Shown here: positions 1 to 64,000 of the stretch, piece after piece
Layout of the letters: the number at the start of each line of letters is the position of its first letter
Position numbering within the stretch: the first letter of the stretch is position 1
Source of the DNA: a virus
Lineage: Duplodnaviria; Caudoviricetes
Virus record (IMG/VR): IMGVR_UViG_3300028805_000060
Span: 80,871 to 144,870 of that record
Length of the DNA: 64,000 bases
Strand: one strand, 5' to 3'
Made by a program: the position numbers and the translations under genes
The notes under the pieces: model-generated
Told to the model about the DNA's origin: nothing
Databases searched by the model: none
What the model saw: the letters and a program-made list of their open reading frames with translations, nothing else

Positions 1-3000
1 ATTGATTTGCCAAATAATATCCTTGATAAGAGATTTTCCTATTAACTTCTGCTGTTTTAACTAATCCAGAACCTATTACTCTAGTTGTAGAAACAGTGAT
101 AGATGAAAAACTAAATTGTCTAATTATTTGTTCTGATGTATCTAAATAAGAAATGGTACCTCTCGAATTTCCAATTGATTGTAAACTCAAGATCTTTTTA
201 TTTGCATCACCATCTTTTAAATAATAAAATATAGGCCCCGATCCTGATCCTGTAGAAAGAGGTGAGGATGAAACAACATGTAAATTAACTGTTCTTTCCC
301 CCGTCCCTGATAATGTTACTCCTGAAACATATAAACTACTTATACTAGAAGAATAAGGATAAGAGGCCCCCGCAATTTGAATTGAGCTATTGCTATTATC
401 AAGGGCTTCACTGAATACTCCATATCTTTTATTTGTTTGTGTTACGACATCTGTTTGTGGATAATTTTCCCCAATACAGAATAAATATGTCGCTGTATCT
501 GCTACAGCATTTATTGTCCCAAAATTAATTCTTGCCTCTTGACTCTTTGATCCAATACAATATATATTGGTTTGTTGTCCATTATCTAGAATCATTTGAG
601 CTCCATCAATTTCTAAATGATAACCTGAATTAACAACAGCATATCCATACACCGTGTCCTCACTGAAAGTATGCCCACTTGGATATCCTCAAAGAACATT
701 ATTAGTATTAGCTAAATAAACTTGAGAAATTCCTGTCCCTGCAGAAATTGTTAATCCTTGCATCTGAACACAAGAATAATTTTGATCTCCTCCTCCATTA
801 GAAATAGTCATATCTTGGGTTATGTTTTCAAAATCTTTTCCCTCGTCCTCTCATCATTCTGAAGGGTCTATAAGATGATCTGCATCTGGTGTAATTTTAA
901 CTGTTAAATTACTGCCTTTTTTAATTAAAAGATCATTTCATCCTAAGTTTCTAAAATATGTTATTTCTTCTGAATTAGTTATTGGATCTACATAATTTAC
1001 TTTAATATTGTCAACACCATCAATTAATTTTATTGATATTAGTGTGCCATTAATATCTTTTTTCCCATATTTAAACCAATTGTAATTACAAGAATTTCTT
1101 CCAGGGAGATTTCCTAATTCAGATCAGATTAAAGTATTATTTCCAACGGATTTAATTTCTTTCCATGAAAAATTAATAGTGTCAGGTTGATCAATAAATT
1201 TACTATAAGGAGTATTCGAGCTTGAGAAGATTTGAACAATTCAACTTTGTCCTTTATTATCTTTCAATAATTTCGGATTCTTTGAAAATGCCATATTTCT
1301 TCACTGCTCTAACATTCTTATTTTTTCATTGGTAGATAATGGCCTATAAACACCATTTTGTAATCTTTCAATATATCCTAGAGATGTATAAGGAATGATT
1401 TCAGATCCCAATAAACAGCTTATATCTCCAGAAATATAATTTTTAGTTCCAAAGCCTACTTTTGAGTAACGGCCTAAAGTTTCGATTTCATTCTTAGAGA
1501 AATTCTGTGCTTGTTGCCCATATTCTGCATTATATTTAAATACCCAAATATTGTTTAAATTCGCTTTAAACTGATTTTGAATTATTGGTAAAGTCCTATC
1601 TGTAGTCTCAACAGGAATTAATTCTGTAAGGCTCCAATATTGTCAAGAAGGAGTAAATATATCCCCTGACACGCTGCTGTGTTTAGCATCTATGTCCTTT
1701 ATACCATACTGATTTACAGAAATATTATTAATTTGAGTATAAAGAATATACTCATAAGAGTATCCACTCTTTATATTAAAATCTCGGAATGATTTTTCTG
1801 AAGAATTTATTATAACAGGTTCTCAATCTCCAATAACAAATTCTGTATCTAATGAATTAAAAGAATTTTTATATTGTTCTCATTGTCTTCTGTAAACAGA
1901 ATAAATAATTTCTCCTTCATAAATCTCTTCCGTTGTAGAGTCCATAATATTAAATAATATTGATTGAGAATCACAATCTATTTCCCCTACTAAACGAATA
2001 GGTGTATCTCCTCCTGATGAAAAATAAACTTCAAAATCAATCGTCTTTTCTAAAATTTTTCCAAATTCATCTGTAACTAAAAGTGTAGCAGAATATTTAT
2101 TTTTATTATCTAGTTGACTATTAGATAGACCATAGAAATTAACTTTAATCTCTTTATCAAATTGCTCCCCTGTATCTTGGATTACTTCTCCATATGAATT
2201 CTTTAAAATCCATCTATAGGATTCTCAAGACGCTTTTTGTTGTTGATGATATTCACCTGTAAATTCAATTCCTCTCTTGTCTACACTACCATATTTAAAC
2301 GGAGCATAATTTGAGTCAATAGTTAAATATCCTTGTTCATAAATAGAAAACGGGTTTTCATCACTGTGTTTGAAATAACTTCGAATTTCATATTTATAAG
2401 GAACATTTGGGTCATCAGGATCTTGAGAAGGTATAGTCCCTAAAGTTGAATCATAAGTTACTTTTCATATAGTTTTATCTAAAGAATTAATTCTGATTCA
2501 TTGAGTTTTATTGTCTCCTTCTCCAACGTATCCATTTATTAACTTAATCCTTTGCCCTTTTTCAATATACTGATATGGAGAAATCAAAACCTCTCCGTCC
2601 GTATTATGTAGTACTTCGGTGTCATATTTATTATATTGAACAGTTGAACTAATAGACCAGCTTGTATTTAAATATTTATATACAGCCCCTGTATTACGCC
2701 CTTTTTTGATAGCCATGAAAGTATTATTGTCCTCTGGTCCATATGTTTTTGTTATTTCTCAGATGAGATTTTCATTTGTATCTAATACTGCTTTTAATAA
2801 ATAGGCTGATGCATAATTTCACGTCCCTGGTTGACCGTCTCTATAACAAACGTAGCATAAATCTCCTAATTGAACTTTTATCCCATCTATTTTATCTGTT
2901 GGTAGCAACAAAAGAAGAGAATTTATTATAGGAAAATAAATAATTTGAATAGCATAAGCAACTGCACCTGTAACAGCATTAAAAGTGATTCTACCTAGCT

Positions 3001-4774
3001 GTTGATCTATTTGAATATTGGTAGTGCTCCCCAATATATCTTGGACATAAATATTATAGCCATCCTTTGTTGGTACATCAACAGTAACTGTTTGAGTTTG
3101 GAATGTTGCAGATATTCTTTCTCCCATTATTATATCATAAAATTGACTAAAAGTATAAATATTTTCTGATTTATTATTGAAAAGAACAAGAGGGAGTTCT
3201 TCTATCCAATAGAGAGGAGAATCCGCAGATTTATATTGAGATGAATTATCTGTATAAAATAAAGTCCCTCCTACAAAAGCTTGAGATTGATAATTTTTTC
3301 CTCCATTTTTTTCTCCTGAAATTATAAAAATTACTTTTCCCAAAAAATCTCCTCATTTAGCATAGCTCCCAGATCTTTTCCATGGAGCATCTCTATCATA
3401 AATATAAATTCCATTCTCTTTTGGATCATCTTGGTCTTTTACTAAAATTCTTTCCCCATTTGACAGAGAGTATCCATCTATGGCTCCTAAGCCAGGATTT
3501 GTTGGAGATTCGTCGACATACAAATTAATATTTGATGTTGTGGCACAAGAAACTTTATCATTATCTAATATATATTCAGGGTTATTGCTATATTTATAAA
3601 AACGAGCATATTTTGCAATGTTTACTTCATCTAAAGACAATTCTCCTTCTCTTGGATAAACGTGTCCTAAAGTAGAATCATATGAATTCACATAAATTCT
3701 GCTTGACACAATATTCGAACTATTTGAATCTGAATCTTCTGTAAAAAGTTCCATCCAAGTTCCTTGAAGCACAACAGGATTTTCTGAAGAAAAAGTTGGA
3801 ATCATCCAATTTGGAGTAATTTCATCTCCAAAATTTTTAGCAATTTGAATTCTTTTAGTAGTTGTTCCTAAAATTTTTCCTGAAGAAAGGGTCATATCAA
3901 ATCAATCATTTGACAAATTATCATAATTAATACGATGCTCAATGATTACTCCCTCTCCTTGGAACAATTCTATTGATCACTTGTATGTTTTATTTTCAGT
4001 AGAAAATTCTATCTTATTACCTAGAAAATCTTCTCAACCATATTCTGTTGTTTCTTTAAGAGCTGGTATTGAAGTTTCATTTTCATCATATTCATATACT
4101 TTCCCTCCATACTGACCGCAAAGAATTAAAATTTTCTCTCCTTCTTCCATATCTGAAAAAGTTTTAACAGGAATGAGACATTTACCTTCTCCTACTTGGA
4201 ATATTCCTCCTATCGAATTTAATTGAAATATCATTTTTGGAACTAAGACTAGATCTCCTACAGATACTTTATCTTGATTATTATTTATATAACCATCCCA
4301 TGAAGATTCTCCGTCAACAAAATATTCTAATTGAGGATTCCCTTGTTGATTATAAACAAGTTGCCAATTTGTCGTATCTGCTAAAAAATAATTAGCTTTA
4401 TAATTAACAGAAAAATATACTGCATTATAAGAATCTAATTTAGATTCAGAATTGATATTCTGAAAAAATGGAATATATAAAAAAGTTCCGTTAATTCCTG
4501 TATTTGAATCTTGTTCATAATCTTCAGGTAAAAAATTTTGAAGTTCAGATACTGGGCTTATATATTTGTCCGAGTCTTTACTTGGAAAAATTTCATTATT
4601 GTTTTCATCAAAAATATGGATTCTATAACCTGTTATATTTTTATTAGATGTATTAATTTTACATTTAAGCCATTCAATATTAGGAACATTAGGACTTCCT
4701 ATAATTTCAGGTACAGTTCTAATATCAATATTATTTAAGAATGGATAACAAAATGTTGGTTTGTAAACTGCCAT
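1..4774 (-). CDS. Large tail/baseplate protein (>1590 aa, runs off the window start; TGA=Trp)
   Basis: ATG at 4774 with GGAGG RBS. Track fragments 4034, 3353, 2819 and 2498 share one frame and each ends in TGA; the frame has no TAA/TAG down to position 2. Contains IDGYSLSNGERILVKDQ..ENGIY, an Fn3-like FRDFNIKSGYSYEYILY and NYISG/KLLKDNKGQSWIVQI segments. Lies directly downstream of the tape-measure gene. Confidence 0.75.
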
Positions 4775-4885
4775 ATATTGACCTCCTTTGTAATTTTGTT
4801 TTTCTGTGTTTATTCAACACTCTTTAACTTAAAAAGATATACTCTTTTTCTTTAAACAATATATCTGTCTAAATCAAAGAGTGTC

Positions 4886-4912
4886 GACAGAGGGAATATG
4901 TATCCCTCTGTC
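4886..4912. terminator. Hairpin after the tape-measure gene (GACAGAGGGA-7nt-TCCCTCTGTC)
   Basis: Perfect 10-bp stem. The T-run lies on the + side, so its orientation is ambiguous. Confidence 0.5.
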
Positions 4913-4938
4913 TTTTAATTCAAAATAAAAGATTACTT

Positions 4939-7900
4939 TTATCTCTTATTTTTTGTAAGAGAAACTCTTTCTCTGATAGAACGAACGAATGCGTCCGCAT
5001 CAAAGCTTTCATCAGCTGCAACATTCATTGTAAGATTTTCAACATGGAATGATTCATCATTAACTGCTGAATTATTTCGTAAATTATCTAATGCTTTCGC
5101 TGAATTTAATCCTCTTAAGATATCAGGAGTCATTTCTCCTAATCTCCAAAGATTTGTTGTAATATCTGATGGAACAATACCTGTCTTAGAAGGTAAAGCT
5201 GTTAGAGTTCCTTGTGGTGTAACAATAGCTTCTGTACCAAATTCATTTAGAAGAGATAAACCACCAGCTGAAGATAGAGAACCTATAGAATATTCTATTG
5301 GCTTTAAATTATAAAATTTACCATTTTTATCTTTATAAATATACTCTATCTCTCCATTAGCTGCTTTTAAGAGAGTCTCTTTACCAATTCATTCATTCGG
5401 GAAAGAACCTTCTTTAAATATTTGTTTTGCTTCTCACTTTTTTCATGCTGGTAATTGTGTCCACCCAGATGAAGGAATTTCATCCCCAGGAACTACACCC
5501 TCATAGAAAAATCCTTCTCCCAATGAAATATCATTGATTAGATAATCTTTATAATCATCTGATAAACTATCCCCAATTATATAAGGTTGTCCATCTATCA
5601 CGATAGGTTTTAAAGAGCTTCCAAAACGACTTAAATCTCATCTTGCTGTAGTACTTGCATTTCAACGACCTGGAGATTTTAATATAGAATTGAAAAGAGT
5701 ATCTTCTCCAAAATGTTCTTGTATCTTCCCTCGAGTTTCTTCTGAAAGATTTTTATCATTATAAATATCTCGAATTGTATTTGCTGCTTGAGCTCTATTC
5801 GTTTCATTTTGCTTCCAGTCTCTAGTAATACTTAAAGCTCTTGAAATATTACTCTCTACAGCTGCATAATTTTCTCCTTCGGTAAATTTTTCTTCTGTAT
5901 CTTGATCAATAGATTTATTATAATGTTCTTTAATATTTTCAAGAATTCCTAAAATAGAACTAGAAGAATCCGCTCCTATAACTTTTTTCGTTTCTTCAAC
6001 GACAGCTTTCAGTCCTTCATAATCGGCGTCTTCTTTCCATTTAGTGAGAGAATCCTTAATTGATTGAAGTTCTGTAATTTGAACATCTAATTTTGAAATA
6101 ATTTTTTCATTCTCGATATCTTCTAAAGCTTTTTGTTTTTCAAGAATATTTCCTTGATCGGCTTCATATACGAAACCCAATCCTTCTCTTCAAACTCTCT
6201 TCTTTTCTCTTTGTGCATTTTCAAGATCTATTCTAGCTTTAATTAATTTGTTCTCATACTCTCTTTCTTTATTAACTTTTTGAATTTGATCTTTTTGAGC
6301 ATTTAAATTAGAAATTTGATGATCCAAATCTTTACTTAAATAGTCTAGAGTTAAATCCATTAATTCATTTCACTTATCAGAAACTAAATCTAAACTATCT
6401 AAAATGTCGGTAGTTTCCTTTTTAATTGTATCTAATTTTAATTCAGTTCCATCATCATCAAGTACTAATCCATTTCAGCTGTTTATCCAATCTATAAATT
6501 GTTTTCAAGTAGAAATTCCCATCAAATTTGTTCTTTGCATTATTTGATTTTCAAAAGAAGTATCATCTAATCCTGACGCTGTTTGAACTTCTTCAATTAA
6601 TTTATCTCGATGTTCTCCAAAGAACTTTGGATTACCAAGAACGTCTTCAAAAGAAGATTCATTATAGAGTTCAATTGTTTTAGTATATTTATCAATAAAT
6701 TTACTTGCTAATTGTTGGCTATCTCCTAAATATTCTATTAATTCAGGATAGTTCTTCACAATATATTCTTGGAATTTAAATGCATCAGTAAAAATTTTCG
6801 AAATTGAACTTATTCCTTCACTTAGTTTATTTAGATTTTCTGTCAAAGCAGTAGTACCAGCATTTAATTCTCCTAAAGTAAAATCTTTTCAATATTCGAC
6901 GATGTCAGAACCTTCTTTTAATGAATCTGTTGGTGTCTTTAAAGCAGAAGCAAAATCTTGTAAAAGTTCTTCATCCTTCTTTATAATAGCTTTATTCAAA
7001 GTGAAACTATTTCCTGTTCAGAAATCTCTTAAATTGTCGTTTTGTCTAATTGCCTTTGTAAACAATTCATCATTTAAAGAGTCCCTTTCTATCCCTAACG
7101 TATTTACCATGTAATCATTAATAACTTCTTTTAAGCCATTCCTTGAATACATAGAATATAAGTAATCTTGAGAAGCATCTTTTAATCAGATATTATTTTT
7201 ATCTTGAATTGAATCAATTGCGGTTGAATATCCTTCTTCAACAACCTTTGAATAATCATCTTCTCTCTTTTTTATATCAAACTCTAAACCAGAAATTATT
7301 TCTTCAAGTAATTCCTTAGTATATTCTTTATTTGTGAAAACATGGGCAGTATTATCATCTAGTATCCAGGTGCTAAATAATGTATCAAAATGATTCAAAG
7401 CACCGTTTAAATGATCTAATACAGACTCTAAAGAGTCGCCGCCAACAAATTGCTTCACAAATCTAGCAGCTAATAGATGTCCTTGCCCTTTCCCATTTAA
7501 ATTTTCTTTATATTCGGACAATTTAGTTCTTTCATCTAAAGAGAATTTGTCTTGAACCCCATTGAAATTTATTAGAGATTGTGCTGCTGTTAATGCATTA
7601 TAAATTTTTGATATATTTTGAGAATCTAATGAGAGATTATCTATTATTGATTTTAAAGAACCAGTATCTTCTACTTCTAATCCATTCTTATTCAAATATT
7701 TTACAAACTGCTCTCGGAAATCTTTCTCTGTATCCTTATCAGAAGAAACAGATTCTACTATTTCATTGACAGCATCATTCCACTTTTTAAAATCTTCACT
7801 TGTCCATTCATTAACACCTTTTACTGAATCTGCAATACTGTCTAAAGAAGATTTTATTTCATCCATCTTTTCTAAGATTTTCTCATTTCTTTTAATAGCT

Positions 7901-10900
7901 TGGAGTCTTGCAATCTTTTCTTCTTCAGATGGCAAGTGTGCTGCTAAGAAAGGGAAAAACTCACTCACAAGAGCTTGGACAAGCATTCCTACCAAAGGTC
8001 CTCCTAAAGCTGTAGCAATTCCTGTTGCTGCTCCAGTAACAACACCAGAAAGAATTTTTGTATCAGCTGACATTTCATAAGTCTCACCGTCTTGTTGAAT
8101 TGTTTTTGGAGCCGATAATCCTGCCATAACACCCGCTCCAACACCTGCGAGAGCTCTTGTGGCTATATTTGCACCCGATAACTTATTCTTTGCTTTAGGT
8201 TGTCCTTCTCCTTGAGGAGTCGAAGTATTATCAGTTCCTCCTTGTGATGTACTAGATTGATTAGAAATTCCTTTATTACCTGTTTGTTGAACAGTTGTTT
8301 GAGTCTTTCCAGTAGAAGCCTTGTTCGAACTTACTTCTCTATAAATTCCTTGAACATTTTCATCAAGATTTTGAACATGAACTCCAAAAGAAGTACTTAA
8401 TTTTTCAGTCTGCTTATCATAGAAATTTCCTCCAAGGAGTTTTGCCTTTACCCCCTTTGATAATCCAGAGCCTCCTGTGAGTCCAAAGAACGAGCCTGCC
8501 ATTTTTAATAATCCAGGAATCTTGTAAGTATTTAACATAGCAAATAAAGTGCTACCATAACGGATAATTTTAGGAAGAGCTTTAACTAGCCCTGTAGAAA
8601 CTTGAAGTATGCTTTTGAGAAAAGCAGCAATATCTGCATTATTAGCTAATTCTTCTCATGCTGCTTGCAATTTCTTTGTCCAAGCCTCAATTGATTCTTG
8701 ATACGCTTCATACTTCCTTTGAGCTGTTCCTGCTGATTCCTCAGACGTTTTTAAAAGCTCATGATATTTATCCATATTATCGAGTAATACTACAAATGAA
8801 TTTCGTTGTCTTGTCAAAATTGTTGTTAATAACCAAACGAAAATTGGCTATTTTTACCCGTTTTTCGGGCAGTAGAACATTTCTGTCTACTCTGCATTTT
8901 TGTCAAAAATTTAGATTATATATGCAGATCGGACTATAACTTCACCCTTTCGGGGAGGAACGTTTAGTCTCTACGGATTCTATTGTGTTATTTTTATTTT
9001 AAGAATTGTAATATTTTATTTTGTCAACTACCATTATTGATATCTTCTGGGTATAAAGCAAGACATTTTACATTATATTTATGAATTAAATCTAATTTGC
9101 ATTTTGTTTTCATGTCATAATTTTTATATCCTGTCAGACCAAAATATTCAATATATTTGTCATTTATTTTCCAGTCGAATCTTTTTTCTCCACATTCTTC
9201 TTTAGGAATCACTTCTTTATATAAAGCTTCTTTTTGGAATTTAAAATTATTATCTATTAAGAAATTAGAAATAATCTCTTCAGTTTTAGATAAACAAACA
9301 TTGTTTAATTTATCATAAAATAGAGTATCACTCATAATTAAATGTTGATAATTTTCTCTTTTTATTCCAATTAATTCAAAAGCTTTTGTCACACTACCAA
9401 AATACCTTCTAAAAGTTATTTCAGAAGGAAGTCCGTGCAATTGAAACTCTGCTATCAAAGGAGTTCTTTCTAATTTACGCACCACTTCTTCTAACTTTTC
9501 TAATAATACTTCTTTATCATACCATTTTAATCCTTTCTCAGAATTCTTTTTGAGACCCAATCTTTTTGCCTGAGTTACTAATTCTTTTGGGGTTAAATTT
9601 GGATAATATTTTTCATGAAGATATTTATTAGTATATTTAGGATATAATTCTCTAAATTGTTCTTCGTCTTCTGTATGGATAGCATTTAACTTACGATAAG
9701 TAGGTAGATTATGTTCTTTTAATATTCTACAAATAAAATCACTACTTCTTCCTAATTTTTCTGCCATTCTGGTTGGAGTCATAACTTGGTAATTATTTAA
9801 AATAAAATCAAGTTCTTCTTGCTTTAAATGACATTTATTATAAATATCTCTTGAGAGATGATACCTTGATGCATAAGTAAGAATACTTGTTTTACTTTTT
9901 GTTCCTAAAATTTCATATAATTCTTTCCAAGGAGTATTCGGATAATATTGCTTTAGAAGTTCTATTTTTTCATCTGTTCATCTAAATCTGGCCATATTAT
10001 TACCTCCTTTCTTTTTATAAATAACACAATAGTCTTTCCTCGGTATTGCCCTTCTCAGGGGTTTCACCGATATGGTTCCTTTCTATTTAATTTATATAGC
10101 GTAAAATCATAGATTTCTCTATGTTCAGGCACAAGACTTATCTACCTGCAAACGCTGTTGCAATTGCATTCTTAGAAACGTTATCTAATGTTATCCATTT
10201 TTCTGATAAATCTTCTAAGATATCATCAAAATCTCTGAATTGTAAATTAGTATCTCTGACTGCAATTCCAATCTTTCCTAGAACTTTTTCTACATCGTTT
10301 AAATTACCTTCTGTATCAGAAGAATCATAGTCAGTGCTTAATTCATCAAAGGCCCCTGCTTTAACTGCACCATAACGAGATATAATTGTTTTCAATGCTT
10401 GTCCTACAGAGCTACCTGACTGTTGAGAAACGTCGGCAATTGTAGCAACCATAGCTGATGCTTGGTCAATATTAATCCCGTTTAATCCTGCTAAGCTTGC
10501 AAATTGGCTTAAACCTGTTGCGATTTCTCCAGCTGAAGTTGCCGCTTTAATATCTATTGCTGTTAATTTATCAACAACTGACATTGCATCAGTAGCTTCT
10601 AACTTAAATCCTTTTAAACTGCTTGTTACTTTATGTTTAGTAGAGTCGTTAATTCTACCGTCTTACGACCTCATAGTTTCCCATGAGAACTGACTATATC
10701 ATCACCCTTATTATAAGGGGGCACTTACTTCCATTCTACTTAGAATGTACTCTCTCTCGAGATAGTCGATGGGGCTGGATCCTAAAAGGATCCCTGCCTG
10801 CTGATTGCCCAATCTTTACTACTTCACTTCTGACTGAATCTTGCGATCTCAGTTAGTGAGTAAAGCTCTAAGGGTTTTCCAGCATATCAAGTGCTTTATT

Positions 10901-13900
10901 TTTCTAAATATTACTATTTAGCAGACCTATTTTTATATTGTTAAGTCTTTTGTAGCAGTATTAACATCTAACATACCTAATTTACTTAAATACATAGATG
11001 CTGTGATTAATTTATTTGTTTCGCTAACAGAATAACCTTGTCTGAGCCACTCGTTCGCGCTTGTTGCAACTTCAGTTGTTGTTGCACCAATCTGCTTTGC
11101 AAGTTGTGCATAATCATTGATCATTTGCTTAGCTTGATCTGCATTAGCTCCTGATACAATACGGAGATTAGTCATAGCTTTATCAAGTTCTTTTGCTGCT
11201 TGAACAACTTTTTGAATACTACGACGAACGGTTTGCATTACTTTTGAAACAAGACCAAATCTCATGAAGTTTGTAAATGTTCTATTTAGTTGCTGTGATA
11301 ATTGTCCCCAGAAAGTACTTTGACCTTTATTTCTGACATTTTCTCCAGCTAAAGCTAATTTAAGAGATTTTTCTGCTTTATCTTTTATTTCGTTTAATTT
11401 GTCTGTACTATAGCCCTGTTTCTTATAGCTTTCTTCTGCAAGTTTGACTCTTTCTTCAGAAGCTTGTAAAGATTCTTTTATCGCCTCTTCTTGCTCTCTT
11501 AGAGAAGCCAATTCGACTTCATCCATAGTCATAGCTTGACGATTTTTATTACTCTTTAACGAGAGAGCGTATCGATTATACTCTCTATAATCAGCTTTTA
11601 ATCCACGTAAAGCTGCAGCTTCTTCTCTGTTAACACCAGCTTTTTCTTCTGGAAATACAGATTCTTTTATATCAGAAACCATTTTTTCAGCTTTTCACTG
11701 TTCTTTAGCATAAGCTTCGTCTTCATCAGTTCAGCCTTTAATGTCTTTGATCTTTTCTTTACTACGATTTAGTTGTGCTCTTCTAGCTGTTAAAGAATCT
11801 ATTTCCTCTTCATATTCTTTTTTCTTTTTATTTTCTTCGTCAGCCGCTTGCAAATCTCTATTGATTTCTTTTTGTTCTTCTGTTTTTGCTTCTTCCTTTA
11901 ACTTATTAAGCTCGTCAATTCTAGCCTTAACACTTTCTAGTTCATTAAAGAAAGCATAAAATTCTTTTAAATCATTCTTAGTAAGTTTTGTATCTTTTGA
12001 AACACTCTCTTTTGGTTTCGAAGAATTGGCCATGTTTGCAATTTTAAATTCAGCTGGAAGATTCTCTAACTTTGGACGAAGTTCCTTCTCAATTAATTCT
12101 TGAGCTTTAGGATCATCAATATTTCCTATTGCTATTAATTGCGCCATCAAGTTCTCAATTCCAAGTTTATTTAAAGAACTCATGTTTGCTTGCCAAGATC
12201 TTCCTTGTCCAGAGTCTGCAGTTCCTAATATTTCTAAAGTAAGATTACTAAGATCATTGTTTTTCAAAAATTCAAACTCTTCTTTAGTAAGATCTTTTTT
12301 AGTAACTGTTCGATATTTTTCTCCATAAGCAGCAAGCATATCATCATAAGTATAATTCTTATTCTTAAATTCTGCCTGCATTTGCTTAGCAAGAGTTGCA
12401 TACATTCCTACTTGGGCAATATATTGAGGCTTTAAAATCTCATCTATAGTTTTCCCTGTTTTAATATCAGACAAATATACTTTTCCGTCTTCTCCTATCG
12501 TGAATAAGTCAGAGAAACCATAAGAAGTACTAGGATTACCATCTATATTATGAGAAGAAGCGAGAGGAGTTTCTGCTCCTATAAATTTTCTTCCCTTTGT
12601 TAATTTTAAAATATTTTGGATATTTTGATCTGTAACTGAACTAAATGTTTTAGAACCAGTAGCAGACTCAATAATGTCCATTATTTCTAATAACTCTTTA
12701 GGTCCACCTAATCTTTCTTTCATTAAAGAGAGTATATTTTCTGCTTCAGTAAGTTGGTCACCCTTATATTTATTAGATTTAACGCCTGTACGAAGTTCTC
12801 TCAAAATATCTTCTCATGAAGCATTATCACGATCTACGCTACCTAAAGATAAATTCGCAGCATTAATTCTCTCACGAATATCTTCTATTCCACTTGCAGA
12901 ACTAGACCAATATTTTTCATCTATTCTTTTTCGTTCATCTTCTGATAAACTATCATATATTTTCTTAAAATCATCTAAGGATGTTATATCTTTAAAAGCT
13001 TCTTCATTGGAACGGATATTAATTAAATTTTGCCCAATATTAGCCAATTTACCTCTGAATGTAGGGTATAAAATTTTTAAGAATTCATCTCTCTCCCTTT
13101 CAGAATCAAAACCTAATAACTTATCAGTTGACCCTGTATTTTTATATCCTATAATTCTTTCATAAAATTCATTTTCTAATGATTCTGCTAAAGATGCTCC
13201 TTTAAATGGGAATAATATTTTTGTTAAACCAGTAACAGAGTTTGTCTTTCCAGTACCTCCCTGGTCTACCATATCAGAAACTTTTTGATAATTATCTATT
13301 CCTTCTTTGATACCTTTAGTAAGGTTATTGATCTTAATAGTAAGGTTATCAATGCTCTCGTTAGCTCCATTAGCTGCTTTTTGTAAATTTTCAAAACTTT
13401 GCTTACTTTCATCGTTTATAGTTATATCTGCAACTGAAGCATTTCCTGTTCCAGGTAAATTTCTTTCATTTGTTTTTTTATTATAGAAATATGGATTAGA
13501 AACAATTTTATATAAATCTTGTTCTCCGTAAGATCCTAAATCTTTATTAAAATCTCGTAAGATATTACCAAATGATTTAAAAGAATATTTTCCGTCACTG
13601 GCATCTAGCCACTTTTCATCCCCAGTATATTGATATAAAATAGCAGCAAGATTTTTTAATCTTTTTTTATCAAATGCTACATCCCCTGAAGTATCTGCGA
13701 TGCCTCATTTTTCTAATACTGCTCCTAATCTACTTCACCCTTCTTTAGTTGTAAAAGTGCTTTCATCTTTTAAGACTTCTTCTATTTCGCTACCAATATT
13801 AGTTGTAATTTCTTGTAAAAATTTTTCATCATCAAGAGAAGCATCAATACCAAGCGCTTCTCCTAGAGCTGTTTTATCTCCTTTATATCGATTTAATAAT

Positions 13901-16900
13901 TTTTCAAAAACTTTTTTCGAACTAATGGCATCTTGAGAAAGAGAAGTAAAAAATTCTGAAGCATACTGTGCTCCAACAGAAGTTTGGAATCTTTCATTAC
14001 CTTTTATTGAATTAAGGAAGCCTTGTCTGATATTATCAAAAACACCAATTTTATCACGATTTTGTCTTGTAGCGAGTTCTGCTGCTGAAGCAGCTAAACT
14101 ATTCCCACGAGAAGCAAAATCGTCTAAAGTAATGATGTCAGAAGAAGTTTTATCTTCTTCATATAATTTTTGATTTTTCTTTTCAAAAGACTTCATTATT
14201 TTTGTTCGTTTTCTAAAAAGTTCTAATTGTTTTAATAAAACTTCTGTATAAGCTTTTGCTTGCTCTTCTGTAATATTACCTGCAGCAAATTCTGATCTGA
14301 CATTTGCTAATGCATTTGCAATTGTATCTCCATCAACGTCGGCATTAAGAATATCCATTGTCTGTGAATCGACTTGGATTGCGTCACCTAAATTTCTCTT
14401 ACTAGAGGCAAAAAGCTCTGTAATAGGAAGGTTCTGGCCATTCAATAGAGGGAAACGAGTTAAGAACTGAAGAAGTCCTTTTGCGTTTTCTTTGTCGAAA
14501 CCTTCTTTATCAATATCGACGGCATCTATTATCTTTTCGATAACAGACTGTGGAGTATCATCTTCTGAAATTTTTATACCAAGACGATCTGCCTCTCTAT
14601 ACAAACCTTTTTTGTATCCTTCTTCATCTTCTCCTTCTGCTCGTTTGAGCATTTGTCTTAAACGTTCAGTAGAAACTATTCCTACAGCTCCCCTAGAAAG
14701 AATACCAGAATCTCCTCCCGAAATAATTCTACTAAAAGCAGAATGAGATAAACGAGCATTATGAAGAGACTTGTATTTTTCAGATTTTTTATTATTAACA
14801 GAGTCTCACATATCCTTAAGTGCCGTATAAGCACTTTCGTTCATTTGTTCCTGAATTCTCTCTTTTTGTTGCCTAGTTGTAGAACCCGCTATTTGAGTTA
14901 AACCAGAACGCTTAGAGTGAATAAGACCTTCCATTGCCTTAATATTTTCTAAAGCAAGGAATCCTTCTGCATTATCTTTTGGAACAAGATATTGTGTTCC
15001 ATCTTCATCTTCTACTATCTCAAATGCATCTGAATAGTTTCCAAATTGAATTGCATCACCTTTTATATTTACTCCATTTTCATCAGTATAATTATAAGCA
15101 TAATCTAGGTAAGCATCTTTACCTTCAGATTGAGCTTTATATACCTCTCCGAATATTGAGTTTTGAAAGTCTTCTAGACGGAAACCTCTTCTCCCATTAA
15201 AATCTACTTGTTCTAGACCTGCATGCCCTGCAATTTTTTCATTGCTTCAAGGAATAATAACTCCCTGCTCACTTGCTATTTCGTCGGCAGTCTTTTGACT
15301 CCCTCTAATAATGTCATCAACAAGATTTACCGATCTTCCTCCTTCTTCTTTCGAAAGATCTAAGTTATTTTCATACACTGTTTTTAGAACATTCTTTGCA
15401 ACAGAAGCTGTTTCTTTAGAAATTAATCCTGCTTTGACTGCAGCATCAGCTTCTCTTTCAAAGTCATTTATCATTTTATAGCCCATATTAACAGGACGAC
15501 CACCTTTTCGAGTCGGATCAAAATATGTAGCTACATCCTGAATGTTCCATCTTTCAATACCAATAACTCCACCGTTACTCTTAGTTTGTATTGAATCTTC
15601 TGTAACTTTGAATTGAGAATCTTCGCCAGTCGCATAGACAAAAGCCTTTATAAAATCAAAACCAAAATTTTGGCTAAGTAAATTCTTTTCCTCTTCTGAC
15701 AAAGAATCAAAATTTTTATTTTCTTCAATAACTTCTTTATAAATTTTGTTAAAATTTCCAAAAATAAAACTACCATCTTCTGACATGCCTTTAAAATATT
15801 TATCAACAAAATCACTAGGTTTTATTTTAAGTTTATTTAAAATTGGTTTTAGTTTTTTTGTTGCTTTCATAAAAGCTTCGGTGAAGTCAGTTTTGGCTTC
15901 ATTGTATTTTTGATTTCTTCCTTCTTCACTTTCAGCATTTCTTATTGCTTGAGATCTTATAGAAGTAAATTCATTAATAATAGAAGGAATATTTTCTCCT
16001 AATTTACGAGAACCTGTCTTAAGTTCTGTAATCATATGCACATTCAAAGAACCATCTCGATTAAAAATATCTTTAGGATCAAATCCAGCTTTAATTAGAG
16101 CTTGCGCTAAAATTGCATTTTTTACAGTAATAACTACTCCATGAAGTCCTGATTCTGCAGCTATTTTTTCTCCTGTTTTTAATTGAGCATATTCTTTTAC
16201 AGAAGCAATTACCTCTCCTTCTTCATTTTTTTCGAGATCTACATGATATTTGTCACCTTTTCCTTTTAAGTGAAGAACACTTCTTAATGCTGCTTGATCA
16301 ACATAATCTTTTTGACCCTGAGATAATTTTTCATCTAATTTAGTAATATATCTATCAATTTTTTCGAGCTCTTGATCATTCATTTTAGATCTTTCTTCTG
16401 GATTTAAATATCTTTCAATTAAAGGGTCATCTTTCAGATCCTTTTTATTCATTTTAAGAAGAAGCTCTTTTTTCTTTTGCTCTATTTTTTTTAGTTTATC
16501 TGTATCTAATTCAACTTTATCGATTTCTCTTAAAGAAGTGAGGATATTTTTATTTCCTTTTCGCCCTGAGGTATGACTAATTTGTTCAGATACTAAAACT
16601 TGTTCATAATCTCTCCCAAAAGAAAAATCACTTTCTGGAAAGATCTCATCAAAAAGTTTTCCTTTCTCCTCTTCAGACATTTTACCATTTTTATCTAAAG
16701 CCTTTTTCATGTCTTTCATTCTATGAGCTTTTTGTGCTGCTTGATTCCAAATAGCTGTAGGAATTTTTGATTCACCCTTAATAAAAGACTCTCTCATTAT
16801 TTTTCTAAGATCTTGTCCGCTCGTATGATCATTTGTTTTCGCATGACGAAGACCAACACCTTGTCCAAGACTTTGAAGCTCTACTCCTGTATTTTTTGCA

Positions 16901-18060
16901 TATTCATATGTTTGAGCTGAGACATTCCCAACATCAATTTTAGCAGAGCTCTTTTTTCTACCAATATTTTTTAATCCCATATTACCAGCTTTCGCGCCTC
17001 TGCTCCCTCTTTGAGCAAATTCTTGACCTGGAGTAAGAGAAGAACCATGACCGATAGAGATATTACCTTTTGACAAAGCTGTTTCTGCTATGTTACTAAA
17101 AGTCACAGGGGTTATCTTTGCCATTTTTAATAAATCTGTTTTCATCCCAGCCCAAGCAGGCGATTTAGTAATATAATCATATTGGGAATTACCTTCTATT
17201 CCTTTTATAATTTTATCTGCTTCTTTGGGATTAGTAGCAGCTAAAAAATAAATTGATTTTAGATTAGACTCAATTTGTCTCTTATAATAGATACTGTTTT
17301 CTTTATTGTTATATTTAGCAATTTGGTTAGAATATTCTTCTTGGATTTGCCTGATACGTACTCCAAAATTAAGTCTTTGTGTTTTTAATAAATTTTCATT
17401 AATTTTAGTTATATCAATACCTAATTCTTTAGAGAGCTCTTTTTTAGCCTCATCCATTTCTGCTTTAGTAGCGACTAAAGTATCAACGTTATTTATAGAA
17501 GAAGCGGGATAAAAATATTTTCTAATATCATCCCTTTTTGATTGAGGTAAAGAACCTGTGCTTCTAATTTCTTTATTAGCTTCTCTAATCATTGCTTGAA
17601 TTTTGCCACCAGGTTTACTTATAAGTTCTGCTAATGTATCAAATTCAGCTTCTTGAAGAGTACACCAACCTTCCTCTCCTGTTCTTTTACTTCTATAGTA
17701 AACGAGACTATTAGCTTCTTGGTGTCCGTTTTTAGAAATTATACCTGCTCCTGTCTCTAAGGCAAACCCATATTCAACTCCTAATTCAGGATGCCCTTTT
17801 GGATAAAATACTAATTGATCTTTACTATCATCAATTCCACAATCTCAGTTAAGCGATCCAAGATAAGAATATATATCATTAAGAGAGCGCTGAACAGAAA
17901 TAGCTCTAGAAATAGAGTTCTCTTTAATTTGAGTTAATTCACTTTTAGTTAGCTCTTCTCCCAGAGTAATATCTAAACGAGAAGAAAAATATTCACCTGT
18001 ATAGCTTTTATACTTTTCACCAAGTATTGATTGTATATCACTTATATTTCTTATAGCCAT
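4939..18060 (-). CDS. Giant spliced multidomain tape-measure protein (3825 aa): two-barrel RNA polymerase domain + RecB-like PD-(D/E)XK nuclease + TP901-family tape measure. Exons 18060-10944, 10628-10144, 8814-4939
   Basis: AAAGGAGG RBS before the ATG. Eleven track fragments share one frame; the gaps contain only TGA (about 21), apart from the stops inside the introns. Tape-measure motifs: ELDKAMTNLRIVSG..QIGATTTEVATSANEWLRQG, KDLTSSLKGFKL, AGTRQRNSFVVLL, RVWREGLGFVYEAD and C-terminal YSIG..LLNEFGTEAIV. Confidence 0.88.
8815..10143 (-). mobile_element. Group I intron 2 in the tape-measure gene (1329 nt, carries a homing endonuclease in the P6 loop)
   Basis: 5' exon ends CAGGU and pairs with GCCUG (U.G wobble); P10 UCUUGU pairs with 3' exon ACAAGA. 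P AUCGGUGAAA, Q AAUACCGAGG, R GUAGAGACUA, S AAGUUAUAGUC; P3 AGGAAC/GUUCCU; terminal G at 8815. Splicing restores AG|TRQRNSF. Confidence 0.93.
8994..9995 (-). CDS. Intron-encoded homing endonuclease (333 aa; N-terminal helical repeats, HNH-associated repeat, C-terminal PD-(D/E)XK/Vsr-like nuclease)
   Basis: AAGGAGG RBS. MARFR-W(TGA)-TDEKIELLK; WYDKEVLL..RTP..LPSEITFRRYFGS repeat; SKTEEIISNFL..RFDWKINDKYIEYFG. Flanked by the stem CTATTGTGTTATTT/AAATAACACAATAG. Confidence 0.8.
10629..10943 (-). mobile_element. Group I intron 1 in the tape-measure gene (315 nt, no ORF)
   Basis: Exon GACU pairs with GGUC (U.G wobble). P AUGCUGGAAA, Q AAUCAGCAGG, R UCGACUA, S GAUAUAGUC; P3 GCACUU/AAGUGC; terminal G at 10629. 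Splicing restores KD-L-TSSLKGFKLEATDA. Confidence 0.92.
12150..13240 (-). other. RecB/Cas4-like PD-(D/E)XK nuclease domain within the tape-measure polyprotein
   Basis: Motifs SVT, AETPL, GFSDLF, LSDIKTG (12454-12474) and YIAQVGMY (QxxxY) in correct order. Confidence 0.8.
13900..17050 (-). other. Two-barrel (double-psi beta-barrel) RNA polymerase domain within the tape-measure polyprotein
   Basis: Motifs in canonical beta then beta' order: GSSLTP..SRGAKAGNM (16978-17046), GRDYEQVLVSE (about 16585-16617), LKTGEKIAAESGLHGVV (16132-16182), DGSLNVHM..GSRKLG, ARLSHSAFSRII, LTRFPLL (14443-14463), GDAIQV..NADVDGD (14326-14346), then IGVFDN..LSQDAISSKK. Confidence 0.8.
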
Positions 18061-18075
18061 AATAATTCCTCCTTT

Positions 18076-18144
18076 CTATAGAATAAATAGAGAATTATCT
18101 GAAATTCTCTTACCTGTGTTATTATTTGATATCTTTACTTTCAT
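18076..18144 (-). CDS. Possible 22-aa leader peptide (MKVKISNNNTGKRISDNSLFIL)
   Basis: GGAGG RBS at normal spacing; its TAG is followed directly by the RBS of the tape-measure gene. Confidence 0.4.
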   Translation of the reverse strand: MKVKISNNNTGKRISDNSLFIL

Positions 18145-18177
18145 ATAATCCTCCATCATTTATATCAAATATCTGTT

Positions 18178-18207
18178 AAAAAAAGAGGATTCAGTCTCCT
18201 GAATCCT
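18178..18207 (-). terminator. Intrinsic terminator AGGATTCAG-GAGA-CTGAATCCT-CTTTTTTT
   Basis: 9-bp stem, GNRA loop and U-tract, downstream of the phosphoesterase gene. Confidence 0.75.
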
Positions 18208-18262
18208 GTATTTCATAATACCTGCTAATATCTATTTTTTAACAGATATTTATTGTCTAAAA

Positions 18263-19213
18263 TTAAATAGTTTTATATTCTAATAACTTGTTATGTTGAT
18301 AACATTTTCCATCTTCAATAACTAATACATTGCATACTCCACTGTAAGCTGTGCAAGCATCAATTGCAATAAGATTTGGGGAATAGAAAATATTAAAATC
18401 AATTTCAGTCTTATCTCTTGTTCTTCAATAATCAGTGCCATAGTAATGAACTTTAAATTCAAAACAATGCCAATGGCCACATACTAATATTTTTCCTTTT
18501 TCTTTTTCTGAATCAAATAAACCTCTGTCAAACAAAGCATATGGACAACCTCAAGTTGCTTGTTCAAAATCTTCATTAGATGAATTCGTTCTCCAGTCTT
18601 CTTTTTCAAACAATGATTCATAGTTCGGTTGATACATGTGCATCCCTTTAGGTTTATTCACAGGAATAAAAGCATGACAGAAAATATAATTGTCTAATTC
18701 AAAATAATCATTTCACTCATTAGAATCAAAAATCCAATTTAAAATATCAGTTTTTTTCACTTTATTAACAATTTTTTTCCATATCTTTTTGCCATAAGCA
18801 ATGTCATTTTTTGTAACCCAACTAAAACAATAATTTTCCATTGAATCTATTATTTCTTTAAGATATTCATAATCTGTTTTTAAAGAACTCTCTTCATGAA
18901 GGTTTAACCCTGCTAATTGAAAAACTGTTAACATAGTCCCATTGCTGATATCATAACTATTAGGGAGAGATTTATTAAGAAGGTCTCTCAATAGATATTC
19001 ATGATTGCCTCTAATTAATATTCTTTTTTCTTTTGGCAATGTTCTAACAAAATTTAAAGTTTCTAAAGTTTGATCACCTCTGTCAAAAAGATCCCCATTT
19101 ATAATAAGAATATGTTCATCATTATTAATATCAAACCCTGCTTCATCTAAAGCCTGTTTAAATGGGGTAAAAAAACTATGAACATCTGATGTGATAAAAT
19201 ATTTTTTACTCAT
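18263..19213 (-). CDS. Calcineurin-like metallophosphoesterase (316 aa, TGA=Trp)
   Basis: SDVH, GDLFDRG, RGNHE and, after the TGA, FCHAFIP, TWGCP, GHWH and AIDACTAYSG. The C-terminal catalytic motifs need readthrough. Confidence 0.88.
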
Positions 19214-19251
19214 TTTTCTTCTCTCCTTGGAACCGTTAATTTTGATTACAT

Positions 19252-21528
19252 TTATCTCTCTAAGAATTTTTCTCTTAGAGAGATAATGTCTGTTTTGAAT
19301 GGATATTCTTTTGTTTCTTTGTTATAATAAGTATTATACAATTCTTTACAATATCCATAGAATAAGTTCTCTATACTAGAAGTTAGCATACCTGTTTTAG
19401 TGATATAGCCACATCTTAAAGTAGTCTGTGCTACACCTCTTAATTTTTTCCATAATTTATAATATCCTGTTTTTAATTTTGTCATAAAACCATTCTGATC
19501 TACAAAAACAAAACCTTCGATAAATTCATCGTTATATTTATAATCTTCTTCTTGAGATTCATAATAGAGATTTCTAAAATCTTCCCAAGTTTTTAATTCA
19601 TATAACTTTTGTTTAATAGGGCAACCAATGTAAGTTGCAATATTTTGTAGTCTAGAATAATCTAAAATTTCATATTCTAATTCATTTTTAACCCCATCTA
19701 AAAGAACAAGTTTAGATTCATTATATTTAATAATATGAGAGTCTTTTTCTATATCTATGCATTCAAACACTAAAGAATAACTATCTCCATCCTCATAGGC
19801 TGTTTTTAATAACTTTAATGTTTTTTCATAATAAGGTTTCAATTGTTGCTTAATATATTCAACATAATCTCCACCTGTTGTAGATTTAGAAGCTATAAAT
19901 AAATTATCTTTATTTGGATTATATGAAACTATTGCTAAGAAACCATTCTCCTTTAAATAGGCTTTAACAGGAAAAGCTAGTTTATTTTTCAAAGTAGCTA
20001 ATTCAGTTTCAGGTCTTTCATTAATATTAAAGAACTTTTGATATGACCTTGCTATAATACTATTATTTATAGTATCAATAAATAATCCTCTTGCTAAAAC
20101 GGTCTGTCTATTCCAGTTTCCTTTTAAAAAGGCTTCTCTACTAAAATTGAATGATGAAATACCATCAGATAATGTTTTTTCATTTACAAATTTATTATTT
20201 CTTAAATAGGCAATTGCTTCTTCTACCGTTTTAACTTTTCGTTCTTCTGTAACTAAATTTTCATCTACAGGTTGACAATCTTCTAATTCAATAATATTCC
20301 AGCCAAATAAAGTATTTAAGCCATACGGAATTCTATCCCCAGATTCAGTTATTCCATAAGCTGGAATTATACCTTTAGTTTCTAATTCAACAATTCTTAA
20401 ATTACCACCAAACTCGACTTTACCTTCCAAGTTAAAAACTCTATCGGCAAGTCTGGTTTCAGAATCTTCTGTATTTCTATGCCCATGAATTAAGTATTGA
20501 TTATCTTTAGTTTGACCCATCCAAGATTCAGCAATAGTTAAATAATCTTCATAATTTCCTACGCCTTTAATTATAGATTTAGTAGGAAAATATAATAAAT
20601 TAGTATTTAAATTAGGAATACCTCCATGACAAGCAAGTATTTCTACCCCATTGTACATTATGTGAGAAAATTGTCTAAATTTTCTATACAATTCCCTAGC
20701 AGATTTTTCACTAAATCCTTTGGCAATTAATTCTTTTTTAGTTTTATACTCAAACTCATTTGAATTTGTAGGAGACCCACAACCATAATCATACAAATGT
20801 CTCTCATGATTGCCTTCTAATAAACAAACATTTGGTTTATCTTTAATAGAATTTAAGAATTGTAAAACTTCTACATTCTGATTTCCACGATCAATATAAT
20901 CACCTAAAAAGATGTATTCAGTATCATCTTTTAATCCATTTTTAAAATCTGGATATTGCATTAGAGTATCATAACAACCATGAATATCTCCAACAAAAAC
21001 CAACTTTTTATACTCAGATAAATCAACTGGCTTCTCTAAAATCTGATCTAGCTCATTAGGTTTAACAACAGTTACCCCTGAAGGAACTGACTGTGTAGCA
21101 AATCTAGCATATATATTTTCTATGGCTTTTTGAGGAACTTGTTTGTATTCAGGTCTCATCTTATTTTGAGCAATACAAGTCTCTAAAGGAACATCAGTAA
21201 AATCAACACAATACATCCTATATCTATAAGAAGATGCAAGATTTTTATATTGTTGTATATCTTTTGTCTTTGATGCAGTTGCATCAATAACTGTGAACTC
21301 ACCACGAGACATTCTATACTCAAGAATTTTGAATAATACTTCCCAAGTCATAGATTCATTTTCTCTATTCTGAGATATTTTTAATTCCCCTGTAGGTTGC
21401 ATTTCTAATGAACTGCAATATACTCTTAAATCATCAGGTGAAAGAGTATAAGGTTCTAAATGATGTTCTTTGATCCAAGTCGTCTTACCTGCACCTGGAG
21501 CTCCTCTTAATATAACTAATGTTCTCAC
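19252..21528 (-). CDS. Trifunctional RNA repair enzyme: polynucleotide kinase + metallophosphoesterase + Rnl1-type RNA ligase
   Basis: GAPGAGKT P-loop with SPDDLR and IDAT; GDIHG/GDYIDRG/GNHE/HGH; ARGLF, KFFN, KENG (ligase motif I), EGFV and KLK. Confidence 0.88.
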   Translation of the reverse strand: MRTLVILRGAPGAGKTTWIKEHHLEPYTLSPDDLRVYCSSLEMQPTGELKISQNRENESMTWEVLFKILEYRMSRGEFTVIDATASKTKDIQQYKNLASSYRYRMYCVDFTDVPLETCIAQNKMRPEYKQVPQKAIENIYARFATQSVPSGVTVVKPNELDQILEKPVDLSEYKKLVFVGDIHGCYDTLMQYPDFKNGLKDDTEYIFLGDYIDRGNQNVEVLQFLNSIKDKPNVCLLEGNHERHLYDYGCGSPTNSNEFEYKTKKELIAKGFSEKSARELYRKFRQFSHIMYNGVEILACHGGIPNLNTNLLYFPTKSIIKGVGNYEDYLTIAESWMGQTKDNQYLIHGHRNTEDSETRLADRVFNLEGKVEFGGNLRIVELETKGIIPAYGITESGDRIPYGLNTLFGWNIIELEDCQPVDENLVTEERKVKTVEEAIAYLRNNKFVNEKTLSDGISSFNFSREAFLKGNWNRQTVLARGLFIDTINNSIIARSYQKFFNINERPETELATLKNKLAFPVKAYLKENGFLAIVSYNPNKDNLFIASKSTTGGDYVEYIKQQLKPYYEKTLKLLKTAYEDGDSYSLVFECIDIEKDSHIIKYNESKLVLLDGVKNELEYEILDYSRLQNIATYIGCPIKQKLYELKTWEDFRNLYYESQEEDYKYNDEFIEGFVFVDQNGFMTKLKTGYYKLWKKLRGVAQTTLRCGYITKTGMLTSSIENLFYGYCKELYNTYYNKETKEYPFKTDIISLREKFLER

Positions 21529-21531
21529 TTA

Positions 21532-22038
21532 TTATCTCCTGTCTAACATAATTTCATCAATTGTTTTATATAATTGATCTAACACTTTATCACACTTTTC
21601 AACAGTATCTGTATCTAAGAATACATCTCTTTCTCTATAGCAATCTATTACATACCACCAATCTCAATTTAAATCGACCGTTTTACCATCGACTTCAATA
21701 AAATCAGTCATAGCATAATCATCCATAAAAACAGGATATTCAACGTTTTTATATATAAATGTTCCGATGCAAGGGAATGTATTCTCTGGTGTATCATATG
21801 CTGAAACGAATTTATCAGCTTTTGTCGAATCTATTTCTTTATAATATTCGGGGAAATCAAATAAAAGGCTTCTCATGTCTTCATATACATCAAAACAAGC
21901 ACTTATTTTTTGATCACAAAATTCTATTTCTTTTTGAGAATATTTCTTCGCTATTCAATGTCTCTTTTTATTAAGAATCAAAGAAATTCTGAATAAATAA
22001 GCTTTATAAATCCTTTTTTCAATTTCTTCTTTTGTCAT
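21532..22038 (-). CDS. Hypothetical protein (168 aa, TGA=Trp)
   Basis: GGAGG-ATG at 22038; open through two TGA to TAA at 21532, abutting the ligase start. Confidence 0.65.
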
Positions 22039-22257
22039 AATGAACCTCCAATATTTAAGAAATTAATTCATGAATTTAAAAATTGTTAATTCCATCAATT
22101 AATTTTTTAAATTTTTTCAAGATTTTTAGACCCCATTTTAACGAAGCCTAAAAATCTTGAACTTTAACCTAGGATTATATAGATCTGGGGGCGAACTCCC
22201 AGTTCTACGGTGTACACCTGATGTGTACACAAAAGCGCCTTGATATTATCCTAAAGA

Positions 22258-23199
22258 TTAAATAATTGTTTTAAATGCAACTTCAATCTTGAATGTTTGC
22301 CCTGCATTAGCATTGGTGCAATCAGCATCTTGACCTTCGATCCATACAACTAATGTTACAAAAACATCTTCTCCATTAACTTGGAAAGTGTGTGAATCAC
22401 TTGCAACTTCAGAAGCTACCACTGTATTATTTGAAGCTTTAATTGTTGAATATAAAGTTTCATTTTCAGTAATTGCAGTAGTAACTGGCTTTGTTGCATT
22501 ATCAGCAACATTTGAATAAATACCTACTAATGTAGTTAATGCACCCTCTGTTGCTCCTGTATATAAAGCACAACGAGCAGCATTTGCTATACCATTCATT
22601 TTATAGTAATTGCCAGAAGGAATTGTTTCACCATTATCAATAACTGTAAATACTCCATCTACATAAGAATATGCTGTTCCATCTGAAGTTTCAGTTCCAT
22701 CGCTTGTATATTTAGTGTAGAACTTTAAAATTGATAGATAAACATCTTCTGGTGTTTCTTGTGGTTCTGATAAATGTAAAGCGAAAGTATATGTTGCCCA
22801 ATAACCATTTGAAGAATTTGTTATTTCAATAACTTCACTTCCTGTTTGATCTGAAGATAGTTGGAACTTTGTAGTGTCTTCTGCTACTCCACCTTCACCA
22901 TTATTGATATAGTTTCCACTATTTACAATAGCATTAAATCTTGTTTTACCATCAGCAGTAGATGAAGGGTATAATTTACTTTCACCAAAATCTTCATCTG
23001 CAGTAGCAATATTTGCATAAGTACCACTTGCTGAGTTTTTAATTAACAAGTTTACTGGTGTTGTGGCGGTTAATTCCATACCACTAGCAGTAACTGTAGT
23101 ATTCATTGAGAACCATGCAAAGGTTGATGTTCCTAAAGCAATAAATGCTAAAGCAACTGATAATACAGAAATCATTAATTTTGTTGCAATTTTTTTCAT
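22258..23199 (-). CDS. Secreted protein with a SipW-class signal peptide (TasA/CalY/pilin-like, host-derived moron)
   Basis: MKK-hydrophobic-GTSTFAWFSMN N-terminus and VVWIEGQDADCTN C-terminus; has its own promoter and 3' structure. Confidence 0.72.
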   Translation of the reverse strand: MKKIATKLMISVLSVALAFIALGTSTFAWFSMNTTVTASGMELTATTPVNLLIKNSASGTYANIATADEDFGESKLYPSSTADGKTRFNAIVNSGNYINNGEGGVAEDTTKFQLSSDQTGSEVIEITNSSNGYWATYTFALHLSEPQETPEDVYLSILKFYTKYTSDGTETSDGTAYSYVDGVFTVIDNGETIPSGNYYKMNGIANAARCALYTGATEGALTTLVGIYSNVADNATKPVTTAITENETLYSTIKASNNTVVASEVASDSHTFQVNGEDVFVTLVVWIEGQDADCTNANAGQTFKIEVAFKTII

Positions 23200-23303
23200 A
23201 CTGTTGTAATCTCCTTTAATTTTTGAAATTAATTTAAACTAATATACTTTTACGTTTCTGATTAGTTAACAGCATGACTCCTGTTTTTAAAGCAGGCAAA
23301 ATT

Positions 23304-23332
23304 ATTTTATATTATTTTTTATAACAAGTCAA
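23304..23332 (-). promoter_or_regulatory. Sigma70/sigmaA-type promoter of the SipW-signal gene
   Basis: TTGACT-17nt-TAAAAT about 105 nt upstream of the ATG. Confidence 0.65.
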
Positions 23333-23509
23333 GTAATAATAAACAAAAATGTTCTACTCGATTTTACAACTGCCACGCTTAGGGAGGGGCATCTCCAGAT
23401 TTCAAAATATGAATTATTTTAGAACATTATCGAAAATTACTGACAAAATAAATATTAAATATCTATGTTTCAAATAAAAGCTTCCTTTTATTTTATAAAA
23501 ATGTTAATT

Positions 23510-24028
23510 TTATGTAAACAAAGAATCAATTTGTCTATTAGTTATAGACTTTATTAAAGAAGTAAGATAATATAATACCAACCCATTCGTTGAATCATAA
23601 GAAGCTCTTCAAACAGAAAGTTCACCTTCCATAATAAAAATATTCATGTTAGGATGAGTACTATCATATTCAGGAAGGGATGCTGTCCCTGTCATAAGTC
23701 TCATATACTCCTTAGCCTGTGCTTCATTTGTATTTGAGCTATTATATTTAATAATTAATACAGTAGACTCTTCAATTATACTAGGAACAGCCGAATAAGC
23801 GGACAAAGATTGCCCGCTTATATTCGTCGTAGCATCTATAGCAAAACAAGGAATATCTTTAAATAAAGCTAAATCATTTTGGTTATACAAAGCTCTGGAT
23901 AGAGTTCCTGTAAGAGAACCATTGAAATAAATGTCTCCTCACTTAGAATTGTCGCTTCCGAGGTCTATATTAGCAGACCCTGGACTAACTTTATTTCTAT
24001 ATATTTTTACAACATCTGTTGCTGCCAT
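23510..24028 (-). CDS. Tail-fibre-associated protein (172 aa, TGA=Trp)
   Basis: AAGGAGG RBS; DLGSDNSK-W(TGA)-GDIYF resembles DLGS..RWKNLY in the 31092-32096 protein. Confidence 0.6.
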
Positions 24029-24067
24029 ATAAACCTCCTTTTATAATTTTTTCATTAAATATAACAA

Positions 24068-24277
24068 TTAGTATAAGAATGTAGGGTGTATATCTATATA
24101 AACACCACCAGACGCACTATGTCTAATCATTCTAAATAAAACACCATTGCAACTAGAAGGAGGATAAAATATAGTACTATAACCATTTTCAAGACCCATA
24201 GTAGTTGCATTCCCTATTGTTATTGATCCAGTGTTATCTATTGGGCTATCAAAGAATAGAATTAAATCAAAATACAT
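24068..24277 (-). CDS. Short ORF, probably the frameshifted C-terminus of the long tail fibre
   Basis: No RBS; overlaps the fibre stop codon; its frame is open upstream as STTASMYFD. Confidence 0.4.
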   Translation of the reverse strand: MYFDLILFFDSPIDNTGSITIGNATTMGLENGYSTIFYPPSSCNGVLFRMIRHSASGGVYIDIHPTFLY

Positions 24278-27200
24278 ACTGGCTGTAGTCGAATATCAAA
24301 TAAATAAGTATGAGTACTATTTGAAAAAGTGTCAGTATAATAACCTGCTCCTCCACCAATACTCGTTTTATATGCAGCTAAATAACGTCCATTTTTTGAT
24401 GCTACTTTAAACCATAAATATCTAAAGGTTGAACCTGATGCCCCATCTGCTAAACTTACCATTGGGGAACTATACGTCCACGTAGGATTAGCTGAAGAAC
24501 TTGGATTCGCGCTTTGTATTTTTACATCTCCATATTTAGATTCCAAAATATTTATGGTTCCTTGATGTGATGAACTATATCCTAAATAATTAATATTTAT
24601 CTGCCCATTATTTGAACTGTTTCCTAAATAGTTAATAGTCCTTGTCCCTGTCATATAAGAGATACTACCAGTATTACTATAAGTACTTATTGATCCTGTT
24701 CCACTTAAAGTTGTAATTGATCCATTGTTTGCAAGAGAAGTTACAGTTTTTCTAGATGGGATTGTACCTTCTAAAGCTTTAAAATAAATATTTGAGCCTG
24801 TTTCTGTATTTCCGCCTATTCTTACTTCACCATATGTATTAGTAATTATATTAACGGTTCCTTTATTACTTGCATTATATCCATTATTAGAGATAGTCAA
24901 TGTTCCAGAAGAACCCGATCTTCCTAATGTAGTGATGGTCCTTGATCCAGTCATATTAGTAATAGTACCAGTATTTGTATAAGTACCAATGGTTCCACTA
25001 CCTGAATAAGTACCAATAACTGAGTTAGCACTATTAGTAAGAGTGGTAACTGTTGTTTTATAAGAAGAGTTATAAGAATAAATAGATAAAGATGGAACTG
25101 TAAGTGATTGTTGAACGGTACTGCCCGTTATATTATATCCTAAATTTATACTATTAACTTGAGTAACATTTACGGTACCATTGCTAGAACTGCTTGTAAC
25201 CCCAACAGTACTATTAGAAACATTAGTTATACTAATCCTTCTATATGTATTATTATTGATTGTTAAATATGATGTAGTATCATAAGCTGTATCATCTTTC
25301 ATATCAACTGCAAATGGAACATCTTGTGGAACAGTTATTTTATTAATATAATATTTACTTCCTGTAAGAGAACCTGAGGTATCACCATAAGTCCCAGTGG
25401 CAATCCATCCAGCAGTAGAAACAGAATAATTTCTTGATACACCTGAAGCTGAAGGTTCTACATATATTCCATTATTTGTGCTTGTAAACGTAACGTTTGC
25501 CTTGTGAGAATCATCAATGGAAATAGTACCACTCGTTGTTGATGATGCCGATCCACTATGATTACTTACTGCCTTAATTGTATAATATCGTTTTGATACA
25601 TTATAACCTTCAGGAAGGTTTAAATATTGATCTCAAGTACCAGGAGTAATATTTGCTACAGAACTACCTGACGCTGTTGTGCTTGAAGTACTTGTAGGTA
25701 AATTTATTTGATTTAATAAGCCATTTAGATCCGTAACTGTTATATATGAAGGATCGTCTAAAGAATCACCATAAGGAATGGAAATTGCACATTCTTGCAT
25801 ATCAACGATTGGAAAATCTGGATAATATTCATTATATATTTTAATTATTCCATAGTTACAAGGGACATTTAATTCCCCTCCTGTTTCATCTTCAGCTCCA
25901 ATATAAACAGTTAAAGTTTTATCAGGTTTAACGAACAAATTATCAATATACTTAGGTCCAAAAATAGCACTTCCGTATGTCCCTGTAGAAATTCATCCTG
26001 AAGTACTAACTGTATATCCTCCTGAAGAAGCACTGATTGATATTCCAGAGGTATTAGTGTCAGATAAAGTAGCATGACCAGCATAGAGAGTATTTGATCC
26101 TGAAGACCCTGATTGACTTCTCACAGTATAATTCTGAACTGTTCCATTATTAATAGAACTAATTCAACCTGCCGTTCCTACGCTTGCTGTAGGTGTAATT
26201 TTAAAGTATTGAGAAGTAACTGAAGTAGGAGAAGTTCCTGCTGAGCTTAAAGTAGCATAAGACGCACTTGGAGTAGCTGCACCTGCTCTAACTGTTGCAG
26301 TTGCATAAGCTGCAACATTAGTTGAAGTTGATTGTGTCAACTCAATATTTCCTGTAGGACCACCTAATGTTTTGTAATACCTATCGCTGTTATAATAACC
26401 AGCTGCTAACTTATATGTTGTTCCTGCAGCTAATTCTGTAGGAGTTGTTCCTTGAGGAGCTGTTGCTGTTCCTCATGTAGCAGTTGGAATAGTATAATAT
26501 TGGTCTTTAGAACTTGCATTAGCTGTTGCTGTTGCTGTTGAGCTAACAGTTTTTTGAGTACTACTTGTAGAAGCATCAGTATAACCTTTTGTTCATGTAA
26601 TAGTACTTGATTCACCAGCAGTCGAAGAACCTGTCGTAGCACTATTTCCACCCGTTGCTTTAATATAATAACCTGAAGAAGGTTGAGATGAAGCAGCTGT
26701 TAATGAAATATTACCTGTAGCTGAAGCAACAGCTGTTGGTGTTACTGAAGGTGAAACCGATAATGAACTATCACTGACTGAAACTGAACTTGAATCAATT
26801 GGGTAATAAGCAGTAGTAGAATTAGCCGCTGCAGTAGCCGTAGCTGTCGAAGTAATTGTTTCTGTTCCTTCTGTAATATAGCCAGTAGTTTTTGTTACTG
26901 TAGCACTTTCTCCACTAGTCGCACTACCTGTAGTAGCTGAGTTCCCACCGACAACGCTGATATATCTACCAGAAGTTGGTTGAGTGGTTGTTTTAGTTCC
27001 TAAAGTAATGCTTGATCCAGTTGCACTTACTGTTGCTGTTGGTGTTACTGAAGGTGATACTGATAAAGATTTATCGTCTATTGCTACACTTCCAGCTGCA
27101 ATTTTACCTACTTGTGTGGCTGTTCCAGCTTGAACCGCTCCAGAATTTGTAAATCAACCAGCTGTTCCTGCAGTAATAGTTCCTTTAACTTTTGCACTGA

Positions 27201-30200
27201 CTGGATAATAGCCAGAAGCAACAGTACCGACTGTAACCTCATCTGTCACATCGCTTCCAGTCATTGTAAATGTACTTGCACTTCTTACTGTATAATTTTG
27301 AACGGTTCCATCGTTAATAGAATTAATTCAGCCTGCAGTTGTTACACTTGCTGTAGGCGTAATTTTAAAGTATTGAGAAGCAACAGATGTAGGTGTTGTA
27401 CCAGCTGAACTTAATGTTGCGTAAGTCGCACTTGGAGTAGCTTCCCCATCTTTTATTTTATAATTTATAGCACTACCATCACTAATTGATGAAATCCAAC
27501 CAGCAGTTCCGACCGATGCTTTAGGTGTAACTGAAAAGTACTGATTGTTCATAGCAGTTGTAGAACTTAATGCTGAGCTGCTTCCTGTTACTGTAGCACT
27601 AGGAGTAGCAGATCCAGAACCAACTGTAACTTTAGAAAGAACTTTACCAGATGTTGGTGTTATATCACCAGCAGCAGAAGCAGCTTTTGTTTCTAAGGTT
27701 ATAGAAACTTTTCCAGAACCGTTATGATAACCAGCTGGAACTGTATATGAAGTAGTTGAAGTATCTAATGTTGCACTTACTGCTCCATTATTTGTCATTG
27801 TACCTGTTTGTTTTGTATATGAATTTGAATAGAATGTTTTTCCTGTTAAAACATCTCCTACTGCTGCATCTCCTGCTAAACTAGTTTGAGCAGCCGCTTG
27901 ATAATATTGATCTGCTGAATAGTATCCTTTACCTATTTTAATTTGACTACCAGCATTTATTGTTCCAGAAGAAGTTCCACCAGAAGTGTTATTTGTAATA
28001 GTTCCCGCAGCAATCTTACCTACTTTGGTAGCAGTACCTGCTTGAACTGCACCTGAAGAAGAAAACCACCCTGATGTACCAGCTGCAATAGTACCCTTAA
28101 CTTTGGCACTAATTGGATAATATCCACTTGAAAGCGTTCCAACTGTTACAACATCTGTGACATCACTACCTGTCATTGTAAAAGTAGAAGCGCTTCTTAC
28201 TGTAGCTGTTGCATAAGCAGAAACATCAGTTGAAGTAGCTTTTGTTAATTCAATATTTCCTGATGGTCCTGCTGGTACTTTATAATATCTATCTCCATTA
28301 TAATAACCAGAAGTTAATTTATAAACTCCTCCTAAAGTTAAAGTAGTATAACTAGATGGAGTATCAGTAGTAGTTCCAAATTGAGACATATTCAATGAGC
28401 TTGAACCAGAAACAGTAATTGTTCCAGCAGTACCTGTACTTACATAACCTGCACTAACTGTTGGTGTAACGTCTTGAGTTTTACTTACTGTAATATCAAA
28501 TTTTAAAGTTTCAGGATTAAATACTGGTGTACTTGGATTAGCTGTAATTGTTGTTGCTGGAGTTGTAGCAGATCCTGTACCAACAGCAGCTTGTGCTTGT
28601 GCATCAGTGATAGTTAGTGAAACAGTCCTATTTGTTGCACTTCCAGCTGTTCCTGAAGAAATATAACCAGCACTTACAGTAGGAGCTGGAGCTGAAACAC
28701 TACCAGTTACTGTAAATTTTTTCTTATTTGTAGAATCTTGTGTATGTGAAACATAAGTTATAGTACCAGCATTACCCGTAGCAGTTCCCGTTGCTACTGC
28801 ATTAATTTTATAATATTTACCAGAAGTATTATAACCTACAGGAAGGTTAAGATACTGATCTGCTGTACTTGGTGTAACGCTAGCTATAGAAGAATAATAT
28901 TGTGCTGCTGAACTAGCAGTTGTAGTTGGGAATGTAAGAGTTGTCGCTGTGCTCTTATAATATTTATCTTGATTATAATACCCTGCTCCAATTTTTACAT
29001 AGTATCCATAATTAACATCTGTACTAGTTGCTCCCTCTGGAAGAGAGCCAACAACAGAAGATGTTCCGCTTGCAACTGTACCAACAGTAGTATTTGCAGG
29101 TACATAACCAGCTTTACTTGCTTTAGTTTTAACAGAAGCTCCACTTACTTCAAATTCAGCTGCTGCTATTGGGAAGTATTTAGTTGCACTTGTTGCGCTA
29201 TAACTTACACTTCTTGTTGCAAAACTATCATTTGTAGGAGTATATCCTGCCGTTGTTATTTTTGCTGTTTGCGTTTGAGCTGTTGCAGAAGATGATCCTG
29301 TAAATGCTAAATAATAACCACTTGTTGGTTCTGATGTTGCTTTTGTTCCAACAATACCAGAAATATTAACACCAGCATTTGAGCCATCTATAGGATAGAT
29401 ACTTACATCATTTGTTCCTGTTAAATTACTTCCTGTAACCGATCCTGTTGCAGCTTTTAAATAAATAGTACTAGAATCAGACGCACTTGTCCCTGTAGCA
29501 CTCTTTGTTACTTCAGTAGAAGTAGCTGATTTATTGCCAGAGCTTGCACCACTTGCAGAAGCACCAGCAGTAATACCTTTACTAACAGAAGCAGAACCAC
29601 CAGTTGCACTAGCACTAGCTGTAGAATAACCAGATGCCGCAGAAGCAGAACCACCAGTTGCACTAGCACTAGATGTAAAATAATAACTTGTAGCAGTATC
29701 ACTTACACCAGCAGTCATTCCTGTTTGAGAAGCACTTGCTGTTGCAGTTCCGCCAGTTGCTGTCGCATTTGGTTGTTTTGCAATACTTGCAGAAGCACTA
29801 GCAGTTCCACCTGTAGCAGTTGCACTAGCCACTGGAATATAAACATTAGTACCTTCCTTAACTGTAGTTGTTGAAGAACTTTCACTAGAATAGTTTGAAG
29901 TTTCAGTTGCTTGACCTATTGTTGTAGAATCAGCACCTAAAGAAACAGTTTCAGAAGCAGAATCAATTATCTTAGTAGAGTCTCTTGATGGTAACCATCC
30001 AGCAGTTCTTGTATCATTAACTTGTGCTCTAGTCACTGTTTGTGAGAAAGCAGCCCTTGTAACTGCTGCTCTTGTAACTGAACCTCTACCTTTTGCCTTT
30101 GCTTCTTTATCAACTGTAGCCTCTGGATTAAATGTAGCATAATTACCAGATGTAGGCTTAGTTGTAGTTACACCATAAGTAGAATCAGTTGCTCCAGATA

Positions 30201-31080
30201 CAGTATAATTTCTTGTAACTGAAGGAGTAATTTCAGGGTTTTGTGTAATAGAAACCTCACCAGAACCTTTTGATAATCCTCCTCCTGATAATCCTCCACC
30301 AGAGGCAGTTCCTTTAGATAATCCTCCACCACTAACTGATACACTAGCACTTGCTAATGGAATATAATAAACACTAGAAGAATTATTACCAACTGAAACT
30401 GTTGTACCAGTAATTGAAGAATGAGAACTATCTCCATATCCAGCACTAGACACATTAGCCGATATTGTTAATGTACTACTATTACTTGGAACATAAACTG
30501 CAGCATAGTAATAGTTTATATCAGAAGTATTAGTAGTAGGAGTTATCGCTATTTGAGATTTACTTGATACTGGTGAAGGAAGAGTTCCTATAGTAGGAGT
30601 TACTTTTGCAGTACCACTTTGAGTGGCAGTAATCCCTATAAGAGGAAGAGTTGTAGTACCAGTAGCAGTAGATGTGTTTCTAGTTCCAGCACTAGATGAA
30701 ATATATCCAGCAGTACCTACTGTTGGAGCACTAACAGTACCTGATAAGGTAACATCGAAGTTCGAATTAGTAGAATTATATGAGATATTTTTACTGACTG
30801 AACTATATGAAGTTCCAGATGTGACTGTTGCTTTTGGTCCTTCAGAATTTGCTTTCACTGTAACTGTACCTAATGCCATATACCCAGTATCTTTAGTAAT
30901 AGCTTGTTCAGTAGCACTAGGAGTTACAGTTTTGTTTTGATAATTAACGATCCTTGATGAAAAATTTTGAGGATCAATTTTATTAGCATCTGTAAGAGGA
31001 GTAGTTGCGGTTCCATCTGTTGCACGAATGGTGTTCGCGATGTCTGTAAGAAAATCTGTTAAATTGTTATTCTTAGCCAT
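24262..31080 (-). CDS. Long Ser/Thr/Gly/Ala-rich tail fibre / adhesin (2272 aa, TGA=Trp)
   Basis: Fragments 27328, 25633 and 24262 are in frame. N-terminal LTDIANTIR, DVLTGKTFY and TVPAGYHNGSGKV fibre motifs; many internal repeats. Confidence 0.8.
29587..29672. repeat. 32-bp perfect direct repeat (29587-29618 and 29641-29672) within the tail fibre
   Basis: agaagcagaaccaccagttgcactagcactag occurs twice; encodes SASATGGSAS. Confidence 0.85.
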
Positions 31081-31091
31081 ATCTTATCCTC

Positions 31092-32096
31092 CTATACAGG
31101 TGTATTTAATGCAGCTGTTATTGCTGCTTGAATTTGTTGTTGAACTCATTCTTGAGTCGCTAATGTTCCGTTAGCTTGCGGTAAAAGTAAATTTATGTCG
31201 CCATAACCTGAAGCTTCTGAATTTCCTGCGATTTGGATTCCCAAACCACCTTCTCCTTCAATAATGACTCCATAATTAAAAGTATTATATCCAGTGAGAG
31301 TTTGATCCCCATTTAAAGTAACAAAATTGTCTGTCGATGGGATATCAGCAGTGGTAGCTATTGTCCTATTACCTGTCCAAGACGACATTGTAGGTAATGC
31401 TAATCCATAAGAAGCATTATCTTTTCTAATTGTTCCTGATAAGTATAGATTCTTCCATCTTGCTTTACTTGTTGATGACGTATATGAACCTAAATCATAA
31501 GTATTATCATAATCTGTACTAAAAGGTATGATAGTTGATTTAAATGCTGCTATACCATTAGGGATATCAAATATTAAATTATTATTAGAATTTAATTTTA
31601 ATACATTAATAATACTATTATTTGCACTTCTCCATTGAAGAAATTGATTATTATTCAAACAAACATTTCCGCTTGTGTCAATTTTTAATAAACTAGGAGA
31701 AGAACTCCCACTATTAGTTGAATAGCAAAAATCAAAATTATTATCTCCACTCATACCAAGACGCCATAATTTAGCATCTTGATTATTGTTTTTATAATCT
31801 ATAAATGCCCCTGCAGAAGTTGTAGTTCTTTTTATTGTTAAAATTGGAGCACTAGAACTACTTAAAGTTCCACCTGATAATGGAAGATAATTACTTAAAT
31901 TAATGCTATCTAATTTACTTTTATCACTAGCAGCCATCAAACCATTTTCTGTTGATGAAGCTAGAACGTCAGGAGTAATATAAACTGTATTTGCATCATA
32001 GGTTAAAGTATCAGAACCTATTGTGACAGTTCCTGTCGTTGCTAATGTATTATAATCAGGGTTTGATAAAAATATCACGTCTTTTAAATTAGCCAT
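31092..32096 (-). CDS. Tail fibre protein (334 aa)
   Basis: ASSTENGLMAASDKSKLD, YLPLSGGTL and FVTLNGDQT fibre motifs; ATQE-W(TGA)-V then TAG at 31092. Confidence 0.75.
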
Positions 32097-32113
32097 AGTT
32101 TATTTCCTCCTTT

Positions 32114-33799
32114 CTATATTATATAATTTTTATCAGGACCTTTAATAAAAGTTCCTGTTCCACTGTTTGTATAAAATTGTTTGTTGACGGTATCATACAT
32201 TCCTATTACAGAATCACTTTTTCTATAACAAGGGATAAGATACTGAATTAAATTTCCACTTTTACTATGTTTATAATAGTAGAAACGTTTAGAACCATCT
32301 GTTCCACCATCATTTGTAGCAAAAATATACATATTATAAGTATTAACATTTGATGGAACTTCAAAACTTGAACTATAAACAGTATTGTCAAATTTATATA
32401 TTTTATTTGGACTATCTAAAAGAACTTCGTGTGCATTTGTGTCTATGTTTGGATTTGAAATAGCACTCCTAGCCCATTCCATATAAAATTTTCCACCATT
32501 AGAAGTTGAAGACCTCATATTTAATAAAGCATTAACATTTTTTCTACTACCAAAAACTCTATTATAATTAGTAGAGATAGAAGTATATTGAAACTTAAAG
32601 TTTATACAACTTGTTTCATCTGCTGCATATCCAGTATCTATATACTGCGTCCCACTACTTTGTATATATTCTACACCTTGATATTCCATAGGTAATAGAT
32701 TTATTTTAGGGGAACTACATTGAACATAGTTTGCTGCTCTTGTATCTGGTGTATAAGGTGTTGGATGGTCTTTCTGCTCAAACTGAATATCTGTTATATA
32801 AAATTCAATAGCAACAGGTCCACTATTTGCTGCTATCATATATATTAGATAATTAGAACTTGTATTTTTTGCAGTTCCAGTACAATAACAATATTGTCAA
32901 GTATCTTTTTTACTTAAATCATAAACTTTTTTACGAGTTATTGCATTCATACCCTCAAAAGCAAATGGTAAACCATATCAACCATTAGTATTTGGTTGTC
33001 CACTTGGTATATATAAGAGACATGAACGTGTCATTACTGTATTTTCTGGATAACCACCTAAAGATAAATAAGAGCCAATTCAACCTGTTTTATTACTTTC
33101 TACCTTTATATGCCAACATCATTTTCCTTTAAAATATACTTTTTCTTTCAATGTAGCATATGGAAAATTTGGGGCTGTTGTTTTATAAGGGTCTAAATTA
33201 GTAGTTCCTTCTTCAATTAAAATAGGACAATTATAGCTATCTTTATAAGGACCTTTAACAAACTCACCAGTTCCACTATTAGTATAAAAAACATTATTTA
33301 CTGTATCATATAAACCTGGTTTATTATCTGAAATTCTTTCACATGGAATGAAATTACGCACAAGCGTTCCACTATTTGATATTGAAGCACTATAAACACG
33401 AGCATAACTTCTATATGAGTCATAGCCTAAAATACCAATTTTTGTAGAGGTGTCTCGTTGACTTGACCTGGTAGCAACATGAACATCATTTATATATAAT
33501 TTTTGAGTTGCACAATCTACCTTTCCAATATACATAGTGTTTATATTGACAGAACCACCTGAACCAGCACCAGTTTGCCACGACCCATTACGTTCATAAG
33601 CAATTTGTATTTTACCGTCTTGTCCCATAATTCCTGAATAATTAGATTGAGGATATTGAAGATTCAGGACAATGAATTTACAAACATAAACATTATTTGC
33701 ATTATAAGATACTCCACTATCAATATACTGTGTCCCAGTACTCTCTATATACTCTAACTCTCTATATCCAATAGGAACCCTAGATGTTCTCACCCTCAT
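32114..33799 (-). CDS. Receptor-binding/lectin-like tail protein with a duplicated domain (561 aa)
   Basis: Two fragments in frame through TGA. Two copies of EYI.S.GTQYID.G ... PC.R.SD..G.YDTVN..FYTNSGTG.F.KGP flank a CBM-like segment (DTWQY, DIQFEQKDHPTPY). Confidence 0.7.
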
Positions 33800-33800
33800 A

Positions 33801-34127
33801 CTAGATATACCTCTTTATTTGAGGAATGAGACCATCTACATAGGATTTATTTGTTATATGATTATTCTCTGTAGGTGTTGCAATACTAGCTTGACCTGTG
33901 GAATTTCTCATTATTAAAGTGTTTGCGTCTTTAGCGGTTGCATAATTTAACATAGTTTGAGTTCCAGTTGTTGCTTTTCCATACAATTGTCCATATGTTG
34001 TTGTAGTTGTTACTTTGTCTAATTTTCCGTCTAATTGAGAACTCGTTGCAAATCGATTATCAAGCTTATCAAGAAAATAATCCAGGCCATTGTAGTCTAA
34101 ATATTTTTTTATTGAATTGTCTGGCAT
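33801..34127 (-). CDS. Small tail-fibre protein
   Basis: KKYLDYNGLDYF N-terminus; HITNKSYVD fibre motif. Confidence 0.65.
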   Translation of the reverse strand: MPDNSIKKYLDYNGLDYFLDKLDNRFATSSQLDGKLDKVTTTTTYGQLYGKATTGTQTMLNYATAKDANTLIMRNSTGQASIATPTENNHITNKSYVDGLIPQIKRYI

Positions 34128-34173
34128 ATTTTTTCCTCCTTGTATATCAAATAAAAGTTATGTTTTATTTAAA

Positions 34174-36489
34174 TTATGCATTGCCGAATAATGTATCAAT
34201 TTCATTATTTGTTATTGCAGTCATTGTAGGGATATCTTCTAATGTTGCTATTGTACCACTCTTAAGAGGTAACGTTAATGTATAATGGTTCAAATCATAA
34301 CTAGGACCAACTATATCAACATAATAACTAGAGCCTTTTCCACTAGCAAATCTTATACCACCTGAAAAGACTGGTCTAGATAAAAATTCCTTAACCCCCA
34401 TAAACTCTTGAGAACCAATAGTAACTACACCACTATGAGTAATATCGGCATCTGGAACATATAAATCATATTCTGTGTTAACTGTTGAACCACTATAACC
34501 AGTTCCTATTTTTAATCCAGTAGTTGCTACAGTTTTTGCATAATAGTTTGTATCAGTAGCATTAAAAGTAATCATTGGAGCACCTGTTCCAGTAGCAGTT
34601 CCTGTTATAGATACATTACTTCCAGCAACAAAATTAATTTCAGCATTATCTCCAAAGGTAGTATTTCCTACTTTTACTTTTTGGTTTGTATCTGCAAATG
34701 ATGGAATGTCACTTAATGTTGCTATTGTGCCCGTTTTATTAGGTAATGTTAATGTATATGCATCATCAAACGGACTACCAACCACATCAATATATCTACC
34801 AGAACCAGCAGTACTAGAAAATCTTATGCCAGATGTAAATACTGGTTTAGATGTATATTCTTTAACACCAGAAATTGTTTGGTCAGTGTCAAGAGTTACA
34901 AAAGCACTTTCAATATCTTCATATGTAGGAACATCTGATGTCATTGCAAATGTACCATTTTTATTAGGGAAAGTATAAGTGTATTCAGTTCTAGGTGAAT
35001 TTCTTATAATATTAGCTATTCTATATGATATTTCAGTATCCCCATCCGTTATATAGAGTTGACCTTGGTCAGCAGCTAACTCTATATTGTTAGTTGGGTC
35101 TTCTGTGTCATATACGCTTACATAGTGAGCAATAAGGTCATTAGCGACAAATGACCCATTAAAACTTAATTTGTCTTGTCCATTTTGAGGAATTTCATCA
35201 CCTAAGTAGAATTTACCTCCATTAGCAGGGTTAGCAAGCCAATCACTTGTAGCTACCTCTGCAGAATATGGAGCAACTGAAATATTTTTACTTGATACAC
35301 TTAAATCAAACATACCATCAGTAACACCTGCGACAGTAATATCATTTGTCATTGCAAATGTTCCGCTTTTAACTGGGAATACATAATCATATGGTGTATT
35401 TCCTACAAAACCTCTAAGTCCGTCACCAAATATTTGAATTTTAGATGTACTTCCCATTTCAGCAGTTCCAGTTACAATAGGAGCAAAAGTAAATGTTTTT
35501 TCACCTGAAAATGTTTGGGCACTGGTAGTAATTACACCACTGTGAGTAGCATCAGCATTTGGAACATATAAATCATAAGTAGAACTAGCTGTGCCTGAAC
35601 TATAACCTGTAGCAATTTTTAACTTATTTGCAGCAGTTATACTAGAAAAATCACTTGTGGCATAATAGTTAGTATCAGTGGCTGTAATTGTAACATCATG
35701 GCTATTAGCCGTAGAAAGACTAACATTAGTTCCTGCTACTAAATTTAGATATCCAGTACTTATTCCTGTACCTAAGAAATCATTTCCATTTACCTTTATT
35801 TGTCTTACAGTATCTGTATCAGTATCACCTGCTGGAATTAATACCCATCCGTAAGTTGAGCTAGTTAATTTAGCACAAACAAAAACATCTCCAACTTTTG
35901 CTGCTTGACTAGCATAAGTTCCTGCAGTAATAACTTTATATGTATAACCTTCGTTAGATGCACTTGCGGTTGGTAAATCTGTAATAGTTCCACCAGTTCC
36001 CAAAGTTCCTTTGAAAACCATAGGTTCTGGAAGATTAGCAATAGCATCATATACTGCTTTTGCTGTTGGCACTGTCGCATCAGTAGCCGCTGAACCAATT
36101 GATGTAGAAACACCTTTATAGGCAGCACCCATTAAACCATGAATAGGAACAGATTGAGTAGTAGCTCCAGGAGTAGAAGGGGTAACAGAGAATGCACCAT
36201 TAGTAGTCCCTTCAGTAAATGTATAAGTTGTGTCTGTAGCTTCAATTGTTTGCCACTCTAAACCAGAGGCAGTACTTACTAAAGCTTGACCAGCAGTTCC
36301 TTTTGCTAATCTAGTAACTGATGCATTACCATTTCCAACAATCAAGTCTCCTGCTGTCGTTACAACGGATTTAGGGACTGCAGTGGCTACAGCATCGTCA
36401 ATTTCCTCTGATATACTATCTCGTAGTGATTCATGGTAATACTGCAGACCTTCTCAGTCTAAATATTTTTTTTCATCATTATTTGGCAT
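34174..36489 (-). CDS. Tail fibre protein (771 aa)
   Basis: True start is MPNNDEKKYLD-W(TGA)-EGL. Contains VPTAKAVYD, MVFKGTLG, repeated LTLP.K.GTIAT, and C-terminal ITNNEIDTLF. Confidence 0.75.
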
Positions 36490-36510
36490 AAAATTTTCTC
36501 CTTTCTTTTT

Positions 36511-38112
36511 TTATTCAAATAGTAAATCTATTTCATTATTATTAATTTTTGATTTTTTATCAACTTTTGCAGACAATAAATCGTCCGTTTCTTGCTTATT
36601 ATAATAATTTATTAAGTTATCAACATCTATAGTTATATAACCTACATCATTCTGTAGCTCACTTAGTTTTTTAGGCATATAAATGTTAAAAGAGTTAGAA
36701 TAAATAACATCTCCATTGTTAAAATAAGAGACATTTCTGCTTCATAAATACTCGTCTTCTAATAAATTAGGTTTTTCATTCGTTCACGCAATTTTAAGGT
36801 CTAGTAAAAGTTCTTTTTGATCTTCACCCATTGCTATAAATTGATCTTTTCCATAACATAAACCATAGAGACCTTTTTGATCATCGTCTCTATAGCTCAA
36901 TGAGTAAATTCTTCCATTAAAAGATTCTCAAATTTCTCCTCGAGAAGTTTGGACATTCAACCATGTAATATACCATCTTCCTTCTCCTCATACAATATCC
37001 TCTATCAAAAGATTCGTATTATCAGGAGTTGTAGGAACATTCCAATTATATCCATTTGTTGAATATCTGAGTTCATTTTCTCCTCCTAGGACAAAAAGAT
37101 TTCCTCCAAAATATACATATTTAATTGCTTTTGTAAAAGACGGATTTGACTCTTCAACTCATTTTTTCCCATTAAGAGAATAAAGAATTAATCCACCATC
37201 GCCAACAGCAATATATTTTCCTTTACCAAAACATACAGCATTAATCTTAGATAAAGTTCCTGTATTAATTTCAGTCCATTCTTCTCCATCTAGACTAACA
37301 GCCATATAGCCATTATCTCCTACGATGAAAAATTGATTATTAATATATTGAATATTTCTTGGAGTCATTGAAAATTTTTTATAGACAGTCCATTCTATTA
37401 AATCATATGATTTATAGATTGTTCTTGTTGTAAAACATAAAGCCAAGAAGAATCCATTCCCAAAACAAATTTTATTAATTGTTGTGTTTGTAAAAGGATT
37501 TTCAATCTCTGTTCAATTTTTTCCATCAGAACTGTAAATAACAGCCCCTTGCATCCCTACTAACACATAGAGATCTCTTCCAAAACATCCACTAAGGAAA
37601 CGCTTTGAAGATGGAAAAGCACAATTTTCTCAAATATATTCTTCTGAAATATTTATAGGAGATTTAGATTTTGTATATTGAACTTCAATTTGGGTAGTAT
37701 TAATATCTTGTTTAATATATCCTGCATTTTCAATAGATTGAATTTCTTCTTGAATTTCATCCAATTCTTCAGAAACATTGTCTAAAGTAAAACTTAATTC
37801 AGAGACAGACGTTTCTCCATCCCCAATTTTTATACCATAGATAGGTTTACCTTCAGAAGTTGTTTGATAATCTGTATAAATAATAATATAATTCTTAATT
37901 GGGACATAACTCGCATGAGTATTCCAATACTCTGTAGTCCCATATTTTATCCCAGCAAATCCAGTGTGTCCACTGCTTTCGTAGTCGAGTTCAGTTAGCT
38001 TACTGTGCTCTGTAGTGCTCATAGAAGTAATTTCAGCTGCTGTTTCGATTTCAATTTCGGCTGAGAACTCATCGTCCGTAGTAGGGACATTAACATAATT
38101 TTCTATCGACAT
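36511..38112 (-). CDS. Beta-propeller (Asp-box/BNR) tail-associated protein (533 aa)
   Basis: Repeats S.DG..W / S.NG..W, with W encoded by TGA or TGG; KIGDG motif; C-terminal KLSELQNDVGYIT and INNNEIDLLF. Confidence 0.72.
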
Positions 38113-38474
38113 CTCTCTACCTCCACTGGAAACCTTGCACCAATAGTAATAATCTTTTGATCTCCTTCTGAGCTTCTCATGAATTTCAAAGCATATGTAT
38201 ATTCGCCAGGTTTAAATAATTTTGAAATTTGTTTCGTAAATTTTAGAAATATTGTTTTCGAAGTTCCAATATTCTTATTAATAAAAGCATAAACCAACTT
38301 TTTGCTAAGTTTATTATAAAACTCAACAACAAGCTGATCATCTTCTTTATAGTCATATGGAACACCGTCTTTAAGAAGATTTACTTTTCATTTGATATAG
38401 AAAGTATCACCTTCATTCCATTTCAATATTCCATTAATTATACGAGGGTTTACTGTAATAATTGTGTTATTCAT
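38103..38474 (-). CDS. BppU-like baseplate/fibre attachment protein (123 aa)
   Basis: GGAGG RBS; WNEGDTF..PGEYTYAL pattern; one internal TGA. Confidence 0.5.
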
Positions 38475-38493
38475 AACTCCCTCCTATAATTTA

Positions 38494-38880
38494 TTAAAAT
38501 TTTTGTAAAAAGGTTCCTACAATTGTAAGTCCATCTCCTGAAACTGTTTCCGCTTTAATTCTAATTCTTGATAATCCAGCAACATATACCTTATAGATTC
38601 CTGTTGTACTTATTGTTGCTGCTTTTTCATCAGAACTATATTCTGAAACTTTAATATCTGTCCAAGAACAATCATCATCATCTAATTGTTCTCCATTTGA
38701 TGACACAGTGTTTACACATCCTTGTACTTTTAATGTTCCAGTACCAGTTCCTGAAACTTCTAATGTCATAAGTTGATATCCTGCATTGTAGAAGGAATCA
38801 CTTGTTTTTGATTCTTTGACTGGATTCTTAACAGAATCAAAGAAAGGGAAAGTTCTTAAATTTAAAAATGAATTTGCCAT
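38494..38880 (-). CDS. Hypothetical beta-rich virion protein
   Basis: AAGGAGG RBS; first gene of the fibre cluster. Confidence 0.55.
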   Translation of the reverse strand: MANSFLNLRTFPFFDSVKNPVKESKTSDSFYNAGYQLMTLEVSGTGTGTLKVQGCVNTVSSNGEQLDDDDCSWTDIKVSEYSSDEKAATISTTGIYKVYVAGLSRIRIKAETVSGDGLTIVGTFLQKF

Positions 38881-39014
38881 AATACCTCCTTAATAATTAA
38901 TAATAATATTATAAAAAAATAAATACAATAATTTTTATTAAGATTTAAAGATCAATGAAATTTAAACATTAATAAAGACTATGAAGTATTTATGATTTTG
39001 TATTGAATTTTAAA

Positions 39015-39044
39015 TTTATTTGGGGGAAAACTCCCCCAAATAAA
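39015..39044. terminator. 13-bp hairpin after nrdG
   Basis: TTTATTTGGGGGA-AAAC-TCCCCCAAATAAA. Confidence 0.6.
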
Positions 39045-39059
39045 ACTTGTCTTTTATTT

Positions 39060-39530
39060 TTAAAGCTTTACAGCATATTGATTAGGGCTTGCTAGGACAA
39101 CTCCTAAAACTTCATCAAATCTTGATGGCTGATTAGGAATAAATCTTCCATATTTAACAATGATATTCTTAAAAGATGAAAGAGTATTAGTTTTATCAAT
39201 AACTTCTTCTTCTTTATATCCTGTATAAATAACGATATCATCATCAAATTTTGCTCTAAATTTTGTAATAAAATCTAATAGATCTTCTCAAGAGTCTAAT
39301 GGTTCTAGACCTCCAAATACTACAGCTGAACTAAAAGGATTTTTTTCATATTGTTGAATTAAAGAATCTATACTTATTTCAACAGTTGGGGCAAGAGCCA
39401 GTGGGCTATTTTGACAGCATTTAATCCCGCAATCCTTTTCACACTTAAAAGTACAGTAAGGAAGACCTATAAACATTGCACATTTTTTATAGTTAGTAAA
39501 ATCCTCATCTTGAACAAATTTAATTTGCAC
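39060..39530 (-). CDS. nrdG: Anaerobic ribonucleotide reductase activase (radical SAM)
   Basis: GGAGG-GTG start; CTFKC..CCQN, GGLEP-LDS-W(TGA), IVIYTGY, KYGRF, LASPNQY; adjacent to nrdD. Confidence 0.85.
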
Positions 39531-41461
39531 TAGAGATCCTCCATTTGGCTCAATGTGAATCAATCTCTCAATCTAAATTCTTGTTTTCTTTCTTTTGAAT
39601 AATTTACTTCAGGAGTTAAGAAACCAACAATTCTTTGATAAGAAGTCACTTTTGGACCTCCACAAATTGGACATAAATTTCCATAAAAACCATGATTCTT
39701 ACTACAAGAACTTATTCTTGTGCAAAAAGCAAAATAAGGAATTTCCATATCAGCAATTTTATTTAATAAATCCCAAGCCATATCAAAATTTGTAAATGGA
39801 GACTCTAAATTCACATGGCTGATTGATCCTCCACTACAAGCCTCGTCTAATTGAGAGCTACATGATAATTTATTGTATAAAGAAGTCTTAACCCCCAGTG
39901 GAATCCATTGATTTCCGTATAAAGGTAAATCATAGCAACCATCTTCGAACAATAATTTATCTTTTTCTTGCAAAATTGTTGCACATCTTTCAGCTGGAAC
40001 TTGTTCAATATTAATTTGATAATCAAGTTTACCATCTGCTATAAATTGATTTTTAGTATCAGTAATAACTTTTAAAATTTCTTGAGCAAAAGCTAACCCT
40101 TCAGATGTATAACGAGCTTTCCCAAATTCATCAACCTCTGTGCCCCCTAAATATTTGATGCATTCCCAAAGAGCACAAATTCCAATCGTAGAGTATTGAG
40201 ATTTCAAATGAACTAGACCTAGAGAATAATTTGGTAATAGACCTTTGTCAATGTTGCGTTGAATTATATGTCTAATAACATCTAAAGTTTTTACACAAGT
40301 AAGAACTCTTTCTTTTAGCTTTTCTAAATATTTTTCTTTATCTTTCGTTTCATAAGCAATACGAGCTAAATTAATAGTATTAACTTTAACAGATCCTACT
40401 TCTAGAGCAGTACCTCCTATACTATTAAAATACCCTAAATTATCAATATTACTAACTAATCTACAGCAGTTAGAAAGACTTGTAACATCTTCACTAATAA
40501 AGAAGTTTGAATCTGCCCATGTCATGTTATGATTGCAACACCACTTTGCAAAATCTTCATCTACAAACTTACCATCTATACGTAAAAGAGCATAAGTCAA
40601 TACTGGGAAAGTCATCATATTTTGAGATCTAATTTCACTAACTTTTCTCATGAAAGCTTTTTGATATTCGATGAACTCTTCTACTTCGTCAATCATCATT
40701 GTCCCATCAGGGAAAATCAATCCACCAAATAATGCTTCAATATAAGATCTATCAAAAATTGAAAAATTAGTAAAAGCAGATTGAGTTACTCTTAAATAAG
40801 GCTGATTTAATTTGTAAATAATTCTCTGAAATTCTTGATCCCTGTAATATTCTGGAGAAATAATAAAATAATTTTTTTTACAGTCATTTTTCCAGAAAAA
40901 ATAAGAATAAACAAGGAAATTAGGGAGGCCTACAGCTCCACTTGTTCTGTTACTTAGCCAAGACACTGTTTCTCCAACAAAATCCGTAAAAGTTGTCAGA
41001 TGTTTTGGGGGTTGTGCGTTAAAATTTGTAACAAAGAATAATCCTTTGTCAACAATTGGCTTTAAGTCATACGCATAACAGTACGATTTGAGGGAAGAAG
41101 AATATGCATCATGCAGATAACTAGCACCATTCCATTCATCTTCTGCCCATCTTTCTGCTTGAGGCAAATCATATTTTTTCTTTAATTCAAAAAAAATCTT
41201 ATTTAAAGCTAATAGTTTTAAATGAGGTTTCATCATTTCATTCTCTAAAGTTGTGACATCTTTATGACCTATGTTAGCATTAGCATCTATACTTGCATCT
41301 GCTGTATTTTCACATTTGTCTACAAAGTTGTCTATAAATTCTGTATGGTTCATTTGTTTTTCACTTAAACCATTAAGTTCTAACATCTTTTCTCCATACT
41401 TCTTTTTCATTTTTTCTATAAAATTTTCAAAATCTTTATCTAATTTAATATCTATTTTCAT
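39530..41461 (-). CDS. nrdD: Class III (anaerobic) ribonucleoside-triphosphate reductase, no ATP cone
   Basis: YLHD, YCYAY, SNCCRL, EQVPAE, CSGGSISH, C..HG..CP.C and RIVGFL glycyl-radical loop; one TGA ten codons before the TAG. Confidence 0.92.
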
Positions 41462-41465
41462 AAAA

Positions 41466-41696
41466 CTACTCCATTTGCTTTAAATAATTTACTGCAGAAA
41501 TAAAATCATAGAAGACTCCGTCTACTTCCAATATTGGGGCTGATAAAATTGAATTTTTCTTTCCCACCTCTATTATTGTATCTTGATTTGTTTCAAGTTC
41601 ATAGTTAGCTTTCAATTTATCAAGCTTCATTTTTAAAACTGCACATTTTGGACAACCTGTCGAATATAACTTTATATATTTGGGATCTAATTTCAT
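41466..41696 (-). CDS. Glutaredoxin/NrdH-like redoxin
   Basis: LYSTGCPKC and SAPILEVDG; upstream of nrdD. Confidence 0.8.
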   Translation of the reverse strand: MKLDPKYIKLYSTGCPKCAVLKMKLDKLKANYELETNQDTIIEVGKKNSILSAPILEVDGVFYDFISAVNYLKQME

Positions 41697-41708
41697 CTTA
41701 TAACCCTC

Positions 41709-42392
41709 CTAAGCTTTTAAATCCGTATCTCTCTTTTTAATTTCTTTAGTTTCTTCTACTCCATCTAATGTTCTAAATTGTTTTTTTACAGCATTCTCGT
41801 ATACAACATCTCCGATAGCTTTTGAAAAATCTTTTAGATCATCATTGTTACTAACTGTTATTTCCTTTAAATTTGCTAACATTTCAGGAGTAAATTCTTC
41901 TTTTATTTCTTTTAAAGTATCTACTAATTTGTTTATCTTTTCGTCAGACATATCTGAAGAAACCTCTGCAAATTTTTCAATATTAGAAATACTTATTGCA
42001 GAATCAATCATTTTCTCAAATCTTACATAATCTGCTTGACAGAACGAATAAATATAGTCTACTACTCCTAACTCATAAAGAGCATCAATAGTAGCATAAT
42101 TTAATTTTTCAAAATTTATGTCATTATCTAAATTTAAAACATAACCAAAGAGCCCAAAAATTACTTTTCCAATTTCTAATCTCATAACAGAATCACCAAA
42201 ATCTTCAGCTTTTTCTAAATTTGATAATAATGAGAATAAAAGAATTTGTTTATTAATTAAAGAAAGATAAGGTCTAATTATAAACTTCTTGCATATTTCA
42301 TTAATCTCTTTAATTAATTCTTCATTATTAGGTTCTGAGTAGCATTTTAAGCAGAGATTTAATATATCACTTAATTTAATTTTTTCATCCAT
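41709..42392 (-). CDS. Hypothetical protein
   Basis: 227-aa ORF with AAGGAG RBS. Confidence 0.6.
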   Translation of the reverse strand: MDEKIKLSDILNLCLKCYSEPNNEELIKEINEICKKFIIRPYLSLINKQILLFSLLSNLEKAEDFGDSVMRLEIGKVIFGLFGYVLNLDNDINFEKLNYATIDALYELGVVDYIYSFCQADYVRFEKMIDSAISISNIEKFAEVSSDMSDEKINKLVDTLKEIKEEFTPEMLANLKEITVSNNDDLKDFSKAIGDVVYENAVKKQFRTLDGVEETKEIKKRDTDLKA

Positions 42393-42396
42393 AGCG

Positions 42397-43413
42397 TTAT
42401 TCTCCTTTTGCTTCTTTTTCTTTTTTAATTATAAAATCTTTAAAAATATTATTTAATCTATCTGATACAGGAGTATCGTCATATATTTTAATTAGTTCTG
42501 TACTTTCTCAACTAAAAATTAATCTAATTGCTTCATCAGGTAAATTCATTTGTCTTAAATAACTACAGAAAAAATGTCTTGCTGAGTGAGCATAGAATTC
42601 CAACCCGCAAATTTTTGAAACTTTTTGAGCAAAAGTATTCGCAGTGCTAATTGTCGCAGGAATATATTCTCCTGCTTTTAAAGAAACAAATAAATATTCT
42701 GAATTAATATTTAATTTTTTTCTCTCTTCCATTCACAAAGTAAAGAATGGCTCAAAAAATTCTTTAATAACATATTTATGAATCATTTTACCTTTCTTGC
42801 CGCTTCCTTTTGATCTGACTTCTGAAGTACAATACATGTATCCATCAAAGACTTCTTTTTCAGGAACAAAATCTGATACCTTCATTTGAATCAATTCAGC
42901 TTTTCTAGCTCCCGAAGCGCAAGCTAAAGCAAAGTAACAAGCAATTTGATACTGTTTTAAGTCAACTAGTTGTTTTAATATCTTTTGAACTTCTTCCAAA
43001 GACAAAACTGTCTTTTCTCTCGTAGGTGAAATACGAATAGGATCTAAAGTCCTTACAAGATTTCGAAAATGAGGATATTCTTCTTCATATAATAGCTCTA
43101 TTTCATTTGATAAACTGCTTAAAACAGATTTCAAAGAAGCAATTCTATTAGCACTCATTCCTAATTCTCTGCACCATCCAAAATAATAAACAAAATCTCT
43201 TTTTTTAATATCTGGAAAATTTTTATCAGAGTTATTTAATAAATTTCAACAGAAGAAGACTTTTAATCATTCCTCATATTGATGAATTGTTTGAGGAGAA
43301 CAATCTTGACTTTTACAGTAGAGGAGATAATCTTGAACTAATTTTTTATTTGTTGAACAAACATTTTCATATTGAGCAGTTAAATTCTTATTGTAAACTG
43401 TTGATCGTCCCAT
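42397..43413 (-). CDS. Tyrosine recombinase (338 aa, TGA=Trp)
   Basis: SAM-like N-terminus, SGARKAEL, KG, HSARH and FS-W(TGA)-EST..IY. The catalytic Trp and Tyr need readthrough. Confidence 0.85.
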
Positions 43414-43422
43414 AGCTCCCTC

Positions 43423-44097
43423 CTAATTTTTTATTTGATTGAGCATATCAATTTCATTATTACACATTGCAATAGCATGTGGAGCTTTTAATGTTTTGAT
43501 ATGTCTCTTGATTTCTTTTATCTTATCATTTATATCTCTGTTTCATTTAACATCGAAGAATGTTTTAGCTAAAAATACCGCATCAGATTCATCGTATGTT
43601 ATGTCAGGAGATAATGAGTATTCTTTAACAACATACATTTTAATATCATCCTTAGTAATTTTATCATCTTTTTTTCTATTTGTCAAGTTTTTAAAATAAG
43701 AATGAGTAGTTATTGGATAAATCCCTACATTATCATATGTTGCAATATTATTCATGAATAAATACAAATCTAAAATTGCATGTGCTTTTGCTAATGCCAC
43801 AAAAGTCTGAATAGTAGAACTTTTTCCTGCCCTGATTTGAGCAGGAACAGCTTCAAAAGACACAACAATATCTTCTTTTTTAATTCCTTTTTTAAATAAT
43901 TTTTTGAAAAAAGTGTCAATTTCATTATATAACCCCATCACTGGTAAGTCTTCATGTTCCGACACACTGAGTATCGCCAGATCTAGCGGTTTTTTAGCAT
44001 TTATATCTCATATACAAACCCCTGTAATTCGGCTTGCTAAATCAAACATTATTAAATATTTATATGTCAAAATATTTTCTTTAAATTTAATAAACAT
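43423..44097 (-). CDS. RuvC-like Holliday junction resolvase (224 aa)
   Basis: MFDLASRITGVCI-W(TGA), VSFEAVP, K..IK and DESDA. Confidence 0.75.
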
Positions 44098-44105
44098 TAT
44101 TCCTC

Positions 44106-44654
44106 CTATGATTCCAAACTAATTACTAAACATTGTTCTCCGCCATCAGTAGCTTCTGTAATTTTTGCATACTGACTTCCGTTATTTACTAGAACAACGG
44201 CAGGAGCAGATTTTTTTATATATAAATCACCTGTTAAATTAGCCGTAGGACCTGCAGTTATAGGAAGATAAAGATCTCCTTCTTCAGAAACAATATTACC
44301 TATTTCCGTCTGTAGAATATTTATTTGATCTTTTAATTCTTGTAATTTTTCTTGAATTGGTTGTTTCGATGAACCAACTTTTTTAATAATAAATGAGTTA
44401 TTTAATTGATTACGAATTTTGTATACATAAACATAATCACCTTGCTGCAGATCAAAGTCTGTTAATGCAGGAATTGAATTAATAACTGTTGATTCATCTG
44501 GCAAAATATATACATTATAACTTCCATCGTTATTTACAGAAGCTACTTTACATAAAATAGTATTATCTTGCTTATTAATTTCGTCTTGAATCATTTCTTT
44601 TATGATATCAACAAAATTACTAACTGTTTTTGTTTGATTCTTATTATCTGCCAT
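44106..44654 (-). CDS. Putative tail/baseplate protein with OB-fold-like N-terminus
   Basis: CKVASVNNDGSYNV..LQQGDYVYV followed by a coiled coil and YLPIT..LTGDL. Confidence 0.5.
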   Translation of the reverse strand: MADNKNQTKTVSNFVDIIKEMIQDEINKQDNTILCKVASVNNDGSYNVYILPDESTVINSIPALTDFDLQQGDYVYVYKIRNQLNNSFIIKKVGSSKQPIQEKLQELKDQINILQTEIGNIVSEEGDLYLPITAGPTANLTGDLYIKKSAPAVVLVNNGSQYAKITEATDGGEQCLVISLES

Positions 44655-44678
44655 AATGTAGCCTCCATATTAAATGTT

Positions 44679-44709
44679 AAAAAAAGGATCCCTCTTTCCA
44701 GGGATCCTT
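44679..44709 (-). terminator. Intrinsic terminator AAGGATCCCT-GGAAAG-AGGGATCCTTTTTTT
   Basis: 10-bp stem plus U-tract. Confidence 0.75.
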
Positions 44710-44723
44710 AATTGTTGTGTATT

Positions 44724-44972
44724 TTATTCTTCAACAATTTGAGCTTCTTGATCTAAAACAGATTGTTGATTTTCTTCAGCATTCATTTCTTCAACATTCT
44801 CTACAACCATGTAAGCTCTTTCTTCAGGTTTTTTGCCTTTCTTTTTATTTTTCTTTTTTTCTTTTTCTTCTTCTTGTTTTTCTAATTCTAGAAGCATTTG
44901 TTTTTTCTTTGCTTCTTCTTCTCTTCTTTTTCTAGCTGCCGCGTTCTTTGCACGTAAAGTTGCTAAATCCAT
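44724..44972 (-). CDS. Small highly charged hypothetical protein
   Basis: AAGGAGG RBS; K/E-rich. Confidence 0.5.
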   Translation of the reverse strand: MDLATLRAKNAAARKRREEEAKKKQMLLELEKQEEEKEKKKNKKKGKKPEERAYMVVENVEEMNAEENQQSVLDQEAQIVEE

Positions 44973-44973
44973 A

Positions 44974-45393
44974 CTATTCCTCCTTAGCTTTATTCTTAGC
45001 CAATTTTACTTTCTTTCCTTCTTTCGAAGCTTTAGTCATGCTATTGAAATAATCAATTAATTCTTTAATATATGCAATTACTTCTTTAAGAGTTTCTTCA
45101 TTAATTTCGATATGCATTTCTTCGCATTCTGCTTTGATAATATCAATTGCCATTTGTTCTTTTTCTTCAGAACTTCCACCTGTTGTTTCTGCTGCTTTGG
45201 TTGCAACCTCAGCTATCTTCATAATTTTAGCCCAATCTTTTTCTTTTATTAATTCTTTAATTTTTTTAAATAAAGCTAGTGCAGTAGGTACTAAAGCAGA
45301 TATTGCACTAATTAAGCCAATAAGTAATGTAATTAATCCAACCCATCCTTCAACTGTTGATGGCCATATACTTAACATTGTAAACATTTTCAT
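44974..45393 (-). CDS. Holin, LL-H-like
   Basis: N-terminal transmembrane helix, then AEVATKAAE..GSSEEKEQMA and a basic C-terminus. Confidence 0.6.
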   Translation of the reverse strand: MKMFTMLSIWPSTVEGWVGLITLLIGLISAISALVPTALALFKKIKELIKEKDWAKIMKIAEVATKAAETTGGSSEEKEQMAIDIIKAECEEMHIEINEETLKEVIAYIKELIDYFNSMTKASKEGKKVKLAKNKAKEE

Positions 45394-45405
45394 TCCGCTC
45401 CTTTT

Positions 45406-46293
45406 TTATTTTTTATCTTCTATTTGTAACCCTGCATTTTTTAACAAATTATTATATTTTTTAAAATCAATATATTGCCTAAAAGCAGAGGAAAGTTGCC
45501 CTGATAAATTTGGGGCAATAATATTTACTAAATTCAAAAAATTTTTACGAGTTTCTCCTTTTATAACCTCTCCGTTTTTGGTATTTTTGTCAAGGTATCC
45601 AAAAACAAAATCTTTATCATTGTTGACACAAACAGTCTGTTTGCCTCAACCCGAACAAATCTGGAATAATGATCCATATTCAGAATCACTTAGAACTTCT
45701 CAGTTACCAGAGGAAGATAAACCTCGAAAAGTTTGTTCATATAATGGACCCGATAATAATTTTGTTCACTCAGGTAAAACAATTTTAGGATCTGAAAATA
45801 ATAATAAATTATACCCAGAATATTTACTAGAAAAACCTAAATTCGTTATTTGGTTATTATTAACTAAGATATTATAAGGACTAAGAGTAGTTGAACCAAA
45901 GGAAATATCATAAGCTAAATTTGTATTAATTGTATAAAAAATCCCAAGCGGATTTGATATTTTACTATTTATGTTTGATTCTTCAAGAATTCTAGCTAAT
46001 TCATAAAAAGAAATTTCTTGACCAGGCTGATAAGTAAAAATTTGTTCTTGTTTTAAAGAAGTTCCTCTTTCAACAAATAAATCTTCAGAGATTTGTTTAT
46101 ATGATCCTTTTCTTAAATACAATTCTGTATCATTAAAAAGAATTCTAGGGATTTGAGCTTCTCTTGCATTTAATTCTCTCTGGGAAATATAAAATCAACA
46201 GTTCTCTCCTTGCTGATTTTTCCCTTGGATTAGTAAAGGGGCATCATTATACCCAGTAAATACATTTCATTGTAAATAAAATATTAGGTTCAT
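45406..46293 (-). CDS. Hypothetical protein (295 aa, five TGA)
   Basis: Open from ATG 46293 to TAA 45406 under table 4; fills the gap exactly. Confidence 0.65.
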
Positions 46294-46295
46294 TG

Positions 46296-46490
46296 TTATT
46301 CTTCACTTCTTTCAAAATTTTTACAAACATCTTTATCTGCTGTGCATTCAAATAATTTGATATTCTTACAATATCTCTGATACATACATCTTTCCCCTGT
46401 TAACACACAAATAAAATAGGATGCTCCATTTCCTTGAGAATGGATACATTTTCTTGCTTTAACTTTAGGAATTAAATTTTGTTTATTCAT
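46296..46490 (-). CDS. Small Cys-rich protein
   Basis: AAAGGAG RBS; six Cys (C..C..CMYQRYC..C..C); follows the tail tube gene. Confidence 0.6.
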   Translation of the reverse strand: MNKQNLIPKVKARKCIHSQGNGASYFICVLTGERCMYQRYCKNIKLFECTADKDVCKNFERSEE

Positions 46491-46573
46491 GATTTCTCCT
46501 TTTATTAATCTCAAATTAATCACTTTTTATTTTCAATCTATTAGACCAAAACGAACAGCCTAATAAACTGAAA

Positions 46574-46608
46574 ATAAAAAGCGAAAAAATTTATTTTTCA
46601 CTTTTTAT
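46574..46608 (-). terminator. AT-rich terminator-like hairpin after the major tail gene
   Basis: ATAAAAAGTGAAAAA/TTTTTCGCTTTTTAT followed by TTT. Confidence 0.45.
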
Positions 46609-46617
46609 ATATTAATT

Positions 46618-47637
46618 TTATGCTGCTGATACTACAACAGTTTCCTTGATACTAGGCTTATCTGTTAAAGAAATAGTATATGTTGCAGCACTTGGGAAAG
46701 TTTTAGTTCCCTCAGGGAAAGTAGGATCAAAAGTTAATTTATCATTATCAACTAAATTTAAAGTCCCATTCTTATGTAAAGCATAAATGTGAGGAATCAT
46801 ACCTACTTTTAAATAATCTTCATCAGCAACGAGTTCAGTTACATCATCATACCAATGAAGGTCATTATATACCGCGATAATTCTAAGTAATTTAGAATTA
46901 TTCATATCGCAACCATCTTGAGAAGCTAAAGCTGTACCAGATAAAGACATTGTTTGGTTAGAACTCATATTCATTGTGAATTCTTGAGCACCATTTAATT
47001 TAAATCTAGGAACTTCATAAGTGATAGTACCAGCAGCTTTACCAGCAGATGCCTCGCAAGCATCACCAGCAAAAATTGGAGCTGTAATAACTAAGAATAA
47101 TTCTTCAGGAATCATATTACTTGAAATTTCTGCAATATGAGCATTATCATCCTGTGTAACATATCTTAAACATACATGACCATCTTCAGGAGCTGTAAAT
47201 ACTTTACCATTTAATTCAGTGGTAGCAACTTTCCAATCGCCATTATCAATTGAATACCAAACAATCTTTTGTGACTTTCCACACCCCATGTTTAATTCAG
47301 CTAATTCATCTGGGATTGTGTAAGTCTTAGAATCTGAACTTGCTTGGAAATCTTTATTTTTATAAATATTTCCGCCAACATTGAATTTAGTTCCAAGTTG
47401 AGCTTCTACATATGATTCATTAAATAGAATGTCAGTTAAAGTAATTTCAACACTTGGATCATGGTAGAAAGAAAATTGAATTGGAGCGCCAGTTCCACCA
47501 CGAATATCATCTTTAGTGATAGAAATATTTAAACTTGAGTCAGTTAATGTTTTAGATACAAATGCAATTTGAAGCTCATCATTAACTCTACGAAAAGCTT
47601 CTGCAGTACCAACACTACCTAAAAAGTATTTTGCCAT
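46618..47637 (-). CDS. Major tail (tube) protein
   Basis: MAKYFLGSVG..SKTLTDSSLNISIT.DDIRGGTG; position after the head-completion genes; no TGA. Confidence 0.75.
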   Translation of the reverse strand: MAKYFLGSVGTAEAFRRVNDELQIAFVSKTLTDSSLNISITKDDIRGGTGAPIQFSFYHDPSVEITLTDILFNESYVEAQLGTKFNVGGNIYKNKDFQASSDSKTYTIPDELAELNMGCGKSQKIVWYSIDNGDWKVATTELNGKVFTAPEDGHVCLRYVTQDDNAHIAEISSNMIPEELFLVITAPIFAGDACEASAGKAAGTITYEVPRFKLNGAQEFTMNMSSNQTMSLSGTALASQDGCDMNNSKLLRIIAVYNDLHWYDDVTELVADEDYLKVGMIPHIYALHKNGTLNLVDNDKLTFDPTFPEGTKTFPSAATYTISLTDKPSIKETVVVSAA

Positions 47638-47702
47638 AATTTTTAATCTCCTTTTGTTTATATTTTTTAAAAGCACTGTTTAAAGTGCTTGGTTAAAGAT
47701 AT

Positions 47703-48674
47703 TTATAATTGACCAACCTCCGCTGTAGCTTGATCTAATGTTTTATATGTATCACCATACATATCTCTAATAGGTTTATACAACCAGTGATCAATCTTTT
47801 GTCCTTCTGGTAAAGAAACAAAACCACTACAAATTGCAGTCCTCATAATTTTATAATTAATTAAATCATCTACTGCAGCAAGGGCCATTGTGAATTTTCG
47901 AATAGACATATCTCAAATCTCATCGAATTTATAAGACGTAGTTATAGATAAACCAATAACCTTCTGTTCCATTGAAGCGTAGACATCGTTTTTTTGTCTT
48001 TCTAAACGCCTTTTTTCTTCATAGTCTTTTTTAAGGGCTGGATCTACCCAAGAATCATCTCTATAATCAGGATCATTCTGAAAGAGGACCATATATCTCA
48101 AAAAATCAAAATCTTCCTTTTGAATTTTATGACCATCTACTAAAAAATAAGGTTTATTAGATTCATCTCTCTCTATCTTAATCATTTCTATTAATTCCTT
48201 CCCACCACAATCTGGGCAAGTAAGGACAGGAAACTCTATATTTCCTATATCATTTGATTTAGTTATTTCATTAATTTTATTAAGAAAATCAAGAAAATAC
48301 TCATCAGAATAACTAATAACTTTTCCACATTTTGAGCATTTTAACCCGTTTTTAATATGAAAAACTAGCTCTAATAACTTTTGGAATTTAAAGGATCATT
48401 CTCTTCCTTCGTTATTTTTTTGAACAATTTTAGAAATCAAAAATTCTATATAACTAGATTTGATTCCTTGTACTGTTTCATTCTTATTCAAAGTTAAACA
48501 GGTAGAACATGCAGCATATAACTCATAATCTTTTACTTTTATAGGATAAATTTTTAATCCACAAAAAGGGACTGGTAAATCCAACCTAAAATATTCATGC
48601 TCATAAGAATCTATTTTTTCTGCGATTGACAAAGGAACTCCTTTGTATTTTATTTGAAATAAATCTCTAGCCAT
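47703..48674 (-). CDS. Putative tail assembly chaperone with Zn-ribbon insert (323 aa)
   Basis: Three fragments in frame; CSKC...CPDC; EI-W(TGA)-DMSIRKF. Confidence 0.6.
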
Positions 48675-48677
48675 ATA

Positions 48678-49355
48678 TTAATATCCTATTTTACTTGAAT
48701 CTGAAATACCTGATAATGCCATTGTAAATGTAGTAGCATGTCCATAATAAGAGTGATTAATCCACATAGGCATTTGGACTTGACCTTTTAAACCATTTCT
48801 ATGATTAAATTGTAAATAACCAATGCCATCTAAAAATAGCCCGTTCAACTCAGCTAAAATGCACTTTAGCAACACTGTGGCACGATTCTTGTAAGCAACA
48901 ATAATATTGCCCTGTTCATCAGAATCATTTGGATTAGCCTCAGGATTTAAAATAGGGTCTCCGTCACCTGCTATAGCACAAATTTTGGTATGAACCACTG
49001 TCTCAACTGTTACATCAATATTCGCACGCCCTTGATCAAAAGGGAAAATATCACTTACGAATATATATACAGAGCAACATTGTTCTTGCCAAGCATCGTT
49101 AACGAATGGCTGAAAAAATACTCTTTTAGAAGTCATTTCTCCATTATCATTATACACGAGTTCTAGCTTTTCAGCTTTTGTTAGTTCAGGTTGACTTAAT
49201 GCATAAATGTCATTATATTTTAATAATTTTCAGAACATTTTTGCATGCTTACTATCTGATGAAATTAAATGATTTACAATCTTTGTTTCTATTCCATCTA
49301 AGTTTTCAAAACGATTAAAACTATTAAATGGACTATAACTATATGGTTCGTTCAT
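48678..49355 (-). CDS. Putative tail terminator/completion protein (225 aa)
   Basis: F-W(TGA)-KLLKYND.YAL, LAELNG..LDGIGYL; synteny. Confidence 0.55.
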
Positions 49356-49359
49356 GCCC

Positions 49360-50529
49360 TTATACCTCCTGTGGTCTTCTGACCACTAAAACAAATTCTG
49401 TTAAAATTTCTTCTCCAGTAGGAGAATCTTCTTCTGCAACAGAACATTTTACAATTAGATCTCCAGCTAAATAAGGCCTAATTCTCGATAGAGAAAATTC
49501 CCCTGTTTGAGAATCATATTCAAAATTAATATATGCTGAAATATCTACACCTGATGGTAAATTCTGTAATGTAATTTCTGTCGAAATTGGAATATCTGGA
49601 ATTTCAGTTCCATCTTGAATTTGAACAAATGGGACAAAATGAATTTGTTCTGATGATAAATCTGTCGGAATAAATTCAGGTTCTTTAAAACCAATTGAAT
49701 ATTGTAAGTTTCCCAAATCTCCTCCTGTTGTAGAAAAATGAACAGTAGGAGTCATTTGATAAGCAATTCTTGTTTCAAAATTGTCGTAATAAGATTTCTC
49801 TGTTAATTCTAAATAAATTTTCATCAAACCTACATCATTTGGATCATAAGTTAAATCTGAATAATGTTTATTAATTGCTGTAATTCTATAAACTTTATCA
49901 TAACCTATAATGAATCTTTGATTTATAAAATATTCTTTAGTATATTTATTATGTTGACAAACAATTGTTAATTGAGATTGAGGTGATACAATAGGATCTG
50001 CATATCTTAAAGTTGTAGAATACAAATTTCTCCCCTGAATAACAGGTTCATAATGATACTTAGAAACTCCTTGTTCATCTACAACAATGCTGCCAATACT
50101 TCCGTTACATCTTTCAATTATAACACTAGATGTCATTGAAACTCTATCGAAATTCGTAACAAGTCATACATTCTTATTTTTATCAAATTCTTTTAAATTA
50201 TAATTCTCTGAAAATCTAAATTTAGAACCTAAACTGAATCGATGCTCTTGAATATTTCTAAAAATGATTCTCCTGCAATCGTTTGATAAATCTTCTCCTT
50301 TATCTGATTTTACAGAATTTATAACAACTTCAAGAGGGAAGTAATTTTCTTTTCCTCAATCTTGTTCAAATTCTACGTCGACACGATTAGGTCTATAACA
50401 TCAACTAGAATTTACTTTATGTTGTAATTCTTTCAAAAAATAATTTTCTGTATCAAAATTTTTAGGAGTTTTAGACAAAATATCATATAAATCTGGAGTA
50501 TCAGTAATATTATAAACTTTATTTGCCAT
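49360..50529 (-). CDS. Putative head closure protein (389 aa)
   Basis: AAGGAGG RBS; V-W(TGA)-LV..IERCN, INQRFIIG; synteny. Confidence 0.55.
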
Positions 50530-50564
50530 TGTTACCTCCTTAAATTTATAAAATTATTTTTATT

Positions 50565-50909
50565 TTAAAGTTGTTTACTTAAATAATCTAAAATACCTCT
50601 GCACTCAAAAATTTGTTTTTTAATTTCATCATGCTCCATATTACGATAGTTTAAATTATTAAACAACCCATACATTTTGACGCATATTTTCGTTAACTTA
50701 TTTTTACATAAAACATTCGCAGATTTTAATTCATACATTAATCCATAAAAATAAAGTTCTGCGTTAGCTTCTCCTCTTTTCTCTTCTTCAATTAAATAAA
50801 GCAATTTTATTAATTGACTTTTAAGATTAACATAACATTCCTTTTCTTCGTCTTCTGAAAAACGTAGAGAAAAATCTATTTTTTCATTTGTATTTTCATT
50901 ATTTTCCAA
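50565..50909 (-). CDS. Hypothetical protein
   Basis: GGAGG-TTG start; KLLYLIEE..IKKQIFEC. Confidence 0.55.
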   Translation of the reverse strand: MENNENTNEKIDFSLRFSEDEEKECYVNLKSQLIKLLYLIEEEKRGEANAELYFYGLMYELKSANVLCKNKLTKICVKMYGLFNNLNYRNMEHDEIKKQIFECRGILDYLSKQL

Positions 50910-51591
50910 AACGTGTTCCTCCTTTTGGTTCTGATAAAATTCTTCAAGTCAATTCAGAAACAAGTGTATCCAAGTTACTATTCATCTTGTCTCTCCAACG
51001 CACTTTTGCATCTGCCGAATTCGCTGGTGAATAAAAATCAAAATCATGATCTGACAAAATATTTCTTACTTCAATAACTCTTCCTACTTCTTTATCTCCT
51101 CATGCAGACAATGTTGCATAAGCTAAAATTTCAACAATTTTATCCATAATTGGATCAATTGGAAGATCTTTTCTAAAACATTTTGTAAAATCAGCAGTAA
51201 ATGCACCAGCATAGAATCACGTTACCGAACATTTTTCATCTACTAAAACAGGACGGAAAAACTTAACTGAATTTGTTTCCCTATCATAATGAGCAGGAAC
51301 ATATTCTTTTCCGATTTTAAATGTAAAAGCAGAATGTTCGTGCGGAACGGAATCCAATGTATAAGTGTCTGTATTTTGACCTTCAATAACTTCCATATAT
51401 CCTTCAGGATTATCTTGAAAAATAAATAGATCTGTTATAGCAGTTGGAGAAGTAAATTTATTTCTCCCTGTTAACAAAAATTCGCGCATTTCTTTTTGAA
51501 AGCCTACTTTATCATAGAAATATTTCTGACTAATATCAGGGTCGTCAAATAAAGTGAACGCTCTCTGAAAAATATCATCAAAATAGATCAT
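50899..51591 (-). CDS. Putative head-tail adaptor (230 aa)
   Basis: FDDIF start, EILAYATLSA-W(TGA), DFDFYSPAN; synteny. Confidence 0.6.
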
Positions 51592-51621
51592 TTAACGACC
51601 TCCTTAATTTATTTTTAACTA

Positions 51622-52323
51622 TTATCTATCCCAATCTATTTCAATTGGTTTATATCTAGTATCAGAATACTTGCTTAACTCTACAGCTTCTCTTTCAAAG
51701 CCACCGTTTGTTAATCTGTTCATAAGATCAATTTTTTCACGATCTCTAAAACCTTCATCATCATTTTCAATAAATTTTCTTTTAAAATATGTTACAATAC
51801 TGAGCTTTTCTGAATCTGAAATTGTTGATTCCCAAAGATCTTCTAATGCTTTAGTAGTCATTTTCCCCATCTTTGAAAGTTTTTCAGCTGTAACGCTATA
51901 CTCTTTATCTGTTTTAATTCCTTTAGCTGCAGCAACGTCAATATTGTCTGCAGAAATTGCTAAAATACCTCTATCAAACCAATTTCTGTATTTACCAACT
52001 ATTGCATCAAAATCTGTTCTTGTAATACGGAATTTTTCTCCATAACGAGTACAGTTTAATGTAAGATTATTTACTGTAACAACACCTAGACTGTCAGATA
52101 AATAGACTAAATCCACATCTGTGTTTGGAGCTGTAACAACAATATTTGGTTGTGTTGTGTTAACTCTATTTACAGAATTAATTTGTTCTTGTAAATTTTT
52201 AATAATTTCTGCCATTGTAGCAATTTGTTTTTCTAATTCGTTTTCTTTTTGACTTTGTTTAGTTGTAGTAGTTTTTGTTTCTTTTACTTGTTCGTTAATA
52301 GTTTTTTCTTCGTTTGTAGCCAT
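51622..52323 (-). CDS. Hypothetical protein downstream of the major capsid gene
   Basis: 233-aa ORF with AAGGAG RBS. Confidence 0.6.
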   Translation of the reverse strand: MATNEEKTINEQVKETKTTTTKQSQKENELEKQIATMAEIIKNLQEQINSVNRVNTTQPNIVVTAPNTDVDLVYLSDSLGVVTVNNLTLNCTRYGEKFRITRTDFDAIVGKYRNWFDRGILAISADNIDVAAAKGIKTDKEYSVTAEKLSKMGKMTTKALEDLWESTISDSEKLSIVTYFKRKFIENDDEGFRDREKIDLMNRLTNGGFEREAVELSKYSDTRYKPIEIDWDR

Positions 52324-52376
52324 AATATTTTTCTCCTTTTACTTCAATAAATTCATTCTCTTTCTTAAAGAGTTTT

Positions 52377-52413
52377 TACTTTGAGGTGAGGTCATTGCCC
52401 CACCTCAAAAGTA
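52377..52413 (-). terminator. Hairpin after the major capsid gene
   Basis: TACTTTTGAGGTGGGG..CCTCACCTCAAAGTA; no clear U-tract. Confidence 0.5.
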
Positions 52414-52439
52414 TTTAATAAAAAAGTTTTTAAAATCAA

Positions 52440-53525
52440 CTAGAGTTGAATTGTTCCGTATTTAGCACCGCAGATTACAGAAACACCAGCTCTTAAGCTG
52501 ATAGAAATTCCATATCTAGAGTCACTAGTTTCGTCAGGGTTAAACATAACAGAAACTTCGTTGCCTTCAAATACGATCTTAACAGGTCTGTCGCCAGCTG
52601 CAGGGATTATGTAGATAATATTATCAGGTAATGCAAGAGTTGCAGAACCATTAGTTGTTCCAGGAACTAATACATTGTTTAAACCGATTAGTGGAACTCC
52701 TAAATATTGATCTAAATAACCAACTTTATTCATTTCTTCACCAATTTGAACTTGATAGTTACCAGCTAAAGAAGCATTTGATAATGCAACAGCTGTACCG
52801 ATAGCCATAACAGGCATTCCACCGTTAGCTGCAGATACTCTTTCTCTTAAAGTTCCCCATAATAATGGAGTTACGCCGTTTGTAGTGTAAGCAGCACCAA
52901 ATTCTGTTGTAGCTTGAGTCATACCTTTAACAGCTTTTAAGAAAATGTAAGCCATGAAAGATCTACCAATCTTTAATGCAAAATTACCCATATCCATAAC
53001 TTTAGATACGAATGGATACCAGTCGATTGCTGCATCGATTGTTAATGGTTTAGCATTAACAGTGATTTCTTCATTGAACATAGGTTGATCAACGCCTTTT
53101 CTAACGCCTTCAGCCTTTGAATTTACTTTGAATAAATCATTAGATTCGATGATGAATCTTGCAGTTTCTCCAAATCCCACTTGTTTTACTTCAGCAATGA
53201 ATCTAGAGAAAGTGTCGTTTACAACTTCAGGAACGATAGCTGTTACAACTTGAGCAATAACAGCATTGAAGTTGTCTCTAACTGTACTATTGTTTCTAAC
53301 GTTTGGACGACTGAAAACAGCAGTACCTTGAGCTTCGAAATCAGCTTCATAAATTGTGCCTTCAACGGCCTTTTTAGCAATACCTTCAATTAATGAAGCA
53401 TTTTTTGCCATATAATCAGCTGGTTTGTTGCCTTCATAAGAAGCTCTAGCTAATTCAAGAGTTCCTTCAACAAGAGCGTTGAAAGATTCGTCGTTTGATT
53501 TTGTGTAGTTGAAATATTTTCTCAT
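52440..53525 (-). CDS. Major capsid protein
   Basis: GGAGG-ATG (MRKYF); FIAEVKQVGFGETARF, RPVKIVFEG; follows the protease and decoration genes; biased codon usage. Confidence 0.8.
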   Translation of the reverse strand: MRKYFNYTKSNDESFNALVEGTLELARASYEGNKPADYMAKNASLIEGIAKKAVEGTIYEADFEAQGTAVFSRPNVRNNSTVRDNFNAVIAQVVTAIVPEVVNDTFSRFIAEVKQVGFGETARFIIESNDLFKVNSKAEGVRKGVDQPMFNEEITVNAKPLTIDAAIDWYPFVSKVMDMGNFALKIGRSFMAYIFLKAVKGMTQATTEFGAAYTTNGVTPLLWGTLRERVSAANGGMPVMAIGTAVALSNASLAGNYQVQIGEEMNKVGYLDQYLGVPLIGLNNVLVPGTTNGSATLALPDNIIYIIPAAGDRPVKIVFEGNEVSVMFNPDETSDSRYGISISLRAGVSVICGAKYGTIQL

Positions 53526-53543
53526 CGCTATATCCTCCACAAA

Positions 53544-54080
53544 TTATAATTGAACGACTTCACAAAGATAGATTAAACCTTTAGAAGCCATACCTGCTGT
53601 TAAGTCTTTGCTTAATAGCACTTTAATTGCATATCCTGATTGAGGGAGAGTAGCAGCTGGAGTATGAGTATACTTGCTTGCTGTAGCAGTAGCATATTCA
53701 CCTTCAGTTGGTTTTGATTCAAAGTTATCTTCACCTAACCAGAATTTGTCGTGTAAACCTAATCTACGAACTCTGAAGAATTCCCCAGCTGGAACTTGTA
53801 AATTGTAAAGTTTTACACCTTGTTTATAAACATTATCAGCAATTGTTCCTTCTGAGATTCCAGCATAGTCAACAATGCAAACTTCGTCTGTTGCAGCGGC
53901 TGGAGCAGCTGCTTCATAAACATCATATTCTAAACCATTAGCGTCGTAAGTTGTATCAGCAGCGAGGTCGCCTAAAACTACTAAAGAACCATCATAAATA
54001 GCTGTTTCACTTACACCATTAGCTAACATAACATCTAAAGTATTAGATGCCATTTTACCTTCTTTAAATACGTGTGCCAT
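53544..54080 (-). CDS. Capsid decoration/cement protein
   Basis: DGSLVVLG..YN..AGE..RVRRL...D; position between protease and capsid genes. Confidence 0.6.
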   Translation of the reverse strand: MAHVFKEGKMASNTLDVMLANGVSETAIYDGSLVVLGDLAADTTYDANGLEYDVYEAAAPAAATDEVCIVDYAGISEGTIADNVYKQGVKLYNLQVPAGEFFRVRRLGLHDKFWLGEDNFESKPTEGEYATATASKYTHTPAATLPQSGYAIKVLLSKDLTAGMASKGLIYLCEVVQL

Positions 54081-54119
54081 AATTTCTTCTCCTTAAAATA
54101 AAATTATTGTTATATTTAA

Positions 54120-55901
54120 TTAATCTTTACAAGTGTATCCATTAATAACAGACCAAACATCATTATCTTTAGCAGATTTTTCGGCTTTACTGCCTAAGAC
54201 ACTCATGTTTGGAGTATTCACAGGTGCACTGTAAATTTCATTATTCTCTGAAACTTTCTTTGTTTCTACTTCTTTATTAGATGAAACTGTAAATGTAGCC
54301 GCTAAAGCTACTTTAACTTTAAGGTCTTCAACATTAGAAATTTCTCCTGCTTCACATTTAGCTTCGAAATCATGTTTTTGATCTTCAGAAAGAGAGTCAA
54401 CAGAATTAATTAATTCTTTTGCTTCTGCAATAAAATCTTTTTTCTTATAAGTATTAATTATTTCTGCAAATTTTGCATTTTCATCTTTTAATTTTATAGA
54501 CTCATTATATAAATCTTTGAAAGAATACTTTGCCATATCTTCTTCTTTGTTCTTATCTAATTCCGCTATGTTGTTCTTTGTTATATTTGCAATAGCATCA
54601 GTTAAATCAAGAACAGATTCTTGAGATTGCTTATAAAGTCTAGACAAAAGTTCTACTATGAAATCTTTATAGTCTCCTTCATAATAATTCTGATAATAAT
54701 CAAGTGTATTAACATAACATCCTGAACAATCAGATAAACGAGCAAGCATCCAAGTGAGATCATTTTTAATCATTTCACCCTCTGATGCAGCACTATTATT
54801 TTGTTTTATTGCTTCTTCTTGAGAATTATTGCTGTGGCATTCTTTACCTTCACATTCTTTGCCTTCGCCTTTTTCCTCGTCTTGCTTTTTGTCTTTGTCG
54901 TCATCGTCATCATCATCATCGTCGTCGTCATCGTCATTACCGTTACCATTATCATTGGTATTTTCATCTGCACTTTGTTGAGCAAGATTACATTCTTTTT
55001 CGTCTGCTTTGTTTTCATCAGAAGATTCATTTTCTTTTTTGTTTTCTTCTTTTGCAGACATTTCATCTCCGCATTCCTGTTTTTCTTCAGCTGCTTTTGA
55101 ACAAACACAAGGATTTTGACCGCATTCTGGACAAAGCTCTTCATGGTTTACTTTATCATCTTTCTTAACCATTTGAGAATTTACCTCCTTAATATTATTA
55201 TCTTTTGGAGCCTCGAGTTTTTCATAAGCAACTCTTATAGCATTCTTTTGCTGTTCGAAATACTCATTTCCCATAATATCAACTACAGAAAGTTCTGCTC
55301 CTTCAATTCCAGGTTCAACAGGAACCCCATTTCGAGAACCTAAAATTGTAATTCCTACTAATTCAAAATCGTTTATCTTTCTAACTCCATTAGGAAGATC
55401 TTCATAGTCTGTTATATTAACTTCAACAGAAATATTTTTTGTTGTTCCACCAGATTCTTTTGCTTTTTTAGCATCCTTTAAAAGTCTTTTTACTTGCTTA
55501 AAATTATATTGAACCCAGAGTGCACACGATAAACAGATCCATGATAATCCGTTTTCATCTGTAACGACTTCAACATCGTCTTCACTCCTAATGAAACCTA
55601 AAATTCTTTCTCCTTTTCCAGACCACGTATCCCAATAATCCATCTGAGTTTCAGGGTCATAATTCCATTCTCCATTATGACTTACAAAATCATTCTTTTC
55701 AAAATACCCAAGAATTGGTTTGTTTTTAAAAGTTTTAGCTCCTTTTAATAAAGCCTCTTGTGTAAACCAAGAATTATTACGATTTGGATTAGCAGAGCTA
55801 ACAGCTTTCATTCTAAGCTCTAAAAATTCTTTTTTAAGTATTGGCTTAATATCAATTTGCGTTGCGTCGACATTAAAAACCATCTTTTTTGTGTCAGCCA
55901 T
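54120..55901 (-). CDS. Prohead protease-scaffold protein
   Basis: NRNNSWF, KPILG, SH, ISVEV, GITILG..PGIEGA; acidic low-complexity C-terminal half. Confidence 0.75.
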   Translation of the reverse strand: MADTKKMVFNVDATQIDIKPILKKEFLELRMKAVSSANPNRNNSWFTQEALLKGAKTFKNKPILGYFEKNDFVSHNGEWNYDPETQMDYWDTWSGKGERILGFIRSEDDVEVVTDENGLSWICLSCALWVQYNFKQVKRLLKDAKKAKESGGTTKNISVEVNITDYEDLPNGVRKINDFELVGITILGSRNGVPVEPGIEGAELSVVDIMGNEYFEQQKNAIRVAYEKLEAPKDNNIKEVNSQMVKKDDKVNHEELCPECGQNPCVCSKAAEEKQECGDEMSAKEENKKENESSDENKADEKECNLAQQSADENTNDNGNGNDDDDDDDDDDDDDKDKKQDEEKGEGKECEGKECHSNNSQEEAIKQNNSAASEGEMIKNDLTWMLARLSDCSGCYVNTLDYYQNYYEGDYKDFIVELLSRLYKQSQESVLDLTDAIANITKNNIAELDKNKEEDMAKYSFKDLYNESIKLKDENAKFAEIINTYKKKDFIAEAKELINSVDSLSEDQKHDFEAKCEAGEISNVEDLKVKVALAATFTVSSNKEVETKKVSENNEIYSAPVNTPNMSVLGSKAEKSAKDNDVWSVINGYTCKD

Positions 55902-55919
55902 GTTAACCTCCCATTAAAA

Positions 55920-56402
55920 TTACTTTTTTTGTTGAATGCTTTCTTTTATTGGTAAAGTGTCAAATCTTTTCATTACATCATTAATAAAAGAGTTTCCACC
56001 TAATCCATCATAAGCATCATAAAGATCATGGATATTTTGATAATCATAATCATTACGATATCCTTTGTCGCAACATTTATAATAATAAAGCAAAATGTCA
56101 TTTCTTAAACTTGCTAAAGTTCCTTCAGATGTTGCTGAAAGTTGTTTTGTAATTATATTCAATTTTTCTTCAATTGGTCTAAGTAGTTTTTCGATATCTT
56201 TATACTGTTGCTGTCTTTCTTTTTCATATCTATATTTTTCAAGATCAGCTTTATCAGCATCTTCTTTTTTCTTTTTCTCTTCTTTCTCTGCGTCTTTAGC
56301 TTCAAATAGAGAGCGTAGAAGCCTCGCCATAAGAAATCCTATTACAGAACTTATTAATGCGCTACCTCCCAAAGCTAAAATGATAGTGAGCCATGCTGGC
56401 AT
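55920..56402 (-). CDS. Membrane-anchored phage protein (holin-like family)
   Basis: N-terminal transmembrane helix; LRNDI..Y..G..YDAYDGLGGN. Confidence 0.5.
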   Translation of the reverse strand: MPAWLTIILALGGSALISSVIGFLMARLLRSLFEAKDAEKEEKKKKEDADKADLEKYRYEKERQQQYKDIEKLLRPIEEKLNIITKQLSATSEGTLASLRNDILLYYYKCCDKGYRNDYDYQNIHDLYDAYDGLGGNSFINDVMKRFDTLPIKESIQQKK

Positions 56403-56406
56403 AAAT

Positions 56407-56901
56407 CTACCTTATAAAGTGAGTATAATCTTGAATATGAATATTGAATTCTGCTGCAGTTAAAGATTGACTTGCATTTAGCCATTCTTCTGCCTGCTTG
56501 ATATAAGGGCTCATTATATCTAAAAAGTTTTCTGCAAAAATTCTTACTTCATCATCTCCATCTAAATCAGAAGATTCAATTAACTCTCTTGTTTTTTCTC
56601 TTATTTCAGAAAGAGTTTCAAATAATACATTAAAAATTTTAAATAAATCATTGCTATAATCTTCTTGATAACCACCTATTTGTAATCTTATTGGACGAGC
56701 AGATAGTTCTAACATTTTATCACTAATTAAATCTGCCCATTCTGGCATAAGATGAGCAACTTTTAAATGCACCATCTTTGCAATATTATTAAAATAATGG
56801 TAATCTAGGTTATAAGCTAAATTATCAAAAACAGCATTTGCATTAAAACATCGCTGCAATAAAATGTTCATTTTATCATAAGATTCTAATGACATTCTCA
56901 T
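56407..56901 (-). CDS. Ferritin-like four-helix-bundle protein
   Basis: All-helical pattern with H...AH...WAD.I.D...L..RP and D......E.F; likely start is the second ATG by RBS spacing. Confidence 0.55.
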   Translation of the reverse strand: MRMSLESYDKMNILLQRCFNANAVFDNLAYNLDYHYFNNIAKMVHLKVAHLMPEWADLISDKMLELSARPIRLQIGGYQEDYSNDLFKIFNVLFETLSEIREKTRELIESSDLDGDDEVRIFAENFLDIMSPYIKQAEEWLNASQSLTAAEFNIHIQDYTHFIR

Positions 56902-56974
56902 AATCATATACCTCCTGTAAAAGCCATTGGCTTATTACAGAAAGTCTATAATAAACTAAATAGCTTTAAATAAA

Positions 56975-58876
56975 TTATTGTTCTCTATTGTCTGCAATGT
57001 TGTCTCCACGATCCCTGGAAGCAGCAGTTGCATCATTCTCTATTTCTGAATCGTCAAGGCTTTTTCTTCCTGCCCCTTTTCCTTTTGTCTCTTCATCAGT
57101 TCCATCATTATTTTCTTCATCTTCTTCTGAATTTTCTTTTTCCTTTTCAGCAGCATTTGCTAATAAAGTGTAAGTTTTAAATGATTTATAGAAATCTGCA
57201 TTTTCAATATATTTTACAATAGCTTGAGTGTCTATCATAGAAATACCTTCAGCAGACATTAACTTAGGGAACAAAGCAATGTTTCCGTTAGCAACTATTT
57301 CTTTTAAATATTTTTTCTCTGCTTCGTCAGTAAAGATGTCTCCTCAAATTTTAATTTTCCATCTATATTTCATTCCGATCTTATGTTGAATTATAAAATT
57401 CATAACATTCTCAAATTGAAGAGTAACATAATTTTGTTGAGAAGCAGCTAGTAATTTAGCAACTGTAACCTGAGCGACATTTGGCTTGTCTGTCGTAATT
57501 GTCATTCCAGATTCTCCACCATTAACAATTAAGTTTTCAGTTGATGTAGTAATTATTTCACTTGAATTTACATCTGTACTTAACTGTTGTAGCTTTATAT
57601 TCTTAGCAGGCCATAACCATGCTTCAATATTAGTAGATGTTGCGGAATTAAATTGTTGCATGTATCCTTGTAATACTTCAGGACTGAATACAGATTCATT
57701 TTTACCAGCTCTTGCTCCGTCAATAGTTTCAATTTCGCCTGTTAGAACAGCAGAAAGAGGTGTACTAGCAATTAATCCTGCTAATTGTCCATAATCTGTT
57801 AATTCTTGAAGTTTTAACATTAACCCCATTGTATCAGGAGCTACTCAAGGATGCGAATTATCACTTCCAAAAGTATAACAAATATCATAAGGCATACGAA
57901 GCCAGAAGAAATAATTTTGTTGTCTTCCTATCTTTTTAATTTCTAAAGATCCAGGATAAGAGACTCCATTATATTTGAATTCATAATCTAAAATTTTATC
58001 ATTATTTTTATCAAAAATATAATTTGGCCCAGATTCTCCACCTTTATCAACAATGATTCCTTTTTCAATCAAATCTTCTCAAGCTTTTATAATAAATTCC
58101 CCAAAATCAGAAGGACTATTAGCTATATTTAAGAAATACATCATATCAAAAGATACTGTATAACCTAATTGCCCTTTTCCAGTGATTTTAATCCATTCTG
58201 TTGGAAGTTTTTGTAATGTTGTAAAAGAAGGTTTTGTAGATTTTCCTTCTCCAACAAATTTATTTCTAAATAAATAAGAAGATTTTCCTTCCCTCTTTAC
58301 TTCTAATGCTATTGTTTTAAATGTATTAGGAATATTGAATAAATCAATCCATTCATTTAACAAACGTTCTTCATTTTTAAATGGTTTTGATCCATAATCT
58401 TCTTGCTTCTCAAGAAATTCGGGAATCAAATAATGATGATAAACTGGAATATCAGCTGAACGTCTTAATATATTATAATAGATTTGTTGAGAACTACTAT
58501 GAGCCCAAGACAAGCCTCTAAGTTCTGTTTCAAATGCACCAGGTGATGATAAAAAACGAGAAACAGAATATTTATTATATTCTTTCGCTTGAGTATAAAG
58601 CTCTTTTATTCTTTGATTCTGTAAAAAAGGATTTAATTTATTCCATCTTGTAGCAACAGTTTGAATCCCAGGTTTCCCATCATATTCAACCATCTTGTTA
58701 AAAGTCTGTTTTCATCTGTTGGTCAGATCGTCAATTGAAATATAGTTTTCTCCCTCTTTTTTCTCCATGTCAAGAATTACTTGGCTTTTTTCATCTACCA
58801 CTTCATCAACGACAGGATTACTTTTAGGGCGACCCACTTTTTTTACAGTCTTTTTATCTTCATGATTTTCCGTCAT
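56975..58876 (-). CDS. Portal protein (633 aa, TGA=Trp)
   Basis: Four fragments in frame; KLPTEWIKITG..VSFDMMYF, C-terminal GAGRKS; position after TerL. Confidence 0.72.
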
Positions 58877-58891
58877 GTTTGCCTCCTCGCC

Positions 58892-59311
58892 CTATATTTG
58901 GGACTTAGTATTTTCTTTTTTTCTTTGTTCTTGTTCTTCCTTTTCCATTCTCTCTAATTCTTGATCAATCATATCCAGCCCTTTAGATATATCTCTGAAT
59001 ACTTTTTGGCTTTCTATTTCATACTTTTTATAATTCATTTGTATCAGTTTATTAGCCAACCAAATATTAATATCATCATTTTCCTTAGGAGGATTTTCTT
59101 GATCATAAATACTAATAAAATAATTTGTGATTTTGCATTTTTTAAGAATTTTTTTTAAAGATTTTTCATCAAATTCTTCTTCTAAACTACAAAAAAAGAG
59201 AGAATTTCCAGAAAAAAGGCAGTCTCCAGCTTCACTCATCAAATCAATTAAAGAATGCTTTGAGAGAGCGCCGTCCTGTCTAAAATTTGCGATTATTTTA
59301 CAACAAATCAT
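58892..59311 (-). CDS. Hypothetical protein
   Basis: 139-aa ORF between TerL and portal. Confidence 0.55.
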   Translation of the reverse strand: MICCKIIANFRQDGALSKHSLIDLMSEAGDCLFSGNSLFFCSLEEEFDEKSLKKILKKCKITNYFISIYDQENPPKENDDINIWLANKLIQMNYKKYEIESQKVFRDISKGLDMIDQELERMEKEEQEQRKKENTKSQI

Positions 59312-59332
59312 TTTTTCACCTTTTACCTCGTT

Positions 59333-61246
59333 TTATTTTTTGAACGGAGAAGATCCTTTAAATGGAGAATCTCATTTTGTAGATCTATCTGCTGGTTTAT
59401 GCAATGCTTTCAACCAAGATTCTGATGCAGGATCCTGCTTTCTGTTATTTTTGTTCCAAAAAACAGTATAATCTATTTCAGTTTGTTCTCCAAGAACTTC
59501 ATCAGTTCTAATTTGATAAAGCCATCAGATAGCAAGATACATAACATATGCACGGTCATCCTTGCATTTATTTCTTTTTTCAACAGGAAGTTGATATGTT
59601 ACACCTCCAGAAGGAGTTTTTAATCTTACCATTGAAGCGGCTTCTTCTTTCATTAAATCCATTTGAATTAACGAATTTAATTTAAGTTTTTCTAATTTAT
59701 AATTTGTCCCATCGTCTAAAACAAGGACATCATTCTTTGGACATTGTGGAGGAAATTTTACACATCCTAGTGGAACTAAAGCTTTACCTGCTTCAAATAA
59801 AGCATTTCTATATTTTCTTGGCTCTACTATTAATAGAGATCCAGGAACTGCATGAGGAAAAGCTTCTGCTCAGACTTTCATGAATTCATTGTTTTCATCA
59901 TATAAGCCAGGGTGTTTAATTCCTTTATCGTCTGTCCAATCTTTACATAGTTCTTGACACAGAGCTGGGGCTTGACCACCAGCACCTCCATCAATTAAAA
60001 CTTTTACATGCTCATATGGAGCAACAGAATCTCTTCCATTAAATTCATAAATAAGTTGTCTTAACCTAGTTACTTGTTCATCAAGTCTCATAGGTCTCTT
60101 AGAACCATCTCCATAAGTAATGACTAGGTTTTCCATATGAATAAATCTGCCACATCATTCATGGGTGTTATCATCTTTAAAAAGCTCCGTTATTAAAACA
60201 GGAGAGTTATCGTTTTTAGATGCAGGGTCATAAGAAATGATATACTTATGTTTTTTATGAAGATAAGGAATAAAATTCTCTGTATTCGCAAAAATATCAG
60301 AACGAGTAATTATAGCATCTTCAATATCAAAATGGTCAAAGATATTATAATATTCTCTCATTCCCATTATTTCATTTTCACGCATTTTTCTATTAATTTC
60401 ATCTTGCGTTAATAATGGAGTCATTGCCTTTCCATTCATCGTTGGATGTAATGGAATTTCACAGTTTAAATCTGCAACAAAATACTTATTGTTACCAGCA
60501 AGCATTTGTTTACAACCCTCTTTATATTTGCTATAAAAATACGAATTTGTATCGGTAGCAGATCCAATATATAATCTTAAATTAGGGATTTCTTGAGGAT
60601 AAACTTCTGAATCGAAATTTGATCCAACCTTGAATGAAGAACTCTGTGTAGCAAACGGTTCTGATAAATCAAATAACTCTTTTGGAATAATTCCACTTTC
60701 ATCATAAACAAGCATGTTTGAACGCTTACCTACGATTGTTTTTACTCCACCGACAACCGCAGTCACAGATGATCCATTTAACATTTTAAAAACATATCCC
60801 TTTTTTTGGTCATGTGTAAAGCCATCTGAATCAGCTTTTGATTTTTCAATTTCATCAATTATAACAGTGTTAGTTCTTATAAGTGACTTAACATTGTTTT
60901 TTGCTATATTTTCACCTGTTGTAAAGGTCTCCATTGATTGTCTAGATACTGCACTTAAAATATGAATTTGAGATTTTGGAAACAAGAGTGCTCTAGCCTG
61001 AATTAAAACATTCGCTAAGAATGATTTACCAGAGTTTCTTGAACATACTCAAACTGCATATTCAGATCTTCAAGTATTCGCAATTAATCATTTTTGATAA
61101 TCCATAAGAGGTATTTGTAAAATCTGCTCAATAAATTGCACAGGATTTTGTCTTCCTCATTGAATTAATTTGATATATTTTTTCATAGATTCATAATCAC
61201 GAATAGTTACATTATTTTCAGGTAATCTATTGTATACACTTAACAT
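59333..61246 (-). CDS. terL: Terminase large subunit (637 aa, TGA=Trp)
   Basis: IQ-W(TGA)-GRQNP, Walker A SRNSGKS, GKRSNMLVYDESG, GSA, YDPA, IDGGAGG, KDDRAY. Confidence 0.92.
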
Positions 61247-61286
61247 GATTACTCCTCCTTTTACTTCTTATTAAAAACAAGTTCTA

Positions 61287-62351
61287 TTATTTTTCGAGAG
61301 TATACATATGAATTTCTCTGCTGATAAATTCTTTGATATCCTCTTCAGAAATACCTTTGTTTCTATAGTCTCTCTCTAGTTCTTCAAGTAATTCTTGTTT
61401 TGTTATTTTTTCTTTAGCAAGCCTTAAAGCTTCTGTTGCTTCTCTTGCTTTTTCTTGAGCCTCTTTCACAAGTGTTGCTTGATCTGATAAAATATCAGCA
61501 TAATCTGTTTTAGATAAACTAACTTGATTTAACATTGCTTTCCAACTAATATTAGCAACATCTTCGATAGATTTAGAAGTGGCTATATCATAAAAATTAG
61601 TTATTCCTAAATCAACACCTTTTTCTTCAATTTGATTCATGACATCTGACAACATACCTCGTCCGTTAGATCCAATACCTTTAACCGTAAAGTTATTTTT
61701 TTCAGCTGTTACATTTATTGAGTCTTGAATCGTTTTTGAAATCTTCATTAATGAATCTAATTGCTTTTGAACTTCTTCTCCGATGTCCCCTGCCTTCGTT
61801 AATTCATTCATCTTTTTCTGATATTTTTCCAAATTATTATAGTTACGAACAATTGCAAGGGCTGCCTTAGCTTTAGCAACATCTTTACGCATATTTTCTG
61901 TTAACATTCCTGCTAAATCGCGATATAATTGAGGTTTATCTGCTGGATCTTCATCTTTAAAAGGATCGTAAGATAAAATATCTATAACAGCCATTCTATT
62001 CTTTCGATCTTCTTCATTTAATCCTTTTAAATTTAACTCTTCTTTATAAACTTTTTCAAAATTCTCTTTTTTTAATTGACTAAAAAATGTTAAATCTTTA
62101 TAATTAGGATTATTATTAATTGTGTCAATATATATTTGAGAACGATTTGTAGAATCAACATATTTTTGAGATTGTGCTAATGTTTTAGCAATATCTGAAC
62201 TATAAGGTATATTATGTCTAAAACAATATTCAAATAAAGTTTCTTCTATATCTCCTTCATGTTCAACGAAAAGACTATTAAATTCACTATCTTCAGGCTC
62301 TTGGTCTACTAAAGAATCATCGATTAAATTTTTATCTTGTTCTTTTTCCAT
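61287..62351 (-). CDS. Putative terminase small subunit
   Basis: Helical protein immediately upstream of TerL; YDPF, NFYDI. Confidence 0.5.
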   Translation of the reverse strand: MEKEQDKNLIDDSLVDQEPEDSEFNSLFVEHEGDIEETLFEYCFRHNIPYSSDIAKTLAQSQKYVDSTNRSQIYIDTINNNPNYKDLTFFSQLKKENFEKVYKEELNLKGLNEEDRKNRMAVIDILSYDPFKDEDPADKPQLYRDLAGMLTENMRKDVAKAKAALAIVRNYNNLEKYQKKMNELTKAGDIGEEVQKQLDSLMKISKTIQDSINVTAEKNNFTVKGIGSNGRGMLSDVMNQIEEKGVDLGITNFYDIATSKSIEDVANISWKAMLNQVSLSKTDYADILSDQATLVKEAQEKAREATEALRLAKEKITKQELLEELERDYRNKGISEEDIKEFISREIHMYTLEK

Positions 62352-62389
62352 TCCTTTTCACCTCAATATAATAAAAAAAGCGTTTTAAA

Positions 62390-62530
62390 GTGCGCCACCA
62401 CGAATTGGACAGGTTTAGAGTCTCTGACCCGACATATTGGGTGGTCTTTTCTCGTCTTCCATCCCTTTTGACATGCAGGGTTTGTCCCTGCGCTCGGTGG
62501 ACCAGGGTCTCTCGACCAGCCCAAATGAAG
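62390..62530 (-). ncRNA. Candidate structured RNA or DNA element
   Basis: About 54% GC (65/120 in 62401-62520) with several hairpins, including GGTC-GAGA-GACC and GCAGGG-ACAAA-CCCTGC. Confidence 0.4.
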
Positions 62531-62533
62531 CAT

Positions 62534-62560
62534 AAAAACAAACGCTCTTAAAGAGCGCTG
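62534..62560 (-). terminator. Intrinsic terminator CAGCGCTCTT-T-AAGAGCGTTTGTTTTT
   Basis: Hairpin plus U-rich tail right after the stop codon. Confidence 0.55.
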
Positions 62561-62567
62561 TTAATTC

Positions 62568-63812
62568 TTATTCATAAATATTTAAATTTATATAATTTAC
62601 AGATAAATTCCCGTTGTGGAATATTAACAATGTTTGTTCAGCATCACCATATAATCTTAATGATTGAGCATAGTTATCTGATCCACAAATACTTGAATTT
62701 ACAAAAACTTTTGCCCCTTGGAAAGATTTCATTTTACTTTCATGCCAGTGCCCTACACAAACGTAATCACAAAATTGTCTTGTAGCACCTAAGATGCCTT
62801 GAATACAAGTATTTATTTTTTCTCTATGTCCATGAGCGAAAGCCATCATTTTCCCATTTAGTAAAGAGAATAATCCTAAATCAACATCTAAATTGTCATG
62901 TGTAAATTGAACTTTTGTATCTTTTAATCTTGCTTCAAGATAAAAGTCAATTAATCTAAAATAATTTTCTTTTTCAATGTTCTCTTTAAAGTTAGGAGTC
63001 ACACGAGAATGATTATCTGAACAAGATCTGTAGATTATTTCTGGAGCAGCTTCTTGTAATTCATTTAAAGCATCTGCTAATATTTCAGAAGCAATCATAA
63101 TTTGTGAAACTAAATCTTCACTATCTTCAATTCTAGAAGTAACTCTTAATTGTCCGTCAATCATATCTCCTAAATTTAGAACATTAAGACGTTGAATATT
63201 ATTTTTCTTACACAATTCAATTGTGTCATGAACATACTTTTTAACTCTTTTTCTAGCTATTTCAGTATTATATTTGTTATAGAAGTTGTTAATTTCCATT
63301 CCTATATGTAAATCTGATAATAACATTACAGCTTCATTATTTTCTTCTGAATCTATGCCAGTATATTCAATCGAAGGTAAATCTTTTAATTCCTTGACTC
63401 CTTCTTTGATTAAATCATTAAGAACTTCAACTCTTGCATCATCTCTTAAACTACGACGATAACTGTTCATTACATCTCTTGTTTTAACTTGTTGTTTATA
63501 AAGTTCTCTTTTGATTTCTTCTGTTTTTTCTTCAAATTCAGGAAAACTAATATCATCAATTGTTTGATCTGATAAAAGCTTAACATTAGAAGTTATTGTT
63601 CCATCTGCATATTGTTTGCCTTTAATCCAACTTCTAAATTGTTCTCCTGTTTTATCAACACCAAGAATTTTTACTAATTCATCCCATCTTTTTTGAGATG
63701 TAGGTAATTCTTTATATTTGCAGCCGATTTGATATAACTCTTCATCTGTAAAGTCTCCTGCATCTTTACCAAATTTATCAAGAAAATTATTAAATTCTTC
63801 TTTTGTCGTCAT
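62568..63812 (-). CDS. Calcineurin-like metallophosphoesterase with N-terminal coiled coil
   Basis: LSDLHIG, LGDMIDG, DNHSR, AHGH, GHWH. Confidence 0.85.
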   Translation of the reverse strand: MTTKEEFNNFLDKFGKDAGDFTDEELYQIGCKYKELPTSQKRWDELVKILGVDKTGEQFRSWIKGKQYADGTITSNVKLLSDQTIDDISFPEFEEKTEEIKRELYKQQVKTRDVMNSYRRSLRDDARVEVLNDLIKEGVKELKDLPSIEYTGIDSEENNEAVMLLSDLHIGMEINNFYNKYNTEIARKRVKKYVHDTIELCKKNNIQRLNVLNLGDMIDGQLRVTSRIEDSEDLVSQIMIASEILADALNELQEAAPEIIYRSCSDNHSRVTPNFKENIEKENYFRLIDFYLEARLKDTKVQFTHDNLDVDLGLFSLLNGKMMAFAHGHREKINTCIQGILGATRQFCDYVCVGHWHESKMKSFQGAKVFVNSSICGSDNYAQSLRLYGDAEQTLLIFHNGNLSVNYINLNIYE

Positions 63813-63896
63813 AAGATCTCCTTTTATCTTCCTGACCTCTCGTTTCTATGAATGAAAGGCCTTTTTTATTTGCTTTTTCTCTTCCTCTTTCATTAA

Positions 63897-64000
63897 TTAA
63901 CACTTGTCCTTTTCCTGTCCACATCCTTCATTTTTAGCTCTTCTTTGCCTTTCTTTTAGAGTTTTATACTCTCTTCTTTGCAAAATATAGCAGTTTGGAC
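63897..64000 (-). CDS. 3' end of a gene with a C-terminal Zn-ribbon half site (partial)
   Basis: CPNCYILQRREYKTLKERQRRAK...KC then TAA. Confidence 0.5.
   Translation of the reverse strand, partial: PNCYILQRREYKTLKERQRRAKNEGCGQEKDKC

Follow-up and report, generated by a model that had tools for sequence, protein, structure and literature searches.

A candidate RNA polymerase-like region and a RecB-type nuclease fused to the tape measure protein of a recoded SPbeta-like phage

The question that this locus raises is whether a long-tailed phage may carry an RNA polymerase into its host on the tape measure protein of its own tail. The source is an uncultured SPbeta relative from the sheep gut, with a complete 145-kb genome in which TGA encodes Trp; the window analysed here is a stretch of 64,000 nucleotides of that genome. 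A gene on the minus strand of the window (18060..4939) becomes a single 3,825-aa ORF once TGA is read as Trp and two introns are removed, and its product runs from an N-terminal region through an RNAP-like region and a RecB-type nuclease to a TP901-type tape measure. We propose, with a probability of roughly 0.6, that it combines a diverged single-chain two-barrel RNA polymerase (RNAP) and a RecB-family nuclease on a spliced tape measure that is ejected at infection.

A spliced and recoded gene

Under table 4 the minus strand holds three ORFs, 18060..10933 (2375 aa), 10584..10138 (148 aa) and 8817..4939 (1292 aa). The reading used here joins the segments 18060..10937, 10621..10144 and 8814..4939 into a CDS of 11,478 nt, or 3,825 codons plus the stop, laid out as follows.

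10937..18060, minus strand: exon 1, a table-4 ORF (codons 1-2374 plus the opening two bases of codon 2375) running from the N-terminal region over the RNAP-like part, the nuclease and a coiled-coil linker to the beginning of the tape measure domain
10622..10936, minus strand: intron 1, 315 nt, ORF-free, predicted group-I-type
10144..10621, minus strand: exon 2, about 159 aa, PhageMin_Tail core (PF10145 E=4.7e-18; phrog_4211)
8815..10143, minus strand: intron 2, 1329 nt, predicted group-I-type, housing a homing endonuclease ORF
8994..9995, minus strand: intron-encoded homing endonuclease, 333 aa (Pfam HNH_repeat 1.8e-9)
4939..8814, minus strand: exon 3, 1291 aa, the remaining tape measure (phrog_4211 tape measure, 2.3e-11)

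The landmarks of the spliced protein are DVDGD at aa 1241, DIKTG at aa 1865 and the start of PhageMin_Tail at aa 2319. Its in-frame Trp codons comprise 21 TGA and 19 TGG. Reading TGA as Trp is backed by a tRNA-Trp(UCA) that the phage encodes and by the phage's YonO homologue, whose TGA codons align with Trp of SPbeta YonO, and because of this tRNA and these W-to-W alignments code 25 (TGA=Gly) was ruled out. Read with table 11, the gene falls apart into some ten ORFs of at least 80 aa, much as the first-pass annotation had expected of standard annotation; a gene for 3,825 aa can be hidden in this way by recoding combined with introns.

The same annotation had proposed the spliced 3,825-aa ORF, and its two exon junctions agree with those expected from an intron-free homologue, P0005 (...RDLTGIIKGFKLE... 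and ...ATAFAGTRQRESF...). P0005 is a standard-code ORF of 4,067 aa (0 TGA, 44 TGG) that keeps the domain order, and in both proteins the polymerase-like domain and the tape measure share one polypeptide, with the polymerase-like part N-terminal and, in P0005, unsplit. The exon 1 product is colinear with P0005 starting at aa 18, and that of exon 3, with hydrophobic glycine-rich segments and a long helical part, aligns colinearly with P0005 and P0007 over their C-terminal halves. Being written in the standard code, P0005 is also a directly expressible version for biochemistry.

Both introns are predicted to be self-splicing and of group-I type. Group I introns are recognised by the consensus elements P, Q, R and S, and here a U ends the 5' exon, a G ends the intron and a P/Q/R/S core with P7 pairing is found. 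The elements of intron 1 are P (TGCTGG), Q (AATCAGCAGG), R (GACTAT) and S (TGATATAGTC), and those of intron 2, R (GACTAT, 10034-10029) and S (AGTTATAGTC, 8941-8932), lie on either side of the endonuclease ORF, which has PHROG matches to HNH endonuclease and D5-like families. L009/L010 carry a homologous intron at the intron 1 site, with 14 compensatory pairs, and the intron 2 site, between AFAG and TRQR, is also occupied in L008 (about 300 nt) and L009/L010. The 5' junction of intron 1 is ambiguous inside a repeated AACAA, reading ...KDLTISLKGF... or ...KDLTSSLKGF... at equal length.

Could the long ORF be an artefact, made by a chimeric assembly or by wrongly joining three genes that stay separate? 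The Rfam group I model (Intron_gpI) gave zero matches to the introns even at E<=10. In one sheep-gut RNA library, contigs are identical to the fused gene over parts of its length, and neither reads nor contigs of that library were found across the splice junctions; candidate joints, with sides of about 20 nt, were treated as spurious. Set against this, P0005 has the identical order and no introns, intron 1 cuts PF10145 in mid-profile (positions 2-62 in exon 1, 77-201 in exon 2), and the P/Q/R/S elements occur together with the compensatory pairs. Moreover, Logan contigs assembled separately from the reads of the source sample cover 4800-16936 with zero differences. Misassembly was considered and dismissed, and we regard an artefact of either kind as highly improbable.

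The tape measure and nuclease domains

The fused gene is the phage's single tail tape measure gene and is of TP901 type. PF10145 (PhageMin_Tail) scores 66-74 bits against a cut-off of 33.2, at the sole PF10145 locus of the genome, which is split exactly at intron 1; it starts at aa 2319, where the first-pass annotation had given about aa 2290. PHROG tape measure families also match, and the gene stands in a tail-gene context. The tape measure accounts for the C-terminal 1,500-1,700 residues.

Upstream of it lies the second recognisable domain.

12181..12693, minus strand: RecB-family PD-(D/E)XK nuclease domain, about aa 1790-1960

The nuclease had been called from DIKTG, and the full motif set upholds the call: E, D, (D/E)xK and QxxxY follow in order (E1830, D1851, D1865-x-K1867, Q1883-xxx-Y1887), and E1830, D1851, D1865, K1867, Y1880, Q1883 and Y1887 are invariant. 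In a model of pLDDT 50-80, the best non-helical structural match is the AdnA nuclease (Z 7.2, rmsd 5.0, 173 aligned), with further matches to MGME1 (6.7), Cas4-like ACE1 (6.4), Dna2 (5.8) and AddA (5.4). Pfam PDDEXK_1 matches the homologue P0013 at a sub-threshold E=0.017. The domain has the E...D...DxK...QxxxY motif set and its best structural matches in common with the RecB/AddA/AdnA/Cas4/MGME1 nucleases; unlike them it is embedded in a tape measure polyprotein, and the Z scores are only 5.4-7.2.

The order of domains is common to five lineages, this phage included, at 25-67% identity, and in every lineage the nuclease directly follows the polymerase-like region. An exhaustive phmmer search found five proteins; word-indexed homologue searches gave nothing further, no more homologues turned up when viral, metagenome and genome contigs were scanned, and in tblastn against GenBank phages the RNAP part and the C-terminal tape measure part were both without a match. 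The fusion of RNAP-like region, nuclease and tape measure is real.

The RNAP-like region

The polymerase call concerns the following features.

13711..17043, minus strand: RNAP-like region, about aa 340-1450, conserved in five lineages and holding both motif blocks
15973..16173, minus strand: beta-like (DPBB-B-like) block, aa 630-696
14311..14688, minus strand: beta'-like (DPBB-A-like) block, aa 1125-1250

Judged by its motifs only, the N-terminal region looks like an RNA polymerase. In the beta'-like block R1202-F-P1204 is followed, after 36 residues, by N1239-A-D1241-V-D1243-G-D1245. The R, P, N and D-V-D-G-D are invariant across the five lineages, so that R-x-P-x36-NADVDGD is kept at 25-30% identity, and the block passes the [RK]xP-x(20-100)-DxDxD filter of Chaban et al. 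NADxDGD occurs in 0/2000 shuffles. The top local hhalign match of the block is NADFDGD of beta' (P=0.013), and local alignment with E. coli beta' 340-480 gives Z=4.5 for P0001 and is non-significant for P0005.

The beta-like block, 600 aa upstream of NADVDGD and assigned by motif resemblance, follows the pattern G-E-K632-x5-G-x-H640-G641 ... G670 ... K681 ... R685-x-x-G688, in which K632, S637, H640, G641, G670, K681, R685, G688 and N696 are invariant (alignment A4). Its second basic residue is His, not Lys. The spacing matches that of E. coli beta GDKMAGRHGNKG...NG-x14-R, a similarity without statistical significance, and the same beta GDKMAGRHGNKG is its top local hhalign match, also non-significant. 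Among the named ESM-Atlas clusters, those closest to two homologues are phage polymerases of PF05183 (YonO/QDE-1 type), with scores of 0.79 and 0.84, which we take as a lead only.

The first-pass annotation had named an RNAP-like region here; its motif blocks hold across five lineages, but no significant profile, PDB or fold match accompanies them. In the N-terminal 2,100 aa neither Pfam nor PHROG detected an RNAP family, PF00623 and PF00562 are absent from the whole genome at E<=10, and significant profile similarity to described RNAP families (PF00623, PF00562, PF05183, PDB chains) was not found. Sequence and profile searches of the PDB returned only noise at E ~0.5-1, with EF-hand proteins and a single beta' chain, aligned at the DxDGD loop, among it, and hhalign against YonO, gp96, E. 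coli beta and beta' gave non-significant probabilities below 4%. AlphaFold2 models of aa 575-1420 and aa 1095-1990, from five-row alignments, reached pLDDT 53.1 and 53.6, with the motif regions mostly below 50. In model 2 a strand-helix...strand-strand-helix order directly precedes DVDGD, like the beta' barrel, at low confidence; Foldseek and VIA fold searches with both models found no polymerase matches, and model 1 gave helical noise only. A complex prediction of the two motif blocks with Mg scored 0.00, which is evidence neither way.

These searches leave room for a different reading, in which the tail delivers the N-terminal 2,000 residues as cargo that is not a polymerase, the acidic DVDGD loop and G-x-K belong to another metal-dependent or structural domain, and only the nuclease and tape measure are correctly named. 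It would explain why every RNAP profile, PDB and fold search is non-significant, why the loose [RK]xP...DxDxD pattern turns up in 9% of shuffles, and why EF-hand proteins equal beta' in the PDB profile search. A true EF-hand at aa 1180-1195 was itself dismissed because the loop positions misfit. However, this reading does not account for the invariance of NADxDGD with R-x-P 36 residues upstream at such low identity, or for a beta-like motif with an invariant K and R lying upstream of it in the correct order. Accepted two-barrel RNAP families likewise include several with no detectable similarity beyond the DxDxD motif, and the same placement on a tape measure is proven for gp96 of phage P23-45 (PMC10770324). 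We therefore consider non-polymerase cargo possible but somewhat unlikely, and favour the view that the N-terminal ~2,000 residues comprise a highly diverged single-chain two-barrel RNAP, whose beta-like barrel lies around aa 640 and whose beta'-like barrel carries NADVDGD at aa 1239-1245, and then a RecB-family nuclease.

Delivery, function and comparison with known systems

The fused architecture is real and conserved, and delivery through the tail is therefore reasonable to suppose. By analogy with P23-45 gp96, the protein would fill the tail lumen and be ejected at infection, so that the phage probably injects polymerase-like and nuclease enzymes. The tape measure part may make the envelope channel, while the head-proximal N-terminal polymerase and nuclease could meet the incoming DNA end and transcribe it, pull it in or process it. 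That the domain folds and works as a polymerase, enters the virion, is ejected and acts on the DNA end is our inference; the analysis itself shows how the gene is built and recoded, that the fusion exists and is conserved, that the tape measure is one, and that the nuclease motifs are present. Of the earlier idea that the tape measure serves as a delivery handle for an RNAP, the conserved fusion stands, but the two-barrel fold gains no support from models of pLDDT ~53.

The same genome encodes a second polymerase. P0010 (genome 1862-4819) is a separate YonO-type RNAP (BLASTP 6e-37 to YonO, Pfam RdRP 7.6e-11); no YonO homologue was found in the relatives' contigs, which are partial and hence uninformative. 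Consensus TTGACT-N17-TATAAT promoters precede the early and replication genes and the YonO-type RNAP operon, which suggests that the host polymerase can start the phage programme, and a virion polymerase is therefore not obviously needed to start infection. This weakens the original suggestion of host-independent early transcription. YonO transcribes the late genes of SPbeta (PMC5467207), and the YonO-type enzyme here would probably do the same, the fused gene included.

One could go further and suppose that the fused enzyme works as a polymerase outside gene expression, making a primer or pulling the genome in while the nuclease processes the DNA end, and that programmed transcription is left entirely to the host RNAP and the YonO-type enzyme. 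The host-type promoters fit this, as do the nuclease fused directly behind the polymerase in every lineage and the finding that YonO alone suffices for SPbeta late genes (PMC5467207); yet the fused enzyme of P23-45 transcribes defined pre-early genes (PMC10770324), and we think such a role improbable. A broader version, which we hold to be unlikely, is an independently assembled second tail-delivered machine, a cellular-type single-chain RNAP with a RecB-like nuclease, that captures, processes and reels in or primes the genome end and launches no gene programme. If true, tape-measure-borne polymerases would be widespread and functionally diverse, mesophilic gut phages included.

Returning to the diverged two-barrel RNAP that we favour, a true polymerase call would mean that tape-measure-fused virion RNAPs are no peculiarity of Thermus phages and occur also in SPbeta-like ruminant-gut phages, and it would bear on the start of infection and DNA entry in long-tailed phages. 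The virion RNAPs of crAss-like phages (phi14:2 gp66) and N4 lie inside giant virion proteins and are ejected into the host. Embedding in a giant protein and ejection, here predicted, are shared, whereas those enzymes are not fused to a tape measure, belong to podovirus-type particles and, in N4, are of T7 type. SPbeta YonO is a single-chain two-barrel RNAP whose true homologue here is P0010 (PMC5467207); the fused domain has no detectable relation to it, YonO being free, non-virion and a transcriber of late genes, and DxDxD is absent from YomI, the tape measure of SPbeta.

The closest parallel is P23-45 gp96, an experimentally shown tape-measure-fused virion two-barrel RNAP of a Thermus phage, with the same type of system in P74-26, G20c and TSP4 (Chaban et al. 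2024, PMC10770324). The novelty that the first-pass annotation implied for a tape-measure-delivered RNAP is thereby lost, since such a fusion was shown in 2024 for this one Thermus phage family (PMC10770324). Both proteins have an N-terminal polymerase-like domain with [RK]xP...DxDGD on a giant tape measure, and both phages are of siphovirus type with a second, free RNAP. Homology to the gp96 polymerase domain was not found (no PDB match; hhalign probability <2%). The present protein differs in its motif, NADVDGD, which is near the cellular form, and in the 600 aa that separate its two motif blocks; a RecB-like nuclease lies between the polymerase and a tape measure of TP901 type (PF10145), with no metallopeptidase found; the second RNAP is YonO-type, not of gp64's family, and stands behind a host-type promoter; and the phage is a mesophilic one of the ruminant gut that recodes TGA and bears introns. 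What is new is a lineage of putative virion RNAPs that shares no sequence similarity with gp96 and belongs to SPbeta-like phages of the ruminant gut, together with the added nuclease, the introns and stop-codon recoding, and a separate YonO-type RNAP behind a consensus host-type promoter.

Gene structure, introns and the tape measure fusion

The window forms the final 64 kb of a 144,870-bp IMG/VR phage record with a GC content of 31.6%; the genome is SPbeta-like and encodes a Pol III alpha. As the last ~100 bases of the record are repeated at position 35, giving an overlap of the ends of ~135 bp, the assembly is circular or terminally redundant, despite the record being labelled 'linear'. This phage DNA occurs in sequencing runs of gut metagenomes from sheep and goats, and the run that holds the full-length DNA may be the source sample. 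Many long frames are open under table 4 and interrupted under table 11. Two observations support reading TGA as Trp: the phage has a tRNA-Trp(UCA), which is unusually long (100 nt), and in its YonO homologue TGA codons (W321, W526) align with Trp of SPbeta YonO.

Genome 45455-45554 and 45564-47709, minus strand: phage tRNA cluster, Trp(UCA) (45455-45554), Gly, Met, Pro (two), Leu

Under table 4 the gene appears as minus-strand ORFs of 2375, 148 and 1292 aa, and a further ORF of 357 aa lies between the second and the third. The Pfam PhageMin_Tail match is split, with profile positions 2-62 at the end of the first ORF and 77-201 filling the 148-aa ORF, and no second PF10145 locus was found elsewhere in the genome. 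Joining 18060..10937, 10621..10144 and 8814..4939 yields exactly 3,825 codons, which bears out the first-pass annotation of one 3825-aa ORF with TGA as Trp and two introns removed. Both splice junctions recreate the sequence of P0005, an uninterrupted homologue of 4,067 aa (contig L002) whose gene uses the standard code (0 TGA, 44 TGG). Logan contigs, a separate assembly of the source sample's reads, span 4800-16936 with zero differences, and an RNA library from sheep gut, made in a different study, yielded contigs identical to parts of the gene, although DNA carry-over is possible there.

When 1.84 billion representative proteins were searched exhaustively with phmmer, only five matched, query included. 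These proteins and their contigs resolve into five lineages at 25-67% identity, namely the window, L009/L010, L002 (P0005), L007 (P0007) and L008 (P0008 and P0011). In each of the five, the N-terminal region is followed by the DVDGD region, then the nuclease and then the tape measure, and the breaks in L007 and L008 fall at runs of N or at an intron. With this conserved order and the uninterrupted P0005, the proposed fusion in one polypeptide is real.

Both introns are preceded by U, end in G and contain core elements of group-I-like type. Those of intron 1 are P TGCTGG, Q AATCAGCAGG, R GACTAT and S TGATATAGTC; in intron 2, R GACTAT and S AGTTATAGTC flank a 333-aa HNH-repeat endonuclease ORF. 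At the corresponding position L009/L010 carry a homologue of intron 1, in which 14 base-pair changes are compensatory. Because Rfam recognises neither intron, their apparent group-I class rests on the core elements, the U/G ends and the compensatory changes. The intron 1 junction position is ambiguous inside a repeated AACAA. The tape measure domain carries four introns in L009/L010, one in L008 (at AFAG|TRQR) and none in P0005; the introns of relatives, one to four in number, lie within the same core of 300 aa in the tape measure (L009:10620-13500, L010, L008:10241-10542), and two of their sites are common to the window. In run X5, a DNA contig contains ~320 additional bases between window 11022 and 11149, probably a further intron site.

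Other features of the window, all on the minus strand, are as follows.

Window 2-4774 (genome 79864-85644), minus: giant ORF of 1,926 aa just downstream of the tape measure gene, no Pfam match
Window 18263-21528, minus: RNA repair module directly upstream of the tape measure gene
Window 24262-31080, minus: giant ORF of 2,272 aa, no Pfam or PHROG match
Window 39530-41461, minus: anaerobic ribonucleotide reductase NrdD, among structural-side genes
Window 42397-43413, minus: tyrosine integrase, among structural-side genes
Window 62477-62523, minus: Rfam DUF3800-XI RNA motif (42.4 bits, gathering score 37.8)

In the RNA repair module, a calcineurin-like phosphoesterase of 316 aa accompanies a 758-aa protein in which polynucleotide kinase (AAA_33), phosphoesterase and T4 Rnl1-type RNA ligase are fused; the phosphoesterase also lies upstream in L009/L010. 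YorF and YorH are neighbours of P0005 on its contig, and in both this contig and L007 a tyrosine integrase lies upstream of the tape measure gene, as does yomM in SPbeta.

The nuclease and the polymerase-like region

The PD-(D/E)XK nuclease of the first-pass annotation is upheld by invariant motifs (E1830, D1851, D1865-x-K1867, Y-x-A-Q1883-xxx-Y1887) and by structural matches. It forms the best-folded mixed alpha/beta part of AlphaFold model 2 (aa 1095-1990), for which the best matches are of the RecB family: AdnA (Z 7.2), MGME1 (6.7), Cas4-like ACE1 (6.4), Dna2 (5.8) and AddA (5.4). Weak Foldseek matches are likewise enriched for Cas4, RecE and Exo5, and Pfam PDDEXK_1 is detected at E=0.017 in the homologue P0013.

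For the RNAP-like region, the block R1202-F-P-x36-N-A-D1241-V-D-G-D1245 is invariant among lineages and satisfies the [RK]xP-x(20-100)-DxDxD filter of Chaban et al.; among 2,000 shuffles none gave NADxDGD and 0.85% satisfied the filter in its DxDGD form. Some 600 aa upstream of DVDGD lies G-E-K632-x5-G-x-H-G...N-x-x-G670-x14-R685 (K632, K681 and R685 invariant), spaced like E. coli beta GDKMAGRHGNKG...ENG-x14-R, and a beta-like block ahead of a beta'-like one is the arrangement seen in single-chain two-barrel enzymes. The top hhalign local matches fall at these motifs (beta' P=0.013; beta not significant), and in model 2, at low confidence, a predicted strand-helix...strand-strand-helix order before DVDGD is consistent with a beta' barrel. 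In the ESM Atlas, the nearest named clusters of two homologues are phage PF05183 polymerases (0.79 and 0.84), which is a lead only.

However, Pfam, PDB and profile comparisons of the N-terminal part with RNAPs gave nothing significant, pairwise local alignment to beta' reached Z=4.5 with P0001 and just 0.8 with P0005, and fold searches with model 2 and model 1 (aa 575-1420), both poor, did not find a polymerase. On these motifs we consider it probable, though unproven, that the N-terminal part is an RNA polymerase (about 0.6-0.7).

A proposed two-polymerase programme and a possible role at entry

The phage encodes a second, separate RNAP outside the window.

Genome 1862-4819, plus strand: P0010, YonO-type single-chain RNAP, 985 aa, DYDGD at aa 550

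P0010 is a true homologue of SPbeta YonO (27% identity, BLASTP 6e-37; Pfam RdRP 7.6e-11). In SPbeta, YonO transcribes the late genes for structure and lysis (PMC5467207). A consensus promoter, TTGACT-N17-TATAAT, lies upstream of the P0010 operon (genome 1323-1351, plus). About ten near-identical consensus promoters of the sigma-A type, TTGACT-N17-(A)TCTATAAT, along the replication region at genome 42-79 kb (minus) and at 964 (minus) and 1323 (plus), precede early and replication genes and are rare in the structural region with the tape measure gene, a distribution that fits early transcription by host RNAP and late transcription by a phage RNAP. Given this distribution and the role of YonO in SPbeta, the simplest programme would have the YonO-type gene and the early genes read by host RNAP, and the late genes, the tape measure gene among them, by the YonO-type enzyme. 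Such a programme would leave the fused polymerase and nuclease a role at entry.

In siphovirus tails the C-terminus of the tape measure sits at the tail tip and exits first, and thus the N-terminal polymerase and nuclease would adjoin the DNA end. There their task might be to transcribe a small set of pre-early genes, to draw the DNA in or to process its end.

The earlier observation is confirmed, and its interpretation stands in part: for the fusion and the nuclease, and probably for the polymerase, but not for novelty. Its premise of capsid packaging for the known virion RNAPs has been overtaken by Chaban et al. (Nat Commun 2024, PMC10770324), who describe gp96 of Thermus phage P23-45, an RNAP fused to the tape measure and found in virions within full-length gp96. 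It transcribes pre-early genes, among them that of a second, non-virion RNAP, and the fusion was known to those authors in P23-45, P74-26, G20c and TSP4 only (PMC10770324). Before testing, the case for gp96 as a polymerase looked similar to the present one. The fusion in the window is a sequence-unrelated variant of an already known kind of system, and it is this variant that is new.

Follow-up and report, generated by a model that had tools for sequence, protein, structure and literature searches.

An RNA-polymerase-like module at the N-terminus of an intron-split giant tape measure protein in a recoded ruminant-gut phage

The window analyzed here, 64,000 nucleotides from the genome of a tailed, 145-kb ruminant-gut phage in which TGA is recoded to tryptophan, contains a stretch with RNA polymerase motifs that is not a free-standing polymerase gene and is instead the N-terminal part of a tape measure protein (TMP) whose gene is split by introns. 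From the architecture and by analogy with a characterized phage enzyme, we consider it moderately likely that this module is N-terminal cargo of the giant TMP, a single-chain two-barrel RNA polymerase that enters the cell by way of the tail. The TMP would then probably be a second, independent tail-delivered polymerase after that of Thermus phage P23-45. The gene and its parts are located as follows.

4939..18060, minus strand: whole tape measure gene, with exons at 18060-10944, 10628-10144 and 8814-4942 plus the stop codon
13861..17073, minus strand: RNA-polymerase-like module, aa ~330-1400 of exon 1, placed by motifs, homologues and alignments A4, A6, A8 and A11
12253..12795, minus strand: RecB-like PD-(D/E)XK nuclease domain (aa ~1756-1936) that separates the polymerase module from the tape measure core, placed by BLASTP to the homologue P0003
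10944..11613, minus strand: last part of exon 1, where the tape measure core (PhageMin_Tail / phrog_9696) begins, placed by Pfam and PHROG matches and by tblastn with P0003 aa 2358-2502
10629..10943, minus strand: group I intron 1, 315 nt, with no ORF, matching Rfam Intron_gpI (RF00028)
8815..10143, minus strand: intervening sequence 2 (probable group I intron of 1329 nt), placed by its junctions and an endonuclease-like ORF

Joining the three exons gave a single open frame of 3825 codons, and the spliced 3825-aa product includes 21 TGA codons read as Trp. All three exon pieces match PHROG tape measure families, with abutting profile positions (692-840 and 842-1022), and the joined exons are collinear with P0003, a homologue of 4067 aa without interruption. 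P0003 uses the standard code and carries the polymerase-like region, PDDEXK_1 and PhageMin_Tail in the same order within one ORF; the contig that encodes it also has the SPbeta-like genes YorF and YorH. PhageMin_Tail lies downstream of the polymerase-like module in the uninterrupted homologues P0003, L027 and L033.

Both interruptions have U as the last exon nucleotide before the 5' splice site and G as the last intron nucleotide, and their removal restores the reading frame. An Rfam search of the short stretch alone identified intron 1 as Intron_gpI (58.1 bits, cut-off 50, E 2.2e-14), which was missed at default thresholds over the whole window, and a goat-gut DNA contig lacks exactly this intron, reading K-D-L-T-S-S across the joint. 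Intervening sequence 2 contains an ORF like an HNH-type homing endonuclease at 8997-10067 that matches phrog_1891 (HNH endonuclease) and phrog_22655, Pfam HNH_repeat is present at the position of this ORF in relatives, and the exon junction AFAG/TRQRN fits P0003 and P0130. Since this sequence gave no Rfam match, its probable identity as a group I intron was deduced from the junctions and the endonuclease ORF. Contigs from RNA libraries, in which the presence of this DNA is no evidence of transcription or of a protein, extend over portions of the exons and of the endonuclease ORF with no spliced joint, and the single joint on the RNA side (skipping 39 nt, side 24) was too weak for use. The spliced frame, the Rfam match of intron 1, the intron-less DNA allele and the uninterrupted homologues show that a single polypeptide contains both the polymerase-like module and the tape measure core.

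The ORF of exon 1, P0001 (window 10936..18060, minus strand), has 2375 codons with 8 in-frame TGAs. Because in-frame TGAs occur inside the polymerase-like stretch, at 15249-15247 and 14808-14806, this frame is open only with TGA as a sense codon. The TGA positions align with tryptophans encoded by TGG in homologues that use the standard code, for example at W1452, and the phage has a tRNA gene with anticodon UCA, indicating that TGA is read as Trp. A preliminary description of this DNA had placed a highly diverged single-chain beta/beta' core at 13900-17050, corresponding to aa ~337-1387. All of the motif strings that it quoted were recovered in one minus-strand frame of 10936..18060 with TGA as sense, and the E. 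coli strings that it set against them were confirmed in RpoB and RpoC, where they are collinear. The motifs read in frame (numbering of P0001) are given below, together with the motif that follows the catalytic Asp triad.

aa 344-350, minus strand: HGSSLTP
aa 472-482, minus strand: GRDYEQVLVSE
aa ~675-694, minus strand: DGSLNVHM..GSRKLG
aa ~1105-1113, minus strand: LSHSAFSRI
aa 1202-1206, minus strand: RFPLL
aa 1239-1245, minus strand: NADVDGD
aa ~1338, minus strand: IGVFDN
13912..13926, minus strand: invariant I-S-S-K-K motif, aa 1379-1383, 134 residues past the catalytic Asp triad
14311..14478, minus strand: beta'-type barrel core, with R1202-F-P1204 at 14449-14457 and N1239-A-D-V-D-G-D1245 at 14326-14346, placed by an 11-sequence alignment, hhalign and hmmsearch

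The assignment of the beta'-like half as a beta'-type double-psi barrel homologous to true beta' is well supported by sequence comparison. The 11 TMP-linked sequences compared, at ~20% identity, all preserve the pattern R-x-P, 35-50 residues, [N/H][A/G]DxDGD, with R1202, P1204, D1241, D1243, G1244 and D1245 invariant, and the spacing of 35-50 residues holds in all family members as well as in true beta' ORFs. The pattern was found at aa 1125-1310 of 7 further giant TMPs (P0003, P0128, P0129, L027, L028, L033 and the close relative P0002) and in three TMPs truncated at the N-terminus. These results bear out the preliminary description, in which the three Mg-binding Asp and the RxP Arg were said to be kept and conservation of DxDGD in homologues was proposed as a check. 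Past the triad, S1380, K1382 and K1383 are also invariant in the 11 sequences, with I1379 and Q1376 nearly so, and we would guess that this I-S-S-K-K motif is the equivalent of the bridge helix. Compared with true beta', the barrel block aligned over 54 columns (hhalign Prob 89.2%, E 2.2e-6), and in hmmsearch the family HMMs scored E. coli RpoC (445-470) and the L031 beta' above all 400 shuffles. A tblastn search from P0129 retrieved Pfam-verified beta' genes.

Searches beginning from the phage protein itself returned far less. Pfam and PHROGs found no RNA polymerase family in P0001, and Pfam RNA polymerase matches appeared in two relatives only at E 0.05-0.15. A PDB sequence search (phmmer, hmmsearch) returned no RNA polymerase, its sole row being an unrelated chain at E 1.4, and tblastn gave no match in GenBank phages. 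The first scans with a close-family alignment found no relatives in IMG/VR, JGI metagenomes or GTDB genomes, and single-protein scans found only near-identical copies. Both AlphaFold2 models were of low confidence (pLDDT 53.7 and 56.7; pTM 0.28 and 0.32), and the VIA structural matches, with Z <= 6.6 on a long helical hairpin, are at noise level. In the ESM Atlas feature search, the sole match was a weak cluster labelled RdRP, at 0.81. The absence of a significant Pfam or PDB sequence match for P0001 itself and the noise-level structural matches are what would be expected if the motif had arisen by chance in a long, low-complexity, helical protein with no RNA polymerase ancestry. We regard such an origin as very improbable, as it is contradicted by the invariance in 11 sequences, the hhalign match to beta', the failure of any of the RpoC shuffles to score as well, the tblastn cross-matches to beta' genes and the enrichment of beta' chains among Foldseek rows, ~30 of the top 50, all of them weak rows from low-confidence models. 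The chance expectation of the R-x-P..[NH][AG]DxDGD pattern, estimated from residue frequencies, is ~1e-5 for a protein of this size.

The barrel shares with cellular and jumbo-phage beta' (Pfam RNA_pol_Rpb1_2, PF00623) an RxP resembling NRAPTLH, the NADFDGD motif and the same spacing, but only the 54-column barrel core aligns, with PF00623 remaining below its cut-off (best E 0.05). Rpb1_1, the clamp and other beta' domains were not found in the module, which differs further in consisting of one chain that continues into a tail protein. With YonO (SPbeta), QDE-1 and the crAss-like gp66, the module has in common a single polypeptide, a phage context and DxDGD. The YonO/cellular RdRP-type resemblance suggested in the preliminary description was not supported, as Pfam RdRP (PF05183) matched neither P0001 nor its relatives and an alignment to YonO-like proteins, although in register, was not significant (hhalign Prob 0.6%); no gp66 chain was present among the 50 Foldseek PDB rows listed.

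The beta-like half is far more diverged, and its candidate barrel motif is the following.

16138..16173, minus strand: candidate beta-type barrel motif GEKIAAESGLHG, aa 630-641 (K632, H640), placed by K632 conservation and the A11 HMM

K632, previously proposed as the first beta Lys, is invariant in 8 lineages, consistent with that assignment. The A11 family HMM aligns K632 and position 640 with RpoB K1065 and K1073, and this beta-type match depends on the alignment used, with 0/400 shuffles scoring as well for the A11 HMM versus 112/400 for the A8 HMM. Profile-profile comparison (hhalign), including a fused beta-beta' protein against the N-terminal half, was not significant, Pfam Rpb2 did not match, and the ESM Atlas feature search returned nothing for this part. 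These data are suggestive of a very diverged beta-type barrel with an invariant Lys. HGSSLTP and GRDYEQVLVSE, which had been read as beta motifs, are conserved in the closest relatives only. The single-chain beta/beta' core is upheld for a homologous and conserved beta' barrel, while its beta barrel depends on one alignment-dependent HMM match. Two barrels, one beta'-type and one diverged beta-type, would together make a single-chain two-barrel RNA polymerase.

The second beta Lys is indeed His in this phage, as had been noted, but the impairment read from it does not follow, since 7 of the 8 lineages have His or Arg at position 640 (the column is ambiguous in L028) and a basic residue is thus kept there. 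The His was, together with a barely recognizable beta-like half, the poor structure models and the lack of the module in a related TMP, among the observations that would fit a relic, that is, a former polymerase domain retained without catalysis to provide structure or length to the TMP or to plug the tail. This seems unlikely to us, because the three Asp, the Gly, the RxP Arg and Pro, K632 and S-K-K are invariant at ~20% identity, which is otherwise hard to explain and points to selection on an active site, and because the His is replaced by Arg, and not by random residues, in four other clearly aligned lineages.

In its TMP subfamily, the polymerase-like module is always followed by the PD-(D/E)XK nuclease. 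In this phage, the nuclease domain matches by BLASTP (E 2e-9) the P0003 region that is Pfam PDDEXK_1 (29.7 bits, cut-off 22), and the motifs GxSD...D-I-K...Q-x-x-x-Y are visible. A second polymerase, P0007, is encoded elsewhere in the genome and is a true member of the YonO/QDE-1 group (Pfam RdRP, 41.8 bits, cut-off 23.8). The complete genomes G000, G001, G002 and G007 each encode the two polymerases, and the related phage G003 retains the YonO-like polymerase with a TMP that lacks the module, indicating that the module is dispensable in the group. TGA is absent from early genes and present in virion genes and in both polymerase genes, so that neither polymerase could be made before the suppressor tRNA is expressed. 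A search for phage promoters as over-represented intergenic words gave only ribosome-binding sites and a few AT-rich words.

The constant nuclease, the YonO/QDE-1-type polymerase already present and the ability of G003 to do without the module would also suit an active two-barrel nucleotidyl transferase that is not an early-gene transcriptase, and instead makes primers, acts on the incoming genome end with the RecB-like nuclease or copies RNA like QDE-1. We judge this role to be rather unlikely. The need of both polymerases for the suppressor tRNA leaves a role for a pre-made enzyme, and gp96 of Thermus phage P23-45, the only TMP-fused two-barrel enzyme characterized, transcribes pre-early genes in a DNA-dependent manner (PMC10770324).

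An early-gene transcriptase carried in the tail would have its precedent in this same gp96, which is a virion RNA polymerase joined to a TMP (Chaban et al. 2024, Nat Commun 15:317; PMC10770324). Both proteins are giant TMPs with an N-terminal module, of two-barrel type in gp96 and probably so in the ruminant-gut TMP, that contains R-x-P..DxDGD, and the gp96 motif F-R-N-P..V-D-F-D-G-D is in register with the ruminant-gut TMP family. Like the ruminant-gut phage, P23-45 encodes a second, non-virion two-barrel polymerase, and in both cases relatives without the fused module keep it (G18 and phiFa there, G003 here). The two differ in that no sequence relation extends beyond the universal motif (hhalign A3 vs gp96 1-1200, Prob 0.3%; A6 vs gp96 600-1000, Prob 6.4%, in the motif region only), and the Asp triad is at aa 1241 in the ruminant-gut TMP versus 779 in gp96. 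The polymerase is followed by a RecB-like nuclease in the ruminant-gut family and by an annotated metallopeptidase in gp96, the partner enzyme is YonO/QDE-1-type (Pfam RdRP) rather than gp64-type, and the setting is the mesophilic ruminant gut rather than a thermophile host. Unlike that of gp96, the ruminant-gut gene has group I introns and TGA recoding. Activity and location in the virion have been demonstrated for gp96 only. By these comparisons, the ruminant-gut TMP appears to be gp96-like in architecture and not a detectable member of the gp96 sequence family.

The sequences establish how the gene is built, its fusion to the TMP, the homology of the beta' barrel, the conserved catalytic residues and the second polymerase gene, and we infer that the module also has a beta barrel, is catalytically active and is carried in virions, as well as when and from which templates it transcribes. 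By analogy with gp96, the polymerase-TMP would be synthesized late, a step that requires the suppressor tRNA encoded by the phage, and would be loaded into the tail tube and released from it at infection. At the entry pore, the module would transcribe the first-entering, TGA-free early genes without host RNA polymerase, the RecB-like nuclease behind it would travel in with it, and the YonO/QDE-1-type polymerase encoded elsewhere in the genome would take over later.

TMPs with the polymerase-like module are present in at least 7 lineages in public viromes. Tentatively, and with more doubt than for the module itself, TMPs combining polymerase and nuclease may be a recurrent, unrecognized tail-delivered device of large gut phages, with the pre-packed polymerase starting infection in recoded members. 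If true, the TGA-free early genes and the suppressor tRNA would owe their transcription to that polymerase, and the code switch and the whole program would, therefore, run without host RNA polymerase. In phages with recoded stop codons, expression of the first genes could be accounted for by a polymerase made beforehand. A TMP that carries a transcriptase into the cell has so far been associated with one phage group, Thermus P23-45 and its relatives, and the ruminant-gut phages point to a second TMP-polymerase family, unrelated in sequence, with an extra nuclease and a YonO-type partner. This would add another extremely diverged branch to the tree of two-barrel polymerases and, if the module is active, would make polymerase-tail fusion a general solution to early transcription and not a thermophile oddity.

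The IMG/VR record is 144,870 bp long and complete by CheckV, the window being its final 64 kb, and on the minus strand a single frame runs from 18060 to 10936, interrupted by TGA alone (eight times). In-frame TGA occurs in nearly all virion genes of the window and almost nowhere in the genome's early and replication genes, with 22 in a 1926-aa ORF, 21 in the tape measure protein (TMP) gene and 7 in the gene of P0007, a second predicted polymerase of the phage; no other stop codon was found in these frames. A tRNA with anticodon UCA is encoded by the phage outside the window (C1 c[45455,45554]), and TGA sites pair with TGG-encoded tryptophan in standard-code homologues, for example W1452 with a tryptophan in P0003, P0004 and P0005. 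The confinement of TGA largely to virion genes, the lack of other stops, the tRNA and the alignment with TGG-encoded tryptophan together support TGA as a tryptophan codon in this phage. Code use differs in related phages: G001 (IMGVR_UViG_3300029705_000055, L021) is recoded with TAG as glutamine, not TGA as tryptophan, and its TMP exon contains 15 TAG; in G002 and G003 these genes follow the standard code. Translation with TGA as tryptophan yields P0001, a product of 2375 aa. All of the polymerase-like strings quoted in the preliminary description are present in P0001 in the order given there, between aa 344 and 1383, and the E. coli motifs that it cited proved correct and collinear when compared with RpoB and RpoC.

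Over its final ~230 residues P0001 matches tape measure families, and the match ends sharply at position ~62 of the PhageMin_Tail profile. The tape measure match resumes in 10662-10141 and then in 8817-4942, where the phrog_4211 profile positions abut (692-840 and 842-1022), and tblastn with P0003, an uninterrupted homologue of 4067 aa, maps the three pieces consecutively to its aa 2358-2502, 2501-2661 and 2662 onward. Two intervening sequences separate them.

Intervening sequences in the TMP gene
10629-10943, minus strand: intron 1, group I, 315 nt (Rfam 58.1 bits, cut-off 50)
8815-10143, minus strand: intervening sequence 2, with an HNH-type endonuclease-like ORF within

U is the last base of each upstream exon and G that of each intervening sequence, and the joined exons read as one frame of 3825 codons, with KDL/TSSLKGF and AFAG/TRQRN at the junctions. 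Precisely intron 1 is missing from a goat-gut metagenomic DNA contig, whose translation over the joint is K-D-L-T-S-S, the differences being synonymous; this contig is an intron-less TMP allele that independently confirms the intron 1 junction. P0001 makes up the N-terminal portion of a tape measure protein. The phage is present in gut or rumen samples of sheep or goat, and sequences corresponding to 8600-11400 of the window occur in sheep and goat gut metagenomes. Short contigs identical to this stretch also come from a metatranscriptome library of sheep gut, and among them are parts of the endonuclease ORF inside the intron. The G001 TMP gene apparently carries an intron at the same site.

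Catalytic conservation was followed in A6, an alignment of 11 TMP-linked sequences with 18-34% identity to P0001, except for the close relative P0002 at 75%. Ten columns are invariant (R1202, P1204, D1241, D1243, G1244, D1245, G1339, S1380, K1382 and K1383), so that the three Mg-binding aspartates and the RxP arginine, described earlier as kept in this phage, are present in 11 of 11 sequences, and the DxDGD motif (D1241, D1243, G1244 and D1245) is conserved in the homologues. The scan that found the TMPs also returned one fused beta-beta' protein, together with ORFs that are true beta' by Pfam (RNA_pol_Rpb1_2, scores up to 81 bits). With hhalign, A6 aligned to four true beta' sequences over 54 columns spanning RxP to DxDGD (Prob 89.2%, E 2.2e-6), and HMMs built from A6 and A11 matched E. 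coli RpoC at 444-470 with a score reached by 0 of 400 shuffles. Single members matched Pfam RNA_pol_Rpb1_2 at the correct position and below threshold (E 0.15 and 0.05). A beta'-like barrel in the module thus has good support, and we consider it very probable that a beta'-type catalytic barrel of polymerase ancestry resides inside this tape measure protein.

For the beta-like barrel, the first beta lysine, which had been proposed to be kept, K632 (in G-E-K), is invariant in an alignment of eight lineages. The second had been read as replaced by histidine, with possible impairment of the enzyme; the histidine is indeed present in this phage, but the column remains basic, with histidine in three sequences, arginine in four more distant lineages and an ambiguous alignment in L028, which argues against impairment. 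This bears on one of the two main rival explanations, that the module is a conserved but inactive relic. The remaining beta motifs are conserved among the closest relatives only. The best RpoB match of the A11 HMM ends on P-G-D-K-M-A-G-R-H-G-N-K-G, with the family lysine on K1065 and the histidine or arginine on K1073; it was equalled by 0 of 400 shuffles, whereas the A8 HMM over the same region did no better than 112 of 400, and simple shuffles flatter coiled-coil-rich sequences. No match was obtained by hhalign between the beta-like region and either the YonO-like family or a true beta. These comparisons are no more than suggestive of a beta-like barrel.

AlphaFold2 models were of low confidence, with a pLDDT of 53.7 for aa 320-1500 (6 sequences), 56.7 for aa 590-1400 (11 sequences) and below 65 in the catalytic region. 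Foldseek with a low-confidence model gave no match at E <= 0.001, and matches in a VIA structural comparison were at noise level. About 30 of the best 50 weak Foldseek rows were beta' chains (bacterial, plastid, AR9 and phiKZ polymerases), an excess that may be taken as a supportive hint, partly driven by sequence.

Exhaustive searching with phmmer yielded no more than four relatives, and a profile search one more; distant members were reached via genomes sharing the phage's second polymerase. The N-terminal parts of the G001 (TAG recoded) and G002 TMPs carry R-Y-P..H-G-D-F-D-G-D and R-F-P..N-G-D-Y-D-G-D, respectively, at aa ~1130-1170, and a pattern scan seeded with the alignment broadened in this way added three giant TMPs (L027, L028 and L033) with R-x-P..N-A-D-F-D-G-D at aa 1150-1310 and PhageMin_Tail ~1100 residues further downstream. 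A RecB-like nuclease domain separates the polymerase module from the TMP core, and in P0003, whose contig bears SPbeta-like genes, the polymerase-like region is followed by PDDEXK_1 (aa 1927-2045) and PhageMin_Tail (2446-2661). The other main rival explanation is that module and nuclease carry out another nucleic-acid function. The related phage G003 (IMGVR_UViG_3300013426_000001, L020:4961-15346) has a 3462-aa TMP without the polymerase module; the TMP 'cargo' seems exchangeable within this phage group. The different N-terminal part of the G003 TMP, ~1800 residues, shows a D..[DE]xK nuclease-like motif by eye.

Upstream of the TMP gene, the window encodes terminase, portal and other structural genes, and the 1926-aa ORF, with weak tail-fibre-like matches, follows it. 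The two proteins encoded directly upstream look like an RNA (tRNA) repair cassette within the structural module.

Other features of the window
Within 18266-21528, minus strand: kinase-phosphatase-ligase protein, 758 aa, no TGA (phrog_8238 RNA ligase, E 2.9e-203)
Within 18266-21528, minus strand: separate metallophosphatase, 316 aa
24265-31080, minus strand: giant ORF in the virion module, 2272 aa, 7 TGA, no PHROG match
62477-62523, minus strand: DUF3800-XI RNA motif (Rfam 42.4 bits, gathering score 37.8)

The RNA motif lies just downstream of an exonuclease-like gene (62571-63812). Genes for an NrdD-like anaerobic ribonucleotide reductase and a protein resembling a tyrosine integrase lie among the virion genes (39533-41461 and 42400-43413, minus strand).

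P0007 (985 aa, genome C1 1862-4816, plus strand, L005, outside the window) carries D-Y-D-G-D and matches Pfam RdRP above the cut-off and phrog_8308 at 2.7e-95, and by these matches is classed as a single-chain two-barrel polymerase of the YonO/QDE-1 kind. It has more than 675 homologues, mostly on metagenomic contigs of 120-155 kb; that of G001 is 65% identical. Both polymerases are encoded in the complete genomes G000, G001, G002 and G007. The long plus-strand early block contains almost no TGA, whereas both polymerase genes contain it, and therefore production of either enzyme must wait for the suppressor tRNA. A polymerase pre-packed in the virion would fill this gap; alternatively, host RNA polymerase would do so.

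A precedent for a pre-packed enzyme is gp96 of Thermus phage P23-45, a 5002-aa TMP whose N-terminal ~1100 residues form a clamp-less two-barrel virion polymerase with DFDGD at 779-783 (PMC10770324). It transcribes the pre-early genes, among them that of a second polymerase, gp64 (Chaban et al. 2024, PMC10770324), which relatives of P23-45 without the fusion retain (PMC10770324). A literature search for the fusion found no TMP-fused polymerase other than gp96. The ruminant-gut module is like gp96 in architecture and genome logic, but has no detectable sequence relation to it outside the universal motif. Further differences from P23-45 are the added nuclease domain, a partner polymerase of the YonO type, the origin in mesophilic ruminant gut, the presence of introns and the recoded stop codon. 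By its architecture the module would work like gp96 while standing outside its sequence family. On balance, we lean toward a complete, active RNA polymerase that would be delivered by the tail and serve early transcription.
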